Sequence record: NC_047770.1
Reading direction: 5' to 3' (one strand)
DNA from: Escherichia phage ESCO13
Length of the DNA: 64,000 bases
In this document: in pieces, positions 1-64,000 of the stretch
How the letters are laid out: every line of letters begins with the position of its first letter
Position numbering within the stretch: the stretch's first letter is position 1
The notes under the pieces: model-generated
The model's database searches: none
Seen by the model: the letters and a program-made list of their open reading frames with translations, nothing else
Told to the model about the DNA's origin: nothing
Position numbers and translations under genes: made by a program

Positions 1-795
1 GAGGTTATTGGGGTATCTAAAGATTTAGGCGGTATGCCAGTTCTTAAGGTTCCAAGTGACATTCTAAACAGGGCATCTTTAGATCCTGCTGGGGATGAAG
101 CACAATCTCTTCGAGTTCTCCAAGCCAATATCGCTAACCTGCACTCTGGTGAGCAAGCCTATATGGTATTGCCTTCAGACGTTTATGAAGGCACAGTGAT
201 GCGTCAATACGATCTTGTATTCCAAGGTGTTGATGGCACGGGTAAACAGTTTGACACTCAAGCACTAATCAAACAACGCAAACTGGATATTTATAACCGC
301 TTTGGTGCGGGTGTGTTGATTATGGGTGATGGTGATGCAGGAAGTTTTGCGCTTTCTGACAACAAACAAACACTATTGTCTCATTTTATTGAGCGAGATG
401 TAGATATTGTTGTAGAAGCTATAAACTCTCAACTGATCCCTCAAACACTACGACTAAACAATATCTTCCTTTCTGATGAAGATATGCCTAAGTTTGTCAG
501 TGGTGAAATGGGTGATCCTGATATTGAAGTAAATGCTAAAGCTATTCAGCAGTTGGTAGCCTCTGGTGCAATACCTTTAACCCCAGAAGTTATTAACGAG
601 TTCCTTGAAAAAATTGGTTTTGAATATCGTATCCCTGACGATATTGTTGCCAATAAAGAGAAATTCTTTGAATTCATGGATAACTATATGCCTGACAAAA
701 CTTCACGATCAGGAGATGGTTTAGCTACAGCGGGAACTGGAACGTCTGATACTGTTTCTGCTTTAGATCCTTCGGCACAAAACCTGTCGAATTAA
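1..795 (+). CDS. Portal protein, C-terminal fragment (ORF open at the window start)
   Basis: Reading frame is open from position 1 with no stop before the ATG at 34; it lies directly upstream of the scaffold/decoration/capsid genes. Assignment is by synteny only. Confidence 0.4.
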   Translation, partial: EVIGVSKDLGGMPVLKVPSDILNRASLDPAGDEAQSLRVLQANIANLHSGEQAYMVLPSDVYEGTVMRQYDLVFQGVDGTGKQFDTQALIKQRKLDIYNRFGAGVLIMGDGDAGSFALSDNKQTLLSHFIERDVDIVVEAINSQLIPQTLRLNNIFLSDEDMPKFVSGEMGDPDIEVNAKAIQQLVASGAIPLTPEVINEFLEKIGFEYRIPDDIVANKEKFFEFMDNYMPDKTSRSGDGLATAGTGTSDTVSALDPSAQNLSN

Positions 796-823
796 AAATA
801 TTTAATATTTTTTAATTTTTCTA

Positions 824-852
824 TTGACAAAACAACAAATATCCTGTAGACT
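824..852 (+). promoter_or_regulatory. Sigma70-like promoter candidate (TTGACA-N17-TAGACT) upstream of the 889 gene
   Basis: TTGACA at about 824-829, 17-nt spacer, TAGACT at about 847-852, AT-rich upstream tract; RBS AAGAGG and ATG at 889 follow. Confidence 0.45.
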
Positions 853-888
853 AAGATTTATGGGATATCTGTTTTTAAGAGGTTTCAA

Positions 889-1368
889 ATGGAACTCAAT
901 AAAGATACACTGTGGGAACTCTTCAAAACCTTCGCTGGTTTTAAAGAGAATTCTGAATCCCAACAAGATTCTATACCATCTCAAAAACCTGAAACTCTAG
1001 TCAAACAAAATAAATTTGATGAAGAAAAGATGCAGGTTATTGAGGTCTTGTATTGTCCACCTGAAGAAGACGATCTCCACGGAGAGCGCATGTCTGATTT
1101 GGAAATCAGGAAGATGGTTGACAACTTCAATGAGAATATTACCAACATTAGTGGTAATCTTGGTCACATGAAGAACACCGATAAGTTTTCTCCAATTAAA
1201 GCTTGGGTAAATGAAGTCGATTGTTACATTGGTGACGAACTCGTTGTGGAAGGAACTCCCCTCGTTAAAATCCAATTCAACGACCCTGAATTATATCAAG
1301 CTCGTAAAGACGGCGTTCTTAAAGGTTTGAGTATAGGCGCAATGGGCGTTAAAGTCAAGAAGGACTAA
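889..1368 (+). CDS. Hypothetical head morphogenesis protein (between portal and scaffold)
   Basis: 159 aa ORF with RBS; position suggests a head assembly role; no protease motif recognised. Confidence 0.4.
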   Translation: MELNKDTLWELFKTFAGFKENSESQQDSIPSQKPETLVKQNKFDEEKMQVIEVLYCPPEEDDLHGERMSDLEIRKMVDNFNENITNISGNLGHMKNTDKFSPIKAWVNEVDCYIGDELVVEGTPLVKIQFNDPELYQARKDGVLKGLSIGAMGVKVKKD

Positions 1369-1370
1369 TC

Positions 1371-2486
1371 GTGGCAAATACATATTTAACTAACGTAGAC
1401 TTTTCTGGAAAAGCTACGGAAGAGTCACTAGGTGCTCATATTGCTTACACTTTTGATTTTCAAGGTGGAGCGGCATCTGGTTATAATACCCCCCTTTTAT
1501 TTAAGTCAGACGGATCTCCAGACATAACTTTTGAAAAGTTAGAAGCTCTCACTAAAATGGGAGAAGATGTTACAGAGTTACGTAAAAGCTATATTCAACA
1601 AGTGATGGATCGCATTTCTGAAAAAGTGCGTGAAAAATTTGAAGCTGGTTGGGATTGGGTTTACGTTATTGATGCTGACTTCGATGCGAACGTTGCAATT
1701 TTCTGTTCAGATAACGGTATGTTCTCTGTTGGCTTTAAAGTTGACGGACTGAATGTTGAAGTTGAAGAGGTTGCTAAACCTGTTGTTCGTGTTACTGATT
1801 ATCAAGTTGTTGATGGTGATGTAATGATCTCCATTGATTTCTTTGAGGACGTTTTAGACGATGCTTTGAGTAATCTCGTTAAGAGTTCCTTGAAACAAAG
1901 TCAAGTTAAAGATTATTTAGTGAAAGCTCACGCTAAAGCTAATACAAACTCTGTGGATGCAGAGGCTAACCCCGCAGGTGATAAATCTGCAAACACAACT
2001 GGAATCAATAAAGGAGAAACCCCTTTGGAAAATATCAACAAAGAAGAATTCCTGAAATCTGCTGAATTCCAAGAACTGATGAAAGCACAGATCGCTGAAG
2101 CTGTAGAAAAAGCAGCCGCAGATGCACGTGCAGCCGCAGAACTTGAAGCACAGGAAAAAATCGCTAAGGCAGAACAGGAAGCAGAAGAACTTCGTAAAGC
2201 TGAACAAGCTCGTATCGAAGAAGAATATACAACTGTTGTTAAATCCTATTCTTTCGTAGAAGAAGACAAAGTTGAAGCTCTCGTTAAATATCTGGTAGAC
2301 AATAAAGATATCGCTGAAACTATCGTCAAAGCATTCGAAAAAGCACGTGCAGAAGTGGACGCAGTTAAGAAAGAATTTGGAGCAGAACGTGGTGTTGATG
2401 TGATCAATACTCAACCTGTAGCTAAATCTTCTTCTGAACTGATTAGTCAGAAAGCTGCTGAACTTAAAAAAGCCCAGAAACAATAA
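1371..2486 (+). CDS. Scaffolding-like protein (GTG start)
   Basis: 371 aa; C-terminal half is Ala/Glu/Lys-rich helical coiled-coil-like (AEAVEKAAADARAAAELEAQEKIAKAEQEAEELRKAEQ); lies immediately upstream of the decoration and capsid genes. Confidence 0.5.
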   Translation: MANTYLTNVDFSGKATEESLGAHIAYTFDFQGGAASGYNTPLLFKSDGSPDITFEKLEALTKMGEDVTELRKSYIQQVMDRISEKVREKFEAGWDWVYVIDADFDANVAIFCSDNGMFSVGFKVDGLNVEVEEVAKPVVRVTDYQVVDGDVMISIDFFEDVLDDALSNLVKSSLKQSQVKDYLVKAHAKANTNSVDAEANPAGDKSANTTGINKGETPLENINKEEFLKSAEFQELMKAQIAEAVEKAAADARAAAELEAQEKIAKAEQEAEELRKAEQARIEEEYTTVVKSYSFVEEDKVEALVKYLVDNKDIAETIVKAFEKARAEVDAVKKEFGAERGVDVINTQPVAKSSSELISQKAAELKKAQKQ

Positions 2487-2505
2487 TCTTAGGAGATTAA
2501 ATTAA

Positions 2506-2904
2506 ATGGCTAAAGGAATTACTTTATCTAACTCTCGCCAGGAATTCGGACACCTGGTTCTGGGTGGAGTGTTTAGCTCTGACCTTGGACACTGTGTACG
2601 TGAAGTTAACCTGGTTAAAACAGCAACCATGAAAATTGGTTCTATCCTGAAAGCTGACAACACTGAAGCTGCTAAAGCTGAAGCTGCCGATGCTGCTAAA
2701 GTTCTGATTTGGACTGATGCTCTGTTCGGTATTGATGATGTAGCAGTAGGTGACACTTTCACCGCAGTTGTTGGCGTACGTGATCTTACTCTGAACCGCT
2801 TTGCAGTATACTACAAAGATGGCTCCCTGGTAGATGACGCTGGCGTAGCAGCACTGGAAACACATGATCTGAAACTGACCGAAAAAGTCGTTTTCACTTC
2901 TTAA
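2506..2904 (+). CDS. Putative head decoration protein (gpD-like position)
   Basis: 132 aa; strong RBS AGGAG; immediately precedes the major capsid gene as in lambda D-E order. Confidence 0.4.
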   Translation: MAKGITLSNSRQEFGHLVLGGVFSSDLGHCVREVNLVKTATMKIGSILKADNTEAAKAEAADAAKVLIWTDALFGIDDVAVGDTFTAVVGVRDLTLNRFAVYYKDGSLVDDAGVAALETHDLKLTEKVVFTS

Positions 2905-2925
2905 TTTTAATAGGAGATTAATATA

Positions 2926-3927
2926 ATGCCAGCAGTAATTTTAGATCAGGTTGTAGATTTCAGCCCTATGATCGAACTTCAGGATTCCCCTGATACACTG
3001 ATTGCCAGCCTGAATCTGTTCAGTGTTGACTATCATTCAACTACCGCTATTGAAATCGGTAAAGAAAAAGCTGAAGATGCTCTGATCTCCGCTCGTGAGC
3101 GTGGTGGTGAGCGTAACTTCCTGACCATGAAAAATCCAGAACTGAAAGCGTTCCGCATTCCGTTCTTCCCTCTGGATAAAAACATCAAAGCTCAAGATAT
3201 TCAATCTTTCCGTAGCTTTGCAATGGCAGGAATCAATGACTCTCTGCGCACAGACGCTGAAGTTGTTAACCGTTATATGTCCCAGATTCTGCGTGACGTA
3301 GCAAAAACCAAAGAGAAAATCTTTGCAGAAGCAGTTATGGGTCGTGCCTATAACGGCGTAGGTGGTGCAGCTAACTCTGCATACAACTGGTATACCGAGT
3401 GGAATGCTACCCAGAAATCTGTTGCTGTAGACTTTGCTTCTACCACTGTTTCTCCAGCAGCCACTATCGAACAAGAAGCTCGTGCTTACATCATCGATAC
3501 TAAACAAGATGGCTCTACCGCTACCCGTATCGTAGCTCTGTGTTCTCGTGAATTTTTCGCATCTCTGGTTAACTCTCCATTTGTTCGCCAGGCGTATCAG
3601 TATTTCCAGGGAACTCCTAACCTTCTGCGTGACCGCCTTAGCGGTAACATGGATGTTCAGGTGTTCGAATGGAACGGTGTAACTTACATTGAAGATATCC
3701 ACGGTAACATCCCTGCTGGTGAAGCATATGTTCTGCCTATGGGTATCGAAGGTATGTTCCAGGCGCACTACGCTCCTGCGGATACTCCAGAACTGGCTAA
3801 CACCCAGGCTCGTGAACTGTATACCTTCATGATCAGCCAGCACCGCACTATTCAGCTTCAGTCTGAATTCTCGCTGCTCGCAGTTAACACCCGTCCAGAA
3901 CTGGTAGTTAAACTGACTACGGCTTAA
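2926..3927 (+). CDS. Major capsid protein, lambda gpE-like
   Basis: 333 aa; C-terminal region (VLPMGIEG...NTQARELYTF) resembles lambda gpE (NTMVLGNTQARGLRTYG, recalled from memory); strong RBS GGAG; followed by a rho-independent terminator. Confidence 0.75.
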   Translation: MPAVILDQVVDFSPMIELQDSPDTLIASLNLFSVDYHSTTAIEIGKEKAEDALISARERGGERNFLTMKNPELKAFRIPFFPLDKNIKAQDIQSFRSFAMAGINDSLRTDAEVVNRYMSQILRDVAKTKEKIFAEAVMGRAYNGVGGAANSAYNWYTEWNATQKSVAVDFASTTVSPAATIEQEARAYIIDTKQDGSTATRIVALCSREFFASLVNSPFVRQAYQYFQGTPNLLRDRLSGNMDVQVFEWNGVTYIEDIHGNIPAGEAYVLPMGIEGMFQAHYAPADTPELANTQARELYTFMISQHRTIQLQSEFSLLAVNTRPELVVKLTTA

Positions 3928-3947
3928 CAGAACTCTGTTAATATTAG

Positions 3948-3981
3948 AGGCTCGTCCGTGATGGGCGAGCCTTTTCTGTTT
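3948..3981 (+). terminator. Rho-independent terminator after the major capsid gene
   Basis: Stem AGGCTCG/CGAGCCT followed by TTTTCTGTTT. Confidence 0.6.
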
Positions 3982-4011
3982 ACAATAAGAGTTTACAATG
4001 AGGAGATTGAT

Positions 4012-4356
4012 ATGTCAAACCCAGAATTGAAACGTTACTTTAGTTATCACGAAATGATTCGTGATTTCGAATCGCTTTCACCACTGATTGATGCTGATAA
4101 AACATTAGTATCTGCGCCACCAATGTCTTTCTATCTGAAAGATGGTCGTATTGCATTAGGTGGAAACTTCATTCACTTCCTCACGCGTTTGAGAGAAGAA
4201 ACAGGTATTCTTGTGCATCCTTTTGCAAGTGAAGAACACATGGGTTACTATCTTGTAAGTTACGAAGACTATGCACCTGTAAAAATCAAAGAAGAAGTTT
4301 TAAAAGTAGAAGCGGTAGACACTCCAGCTAAAAAACGTTCCCTTCGTAAAAAATAA
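4012..4356 (+). CDS. Hypothetical protein (head completion/neck candidate)
   Basis: Track ORF 3958-4356 begins inside the terminator; the in-frame ATG at 4012 preceded by AGGAG is the more likely start. Confidence 0.45.
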   Translation: MSNPELKRYFSYHEMIRDFESLSPLIDADKTLVSAPPMSFYLKDGRIALGGNFIHFLTRLREETGILVHPFASEEHMGYYLVSYEDYAPVKIKEEVLKVEAVDTPAKKRSLRKK

Positions 4357-4365
4357 GGTGGGCTT

Positions 4366-4914
4366 ATGCTGAATGCGGTAGAGTTGGCACCACTGATCCG
4401 AATTCTTGTTTATAACCCTTCTCAAGAAGTATTGCCAGATGCAATGCTGATTCAGATCGTCCAAACTTGGATTGATATTATAGGGAATGAAGATAAGGAT
4501 AAGTGTGCAGTATTGTGGAACAGCTTGATTTCTGTTTTAGAGTATTTATGGAACAACGATGTTCTTAATAACAATACTCAAACAGGAGGAGCTATGTCCC
4601 GCAGAGAAAAGATGGGTGAAGTCGAAGTTGAAGTTAAATTTAACAACGGTCAAGTAACTTATAAGTCTCCGTGGGAAGATATCTATCATAACTATTTAAA
4701 TGGTCTTATGGTGATCCCTGGGTGCACGGCAGGACGAGGAGCAACCAGTAAAGTTCTTATTGGTGGTGTTGATGCTCGTGAGATTGATCGAGTAAACAGT
4801 GATCCTAACTCTGTAAATGGTCTTGGTAATGTTGCAAGTGTTGATCGTAATACACGCAACGTTAATTATTTGCGAAATTACGGACCTGTTTCTTTTTATC
4901 GTAGGGACAAATAA
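4366..4914 (+). CDS. Hypothetical neck/head-tail connector protein
   Basis: 182 aa ORF in the head-tail joining region; no motif recognised. Confidence 0.4.
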   Translation: MLNAVELAPLIRILVYNPSQEVLPDAMLIQIVQTWIDIIGNEDKDKCAVLWNSLISVLEYLWNNDVLNNNTQTGGAMSRREKMGEVEVEVKFNNGQVTYKSPWEDIYHNYLNGLMVIPGCTAGRGATSKVLIGGVDAREIDRVNSDPNSVNGLGNVASVDRNTRNVNYLRNYGPVSFYRRDK

Positions 4915-5402
4915 TGGAAAGTGAGATCTTACCAGGTGACGATACAGATTGGGAAACCATTATCAAAAAGATGATGGACCTTGAACAAGTTCAAATCGAA
5001 GCTGGTTTTTTAACAAACAAAAGGCATCCTGAATCAGATCTCACTATTCCTGCAATAGCAGCTATTCAACAATATGGTAATGAAACAAACAACATACCTG
5101 CTCGCCCTTTTATAACAGATGGTGCTGTTATCTCACAGAACAATATCGCTAAAAAGATGAAGCAGGTTTTTGCAAATTACCTAATGAACAATGTTGGGTT
5201 GGCTGTTTTTGAGCCTATAGCGAGAGCCTCTAGAGAAGGAATAGCTCAAGCGATTGCAATGCAACGTTATCGTCCTTTATCTCCTGTGACAATTAAGATA
5301 CGACAAGATAAAGGCAACTATTCTAATCATATCTTAATAGATACGGCATATATGATAAATGCAATCGAAACAAAAATCACAAAAAGCAAGTCTAAAAAAT
5401 AA
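4914..5402 (+). CDS. Hypothetical virion protein (neck or tail completion candidate)
   Basis: 162 aa; start overlaps the previous stop (ATGA-type coupling); position between capsid and sheath. Confidence 0.35.
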   Translation: MESEILPGDDTDWETIIKKMMDLEQVQIEAGFLTNKRHPESDLTIPAIAAIQQYGNETNNIPARPFITDGAVISQNNIAKKMKQVFANYLMNNVGLAVFEPIARASREGIAQAIAMQRYRPLSPVTIKIRQDKGNYSNHILIDTAYMINAIETKITKSKSKK

Positions 5403-5403
5403 C

Positions 5404-5432
5404 TTGCATAAACTTTGTTTTTGATGTATACT
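5404..5432 (+). promoter_or_regulatory. Weak sigma70-like promoter candidate (TTGCAT-N17-TATACT)
   Basis: Hexamers with a 17-nt spacer, but the -10 sits only about 5 nt from the RBS of the next gene, which weakens the call. Confidence 0.25.
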
Positions 5433-5447
5433 AAAAAGGAGATACAA

Positions 5448-5864
5448 GTGTTACTAGATCAATTTACTCTCCTTGATCTAACTGAATACCAAGGTCGTAG
5501 ACGAGTCTACAAAGAGGCCGTTGGTTCAGTTATTGCTAACTTAGAAAGTAGTGTAGAATATGAACCATTTACTATTGAAGCTGCAAGCTTACAACCGATA
5601 TCTGGTAAAACACTGAATGCACTACCTGAAGGTTACAGATCTAAGGCTCAATATAGTTTCTGGACTAAAACAGAAATGAAGGGGTTACAACAAGGAACAG
5701 AACAGCTATCAGATCAGATATTGATAGATGGTAAATGGTATTCTGTTTATTCCCTTAAAGATTGGACCAGAACATCTTTCTTAGTCCATCATCACTGTGT
5801 TGCAATATTAGACGATCAAAACAACTCCTGGTCTTATGGAACAGAAGGAGGAAACTTTGGCTAA
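5448..5864 (+). CDS. Hypothetical protein
   Basis: Track ORF starts at TTG 5415; GTG at 5448 with RBS AGGAG 6 nt upstream is the more likely start. Confidence 0.4.
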   Translation: MLLDQFTLLDLTEYQGRRRVYKEAVGSVIANLESSVEYEPFTIEAASLQPISGKTLNALPEGYRSKAQYSFWTKTEMKGLQQGTEQLSDQILIDGKWYSVYSLKDWTRTSFLVHHHCVAILDDQNNSWSYGTEGGNFG

Positions 5865-6495
5865 TATTTACCAACAAATAGAAGCATACGAAAATGCCAT
5901 CTACTTAAATATAGGTGGCTTCCTTCAAGAATTAGTGGGGTTGCCAGTCTATGTTATGGATAAGCCATTCATTAAACCGGATACTCCTTACCTAGCACTA
6001 CGTATTATCACTTCCAGCGATTCTGGAGGTTGGTCTTACCGAAGCTCTATTCAAAATGATATGTATTCCTACGAGATGGATAATACCTACGAGATTGAAC
6101 TCGTAGCCTATCGTGGAAGACCTACCACTTTGATGAGCTATGTTCTGGCTGCTCTCCGTGGTGCAGAGGAATTAAAATACAAACATCTCTATTCTAAAGG
6201 TCTTGGTTTTTTAGGAGCCTCTAATATAGCTCAAGCCAATACAATTGTAGACGGAGATAAGACTGAATTAAGAGCGCGTATGGTTATGACGTTCAACACT
6301 CGCATGAGTATTGAAGATATTGCTACTACACCAATAGAAGCAATCAACATGCACATCCGTTCATTCAGAGATAGTTACAATGATCCTATCCCTTTAGATT
6401 TAATTCTAAACAGGGTTTATGCAATTACTTTGGTTCCAGGCGAATACTCGTCAGTTAATCAAAATGGATCATTATTTAACAACCCTACCGAATAA
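5836..6495 (+). CDS. Hypothetical protein (tail terminator/sheath initiator candidate)
   Basis: 219 aa; possible alternative start TTG at about 5857 after AAGGAGG; immediately upstream of the sheath gene. Confidence 0.4.
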   Translation: MEQKEETLANIYQQIEAYENAIYLNIGGFLQELVGLPVYVMDKPFIKPDTPYLALRIITSSDSGGWSYRSSIQNDMYSYEMDNTYEIELVAYRGRPTTLMSYVLAALRGAEELKYKHLYSKGLGFLGASNIAQANTIVDGDKTELRARMVMTFNTRMSIEDIATTPIEAINMHIRSFRDSYNDPIPLDLILNRVYAITLVPGEYSSVNQNGSLFNNPTE

Positions 6496-6529
6496 ACTCA
6501 TTGGAATTAAGTTTCTAACAGGAGCATAA

Positions 6530-7903
6530 ATGGCAACTTTTCGTGAAAAGGTAGCAACCGTAACTTTACTGTATGGTGCTACATCAATTCGTGAAACCCA
6601 GTTCGATATTCCCCTGATCCTTACAGGTCAGAACGTAACTGGCGAAGCGATTCAATATTACTCTTCTTCCGATGCACTTTTGGAAGCAGGTTATGGATTA
6701 AATGATCCAGCGTATATTATGGCAGTCAAACTGTTTAACGGTTTGTTCCCACCAGATCAAGTTATGGTTGGTAAGCGTGAAGTTACAAACTTTACTCTAA
6801 CTCCAATCGTAGAAGATAGTGCAACTTACACAATTACCATCAAAAATGGTACCAAGAAAAAAGAATTTAAATTCATTGCTGATGACACTGCAACTGCACA
6901 AGAGATTGTAGTTGGTCTGACTGAAATGATCAATGCAGATCTTGTTTATGGCCCACTGTTTACAGTAGCTAACAACGGCGCTGCAATGACTTTCACTCCA
7001 GTAGAAGGTAAGTTTGGTTCTATTGACAGCACAGGTTTCACTCAAGAAACTGTCTATGCTAATGCTATTACGGAAGATATTGCTGCTCTGCATGATATTG
7101 ATAGTAGCTGGTTCTGGACCCTTTCAGATTCCCATGAAACAGAAGATGTTCTAGCTTTGGCTGCATGGGTAGAAGAGAATGATAAAGTTTACTTCTTCTC
7201 TAGCTCTGAACCTGGAATTAAAACGAAAGCAGAAGATAACGTTCTGGAACGACTGAATGACCTCGGTTATAATAACACTTGCTTTGCTTTGTGGATGACC
7301 GATGCAGATTCTGTATTCCCAGAAGCAGCAGTTGTTGGTGCAATCTGTTCTCGTCAACCTGGTTTAACTACTCTTCACGGTAAAACACTGGTAGGTGTAG
7401 AGATCGAGAAACTGGATCAGACTTCGGAAAACAATATTGTTCAACAGAACGGTAACATCTATCGTAAAGAGCATGGAACTCTGTTCTATCGTGATGGATT
7501 GATGGTTAGCGGTTTCTTTGTTGACTATGTTGTTCATGCTTTGTGGTTTAAAGCTCGCACAGAAGAATCACTGTTTACACTGTTTAAACAACAGTCTATG
7601 CTGGGCGGTGGTGTTCGTGCTACTTCAAACGGTCTAGCTTTGATTCGACAAGCTGTTCTGGCTAACCCGATCCAAGTAGGTATCCTCAACGGTTCCATCG
7701 CTAATGAAGTTGTTACTTCTGAAGAGACTGGTTTGCGTGTCGATCTGAAACCTATAGTTTATATTCCTTCTCGTGCCGATATGACCGATGCGCAAATCAA
7801 TGCTCGTCTGGTTGATGGGATGAAGATTGAATATGTTTACGCTGGCTTCTTCCATTACGTTAAAGTTCAGGTCAACGTCCTGACTAACCGTACTGCAAAC
7901 TAA
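6530..7903 (+). CDS. Tail sheath protein
   Basis: 457 aa; size and position immediately before the ~159 aa tube gene and the chaperone/tape-measure pair; a hairpin follows. Confidence 0.55.
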   Translation: MATFREKVATVTLLYGATSIRETQFDIPLILTGQNVTGEAIQYYSSSDALLEAGYGLNDPAYIMAVKLFNGLFPPDQVMVGKREVTNFTLTPIVEDSATYTITIKNGTKKKEFKFIADDTATAQEIVVGLTEMINADLVYGPLFTVANNGAAMTFTPVEGKFGSIDSTGFTQETVYANAITEDIAALHDIDSSWFWTLSDSHETEDVLALAAWVEENDKVYFFSSSEPGIKTKAEDNVLERLNDLGYNNTCFALWMTDADSVFPEAAVVGAICSRQPGLTTLHGKTLVGVEIEKLDQTSENNIVQQNGNIYRKEHGTLFYRDGLMVSGFFVDYVVHALWFKARTEESLFTLFKQQSMLGGGVRATSNGLALIRQAVLANPIQVGILNGSIANEVVTSEETGLRVDLKPIVYIPSRADMTDAQINARLVDGMKIEYVYAGFFHYVKVQVNVLTNRTAN

Positions 7904-7908
7904 TACGG

Positions 7909-7925
7909 CGGGGGTTAAGCCCCCG
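7909..7925 (+). terminator. GC hairpin after the sheath gene (terminator-like, weak U tract)
   Basis: CGGGGG-TTAAG-CCCCCG followed by TTATC. Confidence 0.35.
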
Positions 7926-7949
7926 TTATCAAAATAAAGAGGATCTATA

Positions 7950-8429
7950 ATGGATAAAATGCTTACTGGCGTAATGGCCTACGACCCATCTCAAGTTATC
8001 CTTTCATTAGGTGGTTGGGAACCGTGGGGTTTTGCGGCTGATACTAAAATCGTTATTGCTAAATCTAACGATATTATCAACCCTTATTCAGGGACTGATG
8101 GGGACGTTTCATTAGCTTTGAGTCGTAACCGTTTGGGAACACTCACAATGTCTTTGCAACGCACATCTCCAGCTAACGAAGTACTTGCAACATATGCACA
8201 AACAATGTATTCTACTCGTCAAGTAGCATTCAGTGTTTACTTGGAAGACCCACGTGGCTATTACATTAGCACGATTGGATGGATTCAAAGTCAGCCTGAA
8301 GATACTATTGGCGAAATGATTACAGAGAACCAATGGGTTATTGGTCTTAAAGATGCAAGCCTTCTGCGTAATGAAGTTGGTGTAGGTTTGAGCACCCTTA
8401 ACTCAATCTCTGCTCTGACAATTCAATAA
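7950..8429 (+). CDS. Tail tube protein
   Basis: 159 aa; RBS AGAGGA; position after the sheath gene; terminator downstream. Confidence 0.55.
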   Translation: MDKMLTGVMAYDPSQVILSLGGWEPWGFAADTKIVIAKSNDIINPYSGTDGDVSLALSRNRLGTLTMSLQRTSPANEVLATYAQTMYSTRQVAFSVYLEDPRGYYISTIGWIQSQPEDTIGEMITENQWVIGLKDASLLRNEVGVGLSTLNSISALTIQ

Positions 8430-8434
8430 TAAAT

Positions 8435-8457
8435 AAAGGGCAGAAATGCCCTTTTTA
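8435..8457 (+). terminator. Rho-independent terminator after the tube gene
   Basis: AAAGGGC-AGAAAT-GCCCTTT followed by a T run. Confidence 0.55.
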
Positions 8458-8474
8458 TCATTAGAGAGGAAAAT

Positions 8475-8957
8475 ATGTCACAAGAACAAGATAACACAAT
8501 TCAAAAATATGCTCGACCAGAAGAAGTAGTTGAGATTCCGTTAGATGGAAACAGATCTGTTACTTTCCGTATTATGAAGTGGAGTCCATCTAAAGTGTTT
8601 GACAGGATTCCAGAATTAGGTAGTGTTCTGGTTGTTCCTATGACTATGTATAGCACAGCAACAATGTCCGCAGACGAAGACCTTGAGTCACGTATTGCTA
8701 TGGCACTGATCCAACTTTTTGCAGGTTTGGAAGAAAAGAATTTAACTGTCTTTTTGCGTAAAATTTTAGATGAGGTTTATACCCAAGACGGTTATAACGT
8801 TGCAGAAAATTTTGATGAATTATTTATGGCTCACCCAGAACTAGTGTTAGATCTTACTGCTAAAGTTCTGGAGGTAAACTACGGCCCTTTTTTCAAACGA
8901 GGTTTCGGAAAACTGTTCACACAGCTTCAGGCGATGACGAGTTTAGCAGCAAATTAA
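8475..8957 (+). CDS. Tail assembly chaperone (0-frame product)
   Basis: 160 aa ORF immediately upstream of the tape measure; an overlapping -1 frame ORF follows. Confidence 0.55.
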   Translation: MSQEQDNTIQKYARPEEVVEIPLDGNRSVTFRIMKWSPSKVFDRIPELGSVLVVPMTMYSTATMSADEDLESRIAMALIQLFAGLEEKNLTVFLRKILDEVYTQDGYNVAENFDELFMAHPELVLDLTAKVLEVNYGPFFKRGFGKLFTQLQAMTSLAAN

Positions 8958-9223
8958 CACCTGCGATTGAACATGCTATCGACACAGCAACGAAAACCCT
9001 TACTTTGAAGTGGTATGAGGTTATTCTTTGCAAAGTCGTTAAAGATACCTCGGAAACACTGAAAACATTGGATAACTACGGTGTAGATTATCTTTTAAAA
9101 CTATATGAGTATTTAACATACGAAGAGTATGTTGAAGCCATGTATGTTAAAGACACTTCAATAAAGAGAAAACATCAAAACCAGACAAATAAAATGTCAG
9201 ATTTGTTTAAGAAACTTGTTTAA
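8864..9223 (+). CDS. Tail assembly chaperone -1 frameshift extension (G/GT-like)
   Basis: The -1 frame relative to 8475-8957 is open from about 8864 to 9223; slippery heptamer T_TTT_TTC at about 8888-8894 lies in the overlap; predicted fusion about 250 aa. Confidence 0.45.
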   Translation, partial: SSGGKLRPFFQTRFRKTVHTASGDDEFSSKLTPAIEHAIDTATKTLTLKWYEVILCKVVKDTSETLKTLDNYGVDYLLKLYEYLTYEEYVEAMYVKDTSIKRKHQNQTNKMSDLFKKLV

Positions 9224-9243
9224 TCCAACACGAGGAACATACT

Positions 9244-11232
9244 TTGTTAGAAATTAACGCCTCCAGAATTAGTAACGTGGTTACGTTTAAGGTGGACAAG
9301 AACAGTCTCAAGGAAGCAAAAGATGCCGTGTTGAGTGTTCAGAAGTTTGCAAATAAAATGCAACCCACTATGAACATGACCAAGTTTAGACAACAAATGA
9401 AAGAGATTGAGCGTGAACTTAAGAAAGCTCAAACTCAAAGTCAAAAACCTATGCGAGCACCTACTCCCGCCGGAGCGGGTGCTCCTGTAGGAGGATCTGG
9501 TAGACCTAGAACTCCTAAAACCCCGCAAGGAAGAGAAGAAGAAAAAGCTCGTAAAGCTGCTGAACGCGAAGCTAAAGCAGCAGCACGTAGGGAAGATTTA
9601 GGTAATCTTCGTTTGCAGAACTTTAACTACAGAGCAAGAGCATTTAGTAAAGCCAGTCCTGGCGCTATGCAAGAAGCTAGGGACGTTATGGGTAAAGCTG
9701 TAGAGCAATACAAAAAGGGTGAAATAACTCTTCAACGTATGAACCAAGCTCTTGCTCACCAGTTGGATGCTTTACGCAGATCTCATCGTGAAAAGAATGC
9801 TGAAATAGAAGACGAGGTTCGCGGTCGTCGCCGTATTCGTAGAGAGCTAGAAGCAGAAGCTAAAATGCGTATACGTATGCGAAATCGTGAACTTAGAGAT
9901 ATAGAACGCAACCGTAAGCGTGAATTAGCTCAACAAAAACGTGATCGTGATCGTAGATACGGACAATTAAAAGAAGGTGCAGCAGGTCTTAATCCACGCA
10001 TGATTGCATCCTCTTTGATAGGTGCTGGGCTGTTTGCAGGTGGTTCTGTAGTTGGTAACACGTTGATGAATACTAACGAAAGAATTAAACTTGTAAGTCG
10101 TGGTGCTGAAAACGTTCAGACAAACGCCAACGCTATTTTGGCAATGACAGCTTGGGGTGAACAGAACGGTGTAGACTCTGCAAATATTATTAAATCAATA
10201 GATAATATTAAAGACGTTCGTGAACGTCTTGGTAATACTGTTTTAGCTGCAAAGTGGAATGAGAAAGAAGGGAAGTGGAAAGGCGGTGATAATGGCATAA
10301 CTGACATTATGAACTTGTTCGGATGGAATCCAGAACAGCTTAAACCTTTACAGAACGATCCTTTAGCTTTTATTCAGGCTACTGTTAATGAAGGTGAGCG
10401 TCGAGGTATGAACTCTGCTCAAATCGGGCGACTTCTTGAAAACCTTGGTGATGACCTTATGCACTACCAACGTATGTTTAGTAAAAACGGCGAAGGGTAT
10501 AATGAAGTATTGAAAATGCTTCAAAGAACAGGTGCAACATTAACTCAAGAACAAATAGATGCTTCTAAAGAGTTTACTCGTTTTGCTGCAACAGTTCAGC
10601 TTGTAGGTCAAGGTATGCAGAACCACTTCTTAGAGGGTTTTGTGAAAGCCTTACCTAAAGATGATTCTTGGTTGGATAACGTTAAAGTGCTAGATCAGTT
10701 TGCCAAAGATTTAGGTGAAGAACTCGGTAAGACAACAGTTCAATTAGGAGGTTTTGCTAAAGAATTAGGAGATGGCTTCGGATCTTTTACCAATTGGCTT
10801 AAAGAAACATTCCCAGATACATTCGGAGACAACACAGATCCTAATAAATCTATGGCACAAAAAGCATACGAGGCAACGCAAAGTGGAGACAGCAATCCTG
10901 TAGCAGATTGGTTGTACAATTTAACAGGTATTGATACACAAGACATTGGTCGTATGTGGAGAGGAGAACAAACAAGGACACGTGCTTTTGGATTTGGTAA
11001 TCCTCTTGAAGATTTACGTGAATCAGCCTATACACCTAACGTAAGTTTGGCTCGTAATCAACCTGTTGTTGAGAATACGGTAGCAATACCAAGTGATCTT
11101 ATCAAAGTTACGATCAGCCCTTCTTCAGAGTTTGGAAATATTCTTGATGCAAGAATTCAAAATAGCGGAAATAGCATTTTCCAACGTTTGTCTCTTTCAA
11201 CTCTAAGTGGACAATCTAACACTGGTGGTTAA
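9244..11232 (+). CDS. Tail tape measure protein (TTG start)
   Basis: 662 aa; largest ORF after the chaperone pair; Arg/Lys/Glu-rich helical N-terminal region. Confidence 0.65.
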   Translation: MLEINASRISNVVTFKVDKNSLKEAKDAVLSVQKFANKMQPTMNMTKFRQQMKEIERELKKAQTQSQKPMRAPTPAGAGAPVGGSGRPRTPKTPQGREEEKARKAAEREAKAAARREDLGNLRLQNFNYRARAFSKASPGAMQEARDVMGKAVEQYKKGEITLQRMNQALAHQLDALRRSHREKNAEIEDEVRGRRRIRRELEAEAKMRIRMRNRELRDIERNRKRELAQQKRDRDRRYGQLKEGAAGLNPRMIASSLIGAGLFAGGSVVGNTLMNTNERIKLVSRGAENVQTNANAILAMTAWGEQNGVDSANIIKSIDNIKDVRERLGNTVLAAKWNEKEGKWKGGDNGITDIMNLFGWNPEQLKPLQNDPLAFIQATVNEGERRGMNSAQIGRLLENLGDDLMHYQRMFSKNGEGYNEVLKMLQRTGATLTQEQIDASKEFTRFAATVQLVGQGMQNHFLEGFVKALPKDDSWLDNVKVLDQFAKDLGEELGKTTVQLGGFAKELGDGFGSFTNWLKETFPDTFGDNTDPNKSMAQKAYEATQSGDSNPVADWLYNLTGIDTQDIGRMWRGEQTRTRAFGFGNPLEDLRESAYTPNVSLARNQPVVENTVAIPSDLIKVTISPSSEFGNILDARIQNSGNSIFQRLSLSTLSGQSNTGG

Positions 11233-11239
11233 TAAAATA

Positions 11240-11261
11240 CCTCGCTTCGGCGGGGTTTTTT
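11240..11261 (+). terminator. Rho-independent terminator after the tape measure gene
   Basis: CCTCGC-TTCG-GCGGGG (one G-U pair) followed by TTTTTT. Confidence 0.6.
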
Positions 11262-11269
11262 CGTTTCCC

Positions 11270-11299
11270 TTGACACGAAGTTTCTATATGTGTTACAAT
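11270..11299 (+). promoter_or_regulatory. Sigma70-like promoter candidate (TTGACA-N18-TACAAT)
   Basis: Consensus -35 and near-consensus -10 directly after the terminator, upstream of the baseplate gene block. Confidence 0.45.
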
Positions 11300-11309
11300 A
11301 ATCAATATG

Positions 11310-11332
11310 GGAAGATCTTGCATCTTCCTTTT
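11310..11332 (+). promoter_or_regulatory. Leader hairpin plus U tract between promoter and 11359 gene (attenuator-like)
   Basis: GGAAGAT-CTTGC-ATCTTCC followed by TTTT, located between the predicted transcription start and the RBS. Confidence 0.3.
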
Positions 11333-11358
11333 GGCATTATCATTACTACGAGGTTATC

Positions 11359-12060
11359 ATGGCAGCAATGACTCCACAACAGTCGGTGAGAGCCGTCTAT
11401 AAGGCAGAACAGGAAATCAACTCTACCGAGAATAAAAATACCTCGGCATCTACTGTAAAGGGTGATAATGGTTTCTGCATTTTAGCAAGTGTTTATAATA
11501 GTTCAAGTGATCAATACATTCAAAACTTTAAAGCAATTACTTTCGATTCGGTCCCTGAAGTAGGTGTAACTCGTGAGGCAGATGTTACAAGTTTTCCAGT
11601 AGAATCAGGATCGGATGTAAGTGACCACGTTCAAATAAAAAACAACAGATTTAAACTTTCAGGTATAATTACCGAAACACCAATTCGGCTTATGCGAGAT
11701 CAATTATACAGTGCAGGTGTAAATGGGGCAAGGATTTCTCAAGCAATAGAATATCTAGATCAAATATTTGAGTCAAGACAACCAATAGTTCTTTTGACAG
11801 AACACAGGACTTTTGAAAATGTTATTCTGAAAGGGTACTCTTATGATTATAAATCTGAATTTGCTATGCAATTTGATTTAGAGTTCGAACAAATTCGTCT
11901 AGTCTCTAAGGCCACTACTAATGCTATTGCTGTAAAAACAGCACCAAATAAGTCAACTGGTGGTGATGTGAAAGGTCAAGTCGCTTCTAATGGTCCTAAG
12001 TCAGATATTACAGTAAGAACTGCTGAAGCTACTAATACCCCAACAAACAACGGAGGTTAA
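11359..12060 (+). CDS. Hypothetical tail/baseplate protein (first gene after tape measure)
   Basis: 233 aa; position comparable to XkdP/gpU-like proteins of contractile tails; no motif confirmed. Confidence 0.35.
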   Translation: MAAMTPQQSVRAVYKAEQEINSTENKNTSASTVKGDNGFCILASVYNSSSDQYIQNFKAITFDSVPEVGVTREADVTSFPVESGSDVSDHVQIKNNRFKLSGIITETPIRLMRDQLYSAGVNGARISQAIEYLDQIFESRQPIVLLTEHRTFENVILKGYSYDYKSEFAMQFDLEFEQIRLVSKATTNAIAVKTAPNKSTGGDVKGQVASNGPKSDITVRTAEATNTPTNNGG

Positions 12061-12062
12061 TA

Positions 12063-12476
12063 GTGACAACTTATTCTAAAACAACAAGGTCTACAAGTAA
12101 TACTGGCTACAGTGCAGTTTATCTGGAGGACCATTCTACTTATTTTGCATGGTATCTGAAAACTGAAGAGTACCCTGATCAAACATATACAGTTACATTG
12201 GATGGAGTTGATTATGACATTCGTTTAAGGTGGAACACTAGGGACGAGTCTTGGCAATGTCAGATAGGATTATCTGGAGATGATCCAAGTATAAGTTTCA
12301 AAGTTACAAATGGTTTAGATCTTCTTAAACCTTATAAATATCTTGAAAGTGTGCCAGATGGTCAATTGTATATAGTAGATACAGTTAAGATTAATGGTCG
12401 TCCTGGGTATACAACTACAGGTCGAGATAAACGTTTTGTATTGGTTTATATTGATAACAAACCTAATCAGGCGTAA
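12063..12476 (+). CDS. Hypothetical tail protein (GTG start)
   Basis: 137 aa; RBS GGAGG 7 nt upstream. Confidence 0.4.
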   Translation: MTTYSKTTRSTSNTGYSAVYLEDHSTYFAWYLKTEEYPDQTYTVTLDGVDYDIRLRWNTRDESWQCQIGLSGDDPSISFKVTNGLDLLKPYKYLESVPDGQLYIVDTVKINGRPGYTTTGRDKRFVLVYIDNKPNQA

Positions 12477-12485
12477 GGAGATAAT

Positions 12486-13496
12486 ATGGCAGAAAGAGAG
12501 TATACAAAAGCTCCTGCCCCTAATTTAAACAGGGCATACAAATTATTAATTGGTTCTGCCACAAACACAATACAGAAGAGAACTAAGAACTCGGCATTTA
12601 AATCTACAGTAGATTTGGATACCAAGTTAGGGACAACAGAAAAATCCTCTTCTAATTTGTATTTGTTGCAAGACCATCAAATAACCTTCAGTATTAAGAA
12701 AGATAATAACAAAGATCCTAACCAAGCAGAGATTGTAGTTTATAACCTTTCGGATGATACTGTTAACTATATAAACCGTGGTATCCGAAATAACTTGGCT
12801 GTTGCTTTAGCGGTAGGATACGAAGGTGAAGAGTTGGTTATGGTCTTCAAAGGAACTATCCAGTGGGTTAGTGATACTTTTGACTCGGTAGACAGGAAAA
12901 CCACTTTACACTGTTTGGATGGCGGTATTAACATTGCAGAAGCAAGAACAAGCCGCAGTTATCCAAAAGGAACTAAAATCAAACGTGTTGTGACAGATTT
13001 GGTAAAGGATTTAGGAACTACAGAAGGTAATATACACGTAGATAATGATCAAACCTTATCTTCAGCAACAGCTATGTGTGGAAACACTTCACATTACCTA
13101 GAACATATTTGTAAAAGTATTGATCACAATGTGTCGATACAAGATGGATCTGTTTATGTCACTCCTCGTTCACAAATGTCTAGTGCACGTAGCGCCTACA
13201 TTAGCCCTGAAACTGGTCTGATAGGAAGTCCAGAACCATTCCACAACGATATAAAACCTACTAAAAAAGTTACCAAGTCCTCTAAGAAGGCAAAGAAACC
13301 TACAGATGGTGTTAAATTCAAATGCCAAATGAATGGTGCAATACTACCAGAAAAAACAATCTGGTTAAAAAGCCGAGATTATGATGGTCCATTTAAAGTT
13401 GTTTCTGTTTCTCACAATGGTGATAAAGAGGGTAAAGAGTGGGTTACTGAAGTGGAGTGTGTATCCGTGTCTGAAATAATGACTAAGGAGAAATAA
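12486..13496 (+). CDS. Putative baseplate hub protein (gpD/XkdQ-like position)
   Basis: 336 aa; position and size only. Confidence 0.3.
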   Translation: MAEREYTKAPAPNLNRAYKLLIGSATNTIQKRTKNSAFKSTVDLDTKLGTTEKSSSNLYLLQDHQITFSIKKDNNKDPNQAEIVVYNLSDDTVNYINRGIRNNLAVALAVGYEGEELVMVFKGTIQWVSDTFDSVDRKTTLHCLDGGINIAEARTSRSYPKGTKIKRVVTDLVKDLGTTEGNIHVDNDQTLSSATAMCGNTSHYLEHICKSIDHNVSIQDGSVYVTPRSQMSSARSAYISPETGLIGSPEPFHNDIKPTKKVTKSSKKAKKPTDGVKFKCQMNGAILPEKTIWLKSRDYDGPFKVVSVSHNGDKEGKEWVTEVECVSVSEIMTKEK

Positions 13497-14230
13497 TGGA
13501 TGCATTGAATTTTGTCACAGCAATGCGCGGATTAATGACAGAACAATTAGCAGAAGTCCATACAGCCCTGCCAGTCCGTGTGACTGGCGTTAATTATGGT
13601 GCTAAAACTGTCACTTTAGAATCTATTGTTAAAAACACACGATCTAGTGAAGATGAAATAGATTATCCTACTTTTGAAGATGTTCCTTTTATGGTTAATG
13701 GGGGTGGGACAGGAAGAATCTCATTCCCTATTAAAGCTGGCGATTTAGGAACTGTTATATTTTCTGAAAGAGATCCTTCTAATGCACTGCAAACTAGTGG
13801 AGAAACCTCTTCATCATCCACTTTTATGCAGCCTTGTGGATTATACCCTATTTGTTTTATTCCCAAAATAGCTACAGGAACAGATTCAACAGAAGCCGTA
13901 GATTCTGAAAAGGTAGTTATTTCTAATAACAAAAACACGTACGCTTCTTTCGACCCTACAGGTAATATTTCAATATGGAATAGTCAAGGGATGAAAATAG
14001 ATATTACTACCTCCGGTATTACTATTACAGATGGCACAGGGACTTTGGATCTAAAAGGTGGTAATTTAACTTTCAAAGGCGGCGTGGCAGATATCAATGG
14101 TCTTAAAATAGATCAGAACGGTTTGATGACAGATGGTAATGGCATCGGATTCCATACTCACACGCACACGGTTCGTAACATTCAGAGCGGTAACTCAAGT
14201 GCCGAGTCCTTAAAACCAACAGGAGCCTAA
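13496..14230 (+). CDS. Baseplate spike protein, gpV/gp5-like
   Basis: 244 aa; N-terminal OB-like region (LPVRVTGV...GRISFPIKAGDLGTVIFSERD); Gly/Thr-rich beta region; C-terminal GFHTHTHTV His cluster consistent with a metal-binding spike apex. Confidence 0.5.
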   Translation: MDALNFVTAMRGLMTEQLAEVHTALPVRVTGVNYGAKTVTLESIVKNTRSSEDEIDYPTFEDVPFMVNGGGTGRISFPIKAGDLGTVIFSERDPSNALQTSGETSSSSTFMQPCGLYPICFIPKIATGTDSTEAVDSEKVVISNNKNTYASFDPTGNISIWNSQGMKIDITTSGITITDGTGTLDLKGGNLTFKGGVADINGLKIDQNGLMTDGNGIGFHTHTHTVRNIQSGNSSAESLKPTGA

Positions 14231-14231
14231 C

Positions 14232-14858
14232 ATGGGAATCCCTTTTGACTTAAAACTTGGGCCAAACAACGACCTCATCATGGATGATGGGGATTTGGTC
14301 CTCACTACAACCAGAACAGAAATTGCAGCACAAACTCTTGGGATAACTCTGAACACGTATCGTGGGGAGTGGTTTTTAAATACTAACTTCGGTGTTCCTT
14401 ACTTACAAGAGATTATTGGTGTTGCTAGAAAGAAAGATATTGTAGACAGAATATTTTTAGCAGAGATTGCCAAAAACGTTTACATAGATACAATAAACAG
14501 TTATAAATCTGCTTATGACATGGATCAACGTTATTACTCAATGACAGTTATGGTCACAGTTGGAGCAGATACAGTAACATCTATATTCAATACTCAACCT
14601 TCTGAAGAGTTTATTTACCCTGAAGCTGGTGAAGACAATGCAGCGATCACTTGTGAAGCTTACAGTATTGTTGAGAATTCGAATAGACTTTATCGCTTTA
14701 TCAACTTTGTTGGTTTGCCACGTGATACCTACTCTACTTGGTGGAATGAATGGTCTACAGAGTCAGCAGTGGAAAGAATCATGGTTAACGAAAAAGGTGA
14801 TGCATTAGCTACAAACAATAATTTCGGTATAACAGCTATGACAGGAGTAGAAGAGTAA
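14232..14858 (+). CDS. Baseplate wedge protein, gp25/GPW/XkdS-like
   Basis: N-terminal DLVLTTTRTEIAAQTLGITLNTYRGEWFLNTNFGVPYLQ resembles the gp25/W-family core; follows the spike gene. Confidence 0.45.
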   Translation: MGIPFDLKLGPNNDLIMDDGDLVLTTTRTEIAAQTLGITLNTYRGEWFLNTNFGVPYLQEIIGVARKKDIVDRIFLAEIAKNVYIDTINSYKSAYDMDQRYYSMTVMVTVGADTVTSIFNTQPSEEFIYPEAGEDNAAITCEAYSIVENSNRLYRFINFVGLPRDTYSTWWNEWSTESAVERIMVNEKGDALATNNNFGITAMTGVEE

Positions 14859-15331
14859 TGGCAGATTTAACTACGATCAAAGTTTCTGATCTTACACAAA
14901 CAACCTCTGTGTCTGATACAGATTTCTTTGTAACAGATCAGGCTGGAATAACAAAGAAAACTTCTTTGAAAGTGCTGTTGAGTGGTGCAGGGGTAACTAG
15001 AAACCGTCTGAATGCACGGGGAACAGTAACTAGCACCCTGGCATTAGATATTAGTTCGGCAGAATATTTTTCAGCAACTTTATCTTCTGCAACGTGCACA
15101 ATTAGTTTTACTAATATTCCAGTAGCAACAAATGCAGTTTTAAACTTTACTTTAGCTTTGCGTCAAGGAAGTGGTGCAAATAAAGTCGTATGGCCTTCTT
15201 CTGTAAAATGGAGTTTTGGTCGTTCCCCAGTTTTGAGTTATCGTCAAGGTGCAACAGACACTTTTGAGTTTATCAGTTATGATAATGGAGCAACTTGGAC
15301 AGGTAGCTTAGTTTTAGCAGGAGTTATTTAA
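14858..15331 (+). CDS. Hypothetical baseplate protein
   Basis: 157 aa; start overlaps upstream stop. Confidence 0.4.
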   Translation: MADLTTIKVSDLTQTTSVSDTDFFVTDQAGITKKTSLKVLLSGAGVTRNRLNARGTVTSTLALDISSAEYFSATLSSATCTISFTNIPVATNAVLNFTLALRQGSGANKVVWPSSVKWSFGRSPVLSYRQGATDTFEFISYDNGATWTGSLVLAGVI

Positions 15332-18207
15332 TGTCAAGAGTTAAGCACAATATTGACAACACGTTTCAGTTGATTGAAGGGTTGGTTCAGTTTTTGGAAA
15401 GAAATACTGGGCTTACCATAGATCCTACGGTTCAGCATTACATTATCAACCCACAAAACGTATTGGCGAACAACAGACACTTTATTAACTGGACAGCGCA
15501 GGAAGGGCAACCAAACGGTGACGCTACTACCGAAGGTCAATCTGTGCTTATCACTGGTTTTGCTTATGCATATTTGGCTACAGGGGATAAAAAATATCTT
15601 GAATCTGCCGAGAAGTATTGGCAAGCCTATATAGATCACTTCTTCGGGGGCCAACCTATTCCTGATCCTCCGGCTAAGTATCGTCCCAACTGGATCATCA
15701 ATGGTAAAGAACCACGTTTAGCACATTACCCTCTCACAGATGATGGGTATCCTACGCACGGTGGGTTCAAAGGTAGCATGATGACTTGGATTAACGGAAG
15801 GACTGTTATTCCTAAAGGTGCACCGCATTGGGGAGAATACTTAGATAAAGCTTGGTTTGCTTTCAATGGTAATCTTGGTTGGAACTCCGTTAACGCAACA
15901 GTTTATGCAACTAACCCAGATGGTTCAACTAACTGGAAAGAATATGGAGATCAGTGGGACGTTGAATGGATTATAGATCGTCTAGGACGTAAAGTTGATT
16001 GGGATGGTAACATTTTATCTACAGGGCACAGCTTCGCAGAATATGGAACAGTGCAACTTAAAAATGCTTCTGTGAACGGTGATTATAAATTCAACTACGC
16101 TACATGCAACCCTGTAGAACACGGTGGATATCTGCTTAAGCGTAATGAGATGTGGCATAACCGTCCTGTAAACGTTCCGGTAGAGTTAGGCTATCAAGAT
16201 AATGCTTCCGATGCTGAAACGTGGTGGTGTGATGCAAACTACTTGATGTATCAGATCACAGGAGAGAGAAAATACTGGCTTTGCTGGCAATCTTCTTTAT
16301 TGTTGTGTCAAGACTACTCAAACATCGATATGTTTGATAAATTCTTCCGTAGATCTACGACAGCAATAATTCCTTTTACAGATGGTATCTCGTATGATTA
16401 CTCATACCCATCTACAGCAATACCTAAATATTCTCGTGACGAATTAGGATATACAGTAATTCGCCAAGATGTTTCAGCACAAACAACTCTAGAACAACAG
16501 GCAGTTTGGTTCAGAGTGGATCAGAATTCAAAACTGCGTATTGAGTTTCAAGGTGTAGATGATGCAGGGGAAGGTGTTCTTTTCCGTCCAGAGTTAGAAT
16601 TAAGCAAGACTAAGAGTGAAACAGACACAGTGACATATCGTTGTGGCTTACCTCTTGGTGCAGCTAATATGACTAAGATGGATATACCTTTATCTAGTTT
16701 TATGCGCACCGAACCTCCTGGAGGTGGTGTATATATTATTGCTGAACCTAGAATCATTGTTGACTGGGGAAGCAATACTGTGATACAATATAAATATGCA
16801 ACTGGTATTGCTGGGACAAATAGTGATCAGATAGTTTCTGCTAATATGGATTCAGATGGTGGTTTTACTATTGGATTTTGGTTAACACCAACTAAAACAG
16901 CCAATTTAAAATCTATTACCTATCGTTCATACGCAGATGATTTTAACATCACTATTACGGATTCCGCAGGTTGGAGATGGTGGGCCATGTTAGAAAAAAC
17001 AAATTCTGCATGGGTTACTAAAGCTTTAAGTCCTGCTGATTTCAAATTAAGCACTTGGCAACCTAATCACAATGACACAGAGACAAAACCTTCGTCAATA
17101 AACCTGACTGCTGTTGATCAGATCAACATTGCATTGGATTCTGAACCTGCAAATGGCTTGACAGGGGCAATCGACTTTTATTGCGTTAACGATATCCCAT
17201 CTTTGTATTCTTCAGCCGCTGGTGATGATTACACAATGTATTTCAGGGTTACAGTTTCATCTGAAAATCCTTATACAGCAAAACTTGGAGATTGTACAAT
17301 ACTGGACTACAAACTTGACAGTTTGAATTATACTCCAGGAATCATTCCATTTTCCAATATTAGTGATCCTAACACAGCATTATATGACGGTTGGCGTGGT
17401 ATTCCTTACCCAGGTTATCAATACCCATCCTTATATTGTTTTAAAGGGAGAGATATTGACTGGGTTCGTATGAACAACAGTATAGACTTTTTATATGATT
17501 CACAAATGTGGTTTTATAATAAGTTTGCCCCTGTGATGCCTGGGCCAATGGCACAAGCTTATGTTTGGGATCGTTGGGATGCTCATAAATACGGAAACAA
17601 GAATGAGTTCACAATGTATCATTGGAACGATAAAGCTTGGGATGGTTATGAAGCACGAGCATTCTTCTGTGCATGTCATACAGTATACGAACTGAAACAA
17701 CGAGGAGCAGAAGTTCCTGCAAAACTTTTAACAGTTTGTAAAAACTGGATCAACTATCTGAAATGGTTCCAAGATAACAACGAAGGAAGAACACCAACAA
17801 TATTTTATCCCAATGGAGAAGTGGCTGCGCCTGTAGATGACTTTACAAGTCACATGTCTGCGCTCTTTATGGCGGGATGTGCTATAATGGGGATGGCTGG
17901 ATATGATTCAGAAATTCCTAACATTAGAATAGTAGCAGACCGCTGTTTTGAACTTATTCAGGAAAACTATATTGTTCTTGGTCCTAATCACGTCATGAAT
18001 GGTTGTTGGAGTGCCGCTCCTAGACCAGACAGTGATAACGGAGTCTTCTTTGGCTTCCACGCTGGAGAGTTGTTACGTGGTTTTGGGTTGTATGCTTTAT
18101 ACAAAAAACTTAATCCCCAAAATGCATTACCTGTTTTGGATTCGAGCAATATTCCTGCACTTACTGTTTTGACAATGGCAAACATTAGTGTGGACGTTAC
18201 CGAGTAA
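15331..18207 (+). CDS. Large tail/baseplate protein with a possible carbohydrate-active N-terminal domain
   Basis: 958 aa; N-terminal segment (ITGFAYAYLATGDKKYLESAEKYWQAYIDHFF) is reminiscent of alpha/alpha-toroid glycosidase/lyase folds; speculative. Confidence 0.35.
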   Translation: MSRVKHNIDNTFQLIEGLVQFLERNTGLTIDPTVQHYIINPQNVLANNRHFINWTAQEGQPNGDATTEGQSVLITGFAYAYLATGDKKYLESAEKYWQAYIDHFFGGQPIPDPPAKYRPNWIINGKEPRLAHYPLTDDGYPTHGGFKGSMMTWINGRTVIPKGAPHWGEYLDKAWFAFNGNLGWNSVNATVYATNPDGSTNWKEYGDQWDVEWIIDRLGRKVDWDGNILSTGHSFAEYGTVQLKNASVNGDYKFNYATCNPVEHGGYLLKRNEMWHNRPVNVPVELGYQDNASDAETWWCDANYLMYQITGERKYWLCWQSSLLLCQDYSNIDMFDKFFRRSTTAIIPFTDGISYDYSYPSTAIPKYSRDELGYTVIRQDVSAQTTLEQQAVWFRVDQNSKLRIEFQGVDDAGEGVLFRPELELSKTKSETDTVTYRCGLPLGAANMTKMDIPLSSFMRTEPPGGGVYIIAEPRIIVDWGSNTVIQYKYATGIAGTNSDQIVSANMDSDGGFTIGFWLTPTKTANLKSITYRSYADDFNITITDSAGWRWWAMLEKTNSAWVTKALSPADFKLSTWQPNHNDTETKPSSINLTAVDQINIALDSEPANGLTGAIDFYCVNDIPSLYSSAAGDDYTMYFRVTVSSENPYTAKLGDCTILDYKLDSLNYTPGIIPFSNISDPNTALYDGWRGIPYPGYQYPSLYCFKGRDIDWVRMNNSIDFLYDSQMWFYNKFAPVMPGPMAQAYVWDRWDAHKYGNKNEFTMYHWNDKAWDGYEARAFFCACHTVYELKQRGAEVPAKLLTVCKNWINYLKWFQDNNEGRTPTIFYPNGEVAAPVDDFTSHMSALFMAGCAIMGMAGYDSEIPNIRIVADRCFELIQENYIVLGPNHVMNGCWSAAPRPDSDNGVFFGFHAGELLRGFGLYALYKKLNPQNALPVLDSSNIPALTVLTMANISVDVTE

Positions 18208-18215
18208 GGGGTAAA

Positions 18216-20279
18216 ATGAAACAAGCTATATTTACTGTCACGCGAGACAAGAGAGTAAATGCGAGTTCATTTAACTACACGACTGTTGACGGAACAGCAG
18301 TCGCTGGTAGAGATTATATAGCAAAATCGGGAACACTTGTGTTCCCTGATGATGCTGATTCTGCTACCATTGTGGTTGAAGTATTTGAACGACCAAAGAA
18401 CTCAATAGATCTTAACTTCTCCCTCCAAGTTTCAGGGATTAGTCAAAATAACATGATGGTTGAAACGACCATCAATTGTATTATAACTACTATCCAAGAA
18501 AACACTACTCCAATAACTTGGACTACAAAAGACGTTAAAATGTTCTCTCCTATGTATTGGACAATAGACTCTCAAGCAACGGAAAGTTGTTCTATTGTAT
18601 CTCATGGAGACTCTTTTACTGCAAGATTTGTAAACAGAACAGCAGCAGGTTTGGCAGGGGTTATCTGGAGCACAGTTGACAAATATGATCACAAAGGTGT
18701 TGGGTATTTACCCCACACAGATTTAAGTTCAGAGAAACTTTGGTTTAAAATGGAAATTAGTCAAAACATGCCAGGTTTTAAAGAAGAACCTTTGGTGCCG
18801 ACTTTGACTGTAACTCTCCTGGATAAAAGTGTTCATTATGTCAGTTTAGGATTCTACGCTTCAGATATTTCAGAAGATGGTAAAACAGCCACAATCAAGT
18901 TAGATTTTGGTAATATCTTTTCTGGCCCTAATAATGATATTCCTTTGGATATGAGTGCTGTAGATAATATTTTCTTCTCTTTGATTACAGCAAGGTATGA
19001 AGAAATAGAAGAGATTGTACCTATTGCCAGTCAAGAGGCTTGGTTTACTTTCACTCTTCTTGAACCTACTTCTGGTTACAGTATGATGAAAGTCAGCAAC
19101 CTTGTCCAGCCTGAACATGATATTCGCATGTGCACATCTTATGATGATATGTATAACCTGACTCCAGAGAGAGTTATTTATAATACGTATGCACTAGGTT
19201 ATCGTGGAATGATTAACCATTACAACGGAATGTCTCACTATTATGAGTTCTCATGGAACGGAACATCTTGGGCTTTAAATAGATCTGTTTTCCTGAATCC
19301 GGCTACAGAAGCTTGGCTTAACAGTTTCCATTCTATAGCTAATGAAAATGGCTACACAATAATGAACTCTTTGAGTTTTGAGTTGATGAGCACAGTTTGT
19401 CCTGTAGAATGGGTTCAACATGATTGGAACGATGCTCTTGCAGCAACAGGTTATGAGCCGCCTAGTTATGTGTTATCTCCAACAATTGATGAAGGTATGG
19501 AATATTTGCAAAATGTTATTAACAAAATAGCATCTATTTCTCAAGCTAACAATATTCCAGTCGTCATTCAAATTGGTGAACCTTGGTGGTGGTATAATAC
19601 AGCAAGTAAAATGCCTTGTATATATGATTACACTACCAAACTAGCATTCAATACAGAAACAGGCTTATTTGCACAAGATGCAGGAACAATAGATAATTAT
19701 AAAACAGGAACACCGTTTGACGAATACTATGCATTTTTGTCTCGTAAACTAGGATTAAGAGTTACAAAGTTTGCAACAGACACTAGAGCAACTTATCCAG
19801 GAGCTAAAGTAACATTGCTTCCGTTCTTACCGTCAATTATTGGCAACGGTTTGATGGAGAAAGTTAACTTTCCGTCTGATTACTACATTCCTGAAGCTTT
19901 TGATTTTTACTGTTCAGAGTGTTACGACTGGCTTCTGGAAGGTAAAATGATGAAAGCATTTGATGCAATTACCATACCACATGAAAAATTAGGTTTTGAA
20001 TATTCTGATATTCACTATCTTTCAGGTTTTGTTCCAGATGCTACTCTTGCACCTTTGTATGGCTTCGATCCTGAATCAAACTACCGCACGTATCTTTGGA
20101 AAATGATTATAGGTAATATAGTGTTGAACGCCAATAAGTTCAATGGACTTACACAATATATATGGGCCTATCCTCAAATAATGCACGATTCCATCACGGT
20201 AGTTAATTCTCAATCCCAAGTTTTCTATATGGGTAACGTGCCTTTGAACGTTTATTTACAGGATACAGTATATGCCTAA
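18216..20279 (+). CDS. Tail fibre/adhesin-like protein with N-terminal Calx-beta domain
   Basis: 687 aa; RVNASSFNYTTVDGTAVAGRDYIAKSGTLVFPDDADSATIVVEVF matches the Calx-beta motif (T.DGTA.AG.DY...G.L.F). Confidence 0.45.
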   Translation: MKQAIFTVTRDKRVNASSFNYTTVDGTAVAGRDYIAKSGTLVFPDDADSATIVVEVFERPKNSIDLNFSLQVSGISQNNMMVETTINCIITTIQENTTPITWTTKDVKMFSPMYWTIDSQATESCSIVSHGDSFTARFVNRTAAGLAGVIWSTVDKYDHKGVGYLPHTDLSSEKLWFKMEISQNMPGFKEEPLVPTLTVTLLDKSVHYVSLGFYASDISEDGKTATIKLDFGNIFSGPNNDIPLDMSAVDNIFFSLITARYEEIEEIVPIASQEAWFTFTLLEPTSGYSMMKVSNLVQPEHDIRMCTSYDDMYNLTPERVIYNTYALGYRGMINHYNGMSHYYEFSWNGTSWALNRSVFLNPATEAWLNSFHSIANENGYTIMNSLSFELMSTVCPVEWVQHDWNDALAATGYEPPSYVLSPTIDEGMEYLQNVINKIASISQANNIPVVIQIGEPWWWYNTASKMPCIYDYTTKLAFNTETGLFAQDAGTIDNYKTGTPFDEYYAFLSRKLGLRVTKFATDTRATYPGAKVTLLPFLPSIIGNGLMEKVNFPSDYYIPEAFDFYCSECYDWLLEGKMMKAFDAITIPHEKLGFEYSDIHYLSGFVPDATLAPLYGFDPESNYRTYLWKMIIGNIVLNANKFNGLTQYIWAYPQIMHDSITVVNSQSQVFYMGNVPLNVYLQDTVYA

Positions 20280-20532
20280 AGAAAGTGGTTTTAAAAAATT
20301 TATTCGCGGAATGTTCTGCACTTACCCTGGCAACGGGGTAAGCTCTACAAAAGTCTGGAACGCTGTAGGCATGTCTGTTATGACAGGCATGTTTATCTTT
20401 TTAGGAATAGAAAAAGAAATTCCTGAATGGATGGGTTGGGCTTTTGTTTTCATGATAACTCCTTCTCGCCTCATGAAAAATCTTATTGATTTACGCTGGG
20501 GCAGATCACAATCTACCAAAGAGGATGACTAA
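20272..20532 (+). CDS. Small membrane protein (two predicted TM helices, charged C-terminus)
   Basis: 86 aa; hydrophobic segments VWNAVGMSVMTGMFIFLGI and WMGWAFVFMI; C-terminal RWGRSQSTKEDD; holin-like architecture but inside the tail module. Confidence 0.35.
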   Translation: MPKESGFKKFIRGMFCTYPGNGVSSTKVWNAVGMSVMTGMFIFLGIEKEIPEWMGWAFVFMITPSRLMKNLIDLRWGRSQSTKEDD

Positions 20533-22019
20533 TGGATGAATATGGTTTGACAGATGCGGGATTTGTAATCCCGACTTTTGACGATGTTCTAAACAACTAT
20601 ATGACAGCAGTAAAAAACACATTTGGTGCAGATGCAGCCACTTCGGAAGATACTGTGATCGGACAACTGTTTAGAATAATTGCATACACAGATTACACAT
20701 TGTGGGAAGGTATGCAAGGTGTTTATAATACTCAAACACTAGATGGTGCAGAAGGTATTTATCTTGATGAAATCTTTTCTAAACGCGGTTTCTATCGAGC
20801 AGGGGCAGCAGCAAGTACAGGTTATGCCTATGTTAAGAGTAATAACAAAGCAGCTTGGACTTATGAGTTAGGCACGGATATTTACTTCAACTCTGATAGT
20901 GATATGAACTACTATGTTAGCACACCAACTATGTTGAATGCTAAGATTGCAGCTTATCAAATCTCTCGTGCTAATGCAACTGCTACAGGTGTTCCAAATA
21001 TTACTTTTTATGCACAAAGTGCGGTGGATGGAGGACTAAACAGTAAAACACTTGCACCTGGTTCTTCTACATTTATAACCGATCTTGAAACTTTTATCAA
21101 GGCGAATTTAACAGAAGCTGATCGTAGTCTTGTATTTTCTGATTCAGGTAACTTATCAATTGGTTTTACTTCTTTAACCAGTGATACTCCAGTGGGGCTG
21201 GTAACTCCTATTAAATTTTATGCTAGTGTTCCGGTTGGAACCAAGTGGAGTGAGATTCCGGTAGTTGCAGCAGAGAAAGGATACAATCCTGTTGGTGTGG
21301 AGTCTATTACAGGGATATCTTCTACCTTTACAGGTTATCTTGATAGTGGTAACTTCTATTCATTTTCCCCTGGTCGAGATGTTGAGACAGACGCAGAATT
21401 CCGCTCTCGTTTCAATGACAACGTTGACGAAGCTAACGCAGGGACACGAGCAGCTATTGTGAAAGCTCTGCTACTTACAGATGGTGTTACTAAGGTGAAG
21501 ATTTATGATAACCCTACATTACATGATCAAGAACATGCTCCAGCTATGACTTTCCAGACTATAGTTTATGGTGGCAGTGCAGAAGAAATTGCAAATGTTA
21601 TCTATAAAACCAAACCAATCAACACTTTGACACACGGAACAACAAACATAACAGTTACAACAGAAGATGGAGGACAAGAAATTATTCGCTTCTCTCCTGG
21701 TGCTTCTGTTATGTATTCCGTAAAACTTGTTTATCAAACTGTCAACGGAACAACTTTAAGTGGAACAGAAAAACAAAACATCGTAGAAGCTTTACAAAAC
21801 CTGCAAGCTTACTTTGAGTTAGGTTCTTCAGTAACGAACGATCAAATCAAAGGTGTTATTTATGCAGCACTTGCTTTTGGACGCTTGACTTCTCTTCGTG
21901 TTTATGTTAAACTTAATACTGAGGATGACAGTAAATATACAGAGAATAATATAGTTCCTGCTTATAATGTTGTCCCTTCTTTTGACCTTGATAACATTTC
22001 TTACGAGTATGGAGTGTAA
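20532..22019 (+). CDS. Baseplate J-like protein
   Basis: 495 aa; N-terminal region (LDGAEGIYLDEIFSKRGFYRAGAAASTGYAYV) matches the Baseplate_J pattern; position in the baseplate block. Confidence 0.55.
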   Translation: MDEYGLTDAGFVIPTFDDVLNNYMTAVKNTFGADAATSEDTVIGQLFRIIAYTDYTLWEGMQGVYNTQTLDGAEGIYLDEIFSKRGFYRAGAAASTGYAYVKSNNKAAWTYELGTDIYFNSDSDMNYYVSTPTMLNAKIAAYQISRANATATGVPNITFYAQSAVDGGLNSKTLAPGSSTFITDLETFIKANLTEADRSLVFSDSGNLSIGFTSLTSDTPVGLVTPIKFYASVPVGTKWSEIPVVAAEKGYNPVGVESITGISSTFTGYLDSGNFYSFSPGRDVETDAEFRSRFNDNVDEANAGTRAAIVKALLLTDGVTKVKIYDNPTLHDQEHAPAMTFQTIVYGGSAEEIANVIYKTKPINTLTHGTTNITVTTEDGGQEIIRFSPGASVMYSVKLVYQTVNGTTLSGTEKQNIVEALQNLQAYFELGSSVTNDQIKGVIYAALAFGRLTSLRVYVKLNTEDDSKYTENNIVPAYNVVPSFDLDNISYEYGV

Positions 22020-22021
22020 AA

Positions 22022-22651
22022 ATGGCAGTGAGTGTTGACCATGTAACAACTTGGGCCAGTATCAATGAAGATGTTAAAAACCTTCTGATTGAAGATTTTA
22101 AATCTTCTCCTAACATTGTCAAGCTCCTCTACATCGTATCCAGTGAAAAGCAAAAGATAGATCAGGCAATGATCTATCTTGCTAAACACCGCTTGATCTC
22201 TACAGCCACAGGCAAATACCTAGATATTCTAGGGGAAGAAATGGGGATCGAACGTAATGGCTCTGATGATGAAGAGTATAGAACAATATTAAAAATCAGG
22301 GCTTACCGCGTAGCCTCATCGGGGACTCGTGGTGACATAATTGATATCTTCGCCCGTTTCACAGGAACAGAGCGTGAAACGCTTAATACTTACGTAGGTT
22401 TGAATAAAACCTTTGATGTGTTTTTCTACAACCTGTGTCTTCAATCTGATCAAGCTTTAGAGCAGTTGCTAAGTGTTTTCCCTATTATTAGTAGCTACCG
22501 TCTTGGAGCAAAAGCAGGATCAGCTTTTGGTTTTAGTTCTTATTATGCTACCAAACCGCCTCATGGTATTGGTGGTTTAGGTTCCCTGTACATGGAATCT
22601 ACTGGGGATGAAACAGGACGCATGTGTACGCTTCTCAAGCAAATAGATTAA
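22022..22651 (+). CDS. Baseplate protein, gpI/XkdU-like position
   Basis: 209 aa immediately downstream of the J-like gene. Confidence 0.35.
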   Translation: MAVSVDHVTTWASINEDVKNLLIEDFKSSPNIVKLLYIVSSEKQKIDQAMIYLAKHRLISTATGKYLDILGEEMGIERNGSDDEEYRTILKIRAYRVASSGTRGDIIDIFARFTGTERETLNTYVGLNKTFDVFFYNLCLQSDQALEQLLSVFPIISSYRLGAKAGSAFGFSSYYATKPPHGIGGLGSLYMESTGDETGRMCTLLKQID

Positions 22652-22660
22652 GGAGTTTAA

Positions 22661-23722
22661 ATGGCGAAGCCAATATATTATCCTGACTGGGCTACACAAA
22701 CTGTAACGCTCCCAGGAACTTTAAACACAAACAAAATTAGACCTAAAGAAACCATCCGCACAGTTGGTATGGATTATGGTCAAATCATGACTTGCGAAGA
22801 AATGAACTGGATTCTTAATAATATCGGTTTATGGATTCGCTATTTGGTGGATGACTTTCTTCCAACTTTACCTAATACCTACTTGCCTTTAGTGGGAACT
22901 AAGATTACAATGGCAGGTGATGCTACTGGTGAGGCTACTTGGAACGGTAACAAAGAAGTTACTTTATCTATCCAGGTTCAAGATAACAGTCATAATCACT
23001 TGTCGGCAAACATTACGGATGCCACTAGTTCAACAGTAACACCAAACGTGTTGGTAAAACGTGATGCGGGTGGTGCTATTTATGGTGGTGATGTTTATGT
23101 TAACGGTACTTCCACAACAGATCCTGCAACACTGTTCTTCAAAAACTTTGCAGGACAAACAAATGGTGAGATTTCTGCCGAGTATCAAAGCGGAGGTCAG
23201 CTTTACATCTATCGTAGAAATCCTAGCACAGGCAGTGTATCGGCAGGTGTTCGTTTATATGATGCAGGTTATGTTCTAATAGATAATCCAAGATCAAACA
23301 GTGGACAAGACACTTCTAACGGAAATGCTTTAGTTCGTTTAGATTATCTGAACTCTCGTTTGACTTCCCTTCAGAACACATTGCAGACGAATATTAACAC
23401 TGTTCAAAACAACTTGAATAATGTTAACAACAACCTCTCTTCTCGTATAAACAATGTAGAAAGTAATCATCAAAGTCAGATTACAAATAACTACAACTAT
23501 GCTAACGGAACCTTTGTAAGAGATATTCGTTATACTAGCCAAGGTGTGTATTATCCACCAGGGAACGAGGTTTCTTGGACTTATATCTGTTCTTCTGGTT
23601 ATGTTCTTTCTGGTATTATCGTACAGGAAACAGGACGTAGCTCTGCGGATAACATCGGTGGGGTTTACTTCAAACGCCTCCAGCGCAACGTTAACGGAAA
23701 CTGGTACGATATTGGAGGCTAA
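22661..23722 (+). CDS. Tail fibre protein
   Basis: 353 aa; Asn/Gln-rich heptad segment (LNSRLTSLQNTLQTNINTVQNNLNNVNNNLSSRINNVE) typical of fibre shafts. Confidence 0.45.
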   Translation: MAKPIYYPDWATQTVTLPGTLNTNKIRPKETIRTVGMDYGQIMTCEEMNWILNNIGLWIRYLVDDFLPTLPNTYLPLVGTKITMAGDATGEATWNGNKEVTLSIQVQDNSHNHLSANITDATSSTVTPNVLVKRDAGGAIYGGDVYVNGTSTTDPATLFFKNFAGQTNGEISAEYQSGGQLYIYRRNPSTGSVSAGVRLYDAGYVLIDNPRSNSGQDTSNGNALVRLDYLNSRLTSLQNTLQTNINTVQNNLNNVNNNLSSRINNVESNHQSQITNNYNYANGTFVRDIRYTSQGVYYPPGNEVSWTYICSSGYVLSGIIVQETGRSSADNIGGVYFKRLQRNVNGNWYDIGG

Positions 23723-24268
23723 ATGATATTTACAAACTTTAAAAAATATATTCCTGAAGACCCTGAACTAAAAGAATTGGTAGAAGCAGAGAACATTCTT
23801 TTTCTTCGTTGCGATCAAGGTTACGACTGGTATGATTTACGTAGCACAGAATTCAATAACGATAAAATGAAAGTCGTTTTTGATGATCAAAATCGTATTG
23901 TGTTTTGGAATACTGATCCTACACTACTTTGCCCTGAAGATCTTTCTATAGCACAAGTAGACTTTAATATAGATACTTTTGAGGATATTAGGAACAAGGT
24001 TCTGGATTTAGAAACCTTAACTCTTAAAGATAAAGAGTATTCCCGTGAAGAGTTGATGACACAAGCTAGTGCAAAAATTCGCTCTTTACAAGAAACAGCG
24101 GTAGCACTTATAACACCTTTACAGTATGCTAAAGATTTAGAAATGGCTACTGAAGACGAATTAGCTTATCTTAAAAATCTTCAAGTTTATGTAGTTAAAC
24201 TAAATCGTGTTCCGCTTCAAAAAGACTATCCTTACGCTATAGATTGGCCTACATTACCGACAGAATAA
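23723..24268 (+). CDS. Hypothetical protein (tail fibre assembly candidate)
   Basis: 181 aa following the fibre gene. Confidence 0.3.
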   Translation: MIFTNFKKYIPEDPELKELVEAENILFLRCDQGYDWYDLRSTEFNNDKMKVVFDDQNRIVFWNTDPTLLCPEDLSIAQVDFNIDTFEDIRNKVLDLETLTLKDKEYSREELMTQASAKIRSLQETAVALITPLQYAKDLEMATEDELAYLKNLQVYVVKLNRVPLQKDYPYAIDWPTLPTE

Positions 24269-24277
24269 GGGATCACT

Positions 24278-24613
24278 ATGGAATTTCAAGAAGCATGGGG
24301 ACTTGCAAAGGATGCAATAATCCCTTTAATCGGAGTCATCTGGTTCTTTTTCAAACAAAAAATGGATAAATTCGGCTCTGATCTTGAGGAAATGGAGGAG
24401 AAAAGTCGAGAGCTAGAGAAGAAGTTGGTCTTTGTTGAATCAACTTATGCAACTAAAGCCGAACTTACCCAGATGCTAAATCAAATTAACTCTACATTAA
24501 TGGCAAATAATAACACCCTTGAGCAAAAAATTGAAAAGATTATGGACCTCAAGAATGCGACTATCCAAATGATGCTAGATGACATAGTTAAACGTACACA
24601 GAATAAGGGGTAA
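24278..24613 (+). CDS. Membrane-anchored coiled-coil protein (i-spanin- or holin-like architecture)
   Basis: 111 aa; N-terminal TM segment AIIPLIGVIWFFF followed by a charged helical region. Confidence 0.3.
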   Translation: MEFQEAWGLAKDAIIPLIGVIWFFFKQKMDKFGSDLEEMEEKSRELEKKLVFVESTYATKAELTQMLNQINSTLMANNNTLEQKIEKIMDLKNATIQMMLDDIVKRTQNKG

Positions 24614-24616
24614 TTA

Positions 24617-27600
24617 ATGGCAACATTCCCAACATATCCAGCAACGTCTCTCGAACAGGGCGTAGACCTGGTTATTTTCTCATCTAACCAACTCCATGAT
24701 GTTATTAATGGAAGTGCTACAGAGAGTATTGAAACAGAATCAGGGTTGATACCAACCCTGAGAAAAGCCCTTGTTGACAACTTTTTCTTTAAAAGCCCAT
24801 TGGATTGGGCGCAAGGCACAAACGAAACAGTTTTTAACCAACTACGTTATTTTCAGAATGGGGTATTGAGCGGTTATTATTATGCTCCTAATGCTACACT
24901 GGTAAACCCAATTCCTATGCAAGGGACTCCAGTAGGAGATAACAACTGGGTATTGTGGGGACTGAAGACAGAACAACTAGCAACAGAAGTCACCCCGTGG
25001 GTATACTCTGGTGCAACGGGTTATGAAACAGTAATTAGTCCTCCTTACATCTTTGATAGTGCTATTGTTACGATCAATGGTGTTATTCAGGTTCTGGGGG
25101 AAGCTTTCCGTATAGAAGATAGTAAGATCATCTTATCTGAACCTTTGGGACACGATCCTGCAACAGGACTACCAAACAAGCTTTTTGCTTATATTGGTAA
25201 AATCGTAGCTTCAGCAGATACAGATCCTAATCTAGAGAACCGTCTTGTTAGTTTAGAAACAAAAACGGAAGAACTAACAGAAAGCATGGATAAAGTCCCT
25301 CTGCAAACTATTGCTCGTAAATATGGTTTGTTAGATGACGAGGTGGCTTACGCAACAGCAGGTCAATCGTTAACAGGGATTAAAGCTCTGTATGATCCAG
25401 TAGCACAGTCTTCCTACACATTACCTCCTAACATCACAGGAACTTTAACATCCTTGTCTGTTTCTGGAGTAATGACTTATTCTGGGGGGTCTGTAGATCT
25501 TTCTGCACTAGCTGTTGAACGTGGACAGTTTGTTCATTTGCCTACAAGCTTTGGTAATAACGTAACTCTGACAGCTAAAAATCAGACGATTGGACGTGGT
25601 GCTGGTCGTTATCGTTGGGCTGGAAGTTTACCAAAAAGTATTTTGGCCTCCGATACATTGGAGACAAGCGGTGGATTAGGTCCAAATGCATGGGTTCTGA
25701 CCAATACAGAAGGACTGTTAACCCCTCGTGGTGGAACATACAACGATTTATTCGATGTTGTCTACTTGTCAGAATTTGCTAACAACACAACAACATATAC
25801 CACACCAGAAGCAGCTTTCCAAGCGGCACTGTTAGCAGCAAAAGCTTCGAAAAGCAAGATTCTCGATGCTTACGGTTGCGATATGACTTTCACGACAAGC
25901 TCTTTTGATATTCAAGGTATCACTTTGCGTGGGGGTGTGTTCCGTGGTCAACGCGACTATCGTGTGCAAAATGCTACAGTAGAAGGCACAACTTTCCGTA
26001 ACTCTCGTGTTATGTATTGGGGTGGTGCTGTGCGCATGTTCGATTGTTTGTGGGACGGTGCTCCTCGCGCAGGTCAAGTTGGTAGCTTGGTATTCCAAGG
26101 CAACCCAATATCAGGTACTTTTGAAATTGATAACTGTACTTTTAAAAACGGGTTGTATGGCATCCTTCAACAAGGAACAGGGGAACCAGTAACACATGGT
26201 GTCTTCCGTAACCTTACCTTCATGGACATGCAAGGTGATGCAATAGAACTGAACGTCATCAATAAACATTATGACGATGGTTGTGTGATTGAGAATATTT
26301 ACCTGTCTAATATCGATGGGACTAACGCTCCTATTCCTCTGTCCAACTGGGGTATCGGTATCGGTGTAGCTGGTAAAGGACCATATGGTTACGGAATACC
26401 TGATGATCAATATTGCAAGAATATTACAATTCGTAACGTTTTTGCAAAACGTTGTCGTCAGATTGTCCACGTAGAAGTTGGTCGTAATATCTCTATCGAA
26501 AACATTCATGGCGATCCAGACCAAACTGTATCTGTTGGGACAGGTTTGGCAACTGGCGCAGTTGTAATGTATGGAAGTAAAGACTTTACGATTGATGGTG
26601 TTTATGGAGAGCCTAAAACAGACGGTAGCACACTTGCAAGTAATATCCGTATGATTTATTTGGAGTGGGGAACTAACGCAGTTCTGGACGAAGAGGGTAA
26701 TCCGGTAGTTCCGGCACAGGGTAGACCTTCAAATCCATGCTTTAACTATTCTGTTCGTAACATTCACACCAAAACTGGGCGTGTTTTTGCGGGAGTTTCC
26801 GCTGGGCCAGGTTATGAAAACAGAGTTAGCTTTGAAAATATTCGTTGCGCCGCATTGCAGTTGTTCGGTATAGCTTCTTGGCTTTCAATGTCTAACATCA
26901 CCTGTAATATCTTCGATTGTGTTGGTCAACCTGAATCTGGTCCAGGGACATTTTATGATGGATTCTTCCGTAGAGAAAAATCTGTTCTTGAAATGGTTAA
27001 CGTAAACTGTTACCCAGATGGCAAGACGATGGTTACTGGTCGTCCACAGTGGAGCCGTTGCCGTTACTCGGATATTCATCGTGTCAACTGTAATGTTGAA
27101 GCTAATATGTATACCAATATCGCAGGTGGTATTGGAGCTATTGTAGGGACAACGGGCAAAGTTTATTACTTAGAGCCTAATCCTAGTCGAAACATTGATG
27201 GAATGCATTTCCCAACGGGGAAAGAGTTTGACAAAGGGGATATGATAGTCAAGGCGGATAATACGTTCTTCCTTGTAACAACAAGTGGGGCATATATTCC
27301 AGATATCCCAGCTTTCGGTATTCGAGCTACACAGGCAGGAGATACCTTCCTGACACAGAACTTGACTCCTAACGGGACAGCAACAAATGCTTCTTGGTTG
27401 TATCATTACCCTCTGTCAGCAGGGACACGTATCCGTATTCCTGGTGCTGGTGTAGGTGGAGCAGATTTGGACACAGTTATTACTCGTGCACCTTATCAAG
27501 ATAATGATACGTGGACTAACCCAGTTAAAATAGACATTGCAGATCCAATTGTAACGCCTACAAGTGCTGGAGTTAGAATTAAAACCATACCTAATGATTC

Positions 27601-27670
27601 CAGTAATGTTTCTGTAGGTAATACTGCGGTTATTCGCCCAACGCCAGTAGTAGATGTGCCAACAACCTAA
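24617..27670 (+). CDS. Tailspike with beta-helix (pectin-lyase-like) depolymerase domain
   Basis: 1017 aa; recurring short beta-rung motifs (FRNLTFMDMQGDAIEL, ENIYLSNIDG, NITIRNVF, NISIENIHG, YSVRNIHT, VSFENIRC, SNITCNIF) typical of parallel beta-helices. Confidence 0.5.
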   Translation: MATFPTYPATSLEQGVDLVIFSSNQLHDVINGSATESIETESGLIPTLRKALVDNFFFKSPLDWAQGTNETVFNQLRYFQNGVLSGYYYAPNATLVNPIPMQGTPVGDNNWVLWGLKTEQLATEVTPWVYSGATGYETVISPPYIFDSAIVTINGVIQVLGEAFRIEDSKIILSEPLGHDPATGLPNKLFAYIGKIVASADTDPNLENRLVSLETKTEELTESMDKVPLQTIARKYGLLDDEVAYATAGQSLTGIKALYDPVAQSSYTLPPNITGTLTSLSVSGVMTYSGGSVDLSALAVERGQFVHLPTSFGNNVTLTAKNQTIGRGAGRYRWAGSLPKSILASDTLETSGGLGPNAWVLTNTEGLLTPRGGTYNDLFDVVYLSEFANNTTTYTTPEAAFQAALLAAKASKSKILDAYGCDMTFTTSSFDIQGITLRGGVFRGQRDYRVQNATVEGTTFRNSRVMYWGGAVRMFDCLWDGAPRAGQVGSLVFQGNPISGTFEIDNCTFKNGLYGILQQGTGEPVTHGVFRNLTFMDMQGDAIELNVINKHYDDGCVIENIYLSNIDGTNAPIPLSNWGIGIGVAGKGPYGYGIPDDQYCKNITIRNVFAKRCRQIVHVEVGRNISIENIHGDPDQTVSVGTGLATGAVVMYGSKDFTIDGVYGEPKTDGSTLASNIRMIYLEWGTNAVLDEEGNPVVPAQGRPSNPCFNYSVRNIHTKTGRVFAGVSAGPGYENRVSFENIRCAALQLFGIASWLSMSNITCNIFDCVGQPESGPGTFYDGFFRREKSVLEMVNVNCYPDGKTMVTGRPQWSRCRYSDIHRVNCNVEANMYTNIAGGIGAIVGTTGKVYYLEPNPSRNIDGMHFPTGKEFDKGDMIVKADNTFFLVTTSGAYIPDIPAFGIRATQAGDTFLTQNLTPNGTATNASWLYHYPLSAGTRIRIPGAGVGGADLDTVITRAPYQDNDTWTNPVKIDIADPIVTPTSAGVRIKTIPNDSSNVSVGNTAVIRPTPVVDVPTT

Positions 27671-27676
27671 TGGAAT

Positions 27677-27697
27677 AGAGGGGGGGATTCCCCCTCT
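27677..27697 (+). terminator. GC hairpin after the tailspike gene (weak U tract)
   Basis: AGAGGGGG-GGATT-CCCCCTCT followed by TCTTCC. Confidence 0.3.
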
Positions 27698-27733
27698 TCT
27701 TCCAATAGAATGGTCTAATGATAGGAGAGATAA

Positions 27734-29758
27734 ATGAATTTAACAAGACCTAATAGTGCGATAGCCGATCTGGTAGAAGCTACTTATCGAAAACGTCGCA
27801 GCTTTGAGGCAGGTTTTACATTACGTAATTCCCGTGAAGTTTTGCTGTTAGCAGCAGAAGGGAATTATTACCAATGGAAAGGAACTTTTCCTAAAGTAGT
27901 TCCAGCAAACTCTACGCCAGCCACCACAGGTGGTATTTCTTCCCTTGCATGGCAAAATGTTGGGACCGCTGATGATATAGCAATTATCAATGCCAAGTTT
28001 ACGGCAGTGCAACAACAGATTAATGATTTGTCAGAAGCAATACCTGAAGCTGGTAAATCGGCTTATCAGATCGCACTTGATAATGGTTTTGTTGGAACAG
28101 AAGCCCAGTGGCTTGCTTCTTTGAAAGGAGATACTGGTGCTCAACTTAATATTAAGGGATCATTAGCAAGCACTAGTGAACTACCATCTACAGGTAACAT
28201 CGCAGGAGATGGTTATATCGTAGGTGATGTGATTTACGCTTGGGATGGTTCTGTTTGGAAACTTATTTCTTCTCTTGGACCAGAAGGGAAATCAGCTTAT
28301 GAGGTATGGTTGGCAGATGGTAATACAGGATCTGTTTATGACTTTCTTACCTCTATAAAAGGTGATAAAGGTGATGTTGGTCCTACAGGGCCACAGGGAG
28401 CACCTGGTGTTAACGCCAACGGTTTTGATTATCGTGGGGATTTACCTTCTACAAGTAACTTACCACAACCTAACTCTGAAAACGTAAGCCAAGCTTATTC
28501 TATCAATGGTAATCTTTATGTCTCTAATGGGACAGCTTGGGTCAACATGGGTAATATTGTTGGTCCTCAAGGTCCACAAGGTGAGGCAGGTAAAGACGGT
28601 CTTGATGGAACAGATGGAGATGAAGGGAAATCTGCATATCAAAGTTGGCTGGATGCTGGTAATGAAGGGACAGAAGTAGATTTTATTGCCTCACTTAAAG
28701 GTCCAAAAGGAGACAAGGGTGATCAAGGAGAGCGAGGTCCACAAGGTGAACTAGGTCCACAAGGACCAGTGGGTGCAACAGGATCAGGCTTAGAGATTAT
28801 CGGGGTTCTGAACAGTGAAGCTGAACTTCCTCCTACTGGAGAAGTAGGTGACGCATATAAAATTAATAATGATTTATATGTTTGGGTCCAAGATGCTACG
28901 GAATGGATGAATGTTGGCAGTCTTGGAGGAACATCAATTACAGCTAAAGGTCATGTTCCGAACAGTGAAGCTCTCCCTGTTTACAATAACTATGGTGATG
29001 CTTACTTAACTGAAGACACTAGTAATCTTTACATCTATACCTACGATCAAGACACCAATTCCGCATCTTTTGTTGACATGGGAAGTATTAAAGGCGACAA
29101 AGGTGAAAAAGGGGATAAAGGAGATAAGGGTGATCCTGGAACAAACGGAACCAACGGTACTGATGGGACCAACGGTAAGGATGGCGCACAGTGGTTTGTA
29201 GCAACAACTAATCCAGTCACAGGAGACGGTGTTATCAATGATTACGCCTTCAATACTACCACTGGAGCAGTGTTTAAGAAAACAGATTCTTCTACGTGGA
29301 CGCTTATAGGCACTCTTCCTAGTATACCAGAAGCCCCTCAAGACGGCTTGACGTATGGTCGGTCTGATGGAAACTGGATCGAAATATCAGGATCAGATCC
29401 TACGGAAGCTATAACACCAACTAGAGTTACAGCAGGTTTCATGGAACTTGAAACAACTACTGCCAACTCTGGAGCATCTTGGACTCCTTCTGGAACTTCC
29501 AATATGTATGTTGTTACAGTAACTGATGCTCTGACAGTTGGAGCATGGCCTGGTGTCACTGGCTCTACAAAACCTAAAGCATTTTCAGCAATGATTTATT
29601 TGATTCAAGATACAACGGGACACACGGTTACACTAGATGCGTCTTATGGAGCACTAAATGATACAGAAATAGCAACTACTGCTAACGCAGTAACAATTTT
29701 GCAATTAACGTATCCTGGTGTGGGTGATATCGTGGACATGGTTGTTGTAACACGATAA
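27734..29758 (+). CDS. Collagen-like repeat tail fibre
   Basis: 674 aa; several Gly-X-Y runs (GDKGDVGPTGPQGAPG; GPQGPQGEAGKDGLDGTDGDEG; GPKGDKGDQGERGPQGELGPQGPVGATG; KGDKGEKGDKGDKGDPGTNGTNGTDGTNGKDG) and three copies of a GKSAY..WL..GN.G...DF..S.KG module. Confidence 0.7.
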   Translation: MNLTRPNSAIADLVEATYRKRRSFEAGFTLRNSREVLLLAAEGNYYQWKGTFPKVVPANSTPATTGGISSLAWQNVGTADDIAIINAKFTAVQQQINDLSEAIPEAGKSAYQIALDNGFVGTEAQWLASLKGDTGAQLNIKGSLASTSELPSTGNIAGDGYIVGDVIYAWDGSVWKLISSLGPEGKSAYEVWLADGNTGSVYDFLTSIKGDKGDVGPTGPQGAPGVNANGFDYRGDLPSTSNLPQPNSENVSQAYSINGNLYVSNGTAWVNMGNIVGPQGPQGEAGKDGLDGTDGDEGKSAYQSWLDAGNEGTEVDFIASLKGPKGDKGDQGERGPQGELGPQGPVGATGSGLEIIGVLNSEAELPPTGEVGDAYKINNDLYVWVQDATEWMNVGSLGGTSITAKGHVPNSEALPVYNNYGDAYLTEDTSNLYIYTYDQDTNSASFVDMGSIKGDKGEKGDKGDKGDPGTNGTNGTDGTNGKDGAQWFVATTNPVTGDGVINDYAFNTTTGAVFKKTDSSTWTLIGTLPSIPEAPQDGLTYGRSDGNWIEISGSDPTEAITPTRVTAGFMELETTTANSGASWTPSGTSNMYVVTVTDALTVGAWPGVTGSTKPKAFSAMIYLIQDTTGHTVTLDASYGALNDTEIATTANAVTILQLTYPGVGDIVDMVVVTR

Positions 29759-29761
29759 CAG

Positions 29762-29786
29762 AAGCCCCGAAAGGGGCTTTCTTTTT
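29762..29786 (+). terminator. Rho-independent terminator after the collagen-like fibre
   Basis: AAGCCCC-GAAA-GGGGCTT followed by TCTTTTT. Confidence 0.65.
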
Positions 29787-29799
29787 ATGGAGGGTTTAA

Positions 29800-32475
29800 A
29801 TGTTTCCAATTCCAATATTTACTATTATGACCAGCACTGGTGTCGTTCCTCTGCCAGCAGGTATTGTTAAAAAAGTAATCACTTTAGATTACCCAGATAA
29901 CGCTGGTAATTCTAACAGCAGTTTAGCAATTTTGCTTAATGATGGTAGATTGTTTACTCAAGGCGCAAACCTCTTTGGTGAGATTGCAGATGGAACTCGT
30001 AGTGCACGATTCAATAATTTCCACTTAGCTTCTACTGTAGTAGCGGATGTGTTTACCGCAGATCGTTGTTTTGTTATTAAAACTAACAGTGGGGGATGGC
30101 AATATTCAGGATTGACAGCAGGGTTGGTAGGATCTATAGCAGCAGGTGGTACGGATGCATGTGTAACTACCTGGACCAGCTTTCCATCTGTAATAACAGG
30201 GACTATTTCTTTAGCCAATCTTAAAGAGGTTAAAGGAGGGTATAACAATACTCTCTGGTTAATGAATAGTGGTGTTCTTTATGGATCGGGTCAAAACACA
30301 GTAGGTAGTTTAGGTGCAAGCACTACTAACGAAGTTTCTACTCCTCGTCAGATAACAAGCGCAGCAGTTGCTTTTGATGCAGGTTACAACCAATGCTCTT
30401 ATGTCAACAATGTGGGAACCTTGCGTGTTTGTGGAGCTAGTAAAGGTTTAGCAGGTAATAATAACACAACAACAGCTTTTGTCAATGCCACAATATCCAC
30501 TACTGAAACAGTGTATGTCAAAGATTACATCAATACAGTTTCCCAGACAATAGTTGTAGGAGATACCTCCGGTGGCACGGGTACAGTAAACTACTTATAT
30601 GTTAGATCTAATACAGAAACAACCTACACTAAACTGGATACCTTTGCAGCAGGTTTCTCAACATGGAAGTTTCCACCAAGCCGCCACTCTTTTTTCGTTG
30701 GGATCAATAATTCCTTGTGGGCTATTGGTAAGAACTACACTGCAAACTTAGGTTTGGGGTATGATTCTGCGAGCGGAGATCCACTCCAAGTGGGAAAACC
30801 AGTTAAACCTGAAGGAGTGGGTTCTTGGGATATAAACAAGCTCACAAGCGTTCATACGCTGAATATGGATGTTACTAACCAATTAGGTTATCAAGGAACC
30901 TTTTTCGTTTATAATGGAGATATGTATTATTCCGGTATTTGGAAAGATGGGAAAGCCTCGTATCTGTTCAATAGTGGTCTAAACTATAATAAATTCACAC
31001 CAATAGCAAGCTCCGTGATTACGGGCGATATTCTGGCAACAGGCTTAACTACAGATTCTTTAGGAATTTGTATTGTAGGTGGAACTAAACAGTTGACACA
31101 TTCTGTTAGCCCAGAAGGAGGCAAACTTTTCAATATTAAATACACTTCTTCTGCCCCTGCAAACATGACAATATCATCTACTGGTTTAATGACTTTCCAT
31201 GCAGAAGGTGGTTTTGATGCAGGTATGACAGCCTTAAACGCTGAAGGAACAACTTTATCAGATACCTCTGGAGGATATGCTTCAACATTGAGTGTTTACA
31301 CCCCTAGCTTATCTGCGATGGATGTAGGAACAACACAAACAATGGTAGCAGAAATAACGCCAACAGGAGCAGCAAGCTTACCTGGTATGGTTGTTGAGTA
31401 TTTCTCTAATGACCCTACGGTAGCAACAGTTGACCCCGTTACAGGCGTTATTACAGCGGTTGCTGATGGAGGTTGTCGTATCGGTTGTAGAGCAACTTAT
31501 CAAGGTGTGGTAACTGCCGAAGATAGTTCTTATCTCACAGTGAATGCTGTGGTGATTGTGATGGATTATGATTTGACGCAAGAAACTATTCCGGCGGATG
31601 TAAAGGTCAACAGGAGTAACCGTTATGCCAGGGCTTCTGGAGATATCCTTGTACCTACAGAGAGTTCTGCTCCCGTAGCACCTTTAGAATATGTTGGTAC
31701 AACTCCACAAGGTAGACGTGTTGTAGCAGCCAACCGTACACATATCTTTATCAACAATAACTTGACAACAGCTTCCCCGTGGTTGAAGACGAACTTGACA
31801 GTCACGGCATCAACAATCAACTCTCCGGTTGGAACTACAGCTAACACTTACAAGTTAACACCTTCTACAACTTCAGGACAACATATTTTATCAGCAGTGA
31901 ATACAGCTTCTGATATTACAGCAGGTAAGCACTGGGCGGCATCCGTATTCTTGAAGCCAGACGGGATCACTAAAGTGAAACTCAAATTGACTTCAGGAGA
32001 TGAGATTAACGAAGGGACTTATGATCTTGTAGCTGGAACATTTACAGGTGCAGATGCAAACATAATCGATATGGGGAATGGTTGGTATCGTGTAATTCTA
32101 CACAAAGTGACAGTTGCCAAACAAGCATCTATAACCTATGAGATTATAGCTTTGAATGCAAGTGGATCAGACACTTTCGCAGGAGATGGTACGGCAGGTC
32201 TTATTGCTTGGGTTCCACAGCTTGAGATGGGTGATATGACAAATCCAGTTTGGGCTGGGACACCATTTGTTTGTTCTTATGCACGAGACACTACCAGTGC
32301 TGTTACCTTCACTATTCCTAAGAATGGACATACTGGCGTGGACATTTACCACACTGATGGTACTGTGCAACGAGAGGTCTTCACTGGTACAGCTACAACT
32401 TGGATGTTGACGTTCACCGCCGCAAGTGCGGATTGGGGATCGAAGTTCATTACAGGTTTGAAATATTACGACTAA
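29800..32475 (+). CDS. Tail fibre/receptor-binding protein with Big_2 (bacterial Ig-like) domain
   Basis: 891 aa; segment YFSNDPTVATVDPVTGVITAVADGG...LTVNAV matches the Big_2 pattern. Confidence 0.5.
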   Translation: MFPIPIFTIMTSTGVVPLPAGIVKKVITLDYPDNAGNSNSSLAILLNDGRLFTQGANLFGEIADGTRSARFNNFHLASTVVADVFTADRCFVIKTNSGGWQYSGLTAGLVGSIAAGGTDACVTTWTSFPSVITGTISLANLKEVKGGYNNTLWLMNSGVLYGSGQNTVGSLGASTTNEVSTPRQITSAAVAFDAGYNQCSYVNNVGTLRVCGASKGLAGNNNTTTAFVNATISTTETVYVKDYINTVSQTIVVGDTSGGTGTVNYLYVRSNTETTYTKLDTFAAGFSTWKFPPSRHSFFVGINNSLWAIGKNYTANLGLGYDSASGDPLQVGKPVKPEGVGSWDINKLTSVHTLNMDVTNQLGYQGTFFVYNGDMYYSGIWKDGKASYLFNSGLNYNKFTPIASSVITGDILATGLTTDSLGICIVGGTKQLTHSVSPEGGKLFNIKYTSSAPANMTISSTGLMTFHAEGGFDAGMTALNAEGTTLSDTSGGYASTLSVYTPSLSAMDVGTTQTMVAEITPTGAASLPGMVVEYFSNDPTVATVDPVTGVITAVADGGCRIGCRATYQGVVTAEDSSYLTVNAVVIVMDYDLTQETIPADVKVNRSNRYARASGDILVPTESSAPVAPLEYVGTTPQGRRVVAANRTHIFINNNLTTASPWLKTNLTVTASTINSPVGTTANTYKLTPSTTSGQHILSAVNTASDITAGKHWAASVFLKPDGITKVKLKLTSGDEINEGTYDLVAGTFTGADANIIDMGNGWYRVILHKVTVAKQASITYEIIALNASGSDTFAGDGTAGLIAWVPQLEMGDMTNPVWAGTPFVCSYARDTTSAVTFTIPKNGHTGVDIYHTDGTVQREVFTGTATTWMLTFTAASADWGSKFITGLKYYD

Positions 32476-32480
32476 TAAAA

Positions 32481-32510
32481 AAGGGAACCCGCAAAGGTTC
32501 CCTTTTCTTT
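32481..32510. terminator. Bidirectional rho-independent terminator at the strand switch
   Basis: 9-bp stem AAGGGAACC/GGTTCCCTT flanked by an A run upstream and a T run downstream, between convergent genes ending at 32475 (+) and 32539 (-). Confidence 0.6.
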
Positions 32511-32538
32511 TATAAAAACTCTTTATAAATCAATAAGA

Positions 32539-33426
32539 TCAGAACGGAATATCATCATCGAAGTCCATTGGAGGTTCTTCTTGATTGCTTGGAGTTGGTT
32601 CTGGTTGTGGTTCAGGTTTCTTAACTTCTTTCTTCTCTTCTTTCTTAGGTTGTTCTGCGGAACCACGAATGGCAGCAGCAACTTTATCAGACAGAGCTAG
32701 AACTTTACGAGCAGAGTCAATCAGATCTTCTACAGATACAGTCTTAATGGTATGGTCTTTACAAGCATTGAGAATAGCGTGACCAACAGATGCCCCAAGA
32801 TCATAATCATTAATATCAACGCCACGAGATTCAGCAATTTCCGATTTCAGCGTGACAGTTGCAGATTGAACAACCCCAGCGATATCGAAAGCATCACCTT
32901 TAACACCATTACGAATCAGTTCCAGTGCACCATTTACTGCGTGACCAGTTTCCAGACCTACAGTATCACGTTTTTTATAGGACTGCTTAGGAGCAGCATC
33001 GTTGGAACCTTTATTGCCAGAAGATTTGTTAGACTTCTGAACACCATCGGTAGACAATACTGTAATACGAGATTTTTTAGTATTGTAGTAAGTTTTACCG
33101 CCTTTATTATCAACGCGATCAATATCAATACTTACTTCTACACCTTTTTCAATAGTGATCCAATTATCACCTTCTTTGACTTGCAGGTTTTCATAACCTT
33201 CTTTCAGTTCAATGTCACCAAGAGAAATCCAAACACCTTTCTCATCTGGTTTAGCACCTTTCTCTTTCAGAACAAGAGAGGCTCGGTGAGTTGAAACAAT
33301 CGTTTTTCCTTCCCAATGAAAAGTTTTAGGTTCAGCGAATTTATCCAGTTTAACGTAGTCTACGATACCAGTTGCATAAGTTACGGTTTTGCCTTTACGA
33401 TCAGTTTCAGTATTAATTACGGACAT
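32539..33426 (-). CDS. Single-stranded DNA-binding protein (phage-type, bacterial SSB-like C-terminal tail)
   Basis: 295 aa; C-terminus PQPEPTPSNQEEPPMDFDDDIPF is identical in its tip to the E. coli SSB tail; first gene of the reverse-strand replication block. Confidence 0.5.
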   Translation of the reverse strand: MSVINTETDRKGKTVTYATGIVDYVKLDKFAEPKTFHWEGKTIVSTHRASLVLKEKGAKPDEKGVWISLGDIELKEGYENLQVKEGDNWITIEKGVEVSIDIDRVDNKGGKTYYNTKKSRITVLSTDGVQKSNKSSGNKGSNDAAPKQSYKKRDTVGLETGHAVNGALELIRNGVKGDAFDIAGVVQSATVTLKSEIAESRGVDINDYDLGASVGHAILNACKDHTIKTVSVEDLIDSARKVLALSDKVAAAIRGSAEQPKKEEKKEVKKPEPQPEPTPSNQEEPPMDFDDDIPF

Positions 33427-33442
33427 TATTATCTCCTCTACA

Positions 33443-33835
33443 TTACATTAATTTTGCACAGAAAGAGCGGAGTCTTTCCATATCATCTTGCTCTAACAGG
33501 TATTTACCTTTACCTATTCCAACTCCAATTTCACCATTAGGAAAATGAACTATTTGCACTGGGAAACCTCCGAGTTTAATTGTGGCAGCTTTGCCTTCTT
33601 CGTCTATAACGTTTCGGATTGTATCTTGCAGTGAAATGAATTCTTTGTTTGTAACAGTGGTTTCAATTATTTCAGATGTTTCGACACGAGCAGTTAGCTT
33701 CTTGTTTCCACCTTGAATAACCAAAATTTGAAAATAAAAAGAGTTGTCAAGACCTACAACATTTTTCTCAACTAGTGTCAAACTGGTGTAGTTTCCATAA
33801 ACAGTTTCAACAGCTATCTTAGAACGTTCAGTCAT
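33443..33835 (-). CDS. Hypothetical protein
   Basis: 130 aa ORF with RBS. Confidence 0.4.
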   Translation of the reverse strand: MTERSKIAVETVYGNYTSLTLVEKNVVGLDNSFYFQILVIQGGNKKLTARVETSEIIETTVTNKEFISLQDTIRNVIDEEGKAATIKLGGFPVQIVHFPNGEIGVGIGKGKYLLEQDDMERLRSFCAKLM

Positions 33836-33880
33836 TGAATGCTATCCTATCATAAAATGTTTAATATTGTCAAGCTTTAA

Positions 33881-34474
33881 TTACCAAGGAATATCATCTT
33901 CTTCCAATCTGGTATCTACTTGAGGTGGACGTGGAACCTTAACCTCTTTCACAAAACGAAGATATGGGAAACGTGTAGCAATTTTAATAACGTGTTTGGC
34001 ATCTTCTCTAACATCTTTGTGCAAGAAGCAGATCCCTGTTTCCAAAGTTGTTTCAAAATCTTTAGAGTAATAACAATCCTTCCCATCAAATGCAGCCTGG
34101 CAGATGGACAGATCAAACTCATTTAGAAAGGTTGTCATTACGCTTGGTTCCATAATCATAAGGTTGCAAAGCTGACCATCACGTTCAAACTCAAAAACGT
34201 GTTTAAGACCAGTAACACCCTCGTAGTTATCCGAAGCTTCTTTGTTTCCTAATTTACGAACATTAGTTCCCATCAAAGCAGATGCAATCAATTCTTGTAT
34301 TTGCTCTTCTGATCGATGTGCAGGAAGAGACGTGTAAAAATCCAGATCACGTCCAGCAATATCAAGAATACGCCAATCACGAACAGCGCCGCCAGCCAAG
34401 ACAGAATTAGGATCAGCAATCTTTAATACGGTAAGAATTTCTTTGGCAATATTGATTTGTTTTGATTTAGTCAT
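33881..34474 (-). CDS. Nucleotidyltransferase-fold protein with SSB-tail-like C-terminus
   Basis: 197 aa; LAGGAVRDWRILDIAGRDLDFY resembles the GGxVRD...DxD nucleotidyltransferase head; C-terminus ends RLEEDDIPW. Confidence 0.35.
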   Translation of the reverse strand: MTKSKQINIAKEILTVLKIADPNSVLAGGAVRDWRILDIAGRDLDFYTSLPAHRSEEQIQELIASALMGTNVRKLGNKEASDNYEGVTGLKHVFEFERDGQLCNLMIMEPSVMTTFLNEFDLSICQAAFDGKDCYYSKDFETTLETGICFLHKDVREDAKHVIKIATRFPYLRFVKEVKVPRPPQVDTRLEEDDIPW

Positions 34475-34685
34475 GGATACGCTCCACAGTTACTTTTACA
34501 ACATCGTCCATATTAATCTCATCCCCCAAGACCTCAATAACACCTTCCTCATAAAGTCGAGCACATTCTTCCCACACTTCAGCTTCCGTCATTCCGCCTG
34601 CAATCTTATTTGCAAGACCTTTAATAACATCTTCATTTTGTTCATCAACAAGAATTGAAACATTAAAGCTCACTAATTTACGCAT
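34467..34685 (-). CDS. Hypothetical protein
   Basis: 72 aa; RBS AAGGAG. Confidence 0.4.
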   Translation of the reverse strand: MRKLVSFNVSILVDEQNEDVIKGLANKIAGGMTEAEVWEECARLYEEGVIEVLGDEINMDDVVKVTVERIHD

Positions 34686-34695
34686 TGTTTTCTCC

Positions 34696-34863
34696 TTATA
34701 CTTCTAAACGGAAAGTTTCTTTAGATACAAAATCGTATCCACCTTTTTCAAGCCAGTCATTGTAAACCTCATCGGCTTGAGACTCTATCATAAAATACCG
34801 AGTGATAACTTCGTCTCCGACAATACGCACAATTTTATAGCAAATCATGATACCATTTCCCAT
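34696..34863 (-). CDS. Small ORF not in the track (about 55 aa), translationally coupled
   Basis: ATG overlaps the stop of the upstream gene (TAATG); RBS GGAGGA; fills an otherwise empty 177-nt gap. Confidence 0.3.
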   Translation of the reverse strand: MGNGIMICYKIVRIVGDEVITRYFMIESQADEVYNDWLEKGGYDFVSKETFRLEV

Positions 34864-35054
34864 TAATCTTCCTCCAGATCAATTTCATTATAACAATGTA
34901 TGCAGAAACCATCATTGTGCATATGTTGTTCATAGGACATATCTTTACCACAAGACCAACAACGGATATCCCCATCGTCCCATTCACGTTCTTCTTCACC
35001 TTCAAATTCATCTGGTAGGTAAGGCATACCAAGACAATCTAAATCGTAATGCAT
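34863..35054 (-). CDS. Small Cys-rich (zinc-ribbon-like) protein
   Basis: 63 aa; CWSCGK...CIHCYN; RBS AGGAGGA. Confidence 0.4.
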   Translation of the reverse strand: MHYDLDCLGMPYLPDEFEGEEEREWDDGDIRCWSCGKDMSYEQHMHNDGFCIHCYNEIDLEED

Positions 35055-35067
35055 ATCTCCTCCTATA

Positions 35068-35085
35068 AAGGGGCAGAAGCCCCTT
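35068..35085 (-). terminator. Hairpin downstream of the DNA polymerase gene (weak terminator candidate)
   Basis: AAGGGGC-AGAA-GCCCCTT; no strong U tract. Confidence 0.25.
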
Positions 35086-35102
35086 ATAAAACAATGAGTT
35101 AA

Positions 35103-37700
35103 CTAGTGACAGGACGCCCAGGAGTTACCCACATCATATCCGGCAGTAAGCTGAACATTAAGATTGTAAAATTCTCCAGCCTTAGTAACAGCTAAAGCAG
35201 CAAGTTCACCTGCCCGACTATAGGCTGTAAACCATCCACCTTTGGGAGATTCATGAATGTTAGCCCAAATTTGCCCTGTCTCTTTTTCCTTATTATGCTT
35301 CCATTCTTCAACTTTAGCAAGGCATTCTTTATCAATTTTCTTTTGTTCTTCAGGATCGTCTACTTTCTTCCAACCTAATGATTCAGGTGAAAACCATTTG
35401 AATTCTACAAGGTTACGAGAAACTTCAAGCTGGGCTTCATCGTGATATGCAATCATTTGTTGCACGAAGTCTTTATTCTTCCAGTCATCTTTAAAGAAGT
35501 CAACACTTAGCCCTTCTTCTTCGATCATGTCGTCATAAATAACCATTGCACGTTTAGCACAGATAACCCCACCACTTTGGAACAGAGAGTTAAGAATCGC
35601 GTGAGCAGAACGAGTAGGAACCTTACGACCGTCAATACCCAAAACATACTGTTTACCAGTCTTAACCCAGAAATCGTTTAAACGTTCTTTAAGACGCGCC
35701 AGTGGGAATGCAGCTTCCCAGAAAGCATCGAACACCAGTTGCCCTGTGTATTTATCGCTACCAATTGTTTTAGCAACCTTGTCTGCTTGTGCACCATAAG
35801 TGATCCCGTATTTAACAGATTTCGCCGGACTACGTTCAAACTTACGCCCAATAGTATCTGTAATACGTTTTGCCATCATGGTATGAACATCGTTAGGCTT
35901 CTCTAACAAGAGAGCGTTACAGTATTCATGAGGCTCCGGTTCGTAGCGCCAACAATAATGCGACTCAATCTTTGCTTCCAAAGAGTCGAAGTCATAACCG
36001 ATCTGGAAGTATTTAGGAACTTCTACACCAAACAAGTTACGCATCTCCCATCCAAACAAAGATGTGACACGAGGGATATTGGCTACAGACCTATGCTTCA
36101 TACGAGAGGTTGCAGCATCACATGTAGCGGCTGGTGTAGGAATACGCCCATCCGCCCTTACTGCGGCTAAGAAACCTTTATCGTATTCTTGATCTTCTTC
36201 ATCTTCTTCCCAATCAGCACCGCCACCTAAAATAGAGTTCCTACGATGCTTATACGTTAAGTATTCTACAATCTGAGTAGCATAAGGAAATTTCTCACCC
36301 AAAGCTTGCAGGTTAGGACAGATTTCTTTTTCCTGACCTTTGGTAAAACATGGGTTAGTCAATACTTTAAGACCGCGACCTTTACCTTTTGCTATACGCT
36401 CTTGAATCTTCCTTTCCAAGGTTTCCGGTGTGCACTCCAGATGATCACAACGATCCTGACAAAAATTAGAAGATAGAGTTTGCTCAACGTAAGCTCGAAT
36501 ACCTTTCTGAAGTTCTTCCTCGCTCTTTTTAATCTTGGTGCCAGATTTAAGAGTCAAGTCTTTATCTTTATATTCAGACGGTACCCAACCTAATCCTACA
36601 AGCCAGTTTTTAATATGGGTTGTATCGTTCAATGTTGCAGGGATGTTAGGATCACATAGAGGTTCATCTGCTGCAACTGGCAGTTTCCACTCTTTCCCCA
36701 ACATAACTAACCACCAATCGCCATCCCTCTCTTCCAAATGACCATCATGCTTCTTAGCAAAATTGATCATATGGTTAGTTGGCTCTAAGTTCTTTTTAAT
36801 TTGCAACTTAGGTGGAATAAAAGCCTTAAGATAGCCTTTTGTTGCTGGTTTAGGTGGCAAAATAGGCTCAACGAGTAAACGAAGACGCTCCATTTCTGCA
36901 TCCAAAAAAGCAAGGTTCTCTTCTGCTTGCTTCATGTTAAAAGCAAACCCACGGTGTTCCTGGCGTGTGATAATGTCTGCTACACGTTGTTCAAGTTCAA
37001 ATGGACCTTCCCATTTATCATAATCACCCCATTCTTCCATAAGGTAGTTATATACGCTCGTATTGGCTTTGTTGTCATAGATACAGTAATAAAGCATATC
37101 CGCAGCAAAAGTCTTAAATCGATCTTCTTCTGGAATCTCTTTACGGAAATCTATTTTTACATCACCACCTGCTTTTCGAGAAAGTGCTGCCAAGCTATGT
37201 CCTGATTTGCCCTCAATCTTTCGATCTGGGTTTAACACTTTACTCAAAATCAAGGAGTCAATAAGTTTTACCTTATTTTTGCCCCACGTATTATATTTAA
37301 CACTGTAATCTAATCCATAAAACAGTTTTGTAGCCAACCAGTCGTAGTTGATACCGTTGTGAGCCACAGCCATTTCAACCAGATATTCAGGCTTGTCTTT
37401 AAAATAACCTTCATGATTAATAAAGTCTGGGAAATCTTTTAGTTGAAAATGCGTGTAATCTTGCGCCACATACTCTTTAAGAACATATGTGTATTTACCA
37501 TCTGACTCTTCATAAGGACGCCCATCAAAGATGTATTTAGGGCCATCGTGGAAAGCTACTATTTCTCCTGTTTCATGGTTCTCTAAGACAATACAGTGCA
37601 TTTGAAATGTGTCTTTGAGACGATAAGGACTAGCTAAATAATCAATAGTGTCATTATTCAACAATCCGTTTGCTTCAATATCCCATGTAAACTTACTCAC
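35103..37700 (-). CDS. DNA polymerase, family A, with 3'-5' exonuclease domain
   Basis: 865 aa; N-terminal exo motif DIEANG; motif A-like DFDSLEAKI; motif B-like K..YGITYG; motif C MIAYHDE. Confidence 0.85.
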   Translation of the reverse strand: MSKFTWDIEANGLLNNDTIDYLASPYRLKDTFQMHCIVLENHETGEIVAFHDGPKYIFDGRPYEESDGKYTYVLKEYVAQDYTHFQLKDFPDFINHEGYFKDKPEYLVEMAVAHNGINYDWLATKLFYGLDYSVKYNTWGKNKVKLIDSLILSKVLNPDRKIEGKSGHSLAALSRKAGGDVKIDFRKEIPEEDRFKTFAADMLYYCIYDNKANTSVYNYLMEEWGDYDKWEGPFELEQRVADIITRQEHRGFAFNMKQAEENLAFLDAEMERLRLLVEPILPPKPATKGYLKAFIPPKLQIKKNLEPTNHMINFAKKHDGHLEERDGDWWLVMLGKEWKLPVAADEPLCDPNIPATLNDTTHIKNWLVGLGWVPSEYKDKDLTLKSGTKIKKSEEELQKGIRAYVEQTLSSNFCQDRCDHLECTPETLERKIQERIAKGKGRGLKVLTNPCFTKGQEKEICPNLQALGEKFPYATQIVEYLTYKHRRNSILGGGADWEEDEEDQEYDKGFLAAVRADGRIPTPAATCDAATSRMKHRSVANIPRVTSLFGWEMRNLFGVEVPKYFQIGYDFDSLEAKIESHYCWRYEPEPHEYCNALLLEKPNDVHTMMAKRITDTIGRKFERSPAKSVKYGITYGAQADKVAKTIGSDKYTGQLVFDAFWEAAFPLARLKERLNDFWVKTGKQYVLGIDGRKVPTRSAHAILNSLFQSGGVICAKRAMVIYDDMIEEEGLSVDFFKDDWKNKDFVQQMIAYHDEAQLEVSRNLVEFKWFSPESLGWKKVDDPEEQKKIDKECLAKVEEWKHNKEKETGQIWANIHESPKGGWFTAYSRAGELAALAVTKAGEFYNLNVQLTAGYDVGNSWASCH

Positions 37701-38494
37701 TATTCCTCCTTTCTAATGTTCTCCAGAACCCACTGAAGTTCTTTTAAACTTAAACTTCTTACTCCCGCAGTTTTACTAGCTTCAGCTTTAAGTAACGGGT
37801 AAGCCTCAATGATACGCGTTTTAAGATCAGAAGTCAAGGCTTTTAAAAAATAGGTAGATGCTTCAGATAAAGAATCTTCTTCTGATAACACTTTACCTGC
37901 ACTTGCTCCCGCTCTCCTAACGGCTATATCGTAGTCTTTACTGTTACCTAATACGAATAGTCGATTCTCTCCTAAAACAACGGGAGAACGCTTCTCGTTG
38001 CGTTTAATCCATATCTGGAATACACAAGGAACATCCCAAGGTTCTCCATGAAGAATAAAAGATCCTTTTGGACATTCTTCTTCGTAAAGAAGATGCATGT
38101 GGGGATTTAGTTTGTGTGCAAAAAAGATTTTTTGAAATGTGCGAGGCAAGATAAAACAAATACCACCTTCGTTATCCAACATTTCAGCACAATGGTTAAA
38201 GAACTTAATGGCAAGACTAGCATTTTTTCCAAACGGAGGATTACCGACAAAAGCAGTTACACTACCAACAGACTCTACAGATTGAGCTAAAAAATCTGCC
38301 TCAATACAATCTTCAAACTTAGGATCAATATCAAAAGAAGTTATGTTTTTAAAACAAGAAGAGAAAGCTCCTTCTCCCGCAGATGGTTCTACGTAGTTAG
38401 CTTCCTCTCCAAAAATTTCTTTGATCTTATCACATAAGAACCCCGCATAAGCGGGGTTAGTGTAATATTGATCAAGTGTGTTCAACTTGCTCAA
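37700..38494 (-). CDS. SAM-dependent DNA methyltransferase (N6-adenine/N4-cytosine type, NPPF motif)
   Basis: 264 aa; motif I VEPSAGEGAF; motif IV FVGNPPFG; stop overlaps the polymerase start. Confidence 0.6.
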   Translation of the reverse strand: MSKLNTLDQYYTNPAYAGFLCDKIKEIFGEEANYVEPSAGEGAFSSCFKNITSFDIDPKFEDCIEADFLAQSVESVGSVTAFVGNPPFGKNASLAIKFFNHCAEMLDNEGGICFILPRTFQKIFFAHKLNPHMHLLYEEECPKGSFILHGEPWDVPCVFQIWIKRNEKRSPVVLGENRLFVLGNSKDYDIAVRRAGASAGKVLSEEDSLSEASTYFLKALTSDLKTRIIEAYPLLKAEASKTAGVRSLSLKELQWVLENIRKEE

Positions 38495-38503
38495 TAGTCC
38501 TCC

Positions 38504-38935
38504 TTAGTTGTTAGCGAACTCAATAGTGAGGTCAACTTTACCATCGTCAGAAATAACCATGTTTTTGGTATTTTTAAAGATGATATCTACTTTACCTTCA
38601 CTTACACGACAGAATGCAACACCATCTGCAACTTTATCGATATAATATTTGTAAGAAAGAATACCCACTTTACTACGACCAGCACCTTTTGTGAAAGAAG
38701 GGCTTACATCGAAACGGAAACCTTTAGAAGAAACAACACGGTAAGAACGTCCAGTTGGAAGATGTTCAATAACAGAGACATTGTTCTCAACAACTTTTAC
38801 AGCAAACTCTTCAGGATGATCCTCAACAATCATATGTGGGATGGCAAATGCCAACGCTTGTTTGTGTTTAATAACACCAGCACCCAGAGCACCAGCAGCT
38901 TTAACTTTTGCATTCAGATCGATTGTCATACGCAT
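38504..38935 (-). CDS. Hypothetical protein
   Basis: 143 aa; RBS GAGGAG; own promoter candidate upstream. Confidence 0.45.
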   Translation of the reverse strand: MRMTIDLNAKVKAAGALGAGVIKHKQALAFAIPHMIVEDHPEEFAVKVVENNVSVIEHLPTGRSYRVVSSKGFRFDVSPSFTKGAGRSKVGILSYKYYIDKVADGVAFCRVSEGKVDIIFKNTKNMVISDDGKVDLTIEFANN

Positions 38936-38968
38936 TTTTACTTCTCCTCTTGTTTGGTTGATGAGACA

Positions 38969-38997
38969 AGTATAAGTCCCTTCCGCAAAGTTGTCAA
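38969..38997 (-). promoter_or_regulatory. Sigma70-like promoter candidate on the minus strand (TTGACA-N17-TATACT)
   Basis: Reverse complement of about 38969-38997 reads TTGACA, 17-nt spacer, TATACT; RBS and start at 38935 follow. Confidence 0.45.
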
Positions 38998-39013
38998 CAG
39001 GTATTTTTAATAA

Positions 39014-39029
39014 AAGGGCCGAAGCCCTT
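39014..39029 (-). terminator. Hairpin at the 3' end of the primase-helicase gene (terminator candidate)
   Basis: AAGGGC-CGAA-GCCCTT overlapping the stop codon, followed on the minus strand by TTATTAAAAA. Confidence 0.3.
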
Positions 39030-40806
39030 AGTAGTTGCTATCCGTAGGCAAATTAGCAGGATTGTTGAAATACTGCTCTTTGTCATGCAGAGTTGCAGTT
39101 CTAATGTCATAGTAAAACTGCCCTGCCGGACCAGTTTCCGAGAACTCACGGTTTTTTAGGATAAAGCAATGAGTCGTATTGCGTTCTACAGGGTCTTCAG
39201 CGGCTTTATCTCGTTCCAAAGCCAAGGTAATACCAGCACCTTTAGCCAAGAAACTACTACCCATTGCATCGTCCTCTGTTAAGTGTTCATTGCCACCATT
39301 AGCCGATTTCTTAACGTGTGAGATGACGATAATAGTTATAGCATACTCTTTCATGATGCGCTTCAACCATGTTGCTAACTCTTCCTGGGCTTGAACATCC
39401 ATACCAGAAAGCAAATCAGAATAAGGGTCGATAACAAGAATTGTTACTCCAAAATAGATGATCATCTCCAAAACTTTTTCTTTGATAGACTCCACATCTG
39501 CTCCACGATCATCACACACATAAAAACGTGGTGATCCATCTTCTCTTTCGTAAAAATCTAGGATTTTTTCTTTATTCTCTTCCAAGATTTGAAATTTCTC
39601 TTCCGGTGTTTTCCTGTGTAGAGGAATATGCAGGAACGAGGACAACAGGTTACGAGAATACTTCTTATAAGTTGCTTCCAAGGACAGAATGCCTAGGGTA
39701 TGTTCTGGGTGCGCAACAATGATATGTTTGGTGATCTCGTTCACCATCAAAGTTTTACCGATACTGGTCTTTGCCAGGATGACTGTAATCTCTTCCTCTA
39801 CTAAACCACCACCCAGCATATTTGCAGCAACACGCATAAAAGGAGGCAAGGTAATCATCTTGGATTCCAAGCATTCTAATGCAGCTTCATACAAGACATT
39901 AGAAGCATAAACACCTGCTGGGGTGTATAGACGAGCACTCCAAAAAGCTTTTACGAAATCTTTTGCACGACCTTCTTCCAGATATTGATTGGCATCCTTA
40001 AGATCCATCTGCATACGGTAGACTTTGTTACGAGGCAGCACCTTAACAATATTTTCAAATGCCTCATTACCTGCTTTGTCATTATCCATGCAAACAATAA
40101 TCTTCTTAAATTTTTCAAAGAAAGGGTATTGTGCCTGAACTTGTTTATACATACTGGTTTCACCAGTTGTGCCACTTACTACGGCTGGAAGCTCATATTT
40201 ACTGTCCAAGTTTTCAGATAGCATTTGATAAGCTGCCAGAGCATCGTGTTCACCACCTGTAATTACAACAGTATGAGAACGGTCTGCAAAACGAATTTGT
40301 CCAAAAAGATCTACATCTTTACCTACTTGACCAATAGGTTTACTGAAATCTTTAGGATGAATACGACGCTTAAAACCAACCAATTCTTTACCGATGGTAG
40401 TCGGATATAAACAACTTTCTACTACCATCTGATCTCCTTCCTGACGGTATTCATAACGAACACCATAGAAAGATGAAACTTTTTCTTTAATGCCTCGATA
40501 ACCACGTGGGTTGGTTGATGTTTCTTGAACAATTTTACGATGAATCTGTTTATTAAATTCCGAACCCACAATCTCCTCCTCTTCTTCTAAAACTTCACCA
40601 TTTTCTCGTAACCATTCTACGCTAGGAATAGTGTATTCACACGCAAAGCACTTAGCACCTTTATGCTCTCCATTAGAATCTAATCCGTAAACCATCAGGT
40701 TATTACGAGAGCGATCCTTGCCATTTTTCATGCAGCGCGGACAACCTGTATGTCCTTCCTTGCTAAGATCAACATCAAATCCATATTTAGTTATAATGTG
40801 CGACAC
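39028..40806 (-). CDS. DNA primase-helicase (T7 gp4-like)
   Basis: 592 aa; N-terminal Cys4 zinc ribbon (CPRCMKNG...CFACEY); TOPRIM-like region; Walker A ILAKTSIGKT; DnaB-like C-terminal domain. Confidence 0.8.
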   Translation of the reverse strand: MSHIITKYGFDVDLSKEGHTGCPRCMKNGKDRSRNNLMVYGLDSNGEHKGAKCFACEYTIPSVEWLRENGEVLEEEEEIVGSEFNKQIHRKIVQETSTNPRGYRGIKEKVSSFYGVRYEYRQEGDQMVVESCLYPTTIGKELVGFKRRIHPKDFSKPIGQVGKDVDLFGQIRFADRSHTVVITGGEHDALAAYQMLSENLDSKYELPAVVSGTTGETSMYKQVQAQYPFFEKFKKIIVCMDNDKAGNEAFENIVKVLPRNKVYRMQMDLKDANQYLEEGRAKDFVKAFWSARLYTPAGVYASNVLYEAALECLESKMITLPPFMRVAANMLGGGLVEEEITVILAKTSIGKTLMVNEITKHIIVAHPEHTLGILSLEATYKKYSRNLLSSFLHIPLHRKTPEEKFQILEENKEKILDFYEREDGSPRFYVCDDRGADVESIKEKVLEMIIYFGVTILVIDPYSDLLSGMDVQAQEELATWLKRIMKEYAITIIVISHVKKSANGGNEHLTEDDAMGSSFLAKGAGITLALERDKAAEDPVERNTTHCFILKNREFSETGPAGQFYYDIRTATLHDKEQYFNNPANLPTDSNY

Positions 40807-40818
40807 TTTGTTCTCCTG

Positions 40819-41097
40819 TTAAAATGGTTCGTTAGTCTCCATCATATATTCTGCTTCTAGTTCTTCCATGTGCTTTCTAAATTGGAAAGCAATTTCTGCT
40901 ACAGTTACATTTAAATCTTTTTCAAAAACTTCTGTAGATCCTTCATAAAAACGAATACCGTCAATTAAAAGCCCTCCGTGGTAATCCCAATCGCTTTCAC
41001 GAGAAAGTGGATTAGGTTCTTCATAATAGTAATCCACCTCCACGACCAAGGCTTTCCCGTTACGAGTGGTGTATTCAAAATCAAAAGTGTTAATCAT
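40819..41097 (-). CDS. Hypothetical protein
   Basis: 92 aa ORF, coupled to the downstream gene. Confidence 0.4.
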   Translation of the reverse strand: MINTFDFEYTTRNGKALVVEVDYYYEEPNPLSRESDWDYHGGLLIDGIRFYEGSTEVFEKDLNVTVAEIAFQFRKHMEELEAEYMMETNEPF

Positions 41098-42041
41098 TAT
41101 AGCTCCTCAAATAAAAGTCTACGACGCTCATTCAACACATCAATGTGATAATGAGTCCTGACATACTTAGCTAATGCTAATCCTTTCTCCATGCAAACAT
41201 CGGGAGCACTTAATAAGTATTCCGTAATATCTTTCCACTCGGAAGGTGTTTCAGCAAAGAATAACAAATCTTTAAACTCTTGTGTATGATAATTCTCACG
41301 AGGAGAGCAGATTAAAGGTAAACCCTTAGCACCTGCCTCAAGAATTTTAAGATTGCTTTTTGCATTATTAAACACGTTATCGACCAATGGTGCAAGACTG
41401 ATTTGATGACCATCGTAAGATTCCATGTAGTTGGCATATGGTCTTACACCTTCATAAACACTAGTTGGTGCTACATTTTCTCTAATTACAGACCATTCAC
41501 GACTACTTAAAACTTCAGAATCCCTACGAAAACCACATATTGTAAGATCTTTACCAAAATCGGGCAAGATAGCCAAATCTTGTTTATGTGTTTCACTTCC
41601 AGCCCAGACTAATGGAGTTTTGGAGTAGCGATCACGGGTCAACACAAATTGACCTTCATCGTAAGGAAGTCCATTAGGGATTATGTGCACATTATCATTG
41701 TATTGTGAAAGTTCAACTTGCAAAGCAGGTGTCGTAGTTGTAACAAGATCACTGTGCTCTAAAAACCATTTTAAATGTTCACGAATACCTGATTCAAAAA
41801 TACCTTCTAACATGTGTCCTTTTGGAATAACTAAAGAGTCATCCAAATCCATAACCATTTTAAAGCCCAGGTTTTTAAGGGCTAAAAAGCCCTCTTTACC
41901 TTTTGTTGGCACTCCGTTAAAAACGAAAACGTTGTATTTAGGTTGTGAAGAGAACTGCCTTGAGTAAGGCAGCACTACCCTATGGAAATCGCAGACACTA
42001 TAATTGATTCCGTTACGATTGTCAAGAATTATTTGTCCCAT
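41097..42041 (-). CDS. Glycosyltransferase, GT-B-like (paralog 1 of tandem pair)
   Basis: 314 aa; shares with 42049-43035: C(D)FHRVV(L/I)P, DLDD, NxLPxDxGQF, VWAG, LAPLVDNxFNNxKSNLKILEAGAKG, VRTHY. Confidence 0.45.
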   Translation of the reverse strand: MGQIILDNRNGINYSVCDFHRVVLPYSRQFSSQPKYNVFVFNGVPTKGKEGFLALKNLGFKMVMDLDDSLVIPKGHMLEGIFESGIREHLKWFLEHSDLVTTTTPALQVELSQYNDNVHIIPNGLPYDEGQFVLTRDRYSKTPLVWAGSETHKQDLAILPDFGKDLTICGFRRDSEVLSSREWSVIRENVAPTSVYEGVRPYANYMESYDGHQISLAPLVDNVFNNAKSNLKILEAGAKGLPLICSPRENYHTQEFKDLLFFAETPSEWKDITEYLLSAPDVCMEKGLALAKYVRTHYHIDVLNERRRLLFEEL

Positions 42042-42048
42042 ACTTCAC

Positions 42049-43035
42049 CTACAAACTTTCAATAACCTGGCGTCGCAATTCGTTTGCATCTGCCAGATTA
42101 TAATGTGTTCGAACATGTTCCGCTAAGAACAAGCCACGATCTTCCCGATAGTTCGGATTGCGAAGAAGCTTAACAATTTCGTAATGCCATTCTGCTTTAT
42201 TCTCTGCGTAAGCAACAGCGCGAGCATCTACAGGGTTAAAATAAGGTAATATCTTAGAACAAACAATTGGAATACCTTTTGCCCCAGCTTCCAAGATTTT
42301 GAGATTACTTTTACAATTATTAAAATCGTTATCTACCAGAGGAGCTATAGCAATAGCATGACCCTCGTAAACACTCATGTAATTATCTAAATCTTTTACA
42401 GCGGCTTTATATTTAGCATTTGGTAAATTTCTGCGAATCTTAATCCACTCTTGTCCCGTGATGCTCTGTGATGCCTCATATCCCGCAATAGTAAGAAGTT
42501 CATCGTCGAAAGTATTAGAGACTAGTCGTAAGTCGGGTTCGTGACTAGCACCGCCAGCCCATACGACAGGGGTACCGGATGAACGATCATTTGACAAAGT
42601 GAATTGTCCGCTATCAAAAGGAAGTGCATTTCGGATCACAACAACATTCCTATTTAAGTGACGGATCTTATATGCCAAGTATTCCGTAGTCACAATGACC
42701 ACATCAGCAAGCTTAACCATAGCTACAATAGAATGGGTGTTTGACTCGTATAGACTTGCTAAATAATGTTCTGGATTAAGTTGGTAGAAATCATCTAAAT
42801 CTACAACAATCTTAACACCTTGACGTTTCAGGGACAGAACATATTCTGCCCCTTTAGAATGAATACGGTTAAACACGACAACATCTTTCTTAGGCTGAAA
42901 ATTATTGTTGTTAAATGGTATAACAATACGATGATAATCACAACCACTGTGAGGTTTTGCATCAATTTTCAGTTTAGTCCATTTTTTATTTGACATGTGC
43001 CAGTGCCTCCTCATAAGAAATTCGGATTTTCCCAT
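42049..43035 (-). CDS. Glycosyltransferase, GT-B-like (paralog 2; likely start at ATG 42996)
   Basis: Clear paralog of 41097-42041; ATG at about 42996 has RBS GGAGG and removes most of the overlap with the upstream gene. Confidence 0.45.
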   Translation of the reverse strand: MGKSEFLMRRHWHMSNKKWTKLKIDAKPHSGCDYHRIVIPFNNNNFQPKKDVVVFNRIHSKGAEYVLSLKRQGVKIVVDLDDFYQLNPEHYLASLYESNTHSIVAMVKLADVVIVTTEYLAYKIRHLNRNVVVIRNALPFDSGQFTLSNDRSSGTPVVWAGGASHEPDLRLVSNTFDDELLTIAGYEASQSITGQEWIKIRRNLPNAKYKAAVKDLDNYMSVYEGHAIAIAPLVDNDFNNCKSNLKILEAGAKGIPIVCSKILPYFNPVDARAVAYAENKAEWHYEIVKLLRNPNYREDRGLFLAEHVRTHYNLADANELRRQVIESL

Positions 43036-43669
43036 TTTTAATATCTTCTAAAGACGCTTTATATTCTTCCCAGTTAATGCCAATAGCAGCTTCTTTCTCT
43101 TCTTTTGTCAGATTAGCAAAAGGCATAGGATTGTTTCCAAAAACATCGTCTGGGTGGATATAAGCCATGATACGAAGTGGACAAGGTATTGCCTGAATGC
43201 CCTGATTCAAACCAGCAGCTTTCAAACGGTGTACCCATTCAGCATCTTCAAAACCATAGCCGTGAGTGTAAGGGCGGAAATAACCCATCTTCTCAACAAC
43301 GGCACGAGAATACATTGCAAATTGACACATTGCAAGTTCCCAGAGAATAACTTCTCCTTTACTCCCAACAACTTTATCTTTGAAATACTCCGGCATACCA
43401 AAGAAATCCCATCCTCCAGAGACAGCTTGATCTACAAAATATGTTTCCCATCCCTCCATGATTGGGTAGCAATCGTCGTCAAAAATAAACCAATAATCAT
43501 AACCTTCTTCATAAAACTGGTGCATAAGTTCATTCCTGGCGTAAGCTACACCTTTACGATCTGGATCGTTGAATACTCGAAAATCTGCATGTGGATCTGT
43601 TACAAGATAGTCTTTAAGTGGACGGACACCTACAGTGATAACACCCACTCCGATTTTAATATTTTCCAT
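42986..43669 (-). CDS. Glycosyltransferase, GT-A-like (DxD)
   Basis: 227 aa; WFIFDDDCYP (DxD-type) and GYGFEDAEW motifs. Confidence 0.45.
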   Translation of the reverse strand: MENIKIGVGVITVGVRPLKDYLVTDPHADFRVFNDPDRKGVAYARNELMHQFYEEGYDYWFIFDDDCYPIMEGWETYFVDQAVSGGWDFFGMPEYFKDKVVGSKGEVILWELAMCQFAMYSRAVVEKMGYFRPYTHGYGFEDAEWVHRLKAAGLNQGIQAIPCPLRIMAYIHPDDVFGNNPMPFANLTKEEKEAAIGINWEEYKASLEDIKNGKIRISYEEALAHVK

Positions 43670-43677
43670 TTTCTCTC

Positions 43678-44241
43678 CTAGATAGTTTTACTGTGATCGT
43701 GACAGTGTAATAAATGATGTATAGACCGTTGAGGATTTGTTTGACCTAATCTGTAAATGTGAAACAGATACATTCCCCGCATCAATCCTAACCTTTTTCC
43801 TTTTTCATGTAAAGTGCGAGAGAAAATTAGGTCGAATTGGATAGATTTTTCTTCGAAAGGAATTTCATTCCACAATGATTTTCTAAAAAGCAAAAAGAAA
43901 CCTGCCAGAGGTGTTCCGAAAGGAACTTCTTCAACACTCACTTTATGATATTCTCTTGCAATCTTAGCATATTCTATATGGTTTAGAATATTTGGATCAT
44001 CGTTAATTTGGTTAGAGAAAAGCTGATAACCACTACCTAACCTGTTACAAGTTGCACCTATTACATCAAAAGGCGGGTTTGACATAATAAGCTCTTCAAG
44101 CATAGATGGTTGATCAGGCAGGAGGAACATTGTATCGGTATCTCTTAAGCACACCCAACTATCATCTGGAAGAACGGCAATAGCTTCATTGATAGCCTTG
44201 CCGATATTTCCTGTCAGATAGGGAGTAATATAATAAATCAT
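43678..44241 (-). CDS. Putative GT-A-like glycosyltransferase
   Basis: 187 aa; LRDTDTMF DxD-like motif; weak. Confidence 0.3.
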   Translation of the reverse strand: MIYYITPYLTGNIGKAINEAIAVLPDDSWVCLRDTDTMFLLPDQPSMLEELIMSNPPFDVIGATCNRLGSGYQLFSNQINDDPNILNHIEYAKIAREYHKVSVEEVPFGTPLAGFFLLFRKSLWNEIPFEEKSIQFDLIFSRTLHEKGKRLGLMRGMYLFHIYRLGQTNPQRSIHHLLHCHDHSKTI

Positions 44242-44258
44242 TCTCCCCCTCCGTTATA

Positions 44259-44450
44259 TTAACTGTCAGCTACAATCCCACGTTTAATCATTTCTTGTTG
44301 GATTTGGATGACACGATCTCGTGCTTCCATATATTCTTTAAAAGATTCTTGGAGATGGTCACGAGCTACATCCCGTAGTTTAATCAGCTTGTCGTTTGTC
44401 ACTTCTTGAAGAGAGATCTCGCCAGTTTCATTGGTCCCAAGCGTTTTCAT
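44259..44450 (-). CDS. Hypothetical protein
   Basis: 63 aa ORF. Confidence 0.35.
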   Translation of the reverse strand: MKTLGTNETGEISLQEVTNDKLIKLRDVARDHLQESFKEYMEARDRVIQIQQEMIKRGIVADS

Positions 44451-44706
44451 TTACAACCTCCTTAATAGCTACTGCACAGTTCTTACAAATACATTGACCT
44501 TTGTTCTTAGAAATTTCAATGTAAGGTTCATTTTCGTTTTCTCCGCGTCGTGAATCGTATATTACAGTATTGAAGCAGACAACGCAAATGTTTTTAATAA
44601 CAACATATTTTTGCACTTTTTGTTTAGTGCGAAAATTTACTTCAATGACTTCTCCCATCAGTGAATCTCCCCTAAAATGTTGTTTTGAGACATTACTGCG
44701 GAGCAT
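44428..44706 (-). CDS. Small Cys4 zinc-finger-like protein (likely start at about 44658)
   Basis: CVVCFN...CICKNC; internal Met gives a start overlapping the upstream stop. Confidence 0.35.
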   Translation of the reverse strand: MLRSNVSKQHFRGDSLMGEVIEVNFRTKQKVQKYVVIKNICVVCFNTVIYDSRRGENENEPYIEISKNKGQCICKNCAVAIKEVVNENAWDQ

Positions 44707-45005
44707 TCTACAGCATCATGAGTCCTTGCAAAACGCTCCCACAGCACAGCATCTACTTTAAGAACCATACAAGGATAAATACTGTCGTTGATCATATCAA
44801 TGCTATATTTATCTACATCCTTTTCATCTTCCATAAACAAAGTAGCGTATGCTTCCAAATGTTTACGGGTGTAGTATACGTCCTCTTCGGTAAGACCGAC
44901 AACCAGGTAACTTGCTACAACAACAGTATTATCTTCTTGCATTTTAACTCCCCTTTGGTAGATAGAAACCATGCACTTTATCTCGATAAACAAGACGCAT
45001 ATCAC
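44658..45005 (-). CDS. Hypothetical protein (likely start at ATG about 44942)
   Basis: Internal Met preceded by AGGGGAG, 1 nt after the hydrolase stop. Confidence 0.4.
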   Translation of the reverse strand: MICVLFIEIKCMVSIYQRGVKMQEDNTVVVASYLVVGLTEEDVYYTRKHLEAYATLFMEDEKDVDKYSIDMINDSIYPCMVLKVDAVLWERFARTHDAVECSAVMSQNNILGEIH

Positions 45006-45465
45006 GCTCCCAGTGTGTCCTTATATTCCGTTTCTTGAAGTATAGAGCACCTTTAGTAACATCTAAAACAGACCGCAATTCAGGAAAATGTTTCTCTAAA
45101 TAAAGTAAACGCTCCGCTATTGCTTTTGCTTCCTGCCACTTATCTTTCTCTGTCACGTTAAAAGTTTTCGCATATGAGAATTGCCCTTTCTGGAACAAGA
45201 CTCCCTTGACTGTGTTAGGGAAGTAGGCATCATTTCTTCTGTTGATTACCACATTCCCAACGGCATTCATTCCTTTTTTACCCAGACCGCGACCTTCTGC
45301 GTAAATTGCACAAGCTAATAGAATTTTATCATTATATTGCTTTGTACATTTGTGAACTACTTTAGCGGTTTTTACGTTTGCAGCTTCGGCTTTCGCCACA
45401 ACAGGTGTAAATGTAAAAGCAGTTAAGGATAGTAACGCAACTGTTACAAAGTTTTTTATCAGCAA
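44944..45465 (-). CDS. Secreted cell wall hydrolase, SleB/CwlJ family (endolysin candidate; TTG start)
   Basis: 173 aa; N-terminal signal peptide MLIKNFVTVALLSLTAFTFTPVVAKA; Hydrolase_2-like core LLACAIYAEGRG...NVVINRRND...VLFQKGQFSYAK; RBS AAGGAGG. Confidence 0.65.
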   Translation of the reverse strand: MLIKNFVTVALLSLTAFTFTPVVAKAEAANVKTAKVVHKCTKQYNDKILLACAIYAEGRGLGKKGMNAVGNVVINRRNDAYFPNTVKGVLFQKGQFSYAKTFNVTEKDKWQEAKAIAERLLYLEKHFPELRSVLDVTKGALYFKKRNIRTHWERDMRLVYRDKVHGFYLPKGS

Positions 45466-45497
45466 ATTTTGCCTCCTTTTTAAGTTAACGAACTTCT

Positions 45498-45526
45498 AGT
45501 ATAACACGATAGAGGCTTTATTGCAA
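45498..45526 (-). promoter_or_regulatory. Sigma70-like promoter candidate on the minus strand (TTGCAA-N17-TATACT)
   Basis: Minus-strand reading gives TTGCAA, 17-nt spacer, TATACT, then RBS and the hydrolase start; a GC hairpin (about 45527-45547) abuts the -35. Confidence 0.45.
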
Positions 45527-45565
45527 GAGGGGGACTTCTCCCCCCTCAAAATCATTTGTTAATTA

Positions 45566-46168
45566 TTATGGACATTCATACCATTCTTTTTTACCACCGA
45601 AGGCCATCACCACATCGCAAATATCCAGACCAGCTTTACCTACACCATATGCTTTCAGCTTCCATTCTCCATCTTCACGAACCAGGGAAGCCACGTGGCA
45701 GATTGTGTTGCCAGCTACTTCAGGAGCCAGGAAGTCAAAATCCAGAATTTCCACATTGCGCTCGGAGTCGAAGATTTTAAGCATACCTTCAGAAGCATGA
45801 CCAAAACGTTTCAGACCTGTATCATCATCAATGGTCAGAACAAAGGCAATCTCTTGTGCATCAGGAGAGATTTTAGCCAGAGTAATATCAATCTGCTCCA
45901 TGCTGCCAGTTCCATCACGAACATCGTCACCAGCGAAGGTAGAACGTTCAGGATCAAACTTGTTAGCATAGCAAACCAGATGACGTGCAGATAGCATTTC
46001 AGGATTGCCAGCGGCATTGTGACGACAAACCAGTGCACTTACATCCAGATCCAGTTTAGAATCAGATTTCCAAGAGAATTCCAGACGCAGTTCTTTCAGA
46101 GCCGGAGCAACTTTCTTCAGGGAAATTTTTTCGCTAGAACCTTTTTTCAGGGAAATTTTATCAGTCAT
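45566..46168 (-). CDS. terD: TerD-domain protein
   Basis: 200 aa; N-terminus MTDKISLKKGSSEKISLKK (TerD-type ISLxKG strand, duplicated); acidic GDDVRDGTG region; size typical of TerD. Confidence 0.65.
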   Translation of the reverse strand: MTDKISLKKGSSEKISLKKVAPALKELRLEFSWKSDSKLDLDVSALVCRHNAAGNPEMLSARHLVCYANKFDPERSTFAGDDVRDGTGSMEQIDITLAKISPDAQEIAFVLTIDDDTGLKRFGHASEGMLKIFDSERNVEILDFDFLAPEVAGNTICHVASLVREDGEWKLKAYGVGKAGLDICDVVMAFGGKKEWYECP

Positions 46169-46183
46169 CTTTTGTCTCCTCTA

Positions 46184-46453
46184 TTATTTAAGTGTAATAC
46201 CAGTTACAGTCAATTCTACTTCCAAAAGCTTAGATGTGTTTTGGATTGATACTAATTGTGCATGATGGTTTAGTTCTACAGCAGAATAATCATTTTCCCC
46301 ATCATCTACTTTTAAATAAACAATGATTTCACTAAGGTCTAAACCATTTTCGTCAAATGCATTTTCATAGACGAAAGTATCTCCTACATCCAAATCTTTA
46401 ATGGTAAGGCATCGTTTATTTACTTTTTGCTCATCAATTTCGAAGTTTAACAC
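46184..46453 (-). CDS. Small acidic protein, paralog A (upstream partner of TerD)
   Basis: 89 aa; paralogous to 47475-47819 (DLDVGDTFVY...LEVELTVTGITLK versus DLDVGATFMY...VEVDLEVTNITLKKEK). Confidence 0.45.
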   Translation of the reverse strand: MLNFEIDEQKVNKRCLTIKDLDVGDTFVYENAFDENGLDLSEIIVYLKVDDGENDYSAVELNHHAQLVSIQNTSKLLEVELTVTGITLK

Positions 46454-46682
46454 TTCTTCCTCCTAATGTTATCTCCGGTTTGTATATACGAAGAATTATA
46501 GCATTTTCATTTTCTTTGTCAACCCATTCTTCATAATCAGGCCATACATGAATCTCTACTCTACTTACAATATCTTCCATTCGCACAGTCCCAATGAAAT
46601 ACTCTTTGAGACTGCGCATAATGAAAGCTTCTCTCTCGCGCCAATAATTTTCTATGACTTGAGAGGCAAGCTCGTCGATCAT
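46434..46682 (-). CDS. Hypothetical protein
   Basis: 82 aa; start overlaps the vWA stop. Confidence 0.4.
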   Translation of the reverse strand: MIDELASQVIENYWREREAFIMRSLKEYFIGTVRMEDIVSRVEIHVWPDYEEWVDKENENAIILRIYKPEITLGGRSVKLRN

Positions 46683-47473
46683 TTTTTAGCACCTACTTTA
46701 ACAACCCACTCTCCGAACTCTTCAGATAAGAGTTTGTCATAAAGCTCTGAATCTGTCAAGTCTAAATCTTTAATGCCAATAAAACCAACATTATCATAAG
46801 CATTTGCCAGTTCTTTCAGGAAGCCAAACTTCTCATTACCAACGCCAACCATGAACCAATAAATAGGTTTATTCTTATTCTCTTCAATAAGACGACGAAC
46901 AGCACTAGGATCACCATTCTCACCATCCGTCTGGAAGAATACAACACCAGGGGTAACGTCAGCACCTGGTTCAGACACAGCTACAACCTTTTCACGCTCT
47001 ACAGATACTGTTTCAGTTTTACCAAGCAGACGATTAAAGAAGCCTTTCTTTGGAGCCTCCTCTTGTACCACTTGTTTAGTGGTAATATATTTGGTAACAG
47101 TGCCAAAATACTCATCGTAGATATCTGCCATTACAGGGGCGTAATTTGTTCCACCTCCGATACGAACATTACGCATACATTTACCAACATAGTCATCGTA
47201 AACGTCTGCTGTTGCTGGAGTAAGCTCTTGGGAACTCGTATTGAAGGCCCACATATCAATTTGTTGATTATCGTCGAACAGCATACCAAAAGGAAGCAGT
47301 TTACCTACAAAATCACTCACTACCCCACTAGAATATAGACCATGCATACTACCAGAAATATCTAGAGCACATGCTACACGAAGAACAATCTTACCTTCAT
47401 TCAGGTTCTTATTCTTTTTCAGAGAGAAAGCAAGGTTTTCTTGACGTTTTTTCAGGCTGATTTTCTCGGACAT
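46679..47473 (-). CDS. von Willebrand factor A domain protein (TerY-like)
   Basis: 264 aa; MIDAS motif DISGSM, GGTNY and TDGENG elements; N-terminus MSEKISLKK resembles the TerD N-terminal strand. Confidence 0.65.
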   Translation of the reverse strand: MSEKISLKKRQENLAFSLKKNKNLNEGKIVLRVACALDISGSMHGLYSSGVVSDFVGKLLPFGMLFDDNQQIDMWAFNTSSQELTPATADVYDDYVGKCMRNVRIGGGTNYAPVMADIYDEYFGTVTKYITTKQVVQEEAPKKGFFNRLLGKTETVSVEREKVVAVSEPGADVTPGVVFFQTDGENGDPSAVRRLIEENKNKPIYWFMVGVGNEKFGFLKELANAYDNVGFIGIKDLDLTDSELYDKLLSEEFGEWVVKVGAKK

Positions 47474-47474
47474 A

Positions 47475-47819
47475 TTATTTCTCCTTCTTAAGTGTAATAT
47501 TGGTAACTTCTAAATCTACTTCCACCATATTTGTATCTGGTGGGATGCAATGAGTATAGCCTCGTTGTGCTAGTGATCCATTAATACAAATCGCACTGTT
47601 TGTGGAATTTTTAATGAACACCAAGTTACGGTAGGTATCCAACCCTGCGTCTTCATAGGCATCATAATACATGAATGTGGCCCCTACGTCAAGATCTTCG
47701 AAAGCAATAGGTAAATCCTGACTTTTTTCTTCTTGAATATTGAATCTAAACACGCATACCTCCTCTACCAATTTTGAAGCCCAAATCGTAAGCTTCCTTA
47801 GTGATCTTTTGTAACTCAC
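47475..47819 (-). CDS. Small acidic protein, paralog B (upstream partner of vWA; GTG start)
   Basis: 114 aa; paralog of 46184-46453; the homologous region starts about 22 residues in. Confidence 0.45.
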   Translation of the reverse strand: MSYKRSLRKLTIWASKLVEEVCVFRFNIQEEKSQDLPIAFEDLDVGATFMYYDAYEDAGLDTYRNLVFIKNSTNSAICINGSLAQRGYTHCIPPDTNMVEVDLEVTNITLKKEK

Positions 47820-48309
47820 TTATAGGAAGTGTTACAAGAGGATCATCTTCTTCAATTTCCATCTTGTCATCTTCTGTTTCAATGAGAGTATTATGCACTT
47901 TGTGATAAGGGTTGTCAACACGTTTAAACTTATTCTTTTCTGTGCTGAAAAAACAATCTGGATCTTCTTCGCCATCACCCCAACCTTGGTTAGGATCTCC
48001 GTCAGATTGTTCTGTAGGGATTTCACCTGTAAAATACTCTTCCAGCACCATAGCGATACCATCCCTTGGATTCGAGGAATGCATTAAATCACAAACCTTA
48101 CCCCAATCCATAGCCCATTCGAACCGTTCACGAACGCCATTTTCATCCTCCTTTCCAGAGAAAACACAACCATAACTATCATAGTTGCCATACATCTCTT
48201 CAATAACAACACCGTCCTTCAAAAGAAAGAGATAACAAGGTGATCCGTCGAAAGAAGTAGAAAGGGCAGCTTTGCCCGATTCTTTGCACAAAAAGCTAAA
48301 ACAACCCAT
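47746..48309 (-). CDS. Hypothetical acidic protein
   Basis: 187 aa ORF, coupled to neighbours. Confidence 0.4.
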   Translation of the reverse strand: MGCFSFLCKESGKAALSTSFDGSPCYLFLLKDGVVIEEMYGNYDSYGCVFSGKEDENGVRERFEWAMDWGKVCDLMHSSNPRDGIAMVLEEYFTGEIPTEQSDGDPNQGWGDGEEDPDCFFSTEKNKFKRVDNPYHKVHNTLIETEDDKMEIEEDDPLVTLPISELQKITKEAYDLGFKIGRGGMRV

Positions 48310-48512
48310 TACAAACCCTCCTTCAGATTATCAAGAGCTACAGTGGTTTCACAAAATTCTCCATAAGCTTTATGATGTTCCAGAAAAGCTTCGGGTCCAC
48401 CCCAATCATTGTCTTGTGTATTCCAGCCATCAATAAAAGCATCTTCAATGATTGTGATCAGTTCTTGTCGGGTTAACTGGATAATATTAGGGTCGTTATC
48501 GTAGTTAAACAT
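48309..48512 (-). CDS. Hypothetical protein
   Basis: 67 aa. Confidence 0.35.
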   Translation of the reverse strand: MFNYDNDPNIIQLTRQELITIIEDAFIDGWNTQDNDWGGPEAFLEHHKAYGEFCETTVALDNLKEGL

Positions 48513-48678
48513 CCTCTTCCTCCTCTAAAATATGGAACCCGTAATTACAATAGTCCTGAAAGGTTTCGTGTGCAAGATCTTCTATATCCTCTTGAGACAT
48601 ATCATCTTCAATTTCGATATCCACAACCTCATTGCATCCACACCAAGCAGTTTCAATATTCACTCGTAATATTTTCAT
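48505..48678 (-). CDS. Small ORF not in the track (about 57 aa), translationally coupled
   Basis: ATG overlaps the upstream stop (TAATG); its stop overlaps the next ATG; protein MKILRVNIETAWCGCNEVVDIEIEDD... Confidence 0.3.
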   Translation of the reverse strand: MKILRVNIETAWCGCNEVVDIEIEDDMSQEDIEDLAHETFQDYCNYGFHILEEEEDV

Positions 48679-48878
48679 TACTCCTCCTCCTCCTCATTGA
48701 AGTCAATATCTGCAAGGAGTTCGAATTTACGGAAGTTACGACAACCTTCATAAATATAACAATCACGACAAACTGCTAGAACACTTGGGGGATATATGCC
48801 TCCCATCGGCGCGAATCGTTTTTCGTCATCATAACGGACACCAATGTCCTCATCAATTATATAGATACGGATTCTCAT
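48678..48878 (-). CDS. Hypothetical Cys-containing acidic protein
   Basis: 66 aa; CRDCYIYEGC; poly-Glu C-terminus. Confidence 0.35.
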   Translation of the reverse strand: MRIRIYIIDEDIGVRYDDEKRFAPMGGIYPPSVLAVCRDCYIYEGCRNFRKFELLADIDFNEEEEE

Positions 48879-49987
48879 TTACCAAGCCCTCGTTTCACAG
48901 CAGCTACCATCCCGTCTTCCAAAGATTGAACTTCATTAATATAATCAACACGAGCAGCACGGGCTTCCGTATTGATGCGGTTAGTTTCTTCCAACATCTT
49001 AACCAAGTTTTCCTGATCGTGACGCAGAGTTTCAATATCCAACACTTGACGGTTAGCCAGTGCTGCTGCTTCGATCTGATTCTGTGTGGCAAGATCGCTA
49101 CCCAGTTTAATTGCCAGGTTAAATTCATCAAGAACGTTATTCTGCGTCTCTGCTGCTTTCATTTGACGTAAGCTCTCGATATACATTGAGAAGTTAGCAG
49201 AGTAAGCAGGAATAACATTATTTACTATGTTACGCGCAGATCGCATTAAGCTTGCAGAAACTTTTTGCATACCTTGTACACGCGGTCCCATTTGGACACA
49301 CAGTAGGCGCAATGCTTTTAAATCTGCAATACGAATCTCCAGAAGATCCAAAGTATCTCGGATCACTTGTCGCTGTTCTACTGCATCTTCTGGAAGAGCA
49401 GCCAAAGCTTGTTCTTCTTTTTCATAGGTTGCTGTTAGAAGCTGCATATCTCGGTTCAAACTTGCAGCATATTGTCCAATAGCTTGATGTAGCTTTTCAA
49501 GATATACCAAGGAATCTTCTTCTTTGCGAATATCCATTTGAAGGTTTTTTACCAACTCTTCAATACGGTTATTAACATTATCAAACTCCCCAAACAGATC
49601 TTCTTTCATACCCATAACTTTTTTAATGAGTTTAGTAATACCCTTGCTTTGTTTAATAGAGTTTGGATCAAGTTGTTTTGCCTGTTTAATCAAAGCTGTG
49701 AGTCGTTCACTCATCTGATCGCCTTGATTACTACGTTGATGTTTTAATACCTCGGCATTCAAGGAACGCAAGGTTGTTCCTGCCTCTGCCCCAATCTCTT
49801 CGATCTCTTGTCGGGTCATAGAAGGCAAAACTGGAACTTCTTGCGGTGCCGCTGGTGCATAAACAGGACTGGCATCTAACACGCTTGGAGCGAATACAGA
49901 TTTACTTGCATCTGTTGTTGCAGCAAATACGCTCATTTCAGGCTTCTTCTGACCGCCAGTAGCTGCTTTTAAAAATGGACTTGTCAT
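48875..49987 (-). CDS. TelA-like (toxic anion resistance family) helical protein
   Basis: 370 aa, helical/coiled-coil throughout; size and composition resemble TelA/YceH-family proteins; supported by the TerD/vWA/TerC context, not by a confirmed motif. Confidence 0.4.
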   Translation of the reverse strand: MTSPFLKAATGGQKKPEMSVFAATTDASKSVFAPSVLDASPVYAPAAPQEVPVLPSMTRQEIEEIGAEAGTTLRSLNAEVLKHQRSNQGDQMSERLTALIKQAKQLDPNSIKQSKGITKLIKKVMGMKEDLFGEFDNVNNRIEELVKNLQMDIRKEEDSLVYLEKLHQAIGQYAASLNRDMQLLTATYEKEEQALAALPEDAVEQRQVIRDTLDLLEIRIADLKALRLLCVQMGPRVQGMQKVSASLMRSARNIVNNVIPAYSANFSMYIESLRQMKAAETQNNVLDEFNLAIKLGSDLATQNQIEAAALANRQVLDIETLRHDQENLVKMLEETNRINTEARAARVDYINEVQSLEDGMVAAVKRGLGK

Positions 49988-50574
49988 TCTTCATTCTCCT
50001 CTTCTGCATCTCTTATATATGGTGAAACACCGTACTCTTTAGCTACTTTAACCCAATCGTCCCATTTATACAACCATAATTTTCCTTCGGTCCCTTCTTT
50101 ATCTGATTTCAACCACATATTAGGTTGCTTACCTGGGTACATGCGATTAGGTTTACGATTATAACCTCTAACACATCTTGTCGCAAACCTATCTACCAGA
50201 ACAAGAACATATTTATATTCGTGGTTCAACGGCTCTTTGGAAGTGGCTTTAGGATTAGCCCCTAACTCTGCTGCCAGTTTTTGCCAATGAGCACCGTGTC
50301 TACTAAACTTACCCATACAACCATCAATAGCATGAGCAATTTCGTGCTTCATTGTATCCACGATCATATCTCTTGTAGAGTTCTTATGCAAGTGCCAATT
50401 TACAACAACAATTTTATCTCGGTAGTTGCACCAACCGAAAGAGTTATTCACTTTGTTTCTAACACAAGCTTTATATCCTGCTTCACGTAACATGTTGTAG
50501 TAAACAGGAAAATCTTCTTTTATTTCCTGCATCACTTCCCACCACAAGAGTTGCAAGTCTCTCTCGGTATACAT
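49984..50574 (-). CDS. SprT-like zinc metallopeptidase domain protein
   Basis: 196 aa; MKHEIAHAIDGCMGKFSRHGAHW (HExxH followed by HGxxW). Confidence 0.55.
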   Translation of the reverse strand: MYTERDLQLLWWEVMQEIKEDFPVYYNMLREAGYKACVRNKVNNSFGWCNYRDKIVVVNWHLHKNSTRDMIVDTMKHEIAHAIDGCMGKFSRHGAHWQKLAAELGANPKATSKEPLNHEYKYVLVLVDRFATRCVRGYNRKPNRMYPGKQPNMWLKSDKEGTEGKLWLYKWDDWVKVAKEYGVSPYIRDAEEENEE

Positions 50575-50577
50575 AAC

Positions 50578-51171
50578 TTACACCTTAAAAGTGAAATGCG
50601 TGGTCGTGGTTTCAAAATCAGGACCAGATAAACGTGCACTGAAATCTGAAATATTTGTAATTAAAAAGCTTTTATGCATACCTAACACAGCTACGCTTTC
50701 AATATCTTCTACTAACATTTCAACCATGTTAGAAACATGGCTGAACGTAGAGTTTTGTTTTTTGATGGTGTAGAAAGAAAGATTCCCACCTGCTGTATAA
50801 GATACCTCTTCAAAATCTTTAATCGTATATTGTGTGCCATCAGTAAAGAAAATGGTAGCTTTATTAGTAGCACGTTTCTTGTTTTTTGGTCCTTTTTTAC
50901 GTTTACTGCGAGTAGGCAAACCGTTTGGGAACACCATAGCTACAAATTCTTCAGCAGAAACCTCCTTACCGAAATCATAACCATAAGAAACAGCGTCTAT
51001 AAACTCGTCATCTTCATTTTTAAAATAATGGAAATAGGGCCAATTTGAAAGATTATCAAGCATCTTATGCTCGTCCACAGCAGAGAATGTATCCCTCAAA
51101 GCGCGTGTGATTTGCAAAGCATTAGGCAACCTTTTAACACCTACGATGGAAGTACGAATAGAAATTGTCAT
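50578..51171 (-). CDS. Hypothetical protein
   Basis: 197 aa; basic central segment; no motif recognised. Confidence 0.4.
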   Translation of the reverse strand: MTISIRTSIVGVKRLPNALQITRALRDTFSAVDEHKMLDNLSNWPYFHYFKNEDDEFIDAVSYGYDFGKEVSAEEFVAMVFPNGLPTRSKRKKGPKNKKRATNKATIFFTDGTQYTIKDFEEVSYTAGGNLSFYTIKKQNSTFSHVSNMVEMLVEDIESVAVLGMHKSFLITNISDFSARLSGPDFETTTTHFTFKV

Positions 51172-51185
51172 TGTTTTTCTCCTTA

Positions 51186-51698
51186 TTAACGTCGCTTGCT
51201 ACGAGATGAACTCTTTTTACTTAAAGGGCTATTGTAAGATTTACGAGTTGTATAGCTACTATTTGTTTTAAAAGTTTGTCTCGGCTTTTCATAAGTTTTT
51301 ATCTCTTGTTTAGGCTTACTATAAAAATTAGTTTTCGGTTTAGGTGTATTATAATGCTTATTAATAATCGTTCTGTTATCGTTATAATCCCCACTGCTAC
51401 GATTACTACCGCCACTCATCATATGCCCTAACAACATACCTGTAGCAAACTCACCAACACCGCTACTACTAGAACCGCCACCATTGTTGATAATAGTTGT
51501 ATCTCCGTCAGATCCTTGTTGAGCGTATTGTTGAGGAGGTTGTTGGTATTGTGCAGGATTTGTTTCATCCTCGCAAGCTGTTAAAAAGATACAACCAATT
51601 AAAATCAGGGCTAGTTTTTTCATATTTGCTTTCCTCGTTTTGGCTATTAATACATCTGTGTTTGAAATCTCCAGAGAAGCAATAAAGTTGCTCTCCAT
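51186..51698 (-). CDS. Lipoprotein, Gly/Ser-rich (probable true start ATG at about 51623)
   Basis: Internal start gives MKKLALILIGCIFLTAC with lipobox LTAC; RBS GAGGA; mature part is Q/G/S-rich then basic. Confidence 0.5.
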   Translation of the reverse strand: MESNFIASLEISNTDVLIAKTRKANMKKLALILIGCIFLTACEDETNPAQYQQPPQQYAQQGSDGDTTIINNGGGSSSSGVGEFATGMLLGHMMSGGSNRSSGDYNDNRTIINKHYNTPKPKTNFYSKPKQEIKTYEKPRQTFKTNSSYTTRKSYNSPLSKKSSSRSKRR

Positions 51699-51806
51699 CT
51701 CGGTATAAACTCACTTTACTGCCGTTGATTACGCTTGTCAATACAAAAATTACAACAAACAACCCTATTGCAAAACAAATATTTTCAAACACAACCAACA
51801 AGTATT

Positions 51807-52157
51807 TCATTTTAAAAATACCTCATCATCAGTTTCATTATCCCAGAAGAACAAGTCCCAACCATTCGGATCATTCCATTTAGCTGCTGGAGAAGTCCAT
51901 ATTTGCTCGATATCAATATTCAAAACTTCACCGTTTCGTTTTGAAACAGCTTTAGTTAATTCCCAACGGGATACAGGCTCCACTTCCCCTGAACCACTCC
52001 CACAACAAGCTACCACATTAGGAGGCAAATTAATTGGATCTTTGGTCACGATCATAACGCTTACCCCAGGGTAAACTTTTGAAAGATAATCTAAAACGTA
52101 ATCCACATCACCAGATAAATCCCAAACAAGTTCTTGAATTTCATCAAAATTACTCAT
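51807..52157 (-). CDS. Hypothetical protein
   Basis: 116 aa; RBS AGGAGAG. Confidence 0.4.
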   Translation of the reverse strand: MSNFDEIQELVWDLSGDVDYVLDYLSKVYPGVSVMIVTKDPINLPPNVVACCGSGSGEVEPVSRWELTKAVSKRNGEVLNIDIEQIWTSPAAKWNDPNGWDLFFWDNETDDEVFLK

Positions 52158-52169
52158 AAGTCTCTCCTA

Positions 52170-52193
52170 TAAAATAGCCTCCCGAAGGAGGCT
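52170..52193 (-). terminator. Rho-independent terminator candidate downstream of terC (minus strand)
   Basis: AGCCTCC-CGAA-GGAGGCT followed on the minus strand by ATTTTAT. Confidence 0.4.
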
Positions 52194-52199
52194 CATTTA

Positions 52200-53174
52200 T
52201 TAAACAGTAGCTTCTTCTTTTTCAGGGAAGATAAAGCTTGCAATAACACCAAGAGATAATGTGCCTAGAACAATCATCAGACTTACGTTAGGGGAAATAT
52301 CATGCGGGAGGAATGACCACTTGGCATGAAGTGTTTCACCGAACGGGTGATACATAAGTTTAGCACCAACAAACACCAGAACCACAGCAACAGCTTTCTC
52401 TAAGTGAACCAGATATTTCACAGCTACACTTAACACAAAGAAAAGTGCACGTAAACCAAGAACAGCCATCAGCATTGCAGAATAAACTAGCAGAGGTTCT
52501 TGTGTCACACCGATCACAGCCGGAACTGAATCAAAAGAGAAGACAATATCTGTAAGCTCAATAACAAACACACAAAGAAGAGCAGGAGTTGCATATTTAA
52601 TACCATTCTTAATGGTGATGAACTTTTCACCATCCAGTGCATTGTGCACAGGCAGAACTTTACCTACTAAACGAACAGCCCAATGTTTAGAGTAATCAAT
52701 ATCCTCTTCTTCGTCACCACCTTTGATGATAGCCACGGCAGACCAAGCTACAATCAAACCGAACAACACTTGGACCGACCAATGAAGGTTAAACAAAGCG
52801 GTCCCTGCTGCAACAAAAATACCTCGGAAGACAATGGCTCCTGCAATCCCCCAAAGTAGAATCTTATGTTGGAGATGTGTGCTCTTAATTCCAAAGCTTG
52901 CAAAAATTGCCATGAACACCATTAGGTTATCTACAGAAAGACTCTTTTCCAACACATAGCCACTTAGGAAAAGCGCGGCAAACTCTTTACCATGTTCTAC
53001 CCAAATGAATGCGTAATACCCTAAAGCTAAAGCAATCCAAAAAACAGACCAAAGCAAAGCAGATTTAATTCCAATTTCTTTATTCTCTTTATGACCAAAG
53101 AAATCGATACCAATAGACAATGCTAAAATACCAACTAAAACAACTACATCAATAATTGGGAAACCGAGTTGCAT
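52200..53174 (-). CDS. terC: TerC-family integral membrane protein
   Basis: 324 aa, multi-pass membrane protein; signature segments EKSLSVDNLMVF and ELTDIVFSFDSVPAVIGVT (the two TerC repeats). Confidence 0.8.
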   Translation of the reverse strand: MQLGFPIIDVVVLVGILALSIGIDFFGHKENKEIGIKSALLWSVFWIALALGYYAFIWVEHGKEFAALFLSGYVLEKSLSVDNLMVFMAIFASFGIKSTHLQHKILLWGIAGAIVFRGIFVAAGTALFNLHWSVQVLFGLIVAWSAVAIIKGGDEEEDIDYSKHWAVRLVGKVLPVHNALDGEKFITIKNGIKYATPALLCVFVIELTDIVFSFDSVPAVIGVTQEPLLVYSAMLMAVLGLRALFFVLSVAVKYLVHLEKAVAVVLVFVGAKLMYHPFGETLHAKWSFLPHDISPNVSLMIVLGTLSLGVIASFIFPEKEEATV

Positions 53175-53253
53175 TCTTTTCTCCTCTCTTTGCGGGGAAC
53201 TATTCCCCGCTTCATGTGATATATCTTACTCTTTTTAAGAACTATGTCAACAC

Positions 53254-53475
53254 TTATTTTGTTGAATGAGAGGAAAAGATTCCTCGTAATACCGCCAAAA
53301 TAAACGAAACACAAACCACGGTCCAGAAGGTTACTGGGACAGTGATATCTGCATGACCCATAACTTCAGCAACATAGTTGTAAGCCAGCAACAGTAACCA
53401 AGCTGGAATCAAACTAAGCATAAAAGCAATAACAAAAAAGCTTACCACTGCAACAATACCTGCAAAAACACCCAT
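53254..53475 (-). CDS. Small membrane protein
   Basis: 73 aa; two to three hydrophobic helices. Confidence 0.4.
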   Translation of the reverse strand: MGVFAGIVAVVSFFVIAFMLSLIPAWLLLLAYNYVAEVMGHADITVPVTFWTVVCVSFILAVLRGIFSSHSTK

Positions 53476-53487
53476 ACTAATCTCCTC

Positions 53488-54027
53488 TTAAAGTTTATAA
53501 ATAGTCACATCGTGACCTGTTTTTACTAAAGTTTCTTCAATCATCACTTGGATGATAGCCCAATTACCTCCGGCATGTCCCGCTCCAATCATAGGTAAAC
53601 CGATCTTACATTTTTGGTCACGGAGAAGCAAATCATTAGCCATAGCTATTAGTGCATCGTAAAGTGCATCATAGTCCAACTGACGACCTTTAGCATTGTA
53701 TCCGTAACGGTATTGCCCGTATAGATTATATACCAAAGGGTCTGATTGTTCGTCTGGCACCCCTAAACTAAAAGAACCTAACTTACTTTGATCACCAGCC
53801 ATTGTGTCTAAATCTGCCGCATATGCATAAGGGAATGCTCGTTTAATTTGCGGAGCAATTCCTGCTCCCATATTACACATACAATTGCAACAATGAGCAA
53901 TAACAGTTACTTCACCTGCTTTAGCGGCATCAATAAGATTACCTGTTTTCATTTTAAGCATTTTTAGCTCCTTATTACAGAATGTGTTGTTTTGTGTAAC
54001 GATCCAAGAATTCAAAGTTTTCAGCAT
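53488..54027 (-). CDS. Macro-domain-like protein (probable start ATG at about 53961)
   Basis: VIAHCCNCMCNMGAGIAPQIKRAF and IGLPMIGAGHAGGNW resemble the macro-domain ADP-ribose-binding signature; internal ATG with RBS AAGGAG avoids overlap with the PRTase. Confidence 0.45.
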   Translation of the reverse strand: MLKTLNSWIVTQNNTFCNKELKMLKMKTGNLIDAAKAGEVTVIAHCCNCMCNMGAGIAPQIKRAFPYAYAADLDTMAGDQSKLGSFSLGVPDEQSDPLVYNLYGQYRYGYNAKGRQLDYDALYDALIAMANDLLLRDQKCKIGLPMIGAGHAGGNWAIIQVMIEETLVKTGHDVTIYKL

Positions 54028-54802
54028 ACTTTGAAATTCGGTTGTAACCTTCTCCCAAACATCCGAAGAAAAGTTGCTCTACATAGTAGTGTGGCAATTG
54101 GCTAAGAATGATTTTGAAGTCTTCGTGATTTTGGCCCATAAGATACTTAATAGGACGAACAAGACACTGTGCATCACGTTCTTCATTAATCATTTTAACA
54201 AACGCTTCTGGTGTATTGATGTAGTTAAAATTCAGTTTAGCTTCAGTATCTGCTTGATTACCTTCATATTTTGCAAAATACAAGAAGTAAACATCATTTT
54301 TAACTTGATTTTCATCAAGAATCTCAATCAGTTTGTCTTCATGAGTTCCGGTGATATTTACATCATCAATGAACACAAGCTTCTTATCACCCCAGAATTC
54401 TTTGTTGCAGTAGAATGTATCCCCATCAATAAGTTTCTTACGACTAGCTTTATCCAAGAAACCATAATCGTTGATATAGCTAACTTTACGATGAATAATA
54501 TCCAGTTCTGCTGAACGACCTTGATCATATTGTGCTTGCAACATATTAAAGTAATTAATAAAATGATCTGTCATCATTGTTGCAGCATTGTGCACATGGT
54601 TATAAGGAGAAGGGATGATAACAAATTGTTCCCCAATATGTTTCATTGCCACTTGAGCAAAAAACTGAAGTGCCAATTCTTTACCCATACGACGCGCAGC
54701 TTGGTTACTACCAAATTTCAATTTTGAATAGTCTTTGATATCAAAAGTAGCAGTTTCCAGGTCATCAAATTTATTTGCAAAAATTTGAGTTTGATTACGC
54801 AT
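53975..54802 (-). CDS. Type I phosphoribosyltransferase-fold protein
   Basis: 275 aa; PRPP-binding-like loop KLVFIDDVNITGTHEDKL. Confidence 0.55.
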   Translation of the reverse strand: MRNQTQIFANKFDDLETATFDIKDYSKLKFGSNQAARRMGKELALQFFAQVAMKHIGEQFVIIPSPYNHVHNAATMMTDHFINYFNMLQAQYDQGRSAELDIIHRKVSYINDYGFLDKASRKKLIDGDTFYCNKEFWGDKKLVFIDDVNITGTHEDKLIEILDENQVKNDVYFLYFAKYEGNQADTEAKLNFNYINTPEAFVKMINEERDAQCLVRPIKYLMGQNHEDFKIILSQLPHYYVEQLFFGCLGEGYNRISKYAENFEFLDRYTKQHIL

Positions 54803-55472
54803 TTACAATTTCTCCTCTTTTAAGTTTCTCTAGTAAATCGTTAGGGTTCTTAATATGACAGAAGTTAATCCCTATGTCAACACATTTACCATCAAATTCT
54901 TCGCTGTCCCCAACATGTAAAATCTCTTCAGCCTTCAAAGGAATGCTTGAATATGTGGCGGTCCTAACAAAGAATCTAGGATCTGGTTTACATAACAGAT
55001 GTTCGTCTGAAAAATGCATAAATTCAAAACAATTCCAACTGTCGAACATACAAGCACGACGCAAAATATCCCCAGATATAAAATTAGTATTGCTTTTAAT
55101 ACTAAGATCATATTTACCAGACAAGTATAGCAAACAAACTGGCAAATCTAAAGCGATATGTGGAGGAAATTTAAGAAACCATTGCTCACACTCAAAACGC
55201 ATTTGTGCAGATTCTACAGGGGTTAAACCTATCTTTCTTCCCAACATATTCCATGCATATGCTACACCTTCTGCACACCCATTTAGTGCAGCATTATCCA
55301 TAATTTCTTTGGCATCTTTATATGCTTCTTTTGCCGCACGTTCAGACATTCTACCATATGTAGCAATAGTGTGCGTACGTGCATCTGCATAGTTTTGATT
55401 GGCAGAAATAAGAGTATTCCATACATCAAAAGAAATATGTTTTATTGTCATACTAGGCCCACCACGCATCAA
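54795..55472 (-). CDS. HAD-superfamily hydrolase-like protein (variant motif I)
   Basis: Motif I-like ISFDVWNTL (Trp where the second Asp is expected); motif III CKPDP; motif IV VGDSEEFD. Confidence 0.45.
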   Translation of the reverse strand: MMRGGPSMTIKHISFDVWNTLISANQNYADARTHTIATYGRMSERAAKEAYKDAKEIMDNAALNGCAEGVAYAWNMLGRKIGLTPVESAQMRFECEQWFLKFPPHIALDLPVCLLYLSGKYDLSIKSNTNFISGDILRRACMFDSWNCFEFMHFSDEHLLCKPDPRFFVRTATYSSIPLKAEEILHVGDSEEFDGKCVDIGINFCHIKNPNDLLEKLKRGEIVNA

Positions 55473-56058
55473 GATTTAAGTTACTGTCTACCACAACTTG
55501 TTCTATGTGGTAGCCTTTTATCTGTATCCCACTGTTCAAGAGCATATCATACGCTTCATTGAAACGCAACTTATCTTCTGCGGAATATAAGCGAGCATTA
55601 TAAAATCGGTAATCAATTTCTTCAGCATTAGAAGAAATACGGAAGAAGTTTGTTTCTACTTCGGGATCACTTGCTGAAGTCTTAATGTGAACTTCTCCAT
55701 AATTTTCTTTACTTAGATCCATGAAAAGAACACAGGCAACATGTTTAAACATTCGTTCCAGTTTGTAACGAACAACATTGAAACCTGCATTCTCAAGTTT
55801 TTCTACACACTGCAACATTAAAGTAGTGTCGAGATCGCTTTGATACTTTGTTAACATACGATCACGTTGAGACTTTGTATCCCGATGTAAATCAATTGTT
55901 GTGCATTTGGCACCAATAATCTTAGCTGCTTTCATCAACTCTTCAGAACTAACGTTAGATAAAGTAAGATGAAAATGGGCTTTCCACACTTTTTTAGCAG
56001 GGACACCAAAAGATTTATCCCCACTATTCGGCATGTTGACTACTACACTATGTTGCAT
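55453..56058 (-). CDS. Hypothetical protein
   Basis: 201 aa; a single HxTx (HLTL) motif only; not confidently assignable. Confidence 0.3.
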   Translation of the reverse strand: MQHSVVVNMPNSGDKSFGVPAKKVWKAHFHLTLSNVSSEELMKAAKIIGAKCTTIDLHRDTKSQRDRMLTKYQSDLDTTLMLQCVEKLENAGFNVVRYKLERMFKHVACVLFMDLSKENYGEVHIKTSASDPEVETNFFRISSNAEEIDYRFYNARLYSAEDKLRFNEAYDMLLNSGIQIKGYHIEQVVVDSNLNLDAWWA

Positions 56059-56073
56059 TACTTATCTCCTCAC

Positions 56074-56298
56074 TTAAAATGGAAGTCTTTGAAGTTCATC
56101 TCCTCCGATATCAAGTAATTTAGCAACATCTCGATCAGAAAGCAACTCTTTTCTTTGTAAAATATCCACAAGGGTTGCAAGAATGTCCTTAACGTCCCGA
56201 TCACTGTTCTTCAAAAGTTCTCCTGCCGTCCCTACCCTATCTCCTACAGCAAAATATGTAACCATAAAACCTCCTACGCTAATCTGATTGCCAACCAC
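56074..56298 (-). CDS. Hypothetical small protein
   Basis: 74 aa; overlaps the nrdG 3' end; true start probably internal. Confidence 0.25.
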   Translation of the reverse strand: MVGNQISVGGFMVTYFAVGDRVGTAGELLKNSDRDVKDILATLVDILQRKELLSDRDVAKLLDIGGDELQRLPF

Positions 56299-56749
56299 TC
56301 GCCGTTTTGGTCCATAATCTTTGATTATCTGACCCTCTGAAAGGTTTTGTGGTTGGATTGTTTATTTCATACTTTCCGTCTACAATAATGTCAACAAGAT
56401 TTTTAATATACAAAGGCACTTCCTCAAAAGTATATCCTGTATACACCATTATATCTTTGCTTGACCCATAAACGTCTCTAACCTTTTCTATAAGGTTTTT
56501 AACATTGTAAATATTCTGCGGATCTAATGGTTCTCCTCCTAAAATTGTTAAACCTTTTACAAACGGTCTTGACAAATCTTTTAAAACTTGCTCTACATTT
56601 TCGTTAGTGAACGGTTTCCCATAAGAATAAGACCAGGCTTTCTGGTTAAAACAGCCACGACAACCGTGGCTACAACCACTAACCCAGAGGGAGCACCTAA
56701 CTCCCTCACCATTAATAAGATCTACAGGTTCATATCCTGCAAAATTCAA
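56279..56749 (-). CDS. nrdG: Anaerobic ribonucleotide reductase activating protein (radical SAM)
   Basis: 156 aa; CSLWVSGCSHGCRGCFN carries the CxxxCxxC radical-SAM cluster motif; overlaps and follows nrdD. Confidence 0.85.
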   Translation of the reverse strand: MNFAGYEPVDLINGEGVRCSLWVSGCSHGCRGCFNQKAWSYSYGKPFTNENVEQVLKDLSRPFVKGLTILGGEPLDPQNIYNVKNLIEKVRDVYGSSKDIMVYTGYTFEEVPLYIKNLVDIIVDGKYEINNPTTKPFRGSDNQRLWTKTASGWQSD

Positions 56750-58560
56750 AGATGTTTCTCCCTTTGCAAAACTTCCTGCATTTTACCTTTGTTATAAGGC
56801 CGTGAATTAGGGGCAGAAAGATACCCTGATACACGTCTAACTACAGAAATAGTTTCTTCTTCATGGTTGCCACAATTAGGACACTCAAACCCTTTAGCCG
56901 TTGCCTTAAATTCTCCATGAAAACCACACTTAAAGCATTGATCCACGGGCTGATTAATACCAAAATAGTGAATATGTTCATAAGCGTAGTCTACTAAAGT
57001 CTCCAAAGCTTCTAAGTTATTCTTTAAGTTTGGTGTTTCGACATAACTTATGTTACCACCATTGCTAATCTGTGCAAAACCTGCTTCATAATCCCATTTT
57101 TCAAAAGGATTTGTTACCAACCATACAGGTTGATGAAAAGAATTAGTAAGATAGTCTCTTTCTACCAGACCTGGATATTTTTCATTTAAAGCTGTTGCAA
57201 ATTTATAGCACAAGGATTCTGCTGGAGTTCCATAAAGACTAAATGCCAACTTAGATCGTTCTTTAAACACAGCACACACATCTTTCATATGTTGCAGAAT
57301 GTTTTTACCTAGTTCCTTTTTATCTTTTTCCTCTGGATAAAGGATTTCCAAAGCTTCGGCAAGACCTACATAACCAATACTAATAGAAGCATAACCACCT
57401 TCAAACAAAGCACCAATTTCATCGTTGGCATTTAAACGCGCTAAAGCCCCTTCCATGAAAAGAATAGGGTTTTCAGATGCTTTGGTATGTCTGATACGGT
57501 TTACACGTAGCATGTGAGCATCGTAGGCTATCTCCATATGTTTATTAAGAAGATCGGTGAAAGATTCTCCTTTACTTCTCGCTTCCGCAGCAATCAGAGG
57601 CAAGTTGATAGAAACTACTCCAAGGTTGAATCGTCCATCATATTTTTCTCCTTGTTCGGTGGCATAGTACGACAAAAAGGAACGACAACCCATACTCGTA
57701 ACGGTACCATCTGCTGATCCCGTAACTTCTTTGTTCAAAGGAACAGAAATAAAATCTGGATAAATACGATCAGCACAACATGCCAAAGCTTGTTGCTTAA
57801 GGTCGTAGTTAGGATCACTAGGTTTCATGTTAACACCTTCTTGTAAAAAGAAAATAACTTTAGGGAATACAGGCGTTACATGATCTTTACCTAGACCGTT
57901 ACTATGCACTTTAAGATAGTTAGCTGTGATCATTCTGCCAAAAACAGAGGTATCCAGACCCATACTGATTGTAATAAAAGGAGATTGTCCATTAACACTC
58001 ATTAAAGTGTTAACCTGATACAAAAGAGTTTGCATAGCGTCATATACATCTTGTTCGGTCATTTCTAGGGCTTCTTTCCTTGCATAACAACCGTAGCGAC
58101 GTTTGGTTATCTCCATGTTTTTAAGGAAACTGGCTTCAACATAAGGACTAAGACCTTTATCAATGTGCGCACACGTCTGACCTCCATACTGACTGGAGGC
58201 AACAGCTTGGATGATTTGAGTTAGCACTGTAGTAGCTACTCCAATAGATTTTGGTTTTTCTATCTGTGCAGCACCGATCTTAAAACCATTCTCTAACATA
58301 TCTTGATAATTAACAAGACAACAGTTTGTAAGAGGAGAGAGCAGATAATCCAAGTCGTGAATATGTCCAAAACCTTCTGTATGCCATTCTGACAAGTTTT
58401 TTGGCAGTATCTGTGTCATTGCCATATGTTTGCTTAAAATCCCCGCCAAGAGATCCCTGTGCGTGTTAACAAGGTGGGAAGGTTTGTTTGCATTCTCTCT
58501 AGTGTATGTTTCTGAAGTGCGATCTAAAAAAGAAAAAACATCTTGGTACAAATCTTTCAT
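56746..58560 (-). CDS. nrdD: Anaerobic ribonucleoside-triphosphate reductase (class III)
   Basis: 604 aa; C-terminal zinc ribbon CFKCG...CPNCG and glycyl-radical motif RRVSGYL. Confidence 0.9.
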   Translation of the reverse strand: MKDLYQDVFSFLDRTSETYTRENANKPSHLVNTHRDLLAGILSKHMAMTQILPKNLSEWHTEGFGHIHDLDYLLSPLTNCCLVNYQDMLENGFKIGAAQIEKPKSIGVATTVLTQIIQAVASSQYGGQTCAHIDKGLSPYVEASFLKNMEITKRRYGCYARKEALEMTEQDVYDAMQTLLYQVNTLMSVNGQSPFITISMGLDTSVFGRMITANYLKVHSNGLGKDHVTPVFPKVIFFLQEGVNMKPSDPNYDLKQQALACCADRIYPDFISVPLNKEVTGSADGTVTSMGCRSFLSYYATEQGEKYDGRFNLGVVSINLPLIAAEARSKGESFTDLLNKHMEIAYDAHMLRVNRIRHTKASENPILFMEGALARLNANDEIGALFEGGYASISIGYVGLAEALEILYPEEKDKKELGKNILQHMKDVCAVFKERSKLAFSLYGTPAESLCYKFATALNEKYPGLVERDYLTNSFHQPVWLVTNPFEKWDYEAGFAQISNGGNISYVETPNLKNNLEALETLVDYAYEHIHYFGINQPVDQCFKCGFHGEFKATAKGFECPNCGNHEEETISVVRRVSGYLSAPNSRPYNKGKMQEVLQREKHL

Positions 58561-58628
58561 TATTAATCCTTATTTTGTGAGTAGAACTATTATTCTACCT
58601 CTTTCAACCGAAAAAAGCTTTGAGGGAA

Positions 58629-58662
58629 ATCAAAAAAGGCGCAAAGTGCGCCTTTAAGTTTT
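58629..58662 (-). terminator. Rho-independent terminator upstream of nrdD (minus strand)
   Basis: AAAGGCGC-ACTTT-GCGCCTTT followed on the minus strand by TTTTGATTT. Confidence 0.5.
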
Positions 58663-58663
58663 A

Positions 58664-60079
58664 TCATTTGGAGAGGAATTGTCTTCCCATGATCTTACCG
58701 TTCTTCACAGCGGTCCCATCGTGTCCATTGTAATCCCAGGTTCCATCGATATTACGCAAGAAGCTATCACGAACAGTATAGGCTTTACCGTTCTCTACTT
58801 TACTTTCTTCCACAATGATTGCCATAACAAGCTTATTTTCAATTTCGGTAGTAACCGATTCTTTGATACCCTCTGTAACTTCACGATCATATTGGATATA
58901 AACTCGCTCCTCGGTTACTTGCACGTCTACCACATTTTTAAATGTGTAGGTCTGTTGCGTAGTGTAGAGGACACGAACGACACTCTTCTTACCTACCGGA
59001 GGCTTCTTACGAGGCTTACGGTAACGTGGTTTAGGGTTGTTAGTTGGAAGCCAACCAACAATATCCCGATCATATCCAACATGACCCCAAGTGAAATGCG
59101 TAGCCGATCCACTATCCGTAGTTCCGTCACGAAAGAGAACTTCTACGTGACCACCACAAGGGCGGTGTCCACCATTATTATAGTTGTATTTTGCCGTGCG
59201 CGGGAGAATGAAGTATTCTTTAATCGCCCACTCTTCCAGATTGTCGATATTCCAAGTGAATACTGTTCCCTTAGCAACATCTGTTTGACCATTGTTGAAG
59301 CGAACCTGCACGAAATCTTCCGAAGGCATAACACCTGTGTTCGGCAGATATTCAAATGCAGTATCTTCCGCTACAAACTGTTCTTCCTCTTGCTCCTCAA
59401 TACTTGGCACAGGCGCAGCTTCATCGTATTTCGCAGCAAACATATTTTTAAATTCTTGAGCCGTGACTTCTACAAGGCCGCGATCACCAGTAGCAGCAGA
59501 GTGTGGGCGTGGTAAATCCCCAACTTCAATATGCATTGCATCTAAGCCTGCTTGACGATCAAAGAAGATAACCTTGCGGAATTGTTTATCTTTATATTGT
59601 GGCAGTTCATACATACTTGGATCGATTGTCTTCAAACGTTCAGCATCTTCTGGCTTCCAGAAGCTTTTACCTGTTGCAAATCTAAAGTCTACCAGTAGTT
59701 TAACAACATCTCCTAATGATAAACTATCTGCATCTACGAAAACGTCTTCGATTCCCAATAACCCTGATTTCTTAAGAATCAAATCTAACATGTAACCTCC
59801 TGTGGTTTGTTCTGCGTCTGGATAACGATCAACACTGGTGCTGGTTACACCGTTTATTTCACCAGTGGAGGCATTGTAGGAAATATATGGGAAGGTCATA
59901 TCGTTCATTGCAAAATCACCTGAACAGGTTGGATCATCTTCTCCCTCCCAGCCATACACCTTCACAATACCTTCACACAATTTGTCATACACACCAGCGC
60001 GACGTGCTGCTTCAGCAACTTCCTGTTTACGGGCAAATTTATTAATCATGATTCCTCCTGTTAATTGCCATAGATGCAC
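58664..60079 (-). CDS. Hypothetical protein (GTG start)
   Basis: 471 aa; no motif recognised by eye. Confidence 0.4.
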   Translation of the reverse strand: MHLWQLTGGIMINKFARKQEVAEAARRAGVYDKLCEGIVKVYGWEGEDDPTCSGDFAMNDMTFPYISYNASTGEINGVTSTSVDRYPDAEQTTGGYMLDLILKKSGLLGIEDVFVDADSLSLGDVVKLLVDFRFATGKSFWKPEDAERLKTIDPSMYELPQYKDKQFRKVIFFDRQAGLDAMHIEVGDLPRPHSAATGDRGLVEVTAQEFKNMFAAKYDEAAPVPSIEEQEEEQFVAEDTAFEYLPNTGVMPSEDFVQVRFNNGQTDVAKGTVFTWNIDNLEEWAIKEYFILPRTAKYNYNNGGHRPCGGHVEVLFRDGTTDSGSATHFTWGHVGYDRDIVGWLPTNNPKPRYRKPRKKPPVGKKSVVRVLYTTQQTYTFKNVVDVQVTEERVYIQYDREVTEGIKESVTTEIENKLVMAIIVEESKVENGKAYTVRDSFLRNIDGTWDYNGHDGTAVKNGKIMGRQFLSK

Positions 60080-60599
60080 GAGGTTCGGCTATGGCTGTTG
60101 CATAAATATATGGATGACCTTGTGGGGACAATCTTGTTCCGAATGACCCTAATTCTAAACCATTCATGTCTTCCACGTCAAGCCCTATTTCTGTTTCTAC
60201 AATTCTTGTTTGGACTTTGTAGTAGGTCCAGAAGAAGTATCGCATTTCTTCGGCATACTCTTTCACTTCACCAAAGCTGGGATAGAACTCAATCAACTCC
60301 AGCTTCAAGAAGATGTTGAAGTGAGAATCATCCAACACTTCCTCTGTGCGGTAACATGGTGTCAGGGCCATGTAGGGATGACCAGCGATAAACTCGTAGC
60401 CATCCTTTTCCATTTGCAAGAATGATTGCTCGGCACTGGCAACATAAAACTTCCCATTAGGATGCCCCAAAGGAGCATCTTCTTTGCCAGGTGGCAGTGT
60501 GAATGCCAAAATATCTGCATCCACTAAATAAGGAACATCTAACATTTCAGCAAAGCGTCCATAACTCTGGATGGCTTCGGCAATCACACCTGTGTTCAT
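60042..60599 (-). CDS. Hypothetical protein
   Basis: 185 aa. Confidence 0.4.
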   Translation of the reverse strand: MNTGVIAEAIQSYGRFAEMLDVPYLVDADILAFTLPPGKEDAPLGHPNGKFYVASAEQSFLQMEKDGYEFIAGHPYMALTPCYRTEEVLDDSHFNIFLKLELIEFYPSFGEVKEYAEEMRYFFWTYYKVQTRIVETEIGLDVEDMNGLELGSFGTRLSPQGHPYIYATAIAEPRASMAINRRNHD

Positions 60600-60847
60600 G
60601 ACCTTCCTCCTGTGCGGAAAGCGCGTTTAGTAATGTTGGACATAATGATTAAATCTTGTAAAGTCATATCTGGGAACTGTTGTTCTAAAACTCCCTCGAC
60701 AGCCCCTATAATATCTGACAATTCAACAAGTTGCATTATTTTGCAATCCTGCTCAACAGCATCAAAAAGTTCTTCTACTTCCTCTTTAATCTTTTCTATG
60801 CTGCCATAAGGTTGTTTCTTAATGTCTGTTATGTGATACCCTGCCAT
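60596..60847 (-). CDS. Small helical protein, possible MazG/HisE-like nucleotide pyrophosphohydrolase
   Basis: 83 aa; EKIKEEVEELFDAVEQ...LVELSDIIGAVEGVLEQ resembles the EExxE...D/E helices of MazG-like proteins; tentative. Confidence 0.25.
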   Translation of the reverse strand: MAGYHITDIKKQPYGSIEKIKEEVEELFDAVEQDCKIMQLVELSDIIGAVEGVLEQQFPDMTLQDLIIMSNITKRAFRTGGRS

Positions 60848-62440
60848 TTAACGATCCTCTCTGATTTGATTAATCTTACGAGCAAGGGCAGCTATAAGCT
60901 TATCTTCTTCAGATACAGGAGCCGTGCTCTTACCTAAACGATGCATGTCTAAAATCTCTTGAACAGTTCGGTTCCATTGCAGACATTTAATACAACGTGT
61001 ATGTGCAACATACAGAAGATTTCGTTCTGATTCTTCAAGACCTACCCACTCACCCTTCTTATCGTAATTAGAAGGGAAGTCATTTGCAACAATAACCTGA
61101 TCCCATTCCAAACCTTTTGATTTGTGGGCTGTAGTTAAAGTAACTTTAGCCGTTGGAGAGTTACGGTGCATACGTAAAGTGTATGCAATATTATTAGCTT
61201 TACCAGAAACAACAATGTTTAAAAGTCGTTTTGCATCAGGATCTGATTCTGCACACTCTACAAATTCTTCCCAAGAAGTGTAAGGTAGAACTGTCTCATG
61301 CTTAACTTTGTCCAAATCACCTCTACGTAAAGCATTAACACTATCAACCATAGAAATGAAATCTTTGGTATCTACGTTAATAATAATCTCTTCTCCGTTA
61401 GCGATTCGGTCCATAGCTTCGAGCAACAGGGTCAAATTCTTACGGAAAATAATGGTGTAAGGTTTACTATAATCTACCACATCAGAATGAAAACTTCCAG
61501 TGACAGTATCATAACCTTTCCCTACCAGCGGATGCTTCAGAGGTGAGCGATCAGAAAGGATCGCATTAGCAATGTCCGCAACTTTAGGACCAAAGCGAAA
61601 ACAAGCTGTCAGAGGCAACTCAACCCCATATGTAGCCGTTTGCTTCATCATGTTCTGGCTTCCACGGAACTGATAAATACTCTGAAACTCATCACCCACA
61701 ACAACAATACGTTTAGCCGATTTAGCATTGCGAAGGATAGACAGGAATGCAGGGTTAACATCCTGGAATTCATCTCCAAAAATAATATCGTATCCTAAAT
61801 CTTCTTTACTCAATTCAAAGAGTTTCACATAGGTGTCATGAGTCATAATGGTTTCTGATTTAGGATCAATACGCTCACGCCAAAGTTGCTTCGCATATTT
61901 AACAACTTCGTTAATAAGTTTTTGTTCGTTGATGTTCTTACGTTTAAGATCTGACATATGCACTTTAGGAAAATGTTTATGTCCAATATGTTCATCGTCA
62001 GAAAACTCGTATTTAGCTAAAGTTTGTTTTACCATTAACCCGATCATTGCACGAGTCAGTAGCACTTTACCATTCTTATCAATCAAGTTCTGAATCTTGA
62101 ATTTTTTGGCAATCTCACTACCAGTTCCAGCTACGTTAACATATTGACCTTCTGGACGAGACAATTTGTGTCGAAGGTTTTGTGGAAGACGCTGGTAACA
62201 GATTGAATGTAGCGTTCGGCACATAACATTAGGCGGCATTTTACGTCGAGCTTCCTCTGCCATACTTTTGTTAAACGCCAAGTATAGAATACTATCATTT
62301 GTGCCATTAGCCAACATATACAGCGTTGACGTTTTACCTGATCCAGATTTAGCTTGAATTGTAACGAAACGATTTTCTTGATACCCACTTTCAATAGCGT
62401 ATTGTTCGTCGGTAGGTGTAAAACTCAACTGTGTAGACAC
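60848..62440 (-). CDS. UvrD/PcrA-like superfamily 1 DNA helicase
   Basis: 530 aa; Walker A AKSGSGKTST; VVVGDEFQSIYQFRGS; TAHKSKGLEWDQVIVA. Confidence 0.75.
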   Translation of the reverse strand: MSTQLSFTPTDEQYAIESGYQENRFVTIQAKSGSGKTSTLYMLANGTNDSILYLAFNKSMAEEARRKMPPNVMCRTLHSICYQRLPQNLRHKLSRPEGQYVNVAGTGSEIAKKFKIQNLIDKNGKVLLTRAMIGLMVKQTLAKYEFSDDEHIGHKHFPKVHMSDLKRKNINEQKLINEVVKYAKQLWRERIDPKSETIMTHDTYVKLFELSKEDLGYDIIFGDEFQDVNPAFLSILRNAKSAKRIVVVGDEFQSIYQFRGSQNMMKQTATYGVELPLTACFRFGPKVADIANAILSDRSPLKHPLVGKGYDTVTGSFHSDVVDYSKPYTIIFRKNLTLLLEAMDRIANGEEIIINVDTKDFISMVDSVNALRRGDLDKVKHETVLPYTSWEEFVECAESDPDAKRLLNIVVSGKANNIAYTLRMHRNSPTAKVTLTTAHKSKGLEWDQVIVANDFPSNYDKKGEWVGLEESERNLLYVAHTRCIKCLQWNRTVQEILDMHRLGKSTAPVSEEDKLIAALARKINQIREDR

Positions 62441-62454
62441 GTATTTCTCCTCTC

Positions 62455-62964
62455 TTAATAAAAACTCTTGACAATCCTCATCATTTCCTTAGCTCTGCTG
62501 GCATAAGGTTCTTTTAGATTAGGTGGCAAATGTGCATTAATGTATCCCATTTGTTTTTCCCATGTCCACTTATCTTTAAATCTTGGCATGGTATCTCCTG
62601 CTAAACTGTTTTCTTTTCGTGTTTGAATAATCCAATTACATGGAAAATGCACACCACCTTTACGGAAGGGAATATAATGTCCCAATGTGAATGCCTTATT
62701 GTTCTTTAAACGTCCAGCTAAATTAAGATTAACAATAAGACTACGAAACACATAGTATTGATAAAGATTGTCAACAGTATATACAGAGTAGTATGCTCTA
62801 AGTGCATTATCTCTACTAAGATTACCAACATCCAAACTGCACCAGTTTAAATTACTTGGATCATAGTTGTGATTATCAATCCATTCTTCTCTTTCCTCAA
62901 ATTCTGCATTAACAGCAGATTGCCCTGCTGTAGATACAAAAAGAGAATTTGCATCAAAGAACAT
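62455..62964 (-). CDS. Hypothetical protein
   Basis: 169 aa. Confidence 0.4.
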   Translation of the reverse strand: MFFDANSLFVSTAGQSAVNAEFEEREEWIDNHNYDPSNLNWCSLDVGNLSRDNALRAYYSVYTVDNLYQYYVFRSLIVNLNLAGRLKNNKAFTLGHYIPFRKGGVHFPCNWIIQTRKENSLAGDTMPRFKDKWTWEKQMGYINAHLPPNLKEPYASRAKEMMRIVKSFY

Positions 62965-62974
62965 ACTCCCTCCT

Positions 62975-63385
62975 TTAGTTTACATCGTTTAGAGCATTAC
63001 CAATCTTTAAGATAATAACATCGTTAAGGGCTTCTTCTCCATTAAGGCCAGAGAAAGCAGGAGTAACGAAAGTTACCATATAATAATGGTCTTCTTGTAG
63101 GATTGCGATAACGCCGTCTAGTTTAACATCTCCTGTGAAACGAAAAACTTTCAACTTTTGTTCTAAAGGAAGATCTCCTTCAACATTTAAAACCATATCT
63201 CCAACACCAAACTTTTCTGCCCCGATGTAGATGTAAGCTTGGTCCTCTTTTTTATGATAATACAGTGTTGCTTGTTTGTCTTGTAGTGTTGTGATACCAA
63301 ACACATCTACATCAATAATATTTTTCAAAAATTCTCCTCCCAAATCCAATAATTGTCTACATAAGTAGGATGCCTTTTGTCCCAC
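62975..63385 (-). CDS. Hypothetical protein
   Basis: 136 aa. Confidence 0.4.
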   Translation of the reverse strand: MGQKASYLCRQLLDLGGEFLKNIIDVDVFGITTLQDKQATLYYHKKEDQAYIYIGAEKFGVGDMVLNVEGDLPLEQKLKVFRFTGDVKLDGVIAILQEDHYYMVTFVTPAFSGLNGEEALNDVIILKIGNALNDVN

Positions 63386-63693
63386 TCTTTTCTAGCCCAA
63401 GCCACGGCTGCTATCAATACATCTCCATGACAAGGTTGAGGGGAGCAGAAGCAAACTAAATCTTTCCCTTCTAGCTCTAATAAATCTTCAAGAGTGATCT
63501 TACCACAACGAATTTGCTCCCACAACCACTCTTTATACCTTTGTATAGTTGATCCTCGTGGTTCATCATCTTTTAACTTAAAAGGGTTTGCAAACTTGGA
63601 GGCTTTTAGTCCCATGTGTGGCATTGCTCTACCAATATAAACAGCACCTTCTGGGATTGTTTTGCCTAAATGGTAAAAGTTTAATACCTTCAT
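63325..63693 (-). CDS. DUF4326-like protein
   Basis: 122 aa; VYIGRA...SKFANPF...YKEWL...GKDLVCFCSPQPCHGDVL matches the pattern I recall for the DUF4326 family. Confidence 0.35.
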   Translation of the reverse strand: MKVLNFYHLGKTIPEGAVYIGRAMPHMGLKASKFANPFKLKDDEPRGSTIQRYKEWLWEQIRCGKITLEDLLELEGKDLVCFCSPQPCHGDVLIAAVAWARKEWDKRHPTYVDNYWIWEENF

Positions 63694-63694
63694 A

Positions 63695-64000
63695 TTAACC
63701 TAAACACATACGTGCGATCAGACCTTGAATTAGTTTATCTGCTTCTTCTCGATCATAGTCGGTATCTTCTATACCACCATCTTCGTCACGATAAACTTTA
63801 CCTTCCAGGTACCCAGCATCGATCAAACCAATAATCAAATCGAACTGCCAACAAGAATTACCGAAAGGACGTTTTCCACTGAAACTGTCTTCTTCTTCCC
63901 AAAGTGTAGAGAGCAGTCGTCTGAAATATTCACGCACAGTAACAGTGCCAAGATCATCGTCTTCAAAAACAACATCTAAAGCATCTGGTTCAGCTTTATC
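63695..64000 (-). CDS. Hypothetical protein, 5' end probably beyond the window
   Basis: Track ORF 63695-63937 starts at GTG, but the frame stays open upstream to position 64000. Confidence 0.35.
   Translation of the reverse strand, partial: DKAEPDALDVVFEDDDLGTVTVREYFRRLLSTLWEEEDSFSGKRPFGNSCWQFDLIIGLIDAGYLEGKVYRDEDGGIEDTDYDREEADKLIQGLIARMCLG

Follow-up and report, generated by a model that had tools for sequence, protein, structure and literature searches.

A HAD–PRTase_3 gene pair linked to Ter genes lies beside a macrodomain gene and a gene of an uncharacterised viral family in Escherichia phage ESCO13

Ter systems have been linked for decades to resistance to tellurite, colicins and phages, and to our knowledge nothing is known of their chemistry. 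Pairs of a phosphoribosyltransferase (PRTase) and a HAD phosphatase belong to nucleoside-antibiotic pathways, ToyH/ToyI of toyocamycin biosynthesis being an example. Anantharaman, Iyer and Aravind predicted that Ter systems make a 'nucleoside-like metabolite', and a Ter biosynthetic module with a PRTase and a HAD protein has been described (Anantharaman, Iyer & Aravind 2012), also in phages (Iyer et al. 2021; PMC7824862). Among macrodomain proteins, SCO6735, in which Gln85 is essential, strips ADP-ribose from thymidine in single-stranded DNA and rescues cells from DarT (PMC9411070), and the phage macrodomain AdfM counters DarTG2 (PMC13309987).

We analysed a window of 64,000 nucleotides from Escherichia phage ESCO13 (NC_047770.1), a Phapecoctavirus (phAPEC8/ESCO5-like E. 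coli myophage). An initial annotation, made from the sequence alone, had read four open reading frames as one possible counter-defence module linked to ADP-ribose and NAD; they encode a 201-aa protein (p201), a HAD-like hydrolase, a PRTase and a macrodomain protein. All four are present at the coordinates and on the minus strand as first read, closely packed and conserved (Table 1). Homologues of each occur in other phages at identities down to 21–37%, and therefore these are not chance reading frames. We favour, with a probability of roughly 0.6, the reading that the region combines three elements independent of one another, namely the HAD–PRTase_3 pair, the macrodomain and p201, in one probable transcription unit. 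It is built on family assignments, gene order, coupling junctions and co-occurrence, from which we infer all substrates and roles.

Table 1. Features of the locus and the neighbouring Ter genes (window coordinates).
Feature	Position	Strand	Remarks
Terminator-like hairpin upstream of nrdD	58655-58635		
nrdD, anaerobic ribonucleotide reductase	56746-58560	-	First gene of the probable unit
nrdG, nrdD activase	56279-56749	-	nrdDG block 56279..58560, head of the probable unit
63-aa ORF (orf63), phrog_17780	56074..56265	-	Between nrdG and p201
p201, 201 aa (phrog_22504)	55453..56058	-	Uncharacterised viral family, probably of enzymes
HAD-superfamily hydrolase, 218 aa counted from ATG	54795..55451	-	Partner upstream of the PRTase
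Type I phosphoribosyltransferase, PRTase_3 (ComF-like), 275 aa	53975..54802	-	PF15610
Macrodomain protein, 157 aa from likely start M23	53488..53961	-	ALC1-like class, SCO6735/BT1257/T4 Tk.4 type
mem73, 73-aa predicted membrane protein	53254..53475	-	Between the macrodomain gene and terC
Promoter-like TTGACA-16-TAAGAT upstream of terC	53223..53250	-	Consensus match only
Inverted repeat GCGGGGAA-TAG-TTCCCCGC	53210-53192		After the terC promoter-like site
TerC/Alx-family integral membrane protein, 324 aa	52200..53174	-	PF03741 E 3e-40; TIGR03718 E 4.5e-95, above cut-off
Intrinsic-terminator-like hairpin	52176..52193	-	Directly 3' of terC
SprT-like metallopeptidase-domain protein	49984..50574	-	PF10263 E 4e-9; between telA and terC
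TelA-family protein, 370 aa	48875..49987	-	PF05816 E 3e-33
vWA-TerF-like protein, 264 aa	46679..47473	-	PF10138 E 1.6e-37
TerD-domain protein, 200 aa	45566..46168	-	PF02342 E 3e-28

The gene junctions could be read directly from the sequence. One nucleotide separates the TAG stop codon of p201 (55455-55453) from the HAD ATG at 55451; a TTG at 55472 opens the longest HAD reading frame. Where the HAD gene meets the PRTase gene, stop and start share 8 nt (ATGCGTAA, 54802-54795) and AGAGGAG lies upstream; behind the PRTase stop (TAA, 53977-53975) come TAAGGAG and then an ATG at 53961. This ATG, M23 of the longest macrodomain reading frame (53488-54027), is most likely the true start, since GenBank relatives carry the same annotation and homology begins there; it leaves a 13-nt spacer after the PRTase gene instead of a 53-nt overlap. 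The probable transcription unit comprises nrdD–nrdG–orf63–p201–HAD–PRTase–macro–mem73–terC and is flanked on both sides by terminator-like hairpins, with terC as the final gene. A Pfam search with the 63-aa ORF gave no match. The position of mem73 between the macrodomain gene and terC is kept across Stephanstirmvirinae (matches in L001, L002 and L010-L014). Promoter-like sites are no more numerous in the window than in shuffled sequence.

The PRTase belongs to PRTase_3 (E 6e-42, 144 bits against a cut-off of 28.7 bits), its sole significant Pfam family, and every one of the best 120 of its 408 homologues is a PF15610 protein. Its PRPP loop, VFIDDVNITGTHE, is intact, and the pattern DD[VI]xITG[TA]H[EQ] is conserved in 25 of 25 distinct sequences. 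No NCBIfam equivalog and no solved structure were matched by sequence. The alternative that this might be a PRPP-synthetase-like enzyme, raised in the initial annotation, is rejected by the profile comparison, which finds neither Pribosyltran_N nor Pribosyl_synth in Pfam at E ≤ 0.1. The HAD protein scores under the Pfam cut-off; it matches NCBIfam HAD-IA models (E down to 1.5e-8) and PDB entry 2om6 (3.6e-5), and carries all four HAD motifs. Motif I, FDVWNT, keeps the Asp nucleophile and has Trp at D+2; across 25 of 25 distinct family members it reads D-[VIFAL]-[WY]-x-T, D+2 always being Trp or Tyr. Motifs II–IV are present as SN[TS]NF, KP and GDxxxxD. Motif I thus departs from the DxDx[TV] of canonical HAD phosphatases, in which D+2 is the general acid/base, and the Trp or Tyr at this position makes a plain nucleotide phosphatase activity doubtful. 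With the macrodomain match to SCO6735 described below, these results bear out the first fold assignments of the three proteins.

The HAD gene lies directly upstream of the PRTase gene in all 27 distinct places examined, which include jumbo phages of Xanthomonas, Brevundimonas and Rhizobium, IMG/VR and Logan contigs, and Rhizobium/Sinorhizobium plasmids, and whose lineages are not fully independent. In phages and Rhizobium plasmids alike the two genes form an obligate pair, and in this phage they are a translationally coupled cassette. In the window, the nearest Ter gene, that of TerC, is 0.8 kb from the pair, followed by TelA at 4 kb, vWA-TerF at 6.5 kb and TerD at 7.8 kb; the set spans about 10 kb with unrelated genes interspersed. 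At least six divergent phage contigs (PRTase 32–48% identical) also have the pair among Ter genes within 10 kb, several of them abutting it. TerD begins 20–40 nt downstream of the PRTase in two of these contigs (L016 and L019), the order is TelA–HAD–PRTase–vWA in L020 and TelA–HAD–PRTase in L022, and the pair is likewise embedded in L023 and L027. Among phage records, 147 of 50,697 contain TerD, and their taxon list nearly matches that of the 155 records with the PRTase.

Because the pair lies amid TerC, TerD, TelA and vWA-TerF genes both here and in the six or more divergent contigs, the best-supported reading is that it serves as biosynthetic arm to a Ter system carried by the phage itself. 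A Ter-associated metabolite pathway had been named as an alternative at the outset; given the PRTase_3 family and the Ter neighbours, it is upheld for the PRTase and HAD proteins only. The link is frequent, not obligatory at 10 kb, since three further phage contigs and several compared loci carry the pair with no Ter gene detectable within that distance. Annotated Ter neighbours were not found beside the Rhizobium plasmid copies.

A phage Ter biosynthetic arm is of a kind already described computationally by Aravind's group. As in their module, a PRTase of the Ter-linked PRTase_3 family adjoins a HAD hydrolase and is physically linked to TerC, TerD, TelA and vWA-TerF genes, and the association is repeated in divergent large phages. 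Unlike in that module, neither an ATP-grasp amidoligase nor a TIM-barrel C-C lyase is found among the 18 proteins scanned, which cover every strand-consistent ORF of at least 250 aa between 42986 and 60079; the Ter genes are scattered between unrelated ones, the pair also occurs without Ter genes close by, and the HAD protein has no Asp at D+2. The carrier here is a myophage of 150 kb and so does not count among the jumbo phages. In the proposed pathway, the PRTase would make a ribonucleotide-like product from a base and PRPP, and the HAD protein would then process this product or a by-product into the metabolite predicted for Ter systems. The phage Ter system may serve to exclude rival phages, or to remodel the membrane or stress responses. 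By description only, ToyH/ToyI-type pairs are similar, joining a base to PRPP with subsequent dephosphorylation to a nucleoside; unlike in those pathways, there are no further pathway genes here, and the HAD protein lacks the general-acid Asp.

The same neighbourhoods bear on a plainer explanation, in which the pair is an ordinary auxiliary salvage pair within the nucleotide-metabolism arm of large phages, would supply phage DNA or RNA synthesis with a recycled normal base, and lies near Ter genes by synteny only. The loci without a Ter gene within 10 kb fit this explanation, as do nucleotide-metabolism neighbours: nrdDG here, and elsewhere PurA, RNA ligases, MazG, NT5C, Nudix and tRNA nucleotidyltransferase. 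However, a phosphatase-type partner strictly coupled to the PRTase would reverse its reaction, and the PRTase falls outside the housekeeping salvage families and lacks equivalog and structure matches. The six divergent contigs in which the pair stands within strings of Ter genes, abutting TerD, TelA or vWA-TerF, far exceed the TerD background of 0.3% in phages and also argue against synteny. We regard salvage as unlikely.

The macrodomain protein passes the Pfam cut-off marginally (22.8 bits against 22) and matches the solved macrodomains 5e3b (SCO6735; E 1e-12), 5m31 (E 9e-7) and TARG1 (E 3.5e-6). Sequence comparison places it in the ALC1-like class. An ADP-ribose pocket, marked by a GxG loop, an Asn and a Gly-rich phosphate loop, is recognisable from the alignment of N26 and of the MGAG and IGAGHAGG loops, and equivalents of His24 and Asn27 are kept along with the Gly-rich phosphate-binding loop. 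The column that holds Gln85 in SCO6735, Lys80 in DarG and Lys84 in TARG1 is occupied by Gln; the catalytic Lys (DarG K80, TARG1 K84) is thus absent from this protein, and SCO6735, BT1257 and T4 Tk.4 also have Gln. Like these three, the protein is a stand-alone macrodomain of about 155 aa, with an AH(V/C)CN motif containing the Asn27 equivalent and an IG(C/A)GxAGGxW phosphate-binding loop. It differs from them in sharing just 27–33% identity, and from SCO6735 in having Ala, as does TARG1, in place of Lys34. The C-terminal DarT-binding domain of DarG2 is absent, the protein ending with the macrodomain, and the NCBIfam DarG model (338 positions, cut-off 250 bits) aligns only over positions 2–147, scoring 35.5 bits. 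With the DarG2-like AdfM (PhiKZ gp104; PMC13309987) it shares the broad class, the stand-alone form and the proposed role of removing ADP-ribose from DNA. In contrast, the catalytic position holds a DarG-type Lys in AdfM and Gln in this protein, the two align by pairwise BLASTP over just 22 residues at E 0.012, and no phage nucleus is involved here.

Given its SCO6735-type active-site residues and the ability of SCO6735 to reverse DarT (PMC9411070), the proposal that the macrodomain erases ADP-ribose is credible. Its probable activity is the removal of ADP-ribose from DNA or protein, and it is a plausible candidate for an anti-DarT2 factor. It would act alone, as a Tk.4/SCO6735-type ADP-ribosyl hydrolase whose most likely function is to clear ADP-ribose from DNA thymidine, against DarT2, or from protein.

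The p201 protein has no Pfam or PDB match by sequence. It indeed has the single HxTx motif first noticed in it (H30-L-T32-L), and a second invariant His lies in E122-x-H124-x-K126. Its family, with 260 cluster representatives from phages and giant viruses, has the invariant motifs H-x-H-x-T and E-x-H, many invariant polar residues, and members fused to Nudix, HD_4 and HTH domains. The predicted fold consists of two tandem ferredoxin-like halves. With the 2H phosphoesterases (LigT, CPDase, Acb1), the family implied at first, p201 shares one H-x-T-x motif, a second conserved His, a similar size and a predicted two-lobed architecture. Unlike theirs, its second motif is H-x-K/R and not H-x-T/S, and its first strand contains the first of the His motifs. 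Since the second conserved His sits in E-x-H-x-[KRN] instead of H-x-[TS]-x, and the predicted fold is not the LigT-like bilobed one, the assignment fails. The neighbours of p201 relatives include Acb1 and NADAR (L044), with one relative translationally coupled to an Acb1 gene; NAD kinase, NAMPT and NUDIX (L041, L052); and NadR-type or AAA_33 kinases (L007, L053, L054). We conclude that p201 is probably an enzyme of an undescribed viral family, with a nucleotide or a small molecule derived from NAD as its substrate.

Two PADLOC models labelled 'AbiEi' would make p201 something else, a mimic of an AbiEi-type antitoxin with which the phage would block abortive infection by AbiE (type IV toxin-antitoxin). 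PDLC02277/PDLC02279 match p201 over nearly its full length (E 4.7e-13), and the models match 10 of 10 family members tested, with E down to 3e-23. The label is uncorroborated: the Pfam AbiEi families give no match to p201 at E ≤ 0.1, and the family profile finds no solved AbiEi structure. The predicted structure begins with a ferredoxin-like beta-alpha-beta unit and not with the winged helix of the AbiEi N-terminus, no AbiEii-type (nucleotidyltransferase) neighbour is present in 14 contexts examined, and the invariant polar residues and Nudix/HD fusions suggest an enzyme. Antitoxin mimicry is thus very improbable.

Could the four genes nevertheless work together? In the module first proposed, the macrodomain and p201 would serve to remove marks or signals made of ADP-ribose while the PRTase and HAD proteins rebuild or recycle an NAD-type metabolite. 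The folds and the tight packing behind this proposal stand; the genes are co-oriented and probably share one transcript, the macrodomain resembles DarG/SCO6735, and the neighbours of p201 relatives point the same way. Rhizobium phage TM21B has an NMN adenylyltransferase/Nudix gene two genes downstream of HAD–PRTase, and a divergent 153-kb contig holds p201, macrodomain, TerC and HAD–PRTase genes inside about 22 kb. Two divergent contigs have a macrodomain within about 15 kb of the pair, and in at least two further divergent phages p201 and the pair share a contig, about 14–15 kb apart. However, the macrodomain and p201 dissociate from the obligate pair. The macrodomain gene directly adjoins it in Stephanstirmvirinae only, and 2,982 phage records lacking the pair have a relative of it, T4 Tk.4 among them; macrodomain genes are very common in myoviruses, at 41% (PMC9503650); p201 occurs without the other three genes in several phages, its relatives standing alone in Rheinheimera phages. 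The four genes therefore do not behave as one module, although, packed and co-oriented as they are, they may act jointly.

The metabolic half of that proposal fares no better, as the PRTase is ComF-like, neither Nampt/Namat nor PRPP-synthetase-like, and the strongest and most repeated neighbours of the pair are Ter genes, not NAD genes. Pfam searches at the locus, and a tblastn search of the whole window with NAMPT, NUDIX, NAD-kinase and AAA_28 seeds, found no homologues of Adps (PRPP-synthetase-like), Namat/Nampt, Nmnat, PnuC or NadR. With nothing Nampt- or Namat-like in the locus, replenishment of NAD-type metabolites by the PRTase is not sustained. The NAD+ reconstitution pathways NARP1, NARP2 and NARP3 have in common with this locus only the broad concept of a phage-encoded phosphoribosyl transfer near genes for counter-defence. 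The PRTase here is of another family; NARP1 and NARP2 use an NAPRTase-fold (Nampt/Namat) enzyme with an Nmnat or Adps partner, absent here, and NARP3 is a PnuC and NadR pair. Overall, a single ADP-ribose/NAD module is quite unlikely, and the theme of NAD and counter-defence survives for the p201 family, through its neighbours in other phages, and not for the remaining genes.

A bolder and only tentative version of the three-element composite, in our view improbable as a whole, is that the new p201 family, with its tandem ferredoxin-like halves and H-x-H-x-T and E-x-H-x-K motifs, provides a new enzymatic counter-defence alongside the macrodomain by destroying or recycling an immune signal or by-product that derives from a nucleotide or NAD, while HAD(Trp)–PRTase_3 makes a non-canonical ribosylated base that is the ligand of the phage Ter membrane complex.

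The locus is mostly an instance of things described computationally before. Carriers of the HAD–PRTase_3 pair include phAPEC8/ESCO5-like E. coli phages and the phi92-like BASEL phages Bas60-62. A compact pair in such easily grown phages offers a tractable route to the predicted nucleoside-like metabolite, and the same phages allow one to ask how a virus benefits from a Ter system. If the Gln-type macrodomain, represented by T4 Tk.4 and found in about 3,000 phage records, reverses DarT2, the principle of AdfM would extend to a very large group of phages. Conserved in phages and giant viruses alike, the p201 family may take part in nucleotide-based conflict, judging by its gene neighbours.

The initial annotation had joined a macrodomain-like protein, a PRTase-fold protein, a HAD-like protein and a 201-aa protein (p201) into one possible ADP-ribose/NAD-linked counter-defence module. 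All four open reading frames are present. The surrounding region (52000-56400) gives full-length megablast matches to Phapecoctavirus genomes (Stephanstirmvirinae), with phAPEC8, ESCO5 and AV125 at 99-99.8%. Tail and baseplate genes lie on the plus strand from position 1 to about 31,800, and the minus strand of the remainder codes for replication and nucleotide metabolism; no tRNA genes were found in the window. Read directly on the minus strand, the TAG stop of p201 (55455-55453) is 1 nt from the ATG of the HAD gene (55451), and the HAD stop and PRTase start overlap in ATGCGTAA (54802-54795), with AGAGGAG upstream. Beyond the PRTase stop TAA (53977-53975) come TAAGGAG and then an ATG at 53961, and the macrodomain protein therefore most likely starts at M23 of its longest open reading frame and has 157 aa. 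This start agrees with the GenBank annotation of relatives, and homology also begins there. Instead of the 53-nt overlap of the PRTase and macrodomain genes implied earlier, there is thus probably a 13-nt spacer.

Consensus scans, the sole basis for delimiting the transcript, detected terminator-like hairpins 5' of nrdD and 3' of terC and a promoter-like site before terC. This suggests that nrdD-nrdG-orf63-p201-HAD-PRTase-macro-mem73-terC (mem73 being a 73-aa predicted membrane protein) is probably one transcription unit. The 471-aa open reading frame upstream of nrdD has no Pfam match; its ESCO5 orthologue is called 'ribonucleotide reductase' in RefSeq. Elsewhere in the window, at about 41000-44250 (e.g. 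42986-43669), four consecutive genes that the ESCO5 annotation lists as glycosyltransferases (gp211-214) adjoin a Dam-like methyltransferase and a DNA polymerase. One of the four has a weak match to TET-associated glycosyltransferase (E 1.3e-3, below the cut-off), and the group may hint at DNA or surface glycosylation.

Features of the locus and of the Ter gene set in the ESCO13 window
Feature	Position	Strand	Basis	Remark
TerD	45566-46168	-	Pfam	
vWA-TerF-like	46679-47473	-	Pfam	
TelA	48875-49987	-	Pfam	
SprT-like metallopeptidase	49984-50574			among the Ter genes
Terminator-like hairpin	52193-52176		consensus scan	directly 3' of terC
TerC/Alx	52200-53174	-	Pfam	
Inverted repeat	53192-53210	-		5' of terC
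Promoter-like TTGACA-16-TAAGAT	53223-53250	-	consensus scan	5' of terC
mem73	53254-53475	-		
Macrodomain protein	53488-53961	-		most likely start
PRTase	53975-54802	-		
HAD	54795-55451	-		
p201	55453-56058	-		
Terminator-like hairpin	58655-58635		consensus scan	upstream of nrdD
471-aa open reading frame	58664-60079			upstream of nrdD

The 275-aa PRTase belongs to Pfam PRTase_3 ('PRTase ComF-like', E 6e-42), which bears out its assignment to the PRTase fold. Pfam finds no PRPP-synthetase domains in it, so the PRPP-synthetase-like alternative offered in the initial annotation falls away; Pfam and tblastn of NAD-salvage seeds against the window likewise exclude a NARP reading (NARP3 is a PnuC and NadR pair). 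Across the family, both the PRPP loop (VFIDDVNITGTHE) and the N-terminal motif IPSPYN..NAAT are conserved. Sequence searches returned no relative of solved structure, and literature searches on PF15610 or ComF-like PRTases in phages nothing relevant. The 218-aa partner was correctly called HAD-like: HAD-IA models match it weakly, and motifs II-IV are present. Its motif I reads FDVWNT (family form D-x-[WY]-x-T), and all 25 distinct family members retain the nucleophile Asp but have Trp or Tyr in place of the D+2 general acid. Because of this replacement, plain phosphomonoesterase activity appears insecure, and the usual label of 'phosphatase' or 'hydrolase' may be wrong. The FDVWNTL motif is shared by the uncharacterised PDB entry 2om6.

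In all 27 distinct places where the PRTase was found, the HAD gene lies immediately upstream of it: they are Justusliebigvirus, Xanthomonas XaC1, Rhizobium TM21B, Brevundimonas Gurke, 18 IMG/VR loci, three metagenomic contigs, and Sinorhizobium and Rhizobium plasmids. The two genes form an obligate cassette. A pattern search of genome contigs for bacterial contexts of the PRTase recovered two loci only: a copy of the ESCO13 phage, and a metagenome-assembled contig whose origin is uncertain.

The cassette recurs in the company of tellurite-resistance-type (Ter) genes. At the ESCO13 locus the Ter set is dispersed on the same strand and interleaved with the SprT-like metallopeptidase gene and several unknown open reading frames. 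A local profile census covering every locus retrieved showed the cassette embedded in Ter gene strings in six divergent viral contigs of 58-350 kb, with PRTases 32-48% identical. TerD starts 20-40 nt 3' of the PRTase in two of these comparison loci (L016, L019); L020 has the arrangement TelA-HAD-PRTase-vWA and L022 the arrangement TelA-HAD-PRTase, and upstream of the cassette lie TerC, TerD and vWA in L023 and TerC and TerD in L027. Of 50,697 phage records, just 147 contain TerD, and these comprise nearly the same taxa as the 155 records with the PRTase, 11 Rhizobium phages excepted; an independent phage, Acinetobacter phage ME3, probably has p201, PRTase and TerD. The linkage is not absolute: several HAD-PRTase loci lack Ter genes within 10 kb, and the ATP-grasp and C-C lyase partners of the classical Ter module are absent from the ESCO13 locus by Pfam. 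Given the recurrent association, we consider plain nucleotide salvage, unrelated to Ter, an unlikely function of the cassette.

The Ter-associated biosynthetic module was reportedly first defined by Anantharaman in 2012. This definition is cited in Iyer et al. (PMC7824862). Superinfection exclusion has been proposed as the role of the phage Ter set. TerD is annotated as 'hypothetical' or even 'integral membrane protein' in some GenBank records. Five records labelled as Campylobacter jejuni phages (A110a, MG065689, and four others) have a PRTase and a TerD gene that match their counterparts in Justusliebigvirus phages of E. coli, and A110a has the same 64.7% identity to the query as the latter; these records are probably contaminant or mislabelled genomes. 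Bacterial relatives of TerC/Alx are riboswitch-controlled. Rfam gave no riboswitch match upstream of TerC/Alx in ESCO13. Between the promoter-like site and the terC ribosome-binding site lies a perfect 8-bp inverted repeat, GCGGGGAA-TAG-TTCCCCGC, with neither a T-run nor an Rfam match, which could act as a hairpin in the regulation or processing of TerC/Alx.

The macrodomain call is upheld by a match to SCO6735 (5e3b, E 1e-12), which with BT1257, the Thermus DarG macrodomain and human TARG1 is among the best solved relatives; the protein is accordingly assigned by sequence to the ALC1-like class. It keeps the equivalents of His24/Asn27 (AHCCN) and the Gly-rich loop (IGAGHAGGNW), whereas Lys34 of SCO6735 is replaced by Ala, as in TARG1. 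In the macrodomain alignment, the catalytic column of DarG Lys80, TARG1 Lys84 and SCO6735 Gln85 holds Gln in the ESCO13 protein, in its orthologue from Justusliebigvirus Bas62 and in T4 Tk.4, and Lys in PhiKZ AdfM. SCO6735 strips ADP-ribose from thymidine in single-stranded DNA and protects against DarT, Gln85 being essential (PMC9411070). AdfM is a phage macrodomain able to defeat DarTG2 (PMC13309987); its similarity to the ESCO13 protein is only remote (BLASTP E 0.012). The Bas62 orthologue (244 aa in total) has an N-terminal extension of roughly 90 aa. A literature search on Phapecoctavirus macrodomains returned nothing relevant.

Relatives of the macrodomain, T4 Tk.4 included, were found by tblastn in 2,982 phage records, and macrodomains are reported in 41% of myoviruses (PMC9503650). 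Direct adjacency of the gene to HAD-PRTase is confined to Stephanstirmvirinae and amounts to a single event of descent, and its position 6-15 kb from the PRTase in two divergent contigs is not above expectation for so common a gene. A single ADP-ribose/NAD module of the four genes, as first suggested, seems improbable. Outside the window, ESCO5 (NC_047776.2) has genes for a Sir2-family protein and for an RNA ligase (17518-18318, 49556-50488); these are further NAD/ADP-ribose-linked genes, through which the macrodomain could have a phage-internal substrate, e.g. RNA-repair by-products.

p201 has no sequence match in Pfam, NCBIfam or the PDB, and an exhaustive profile search assembled a family of 260 cluster representatives. 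Residues H30, K51, T53, D66, R97, K99, E101, E122, H124, S142, N144, N154, R156, E186, D191, D197 and W200 are invariant, and H28 and T32 nearly so, an arrangement at alternating strand positions that is enzyme-like. With a pLDDT of 82 from a shallow alignment, the AF2 model predicts beta-alpha-beta-beta-alpha-beta followed by beta-beta-beta-alpha-beta, and its BFVD matches are exclusively uncharacterised proteins of giant viruses and phages (among them Rheinheimera Barba, Aeromonas LAh_8, Acinetobacter ME3 and Sinorhizobium phiM12). The slot between nrdG and HAD differs by sister genus: p201 fills it in Phapecoctavirus, and a 386-aa AAA ATPase with two small open reading frames in Bas62 (L002, 2785-3945). 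Placing the validated NADAR AdfN in this Bas62 slot proved wrong, the gene there being the AAA ATPase.

Fusion of p201 to Nudix was confirmed in two members, and about 11 more clusters share the same length and layout; fusions to HD_4 and to HTH also occur. Several distant relatives have neighbours that seem to point to counter-defence or NAD functions: in L044 (8001-9021 and 12545-12976) one overlaps an Acb1 gene and NADAR is 4 kb from it, an HD_4-fused one directly follows NAD kinase with NAMPT and NUDIX upstream (L041, 2729-9125), one is near NUDIX and NAMPT (L052), and three adjoin AAA_28 (NadR-type) or AAA_33 kinases (L007, L053, L054). Several other phage contexts are uninformative, and one cellular-looking context has a Ham1-type ITPase gene on one side and a Cu-oxidase_4 gene on the other. 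HAD-PRTase is on the same contig in five of nine IMG/VR p201 loci, three of them Phapecoctavirus-like and two divergent, with the genes about 14-15 kb apart in the latter. The PADLOC models PDLC02277 and PDLC02279, labelled 'AbiEi', match the whole family (down to E 3e-23), which would make p201 an AbiEi-type antitoxin mimic. However, we found no winged helix, no match to Pfam AbiEi or to solved AbiEi structures, and no AbiEii neighbour in the contexts examined, and such a mimic is very improbable; the label looks misplaced or covers an unrelated family. A tblastn search of plasmids with a bacterial-type family member found nothing.

We favour, with a probability of roughly 0.6, a composite of a Ter-tied HAD-PRTase cassette, an independent macrodomain and a nucleotide-handling p201. 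The PRTase would condense some base with PRPP. Acting on the product, or on a by-product that is a phosphoanhydride, the HAD protein would then yield a nucleoside-like compound linked with the phage Ter proteins. By analogy with SCO6735, the macrodomain would remove ADP-ribose independently of the cassette, and the substrate with the best precedent is thymidine modified by DarT2 in replicating phage DNA. For p201, a derivative of a nucleotide or pyridine nucleotide is the probable substrate, as the association of the family with such genes in a few cases suggests.

Nothing at the locus is categorically new: several genes were already labelled by GenBank annotators, and the recognisable components are of described kinds (phage Ter systems with PRTase and HAD, Tk.4/SCO6735-type macrodomains, phage anti-DarT erasers). 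In the literature searchable here we did not find the p201 family, the strict pairing of HAD(Trp/Tyr) with PRTase_3, or the division of phage macrodomains into Gln and Lys types relative to AdfM. All three are testable in standard E. coli phages.
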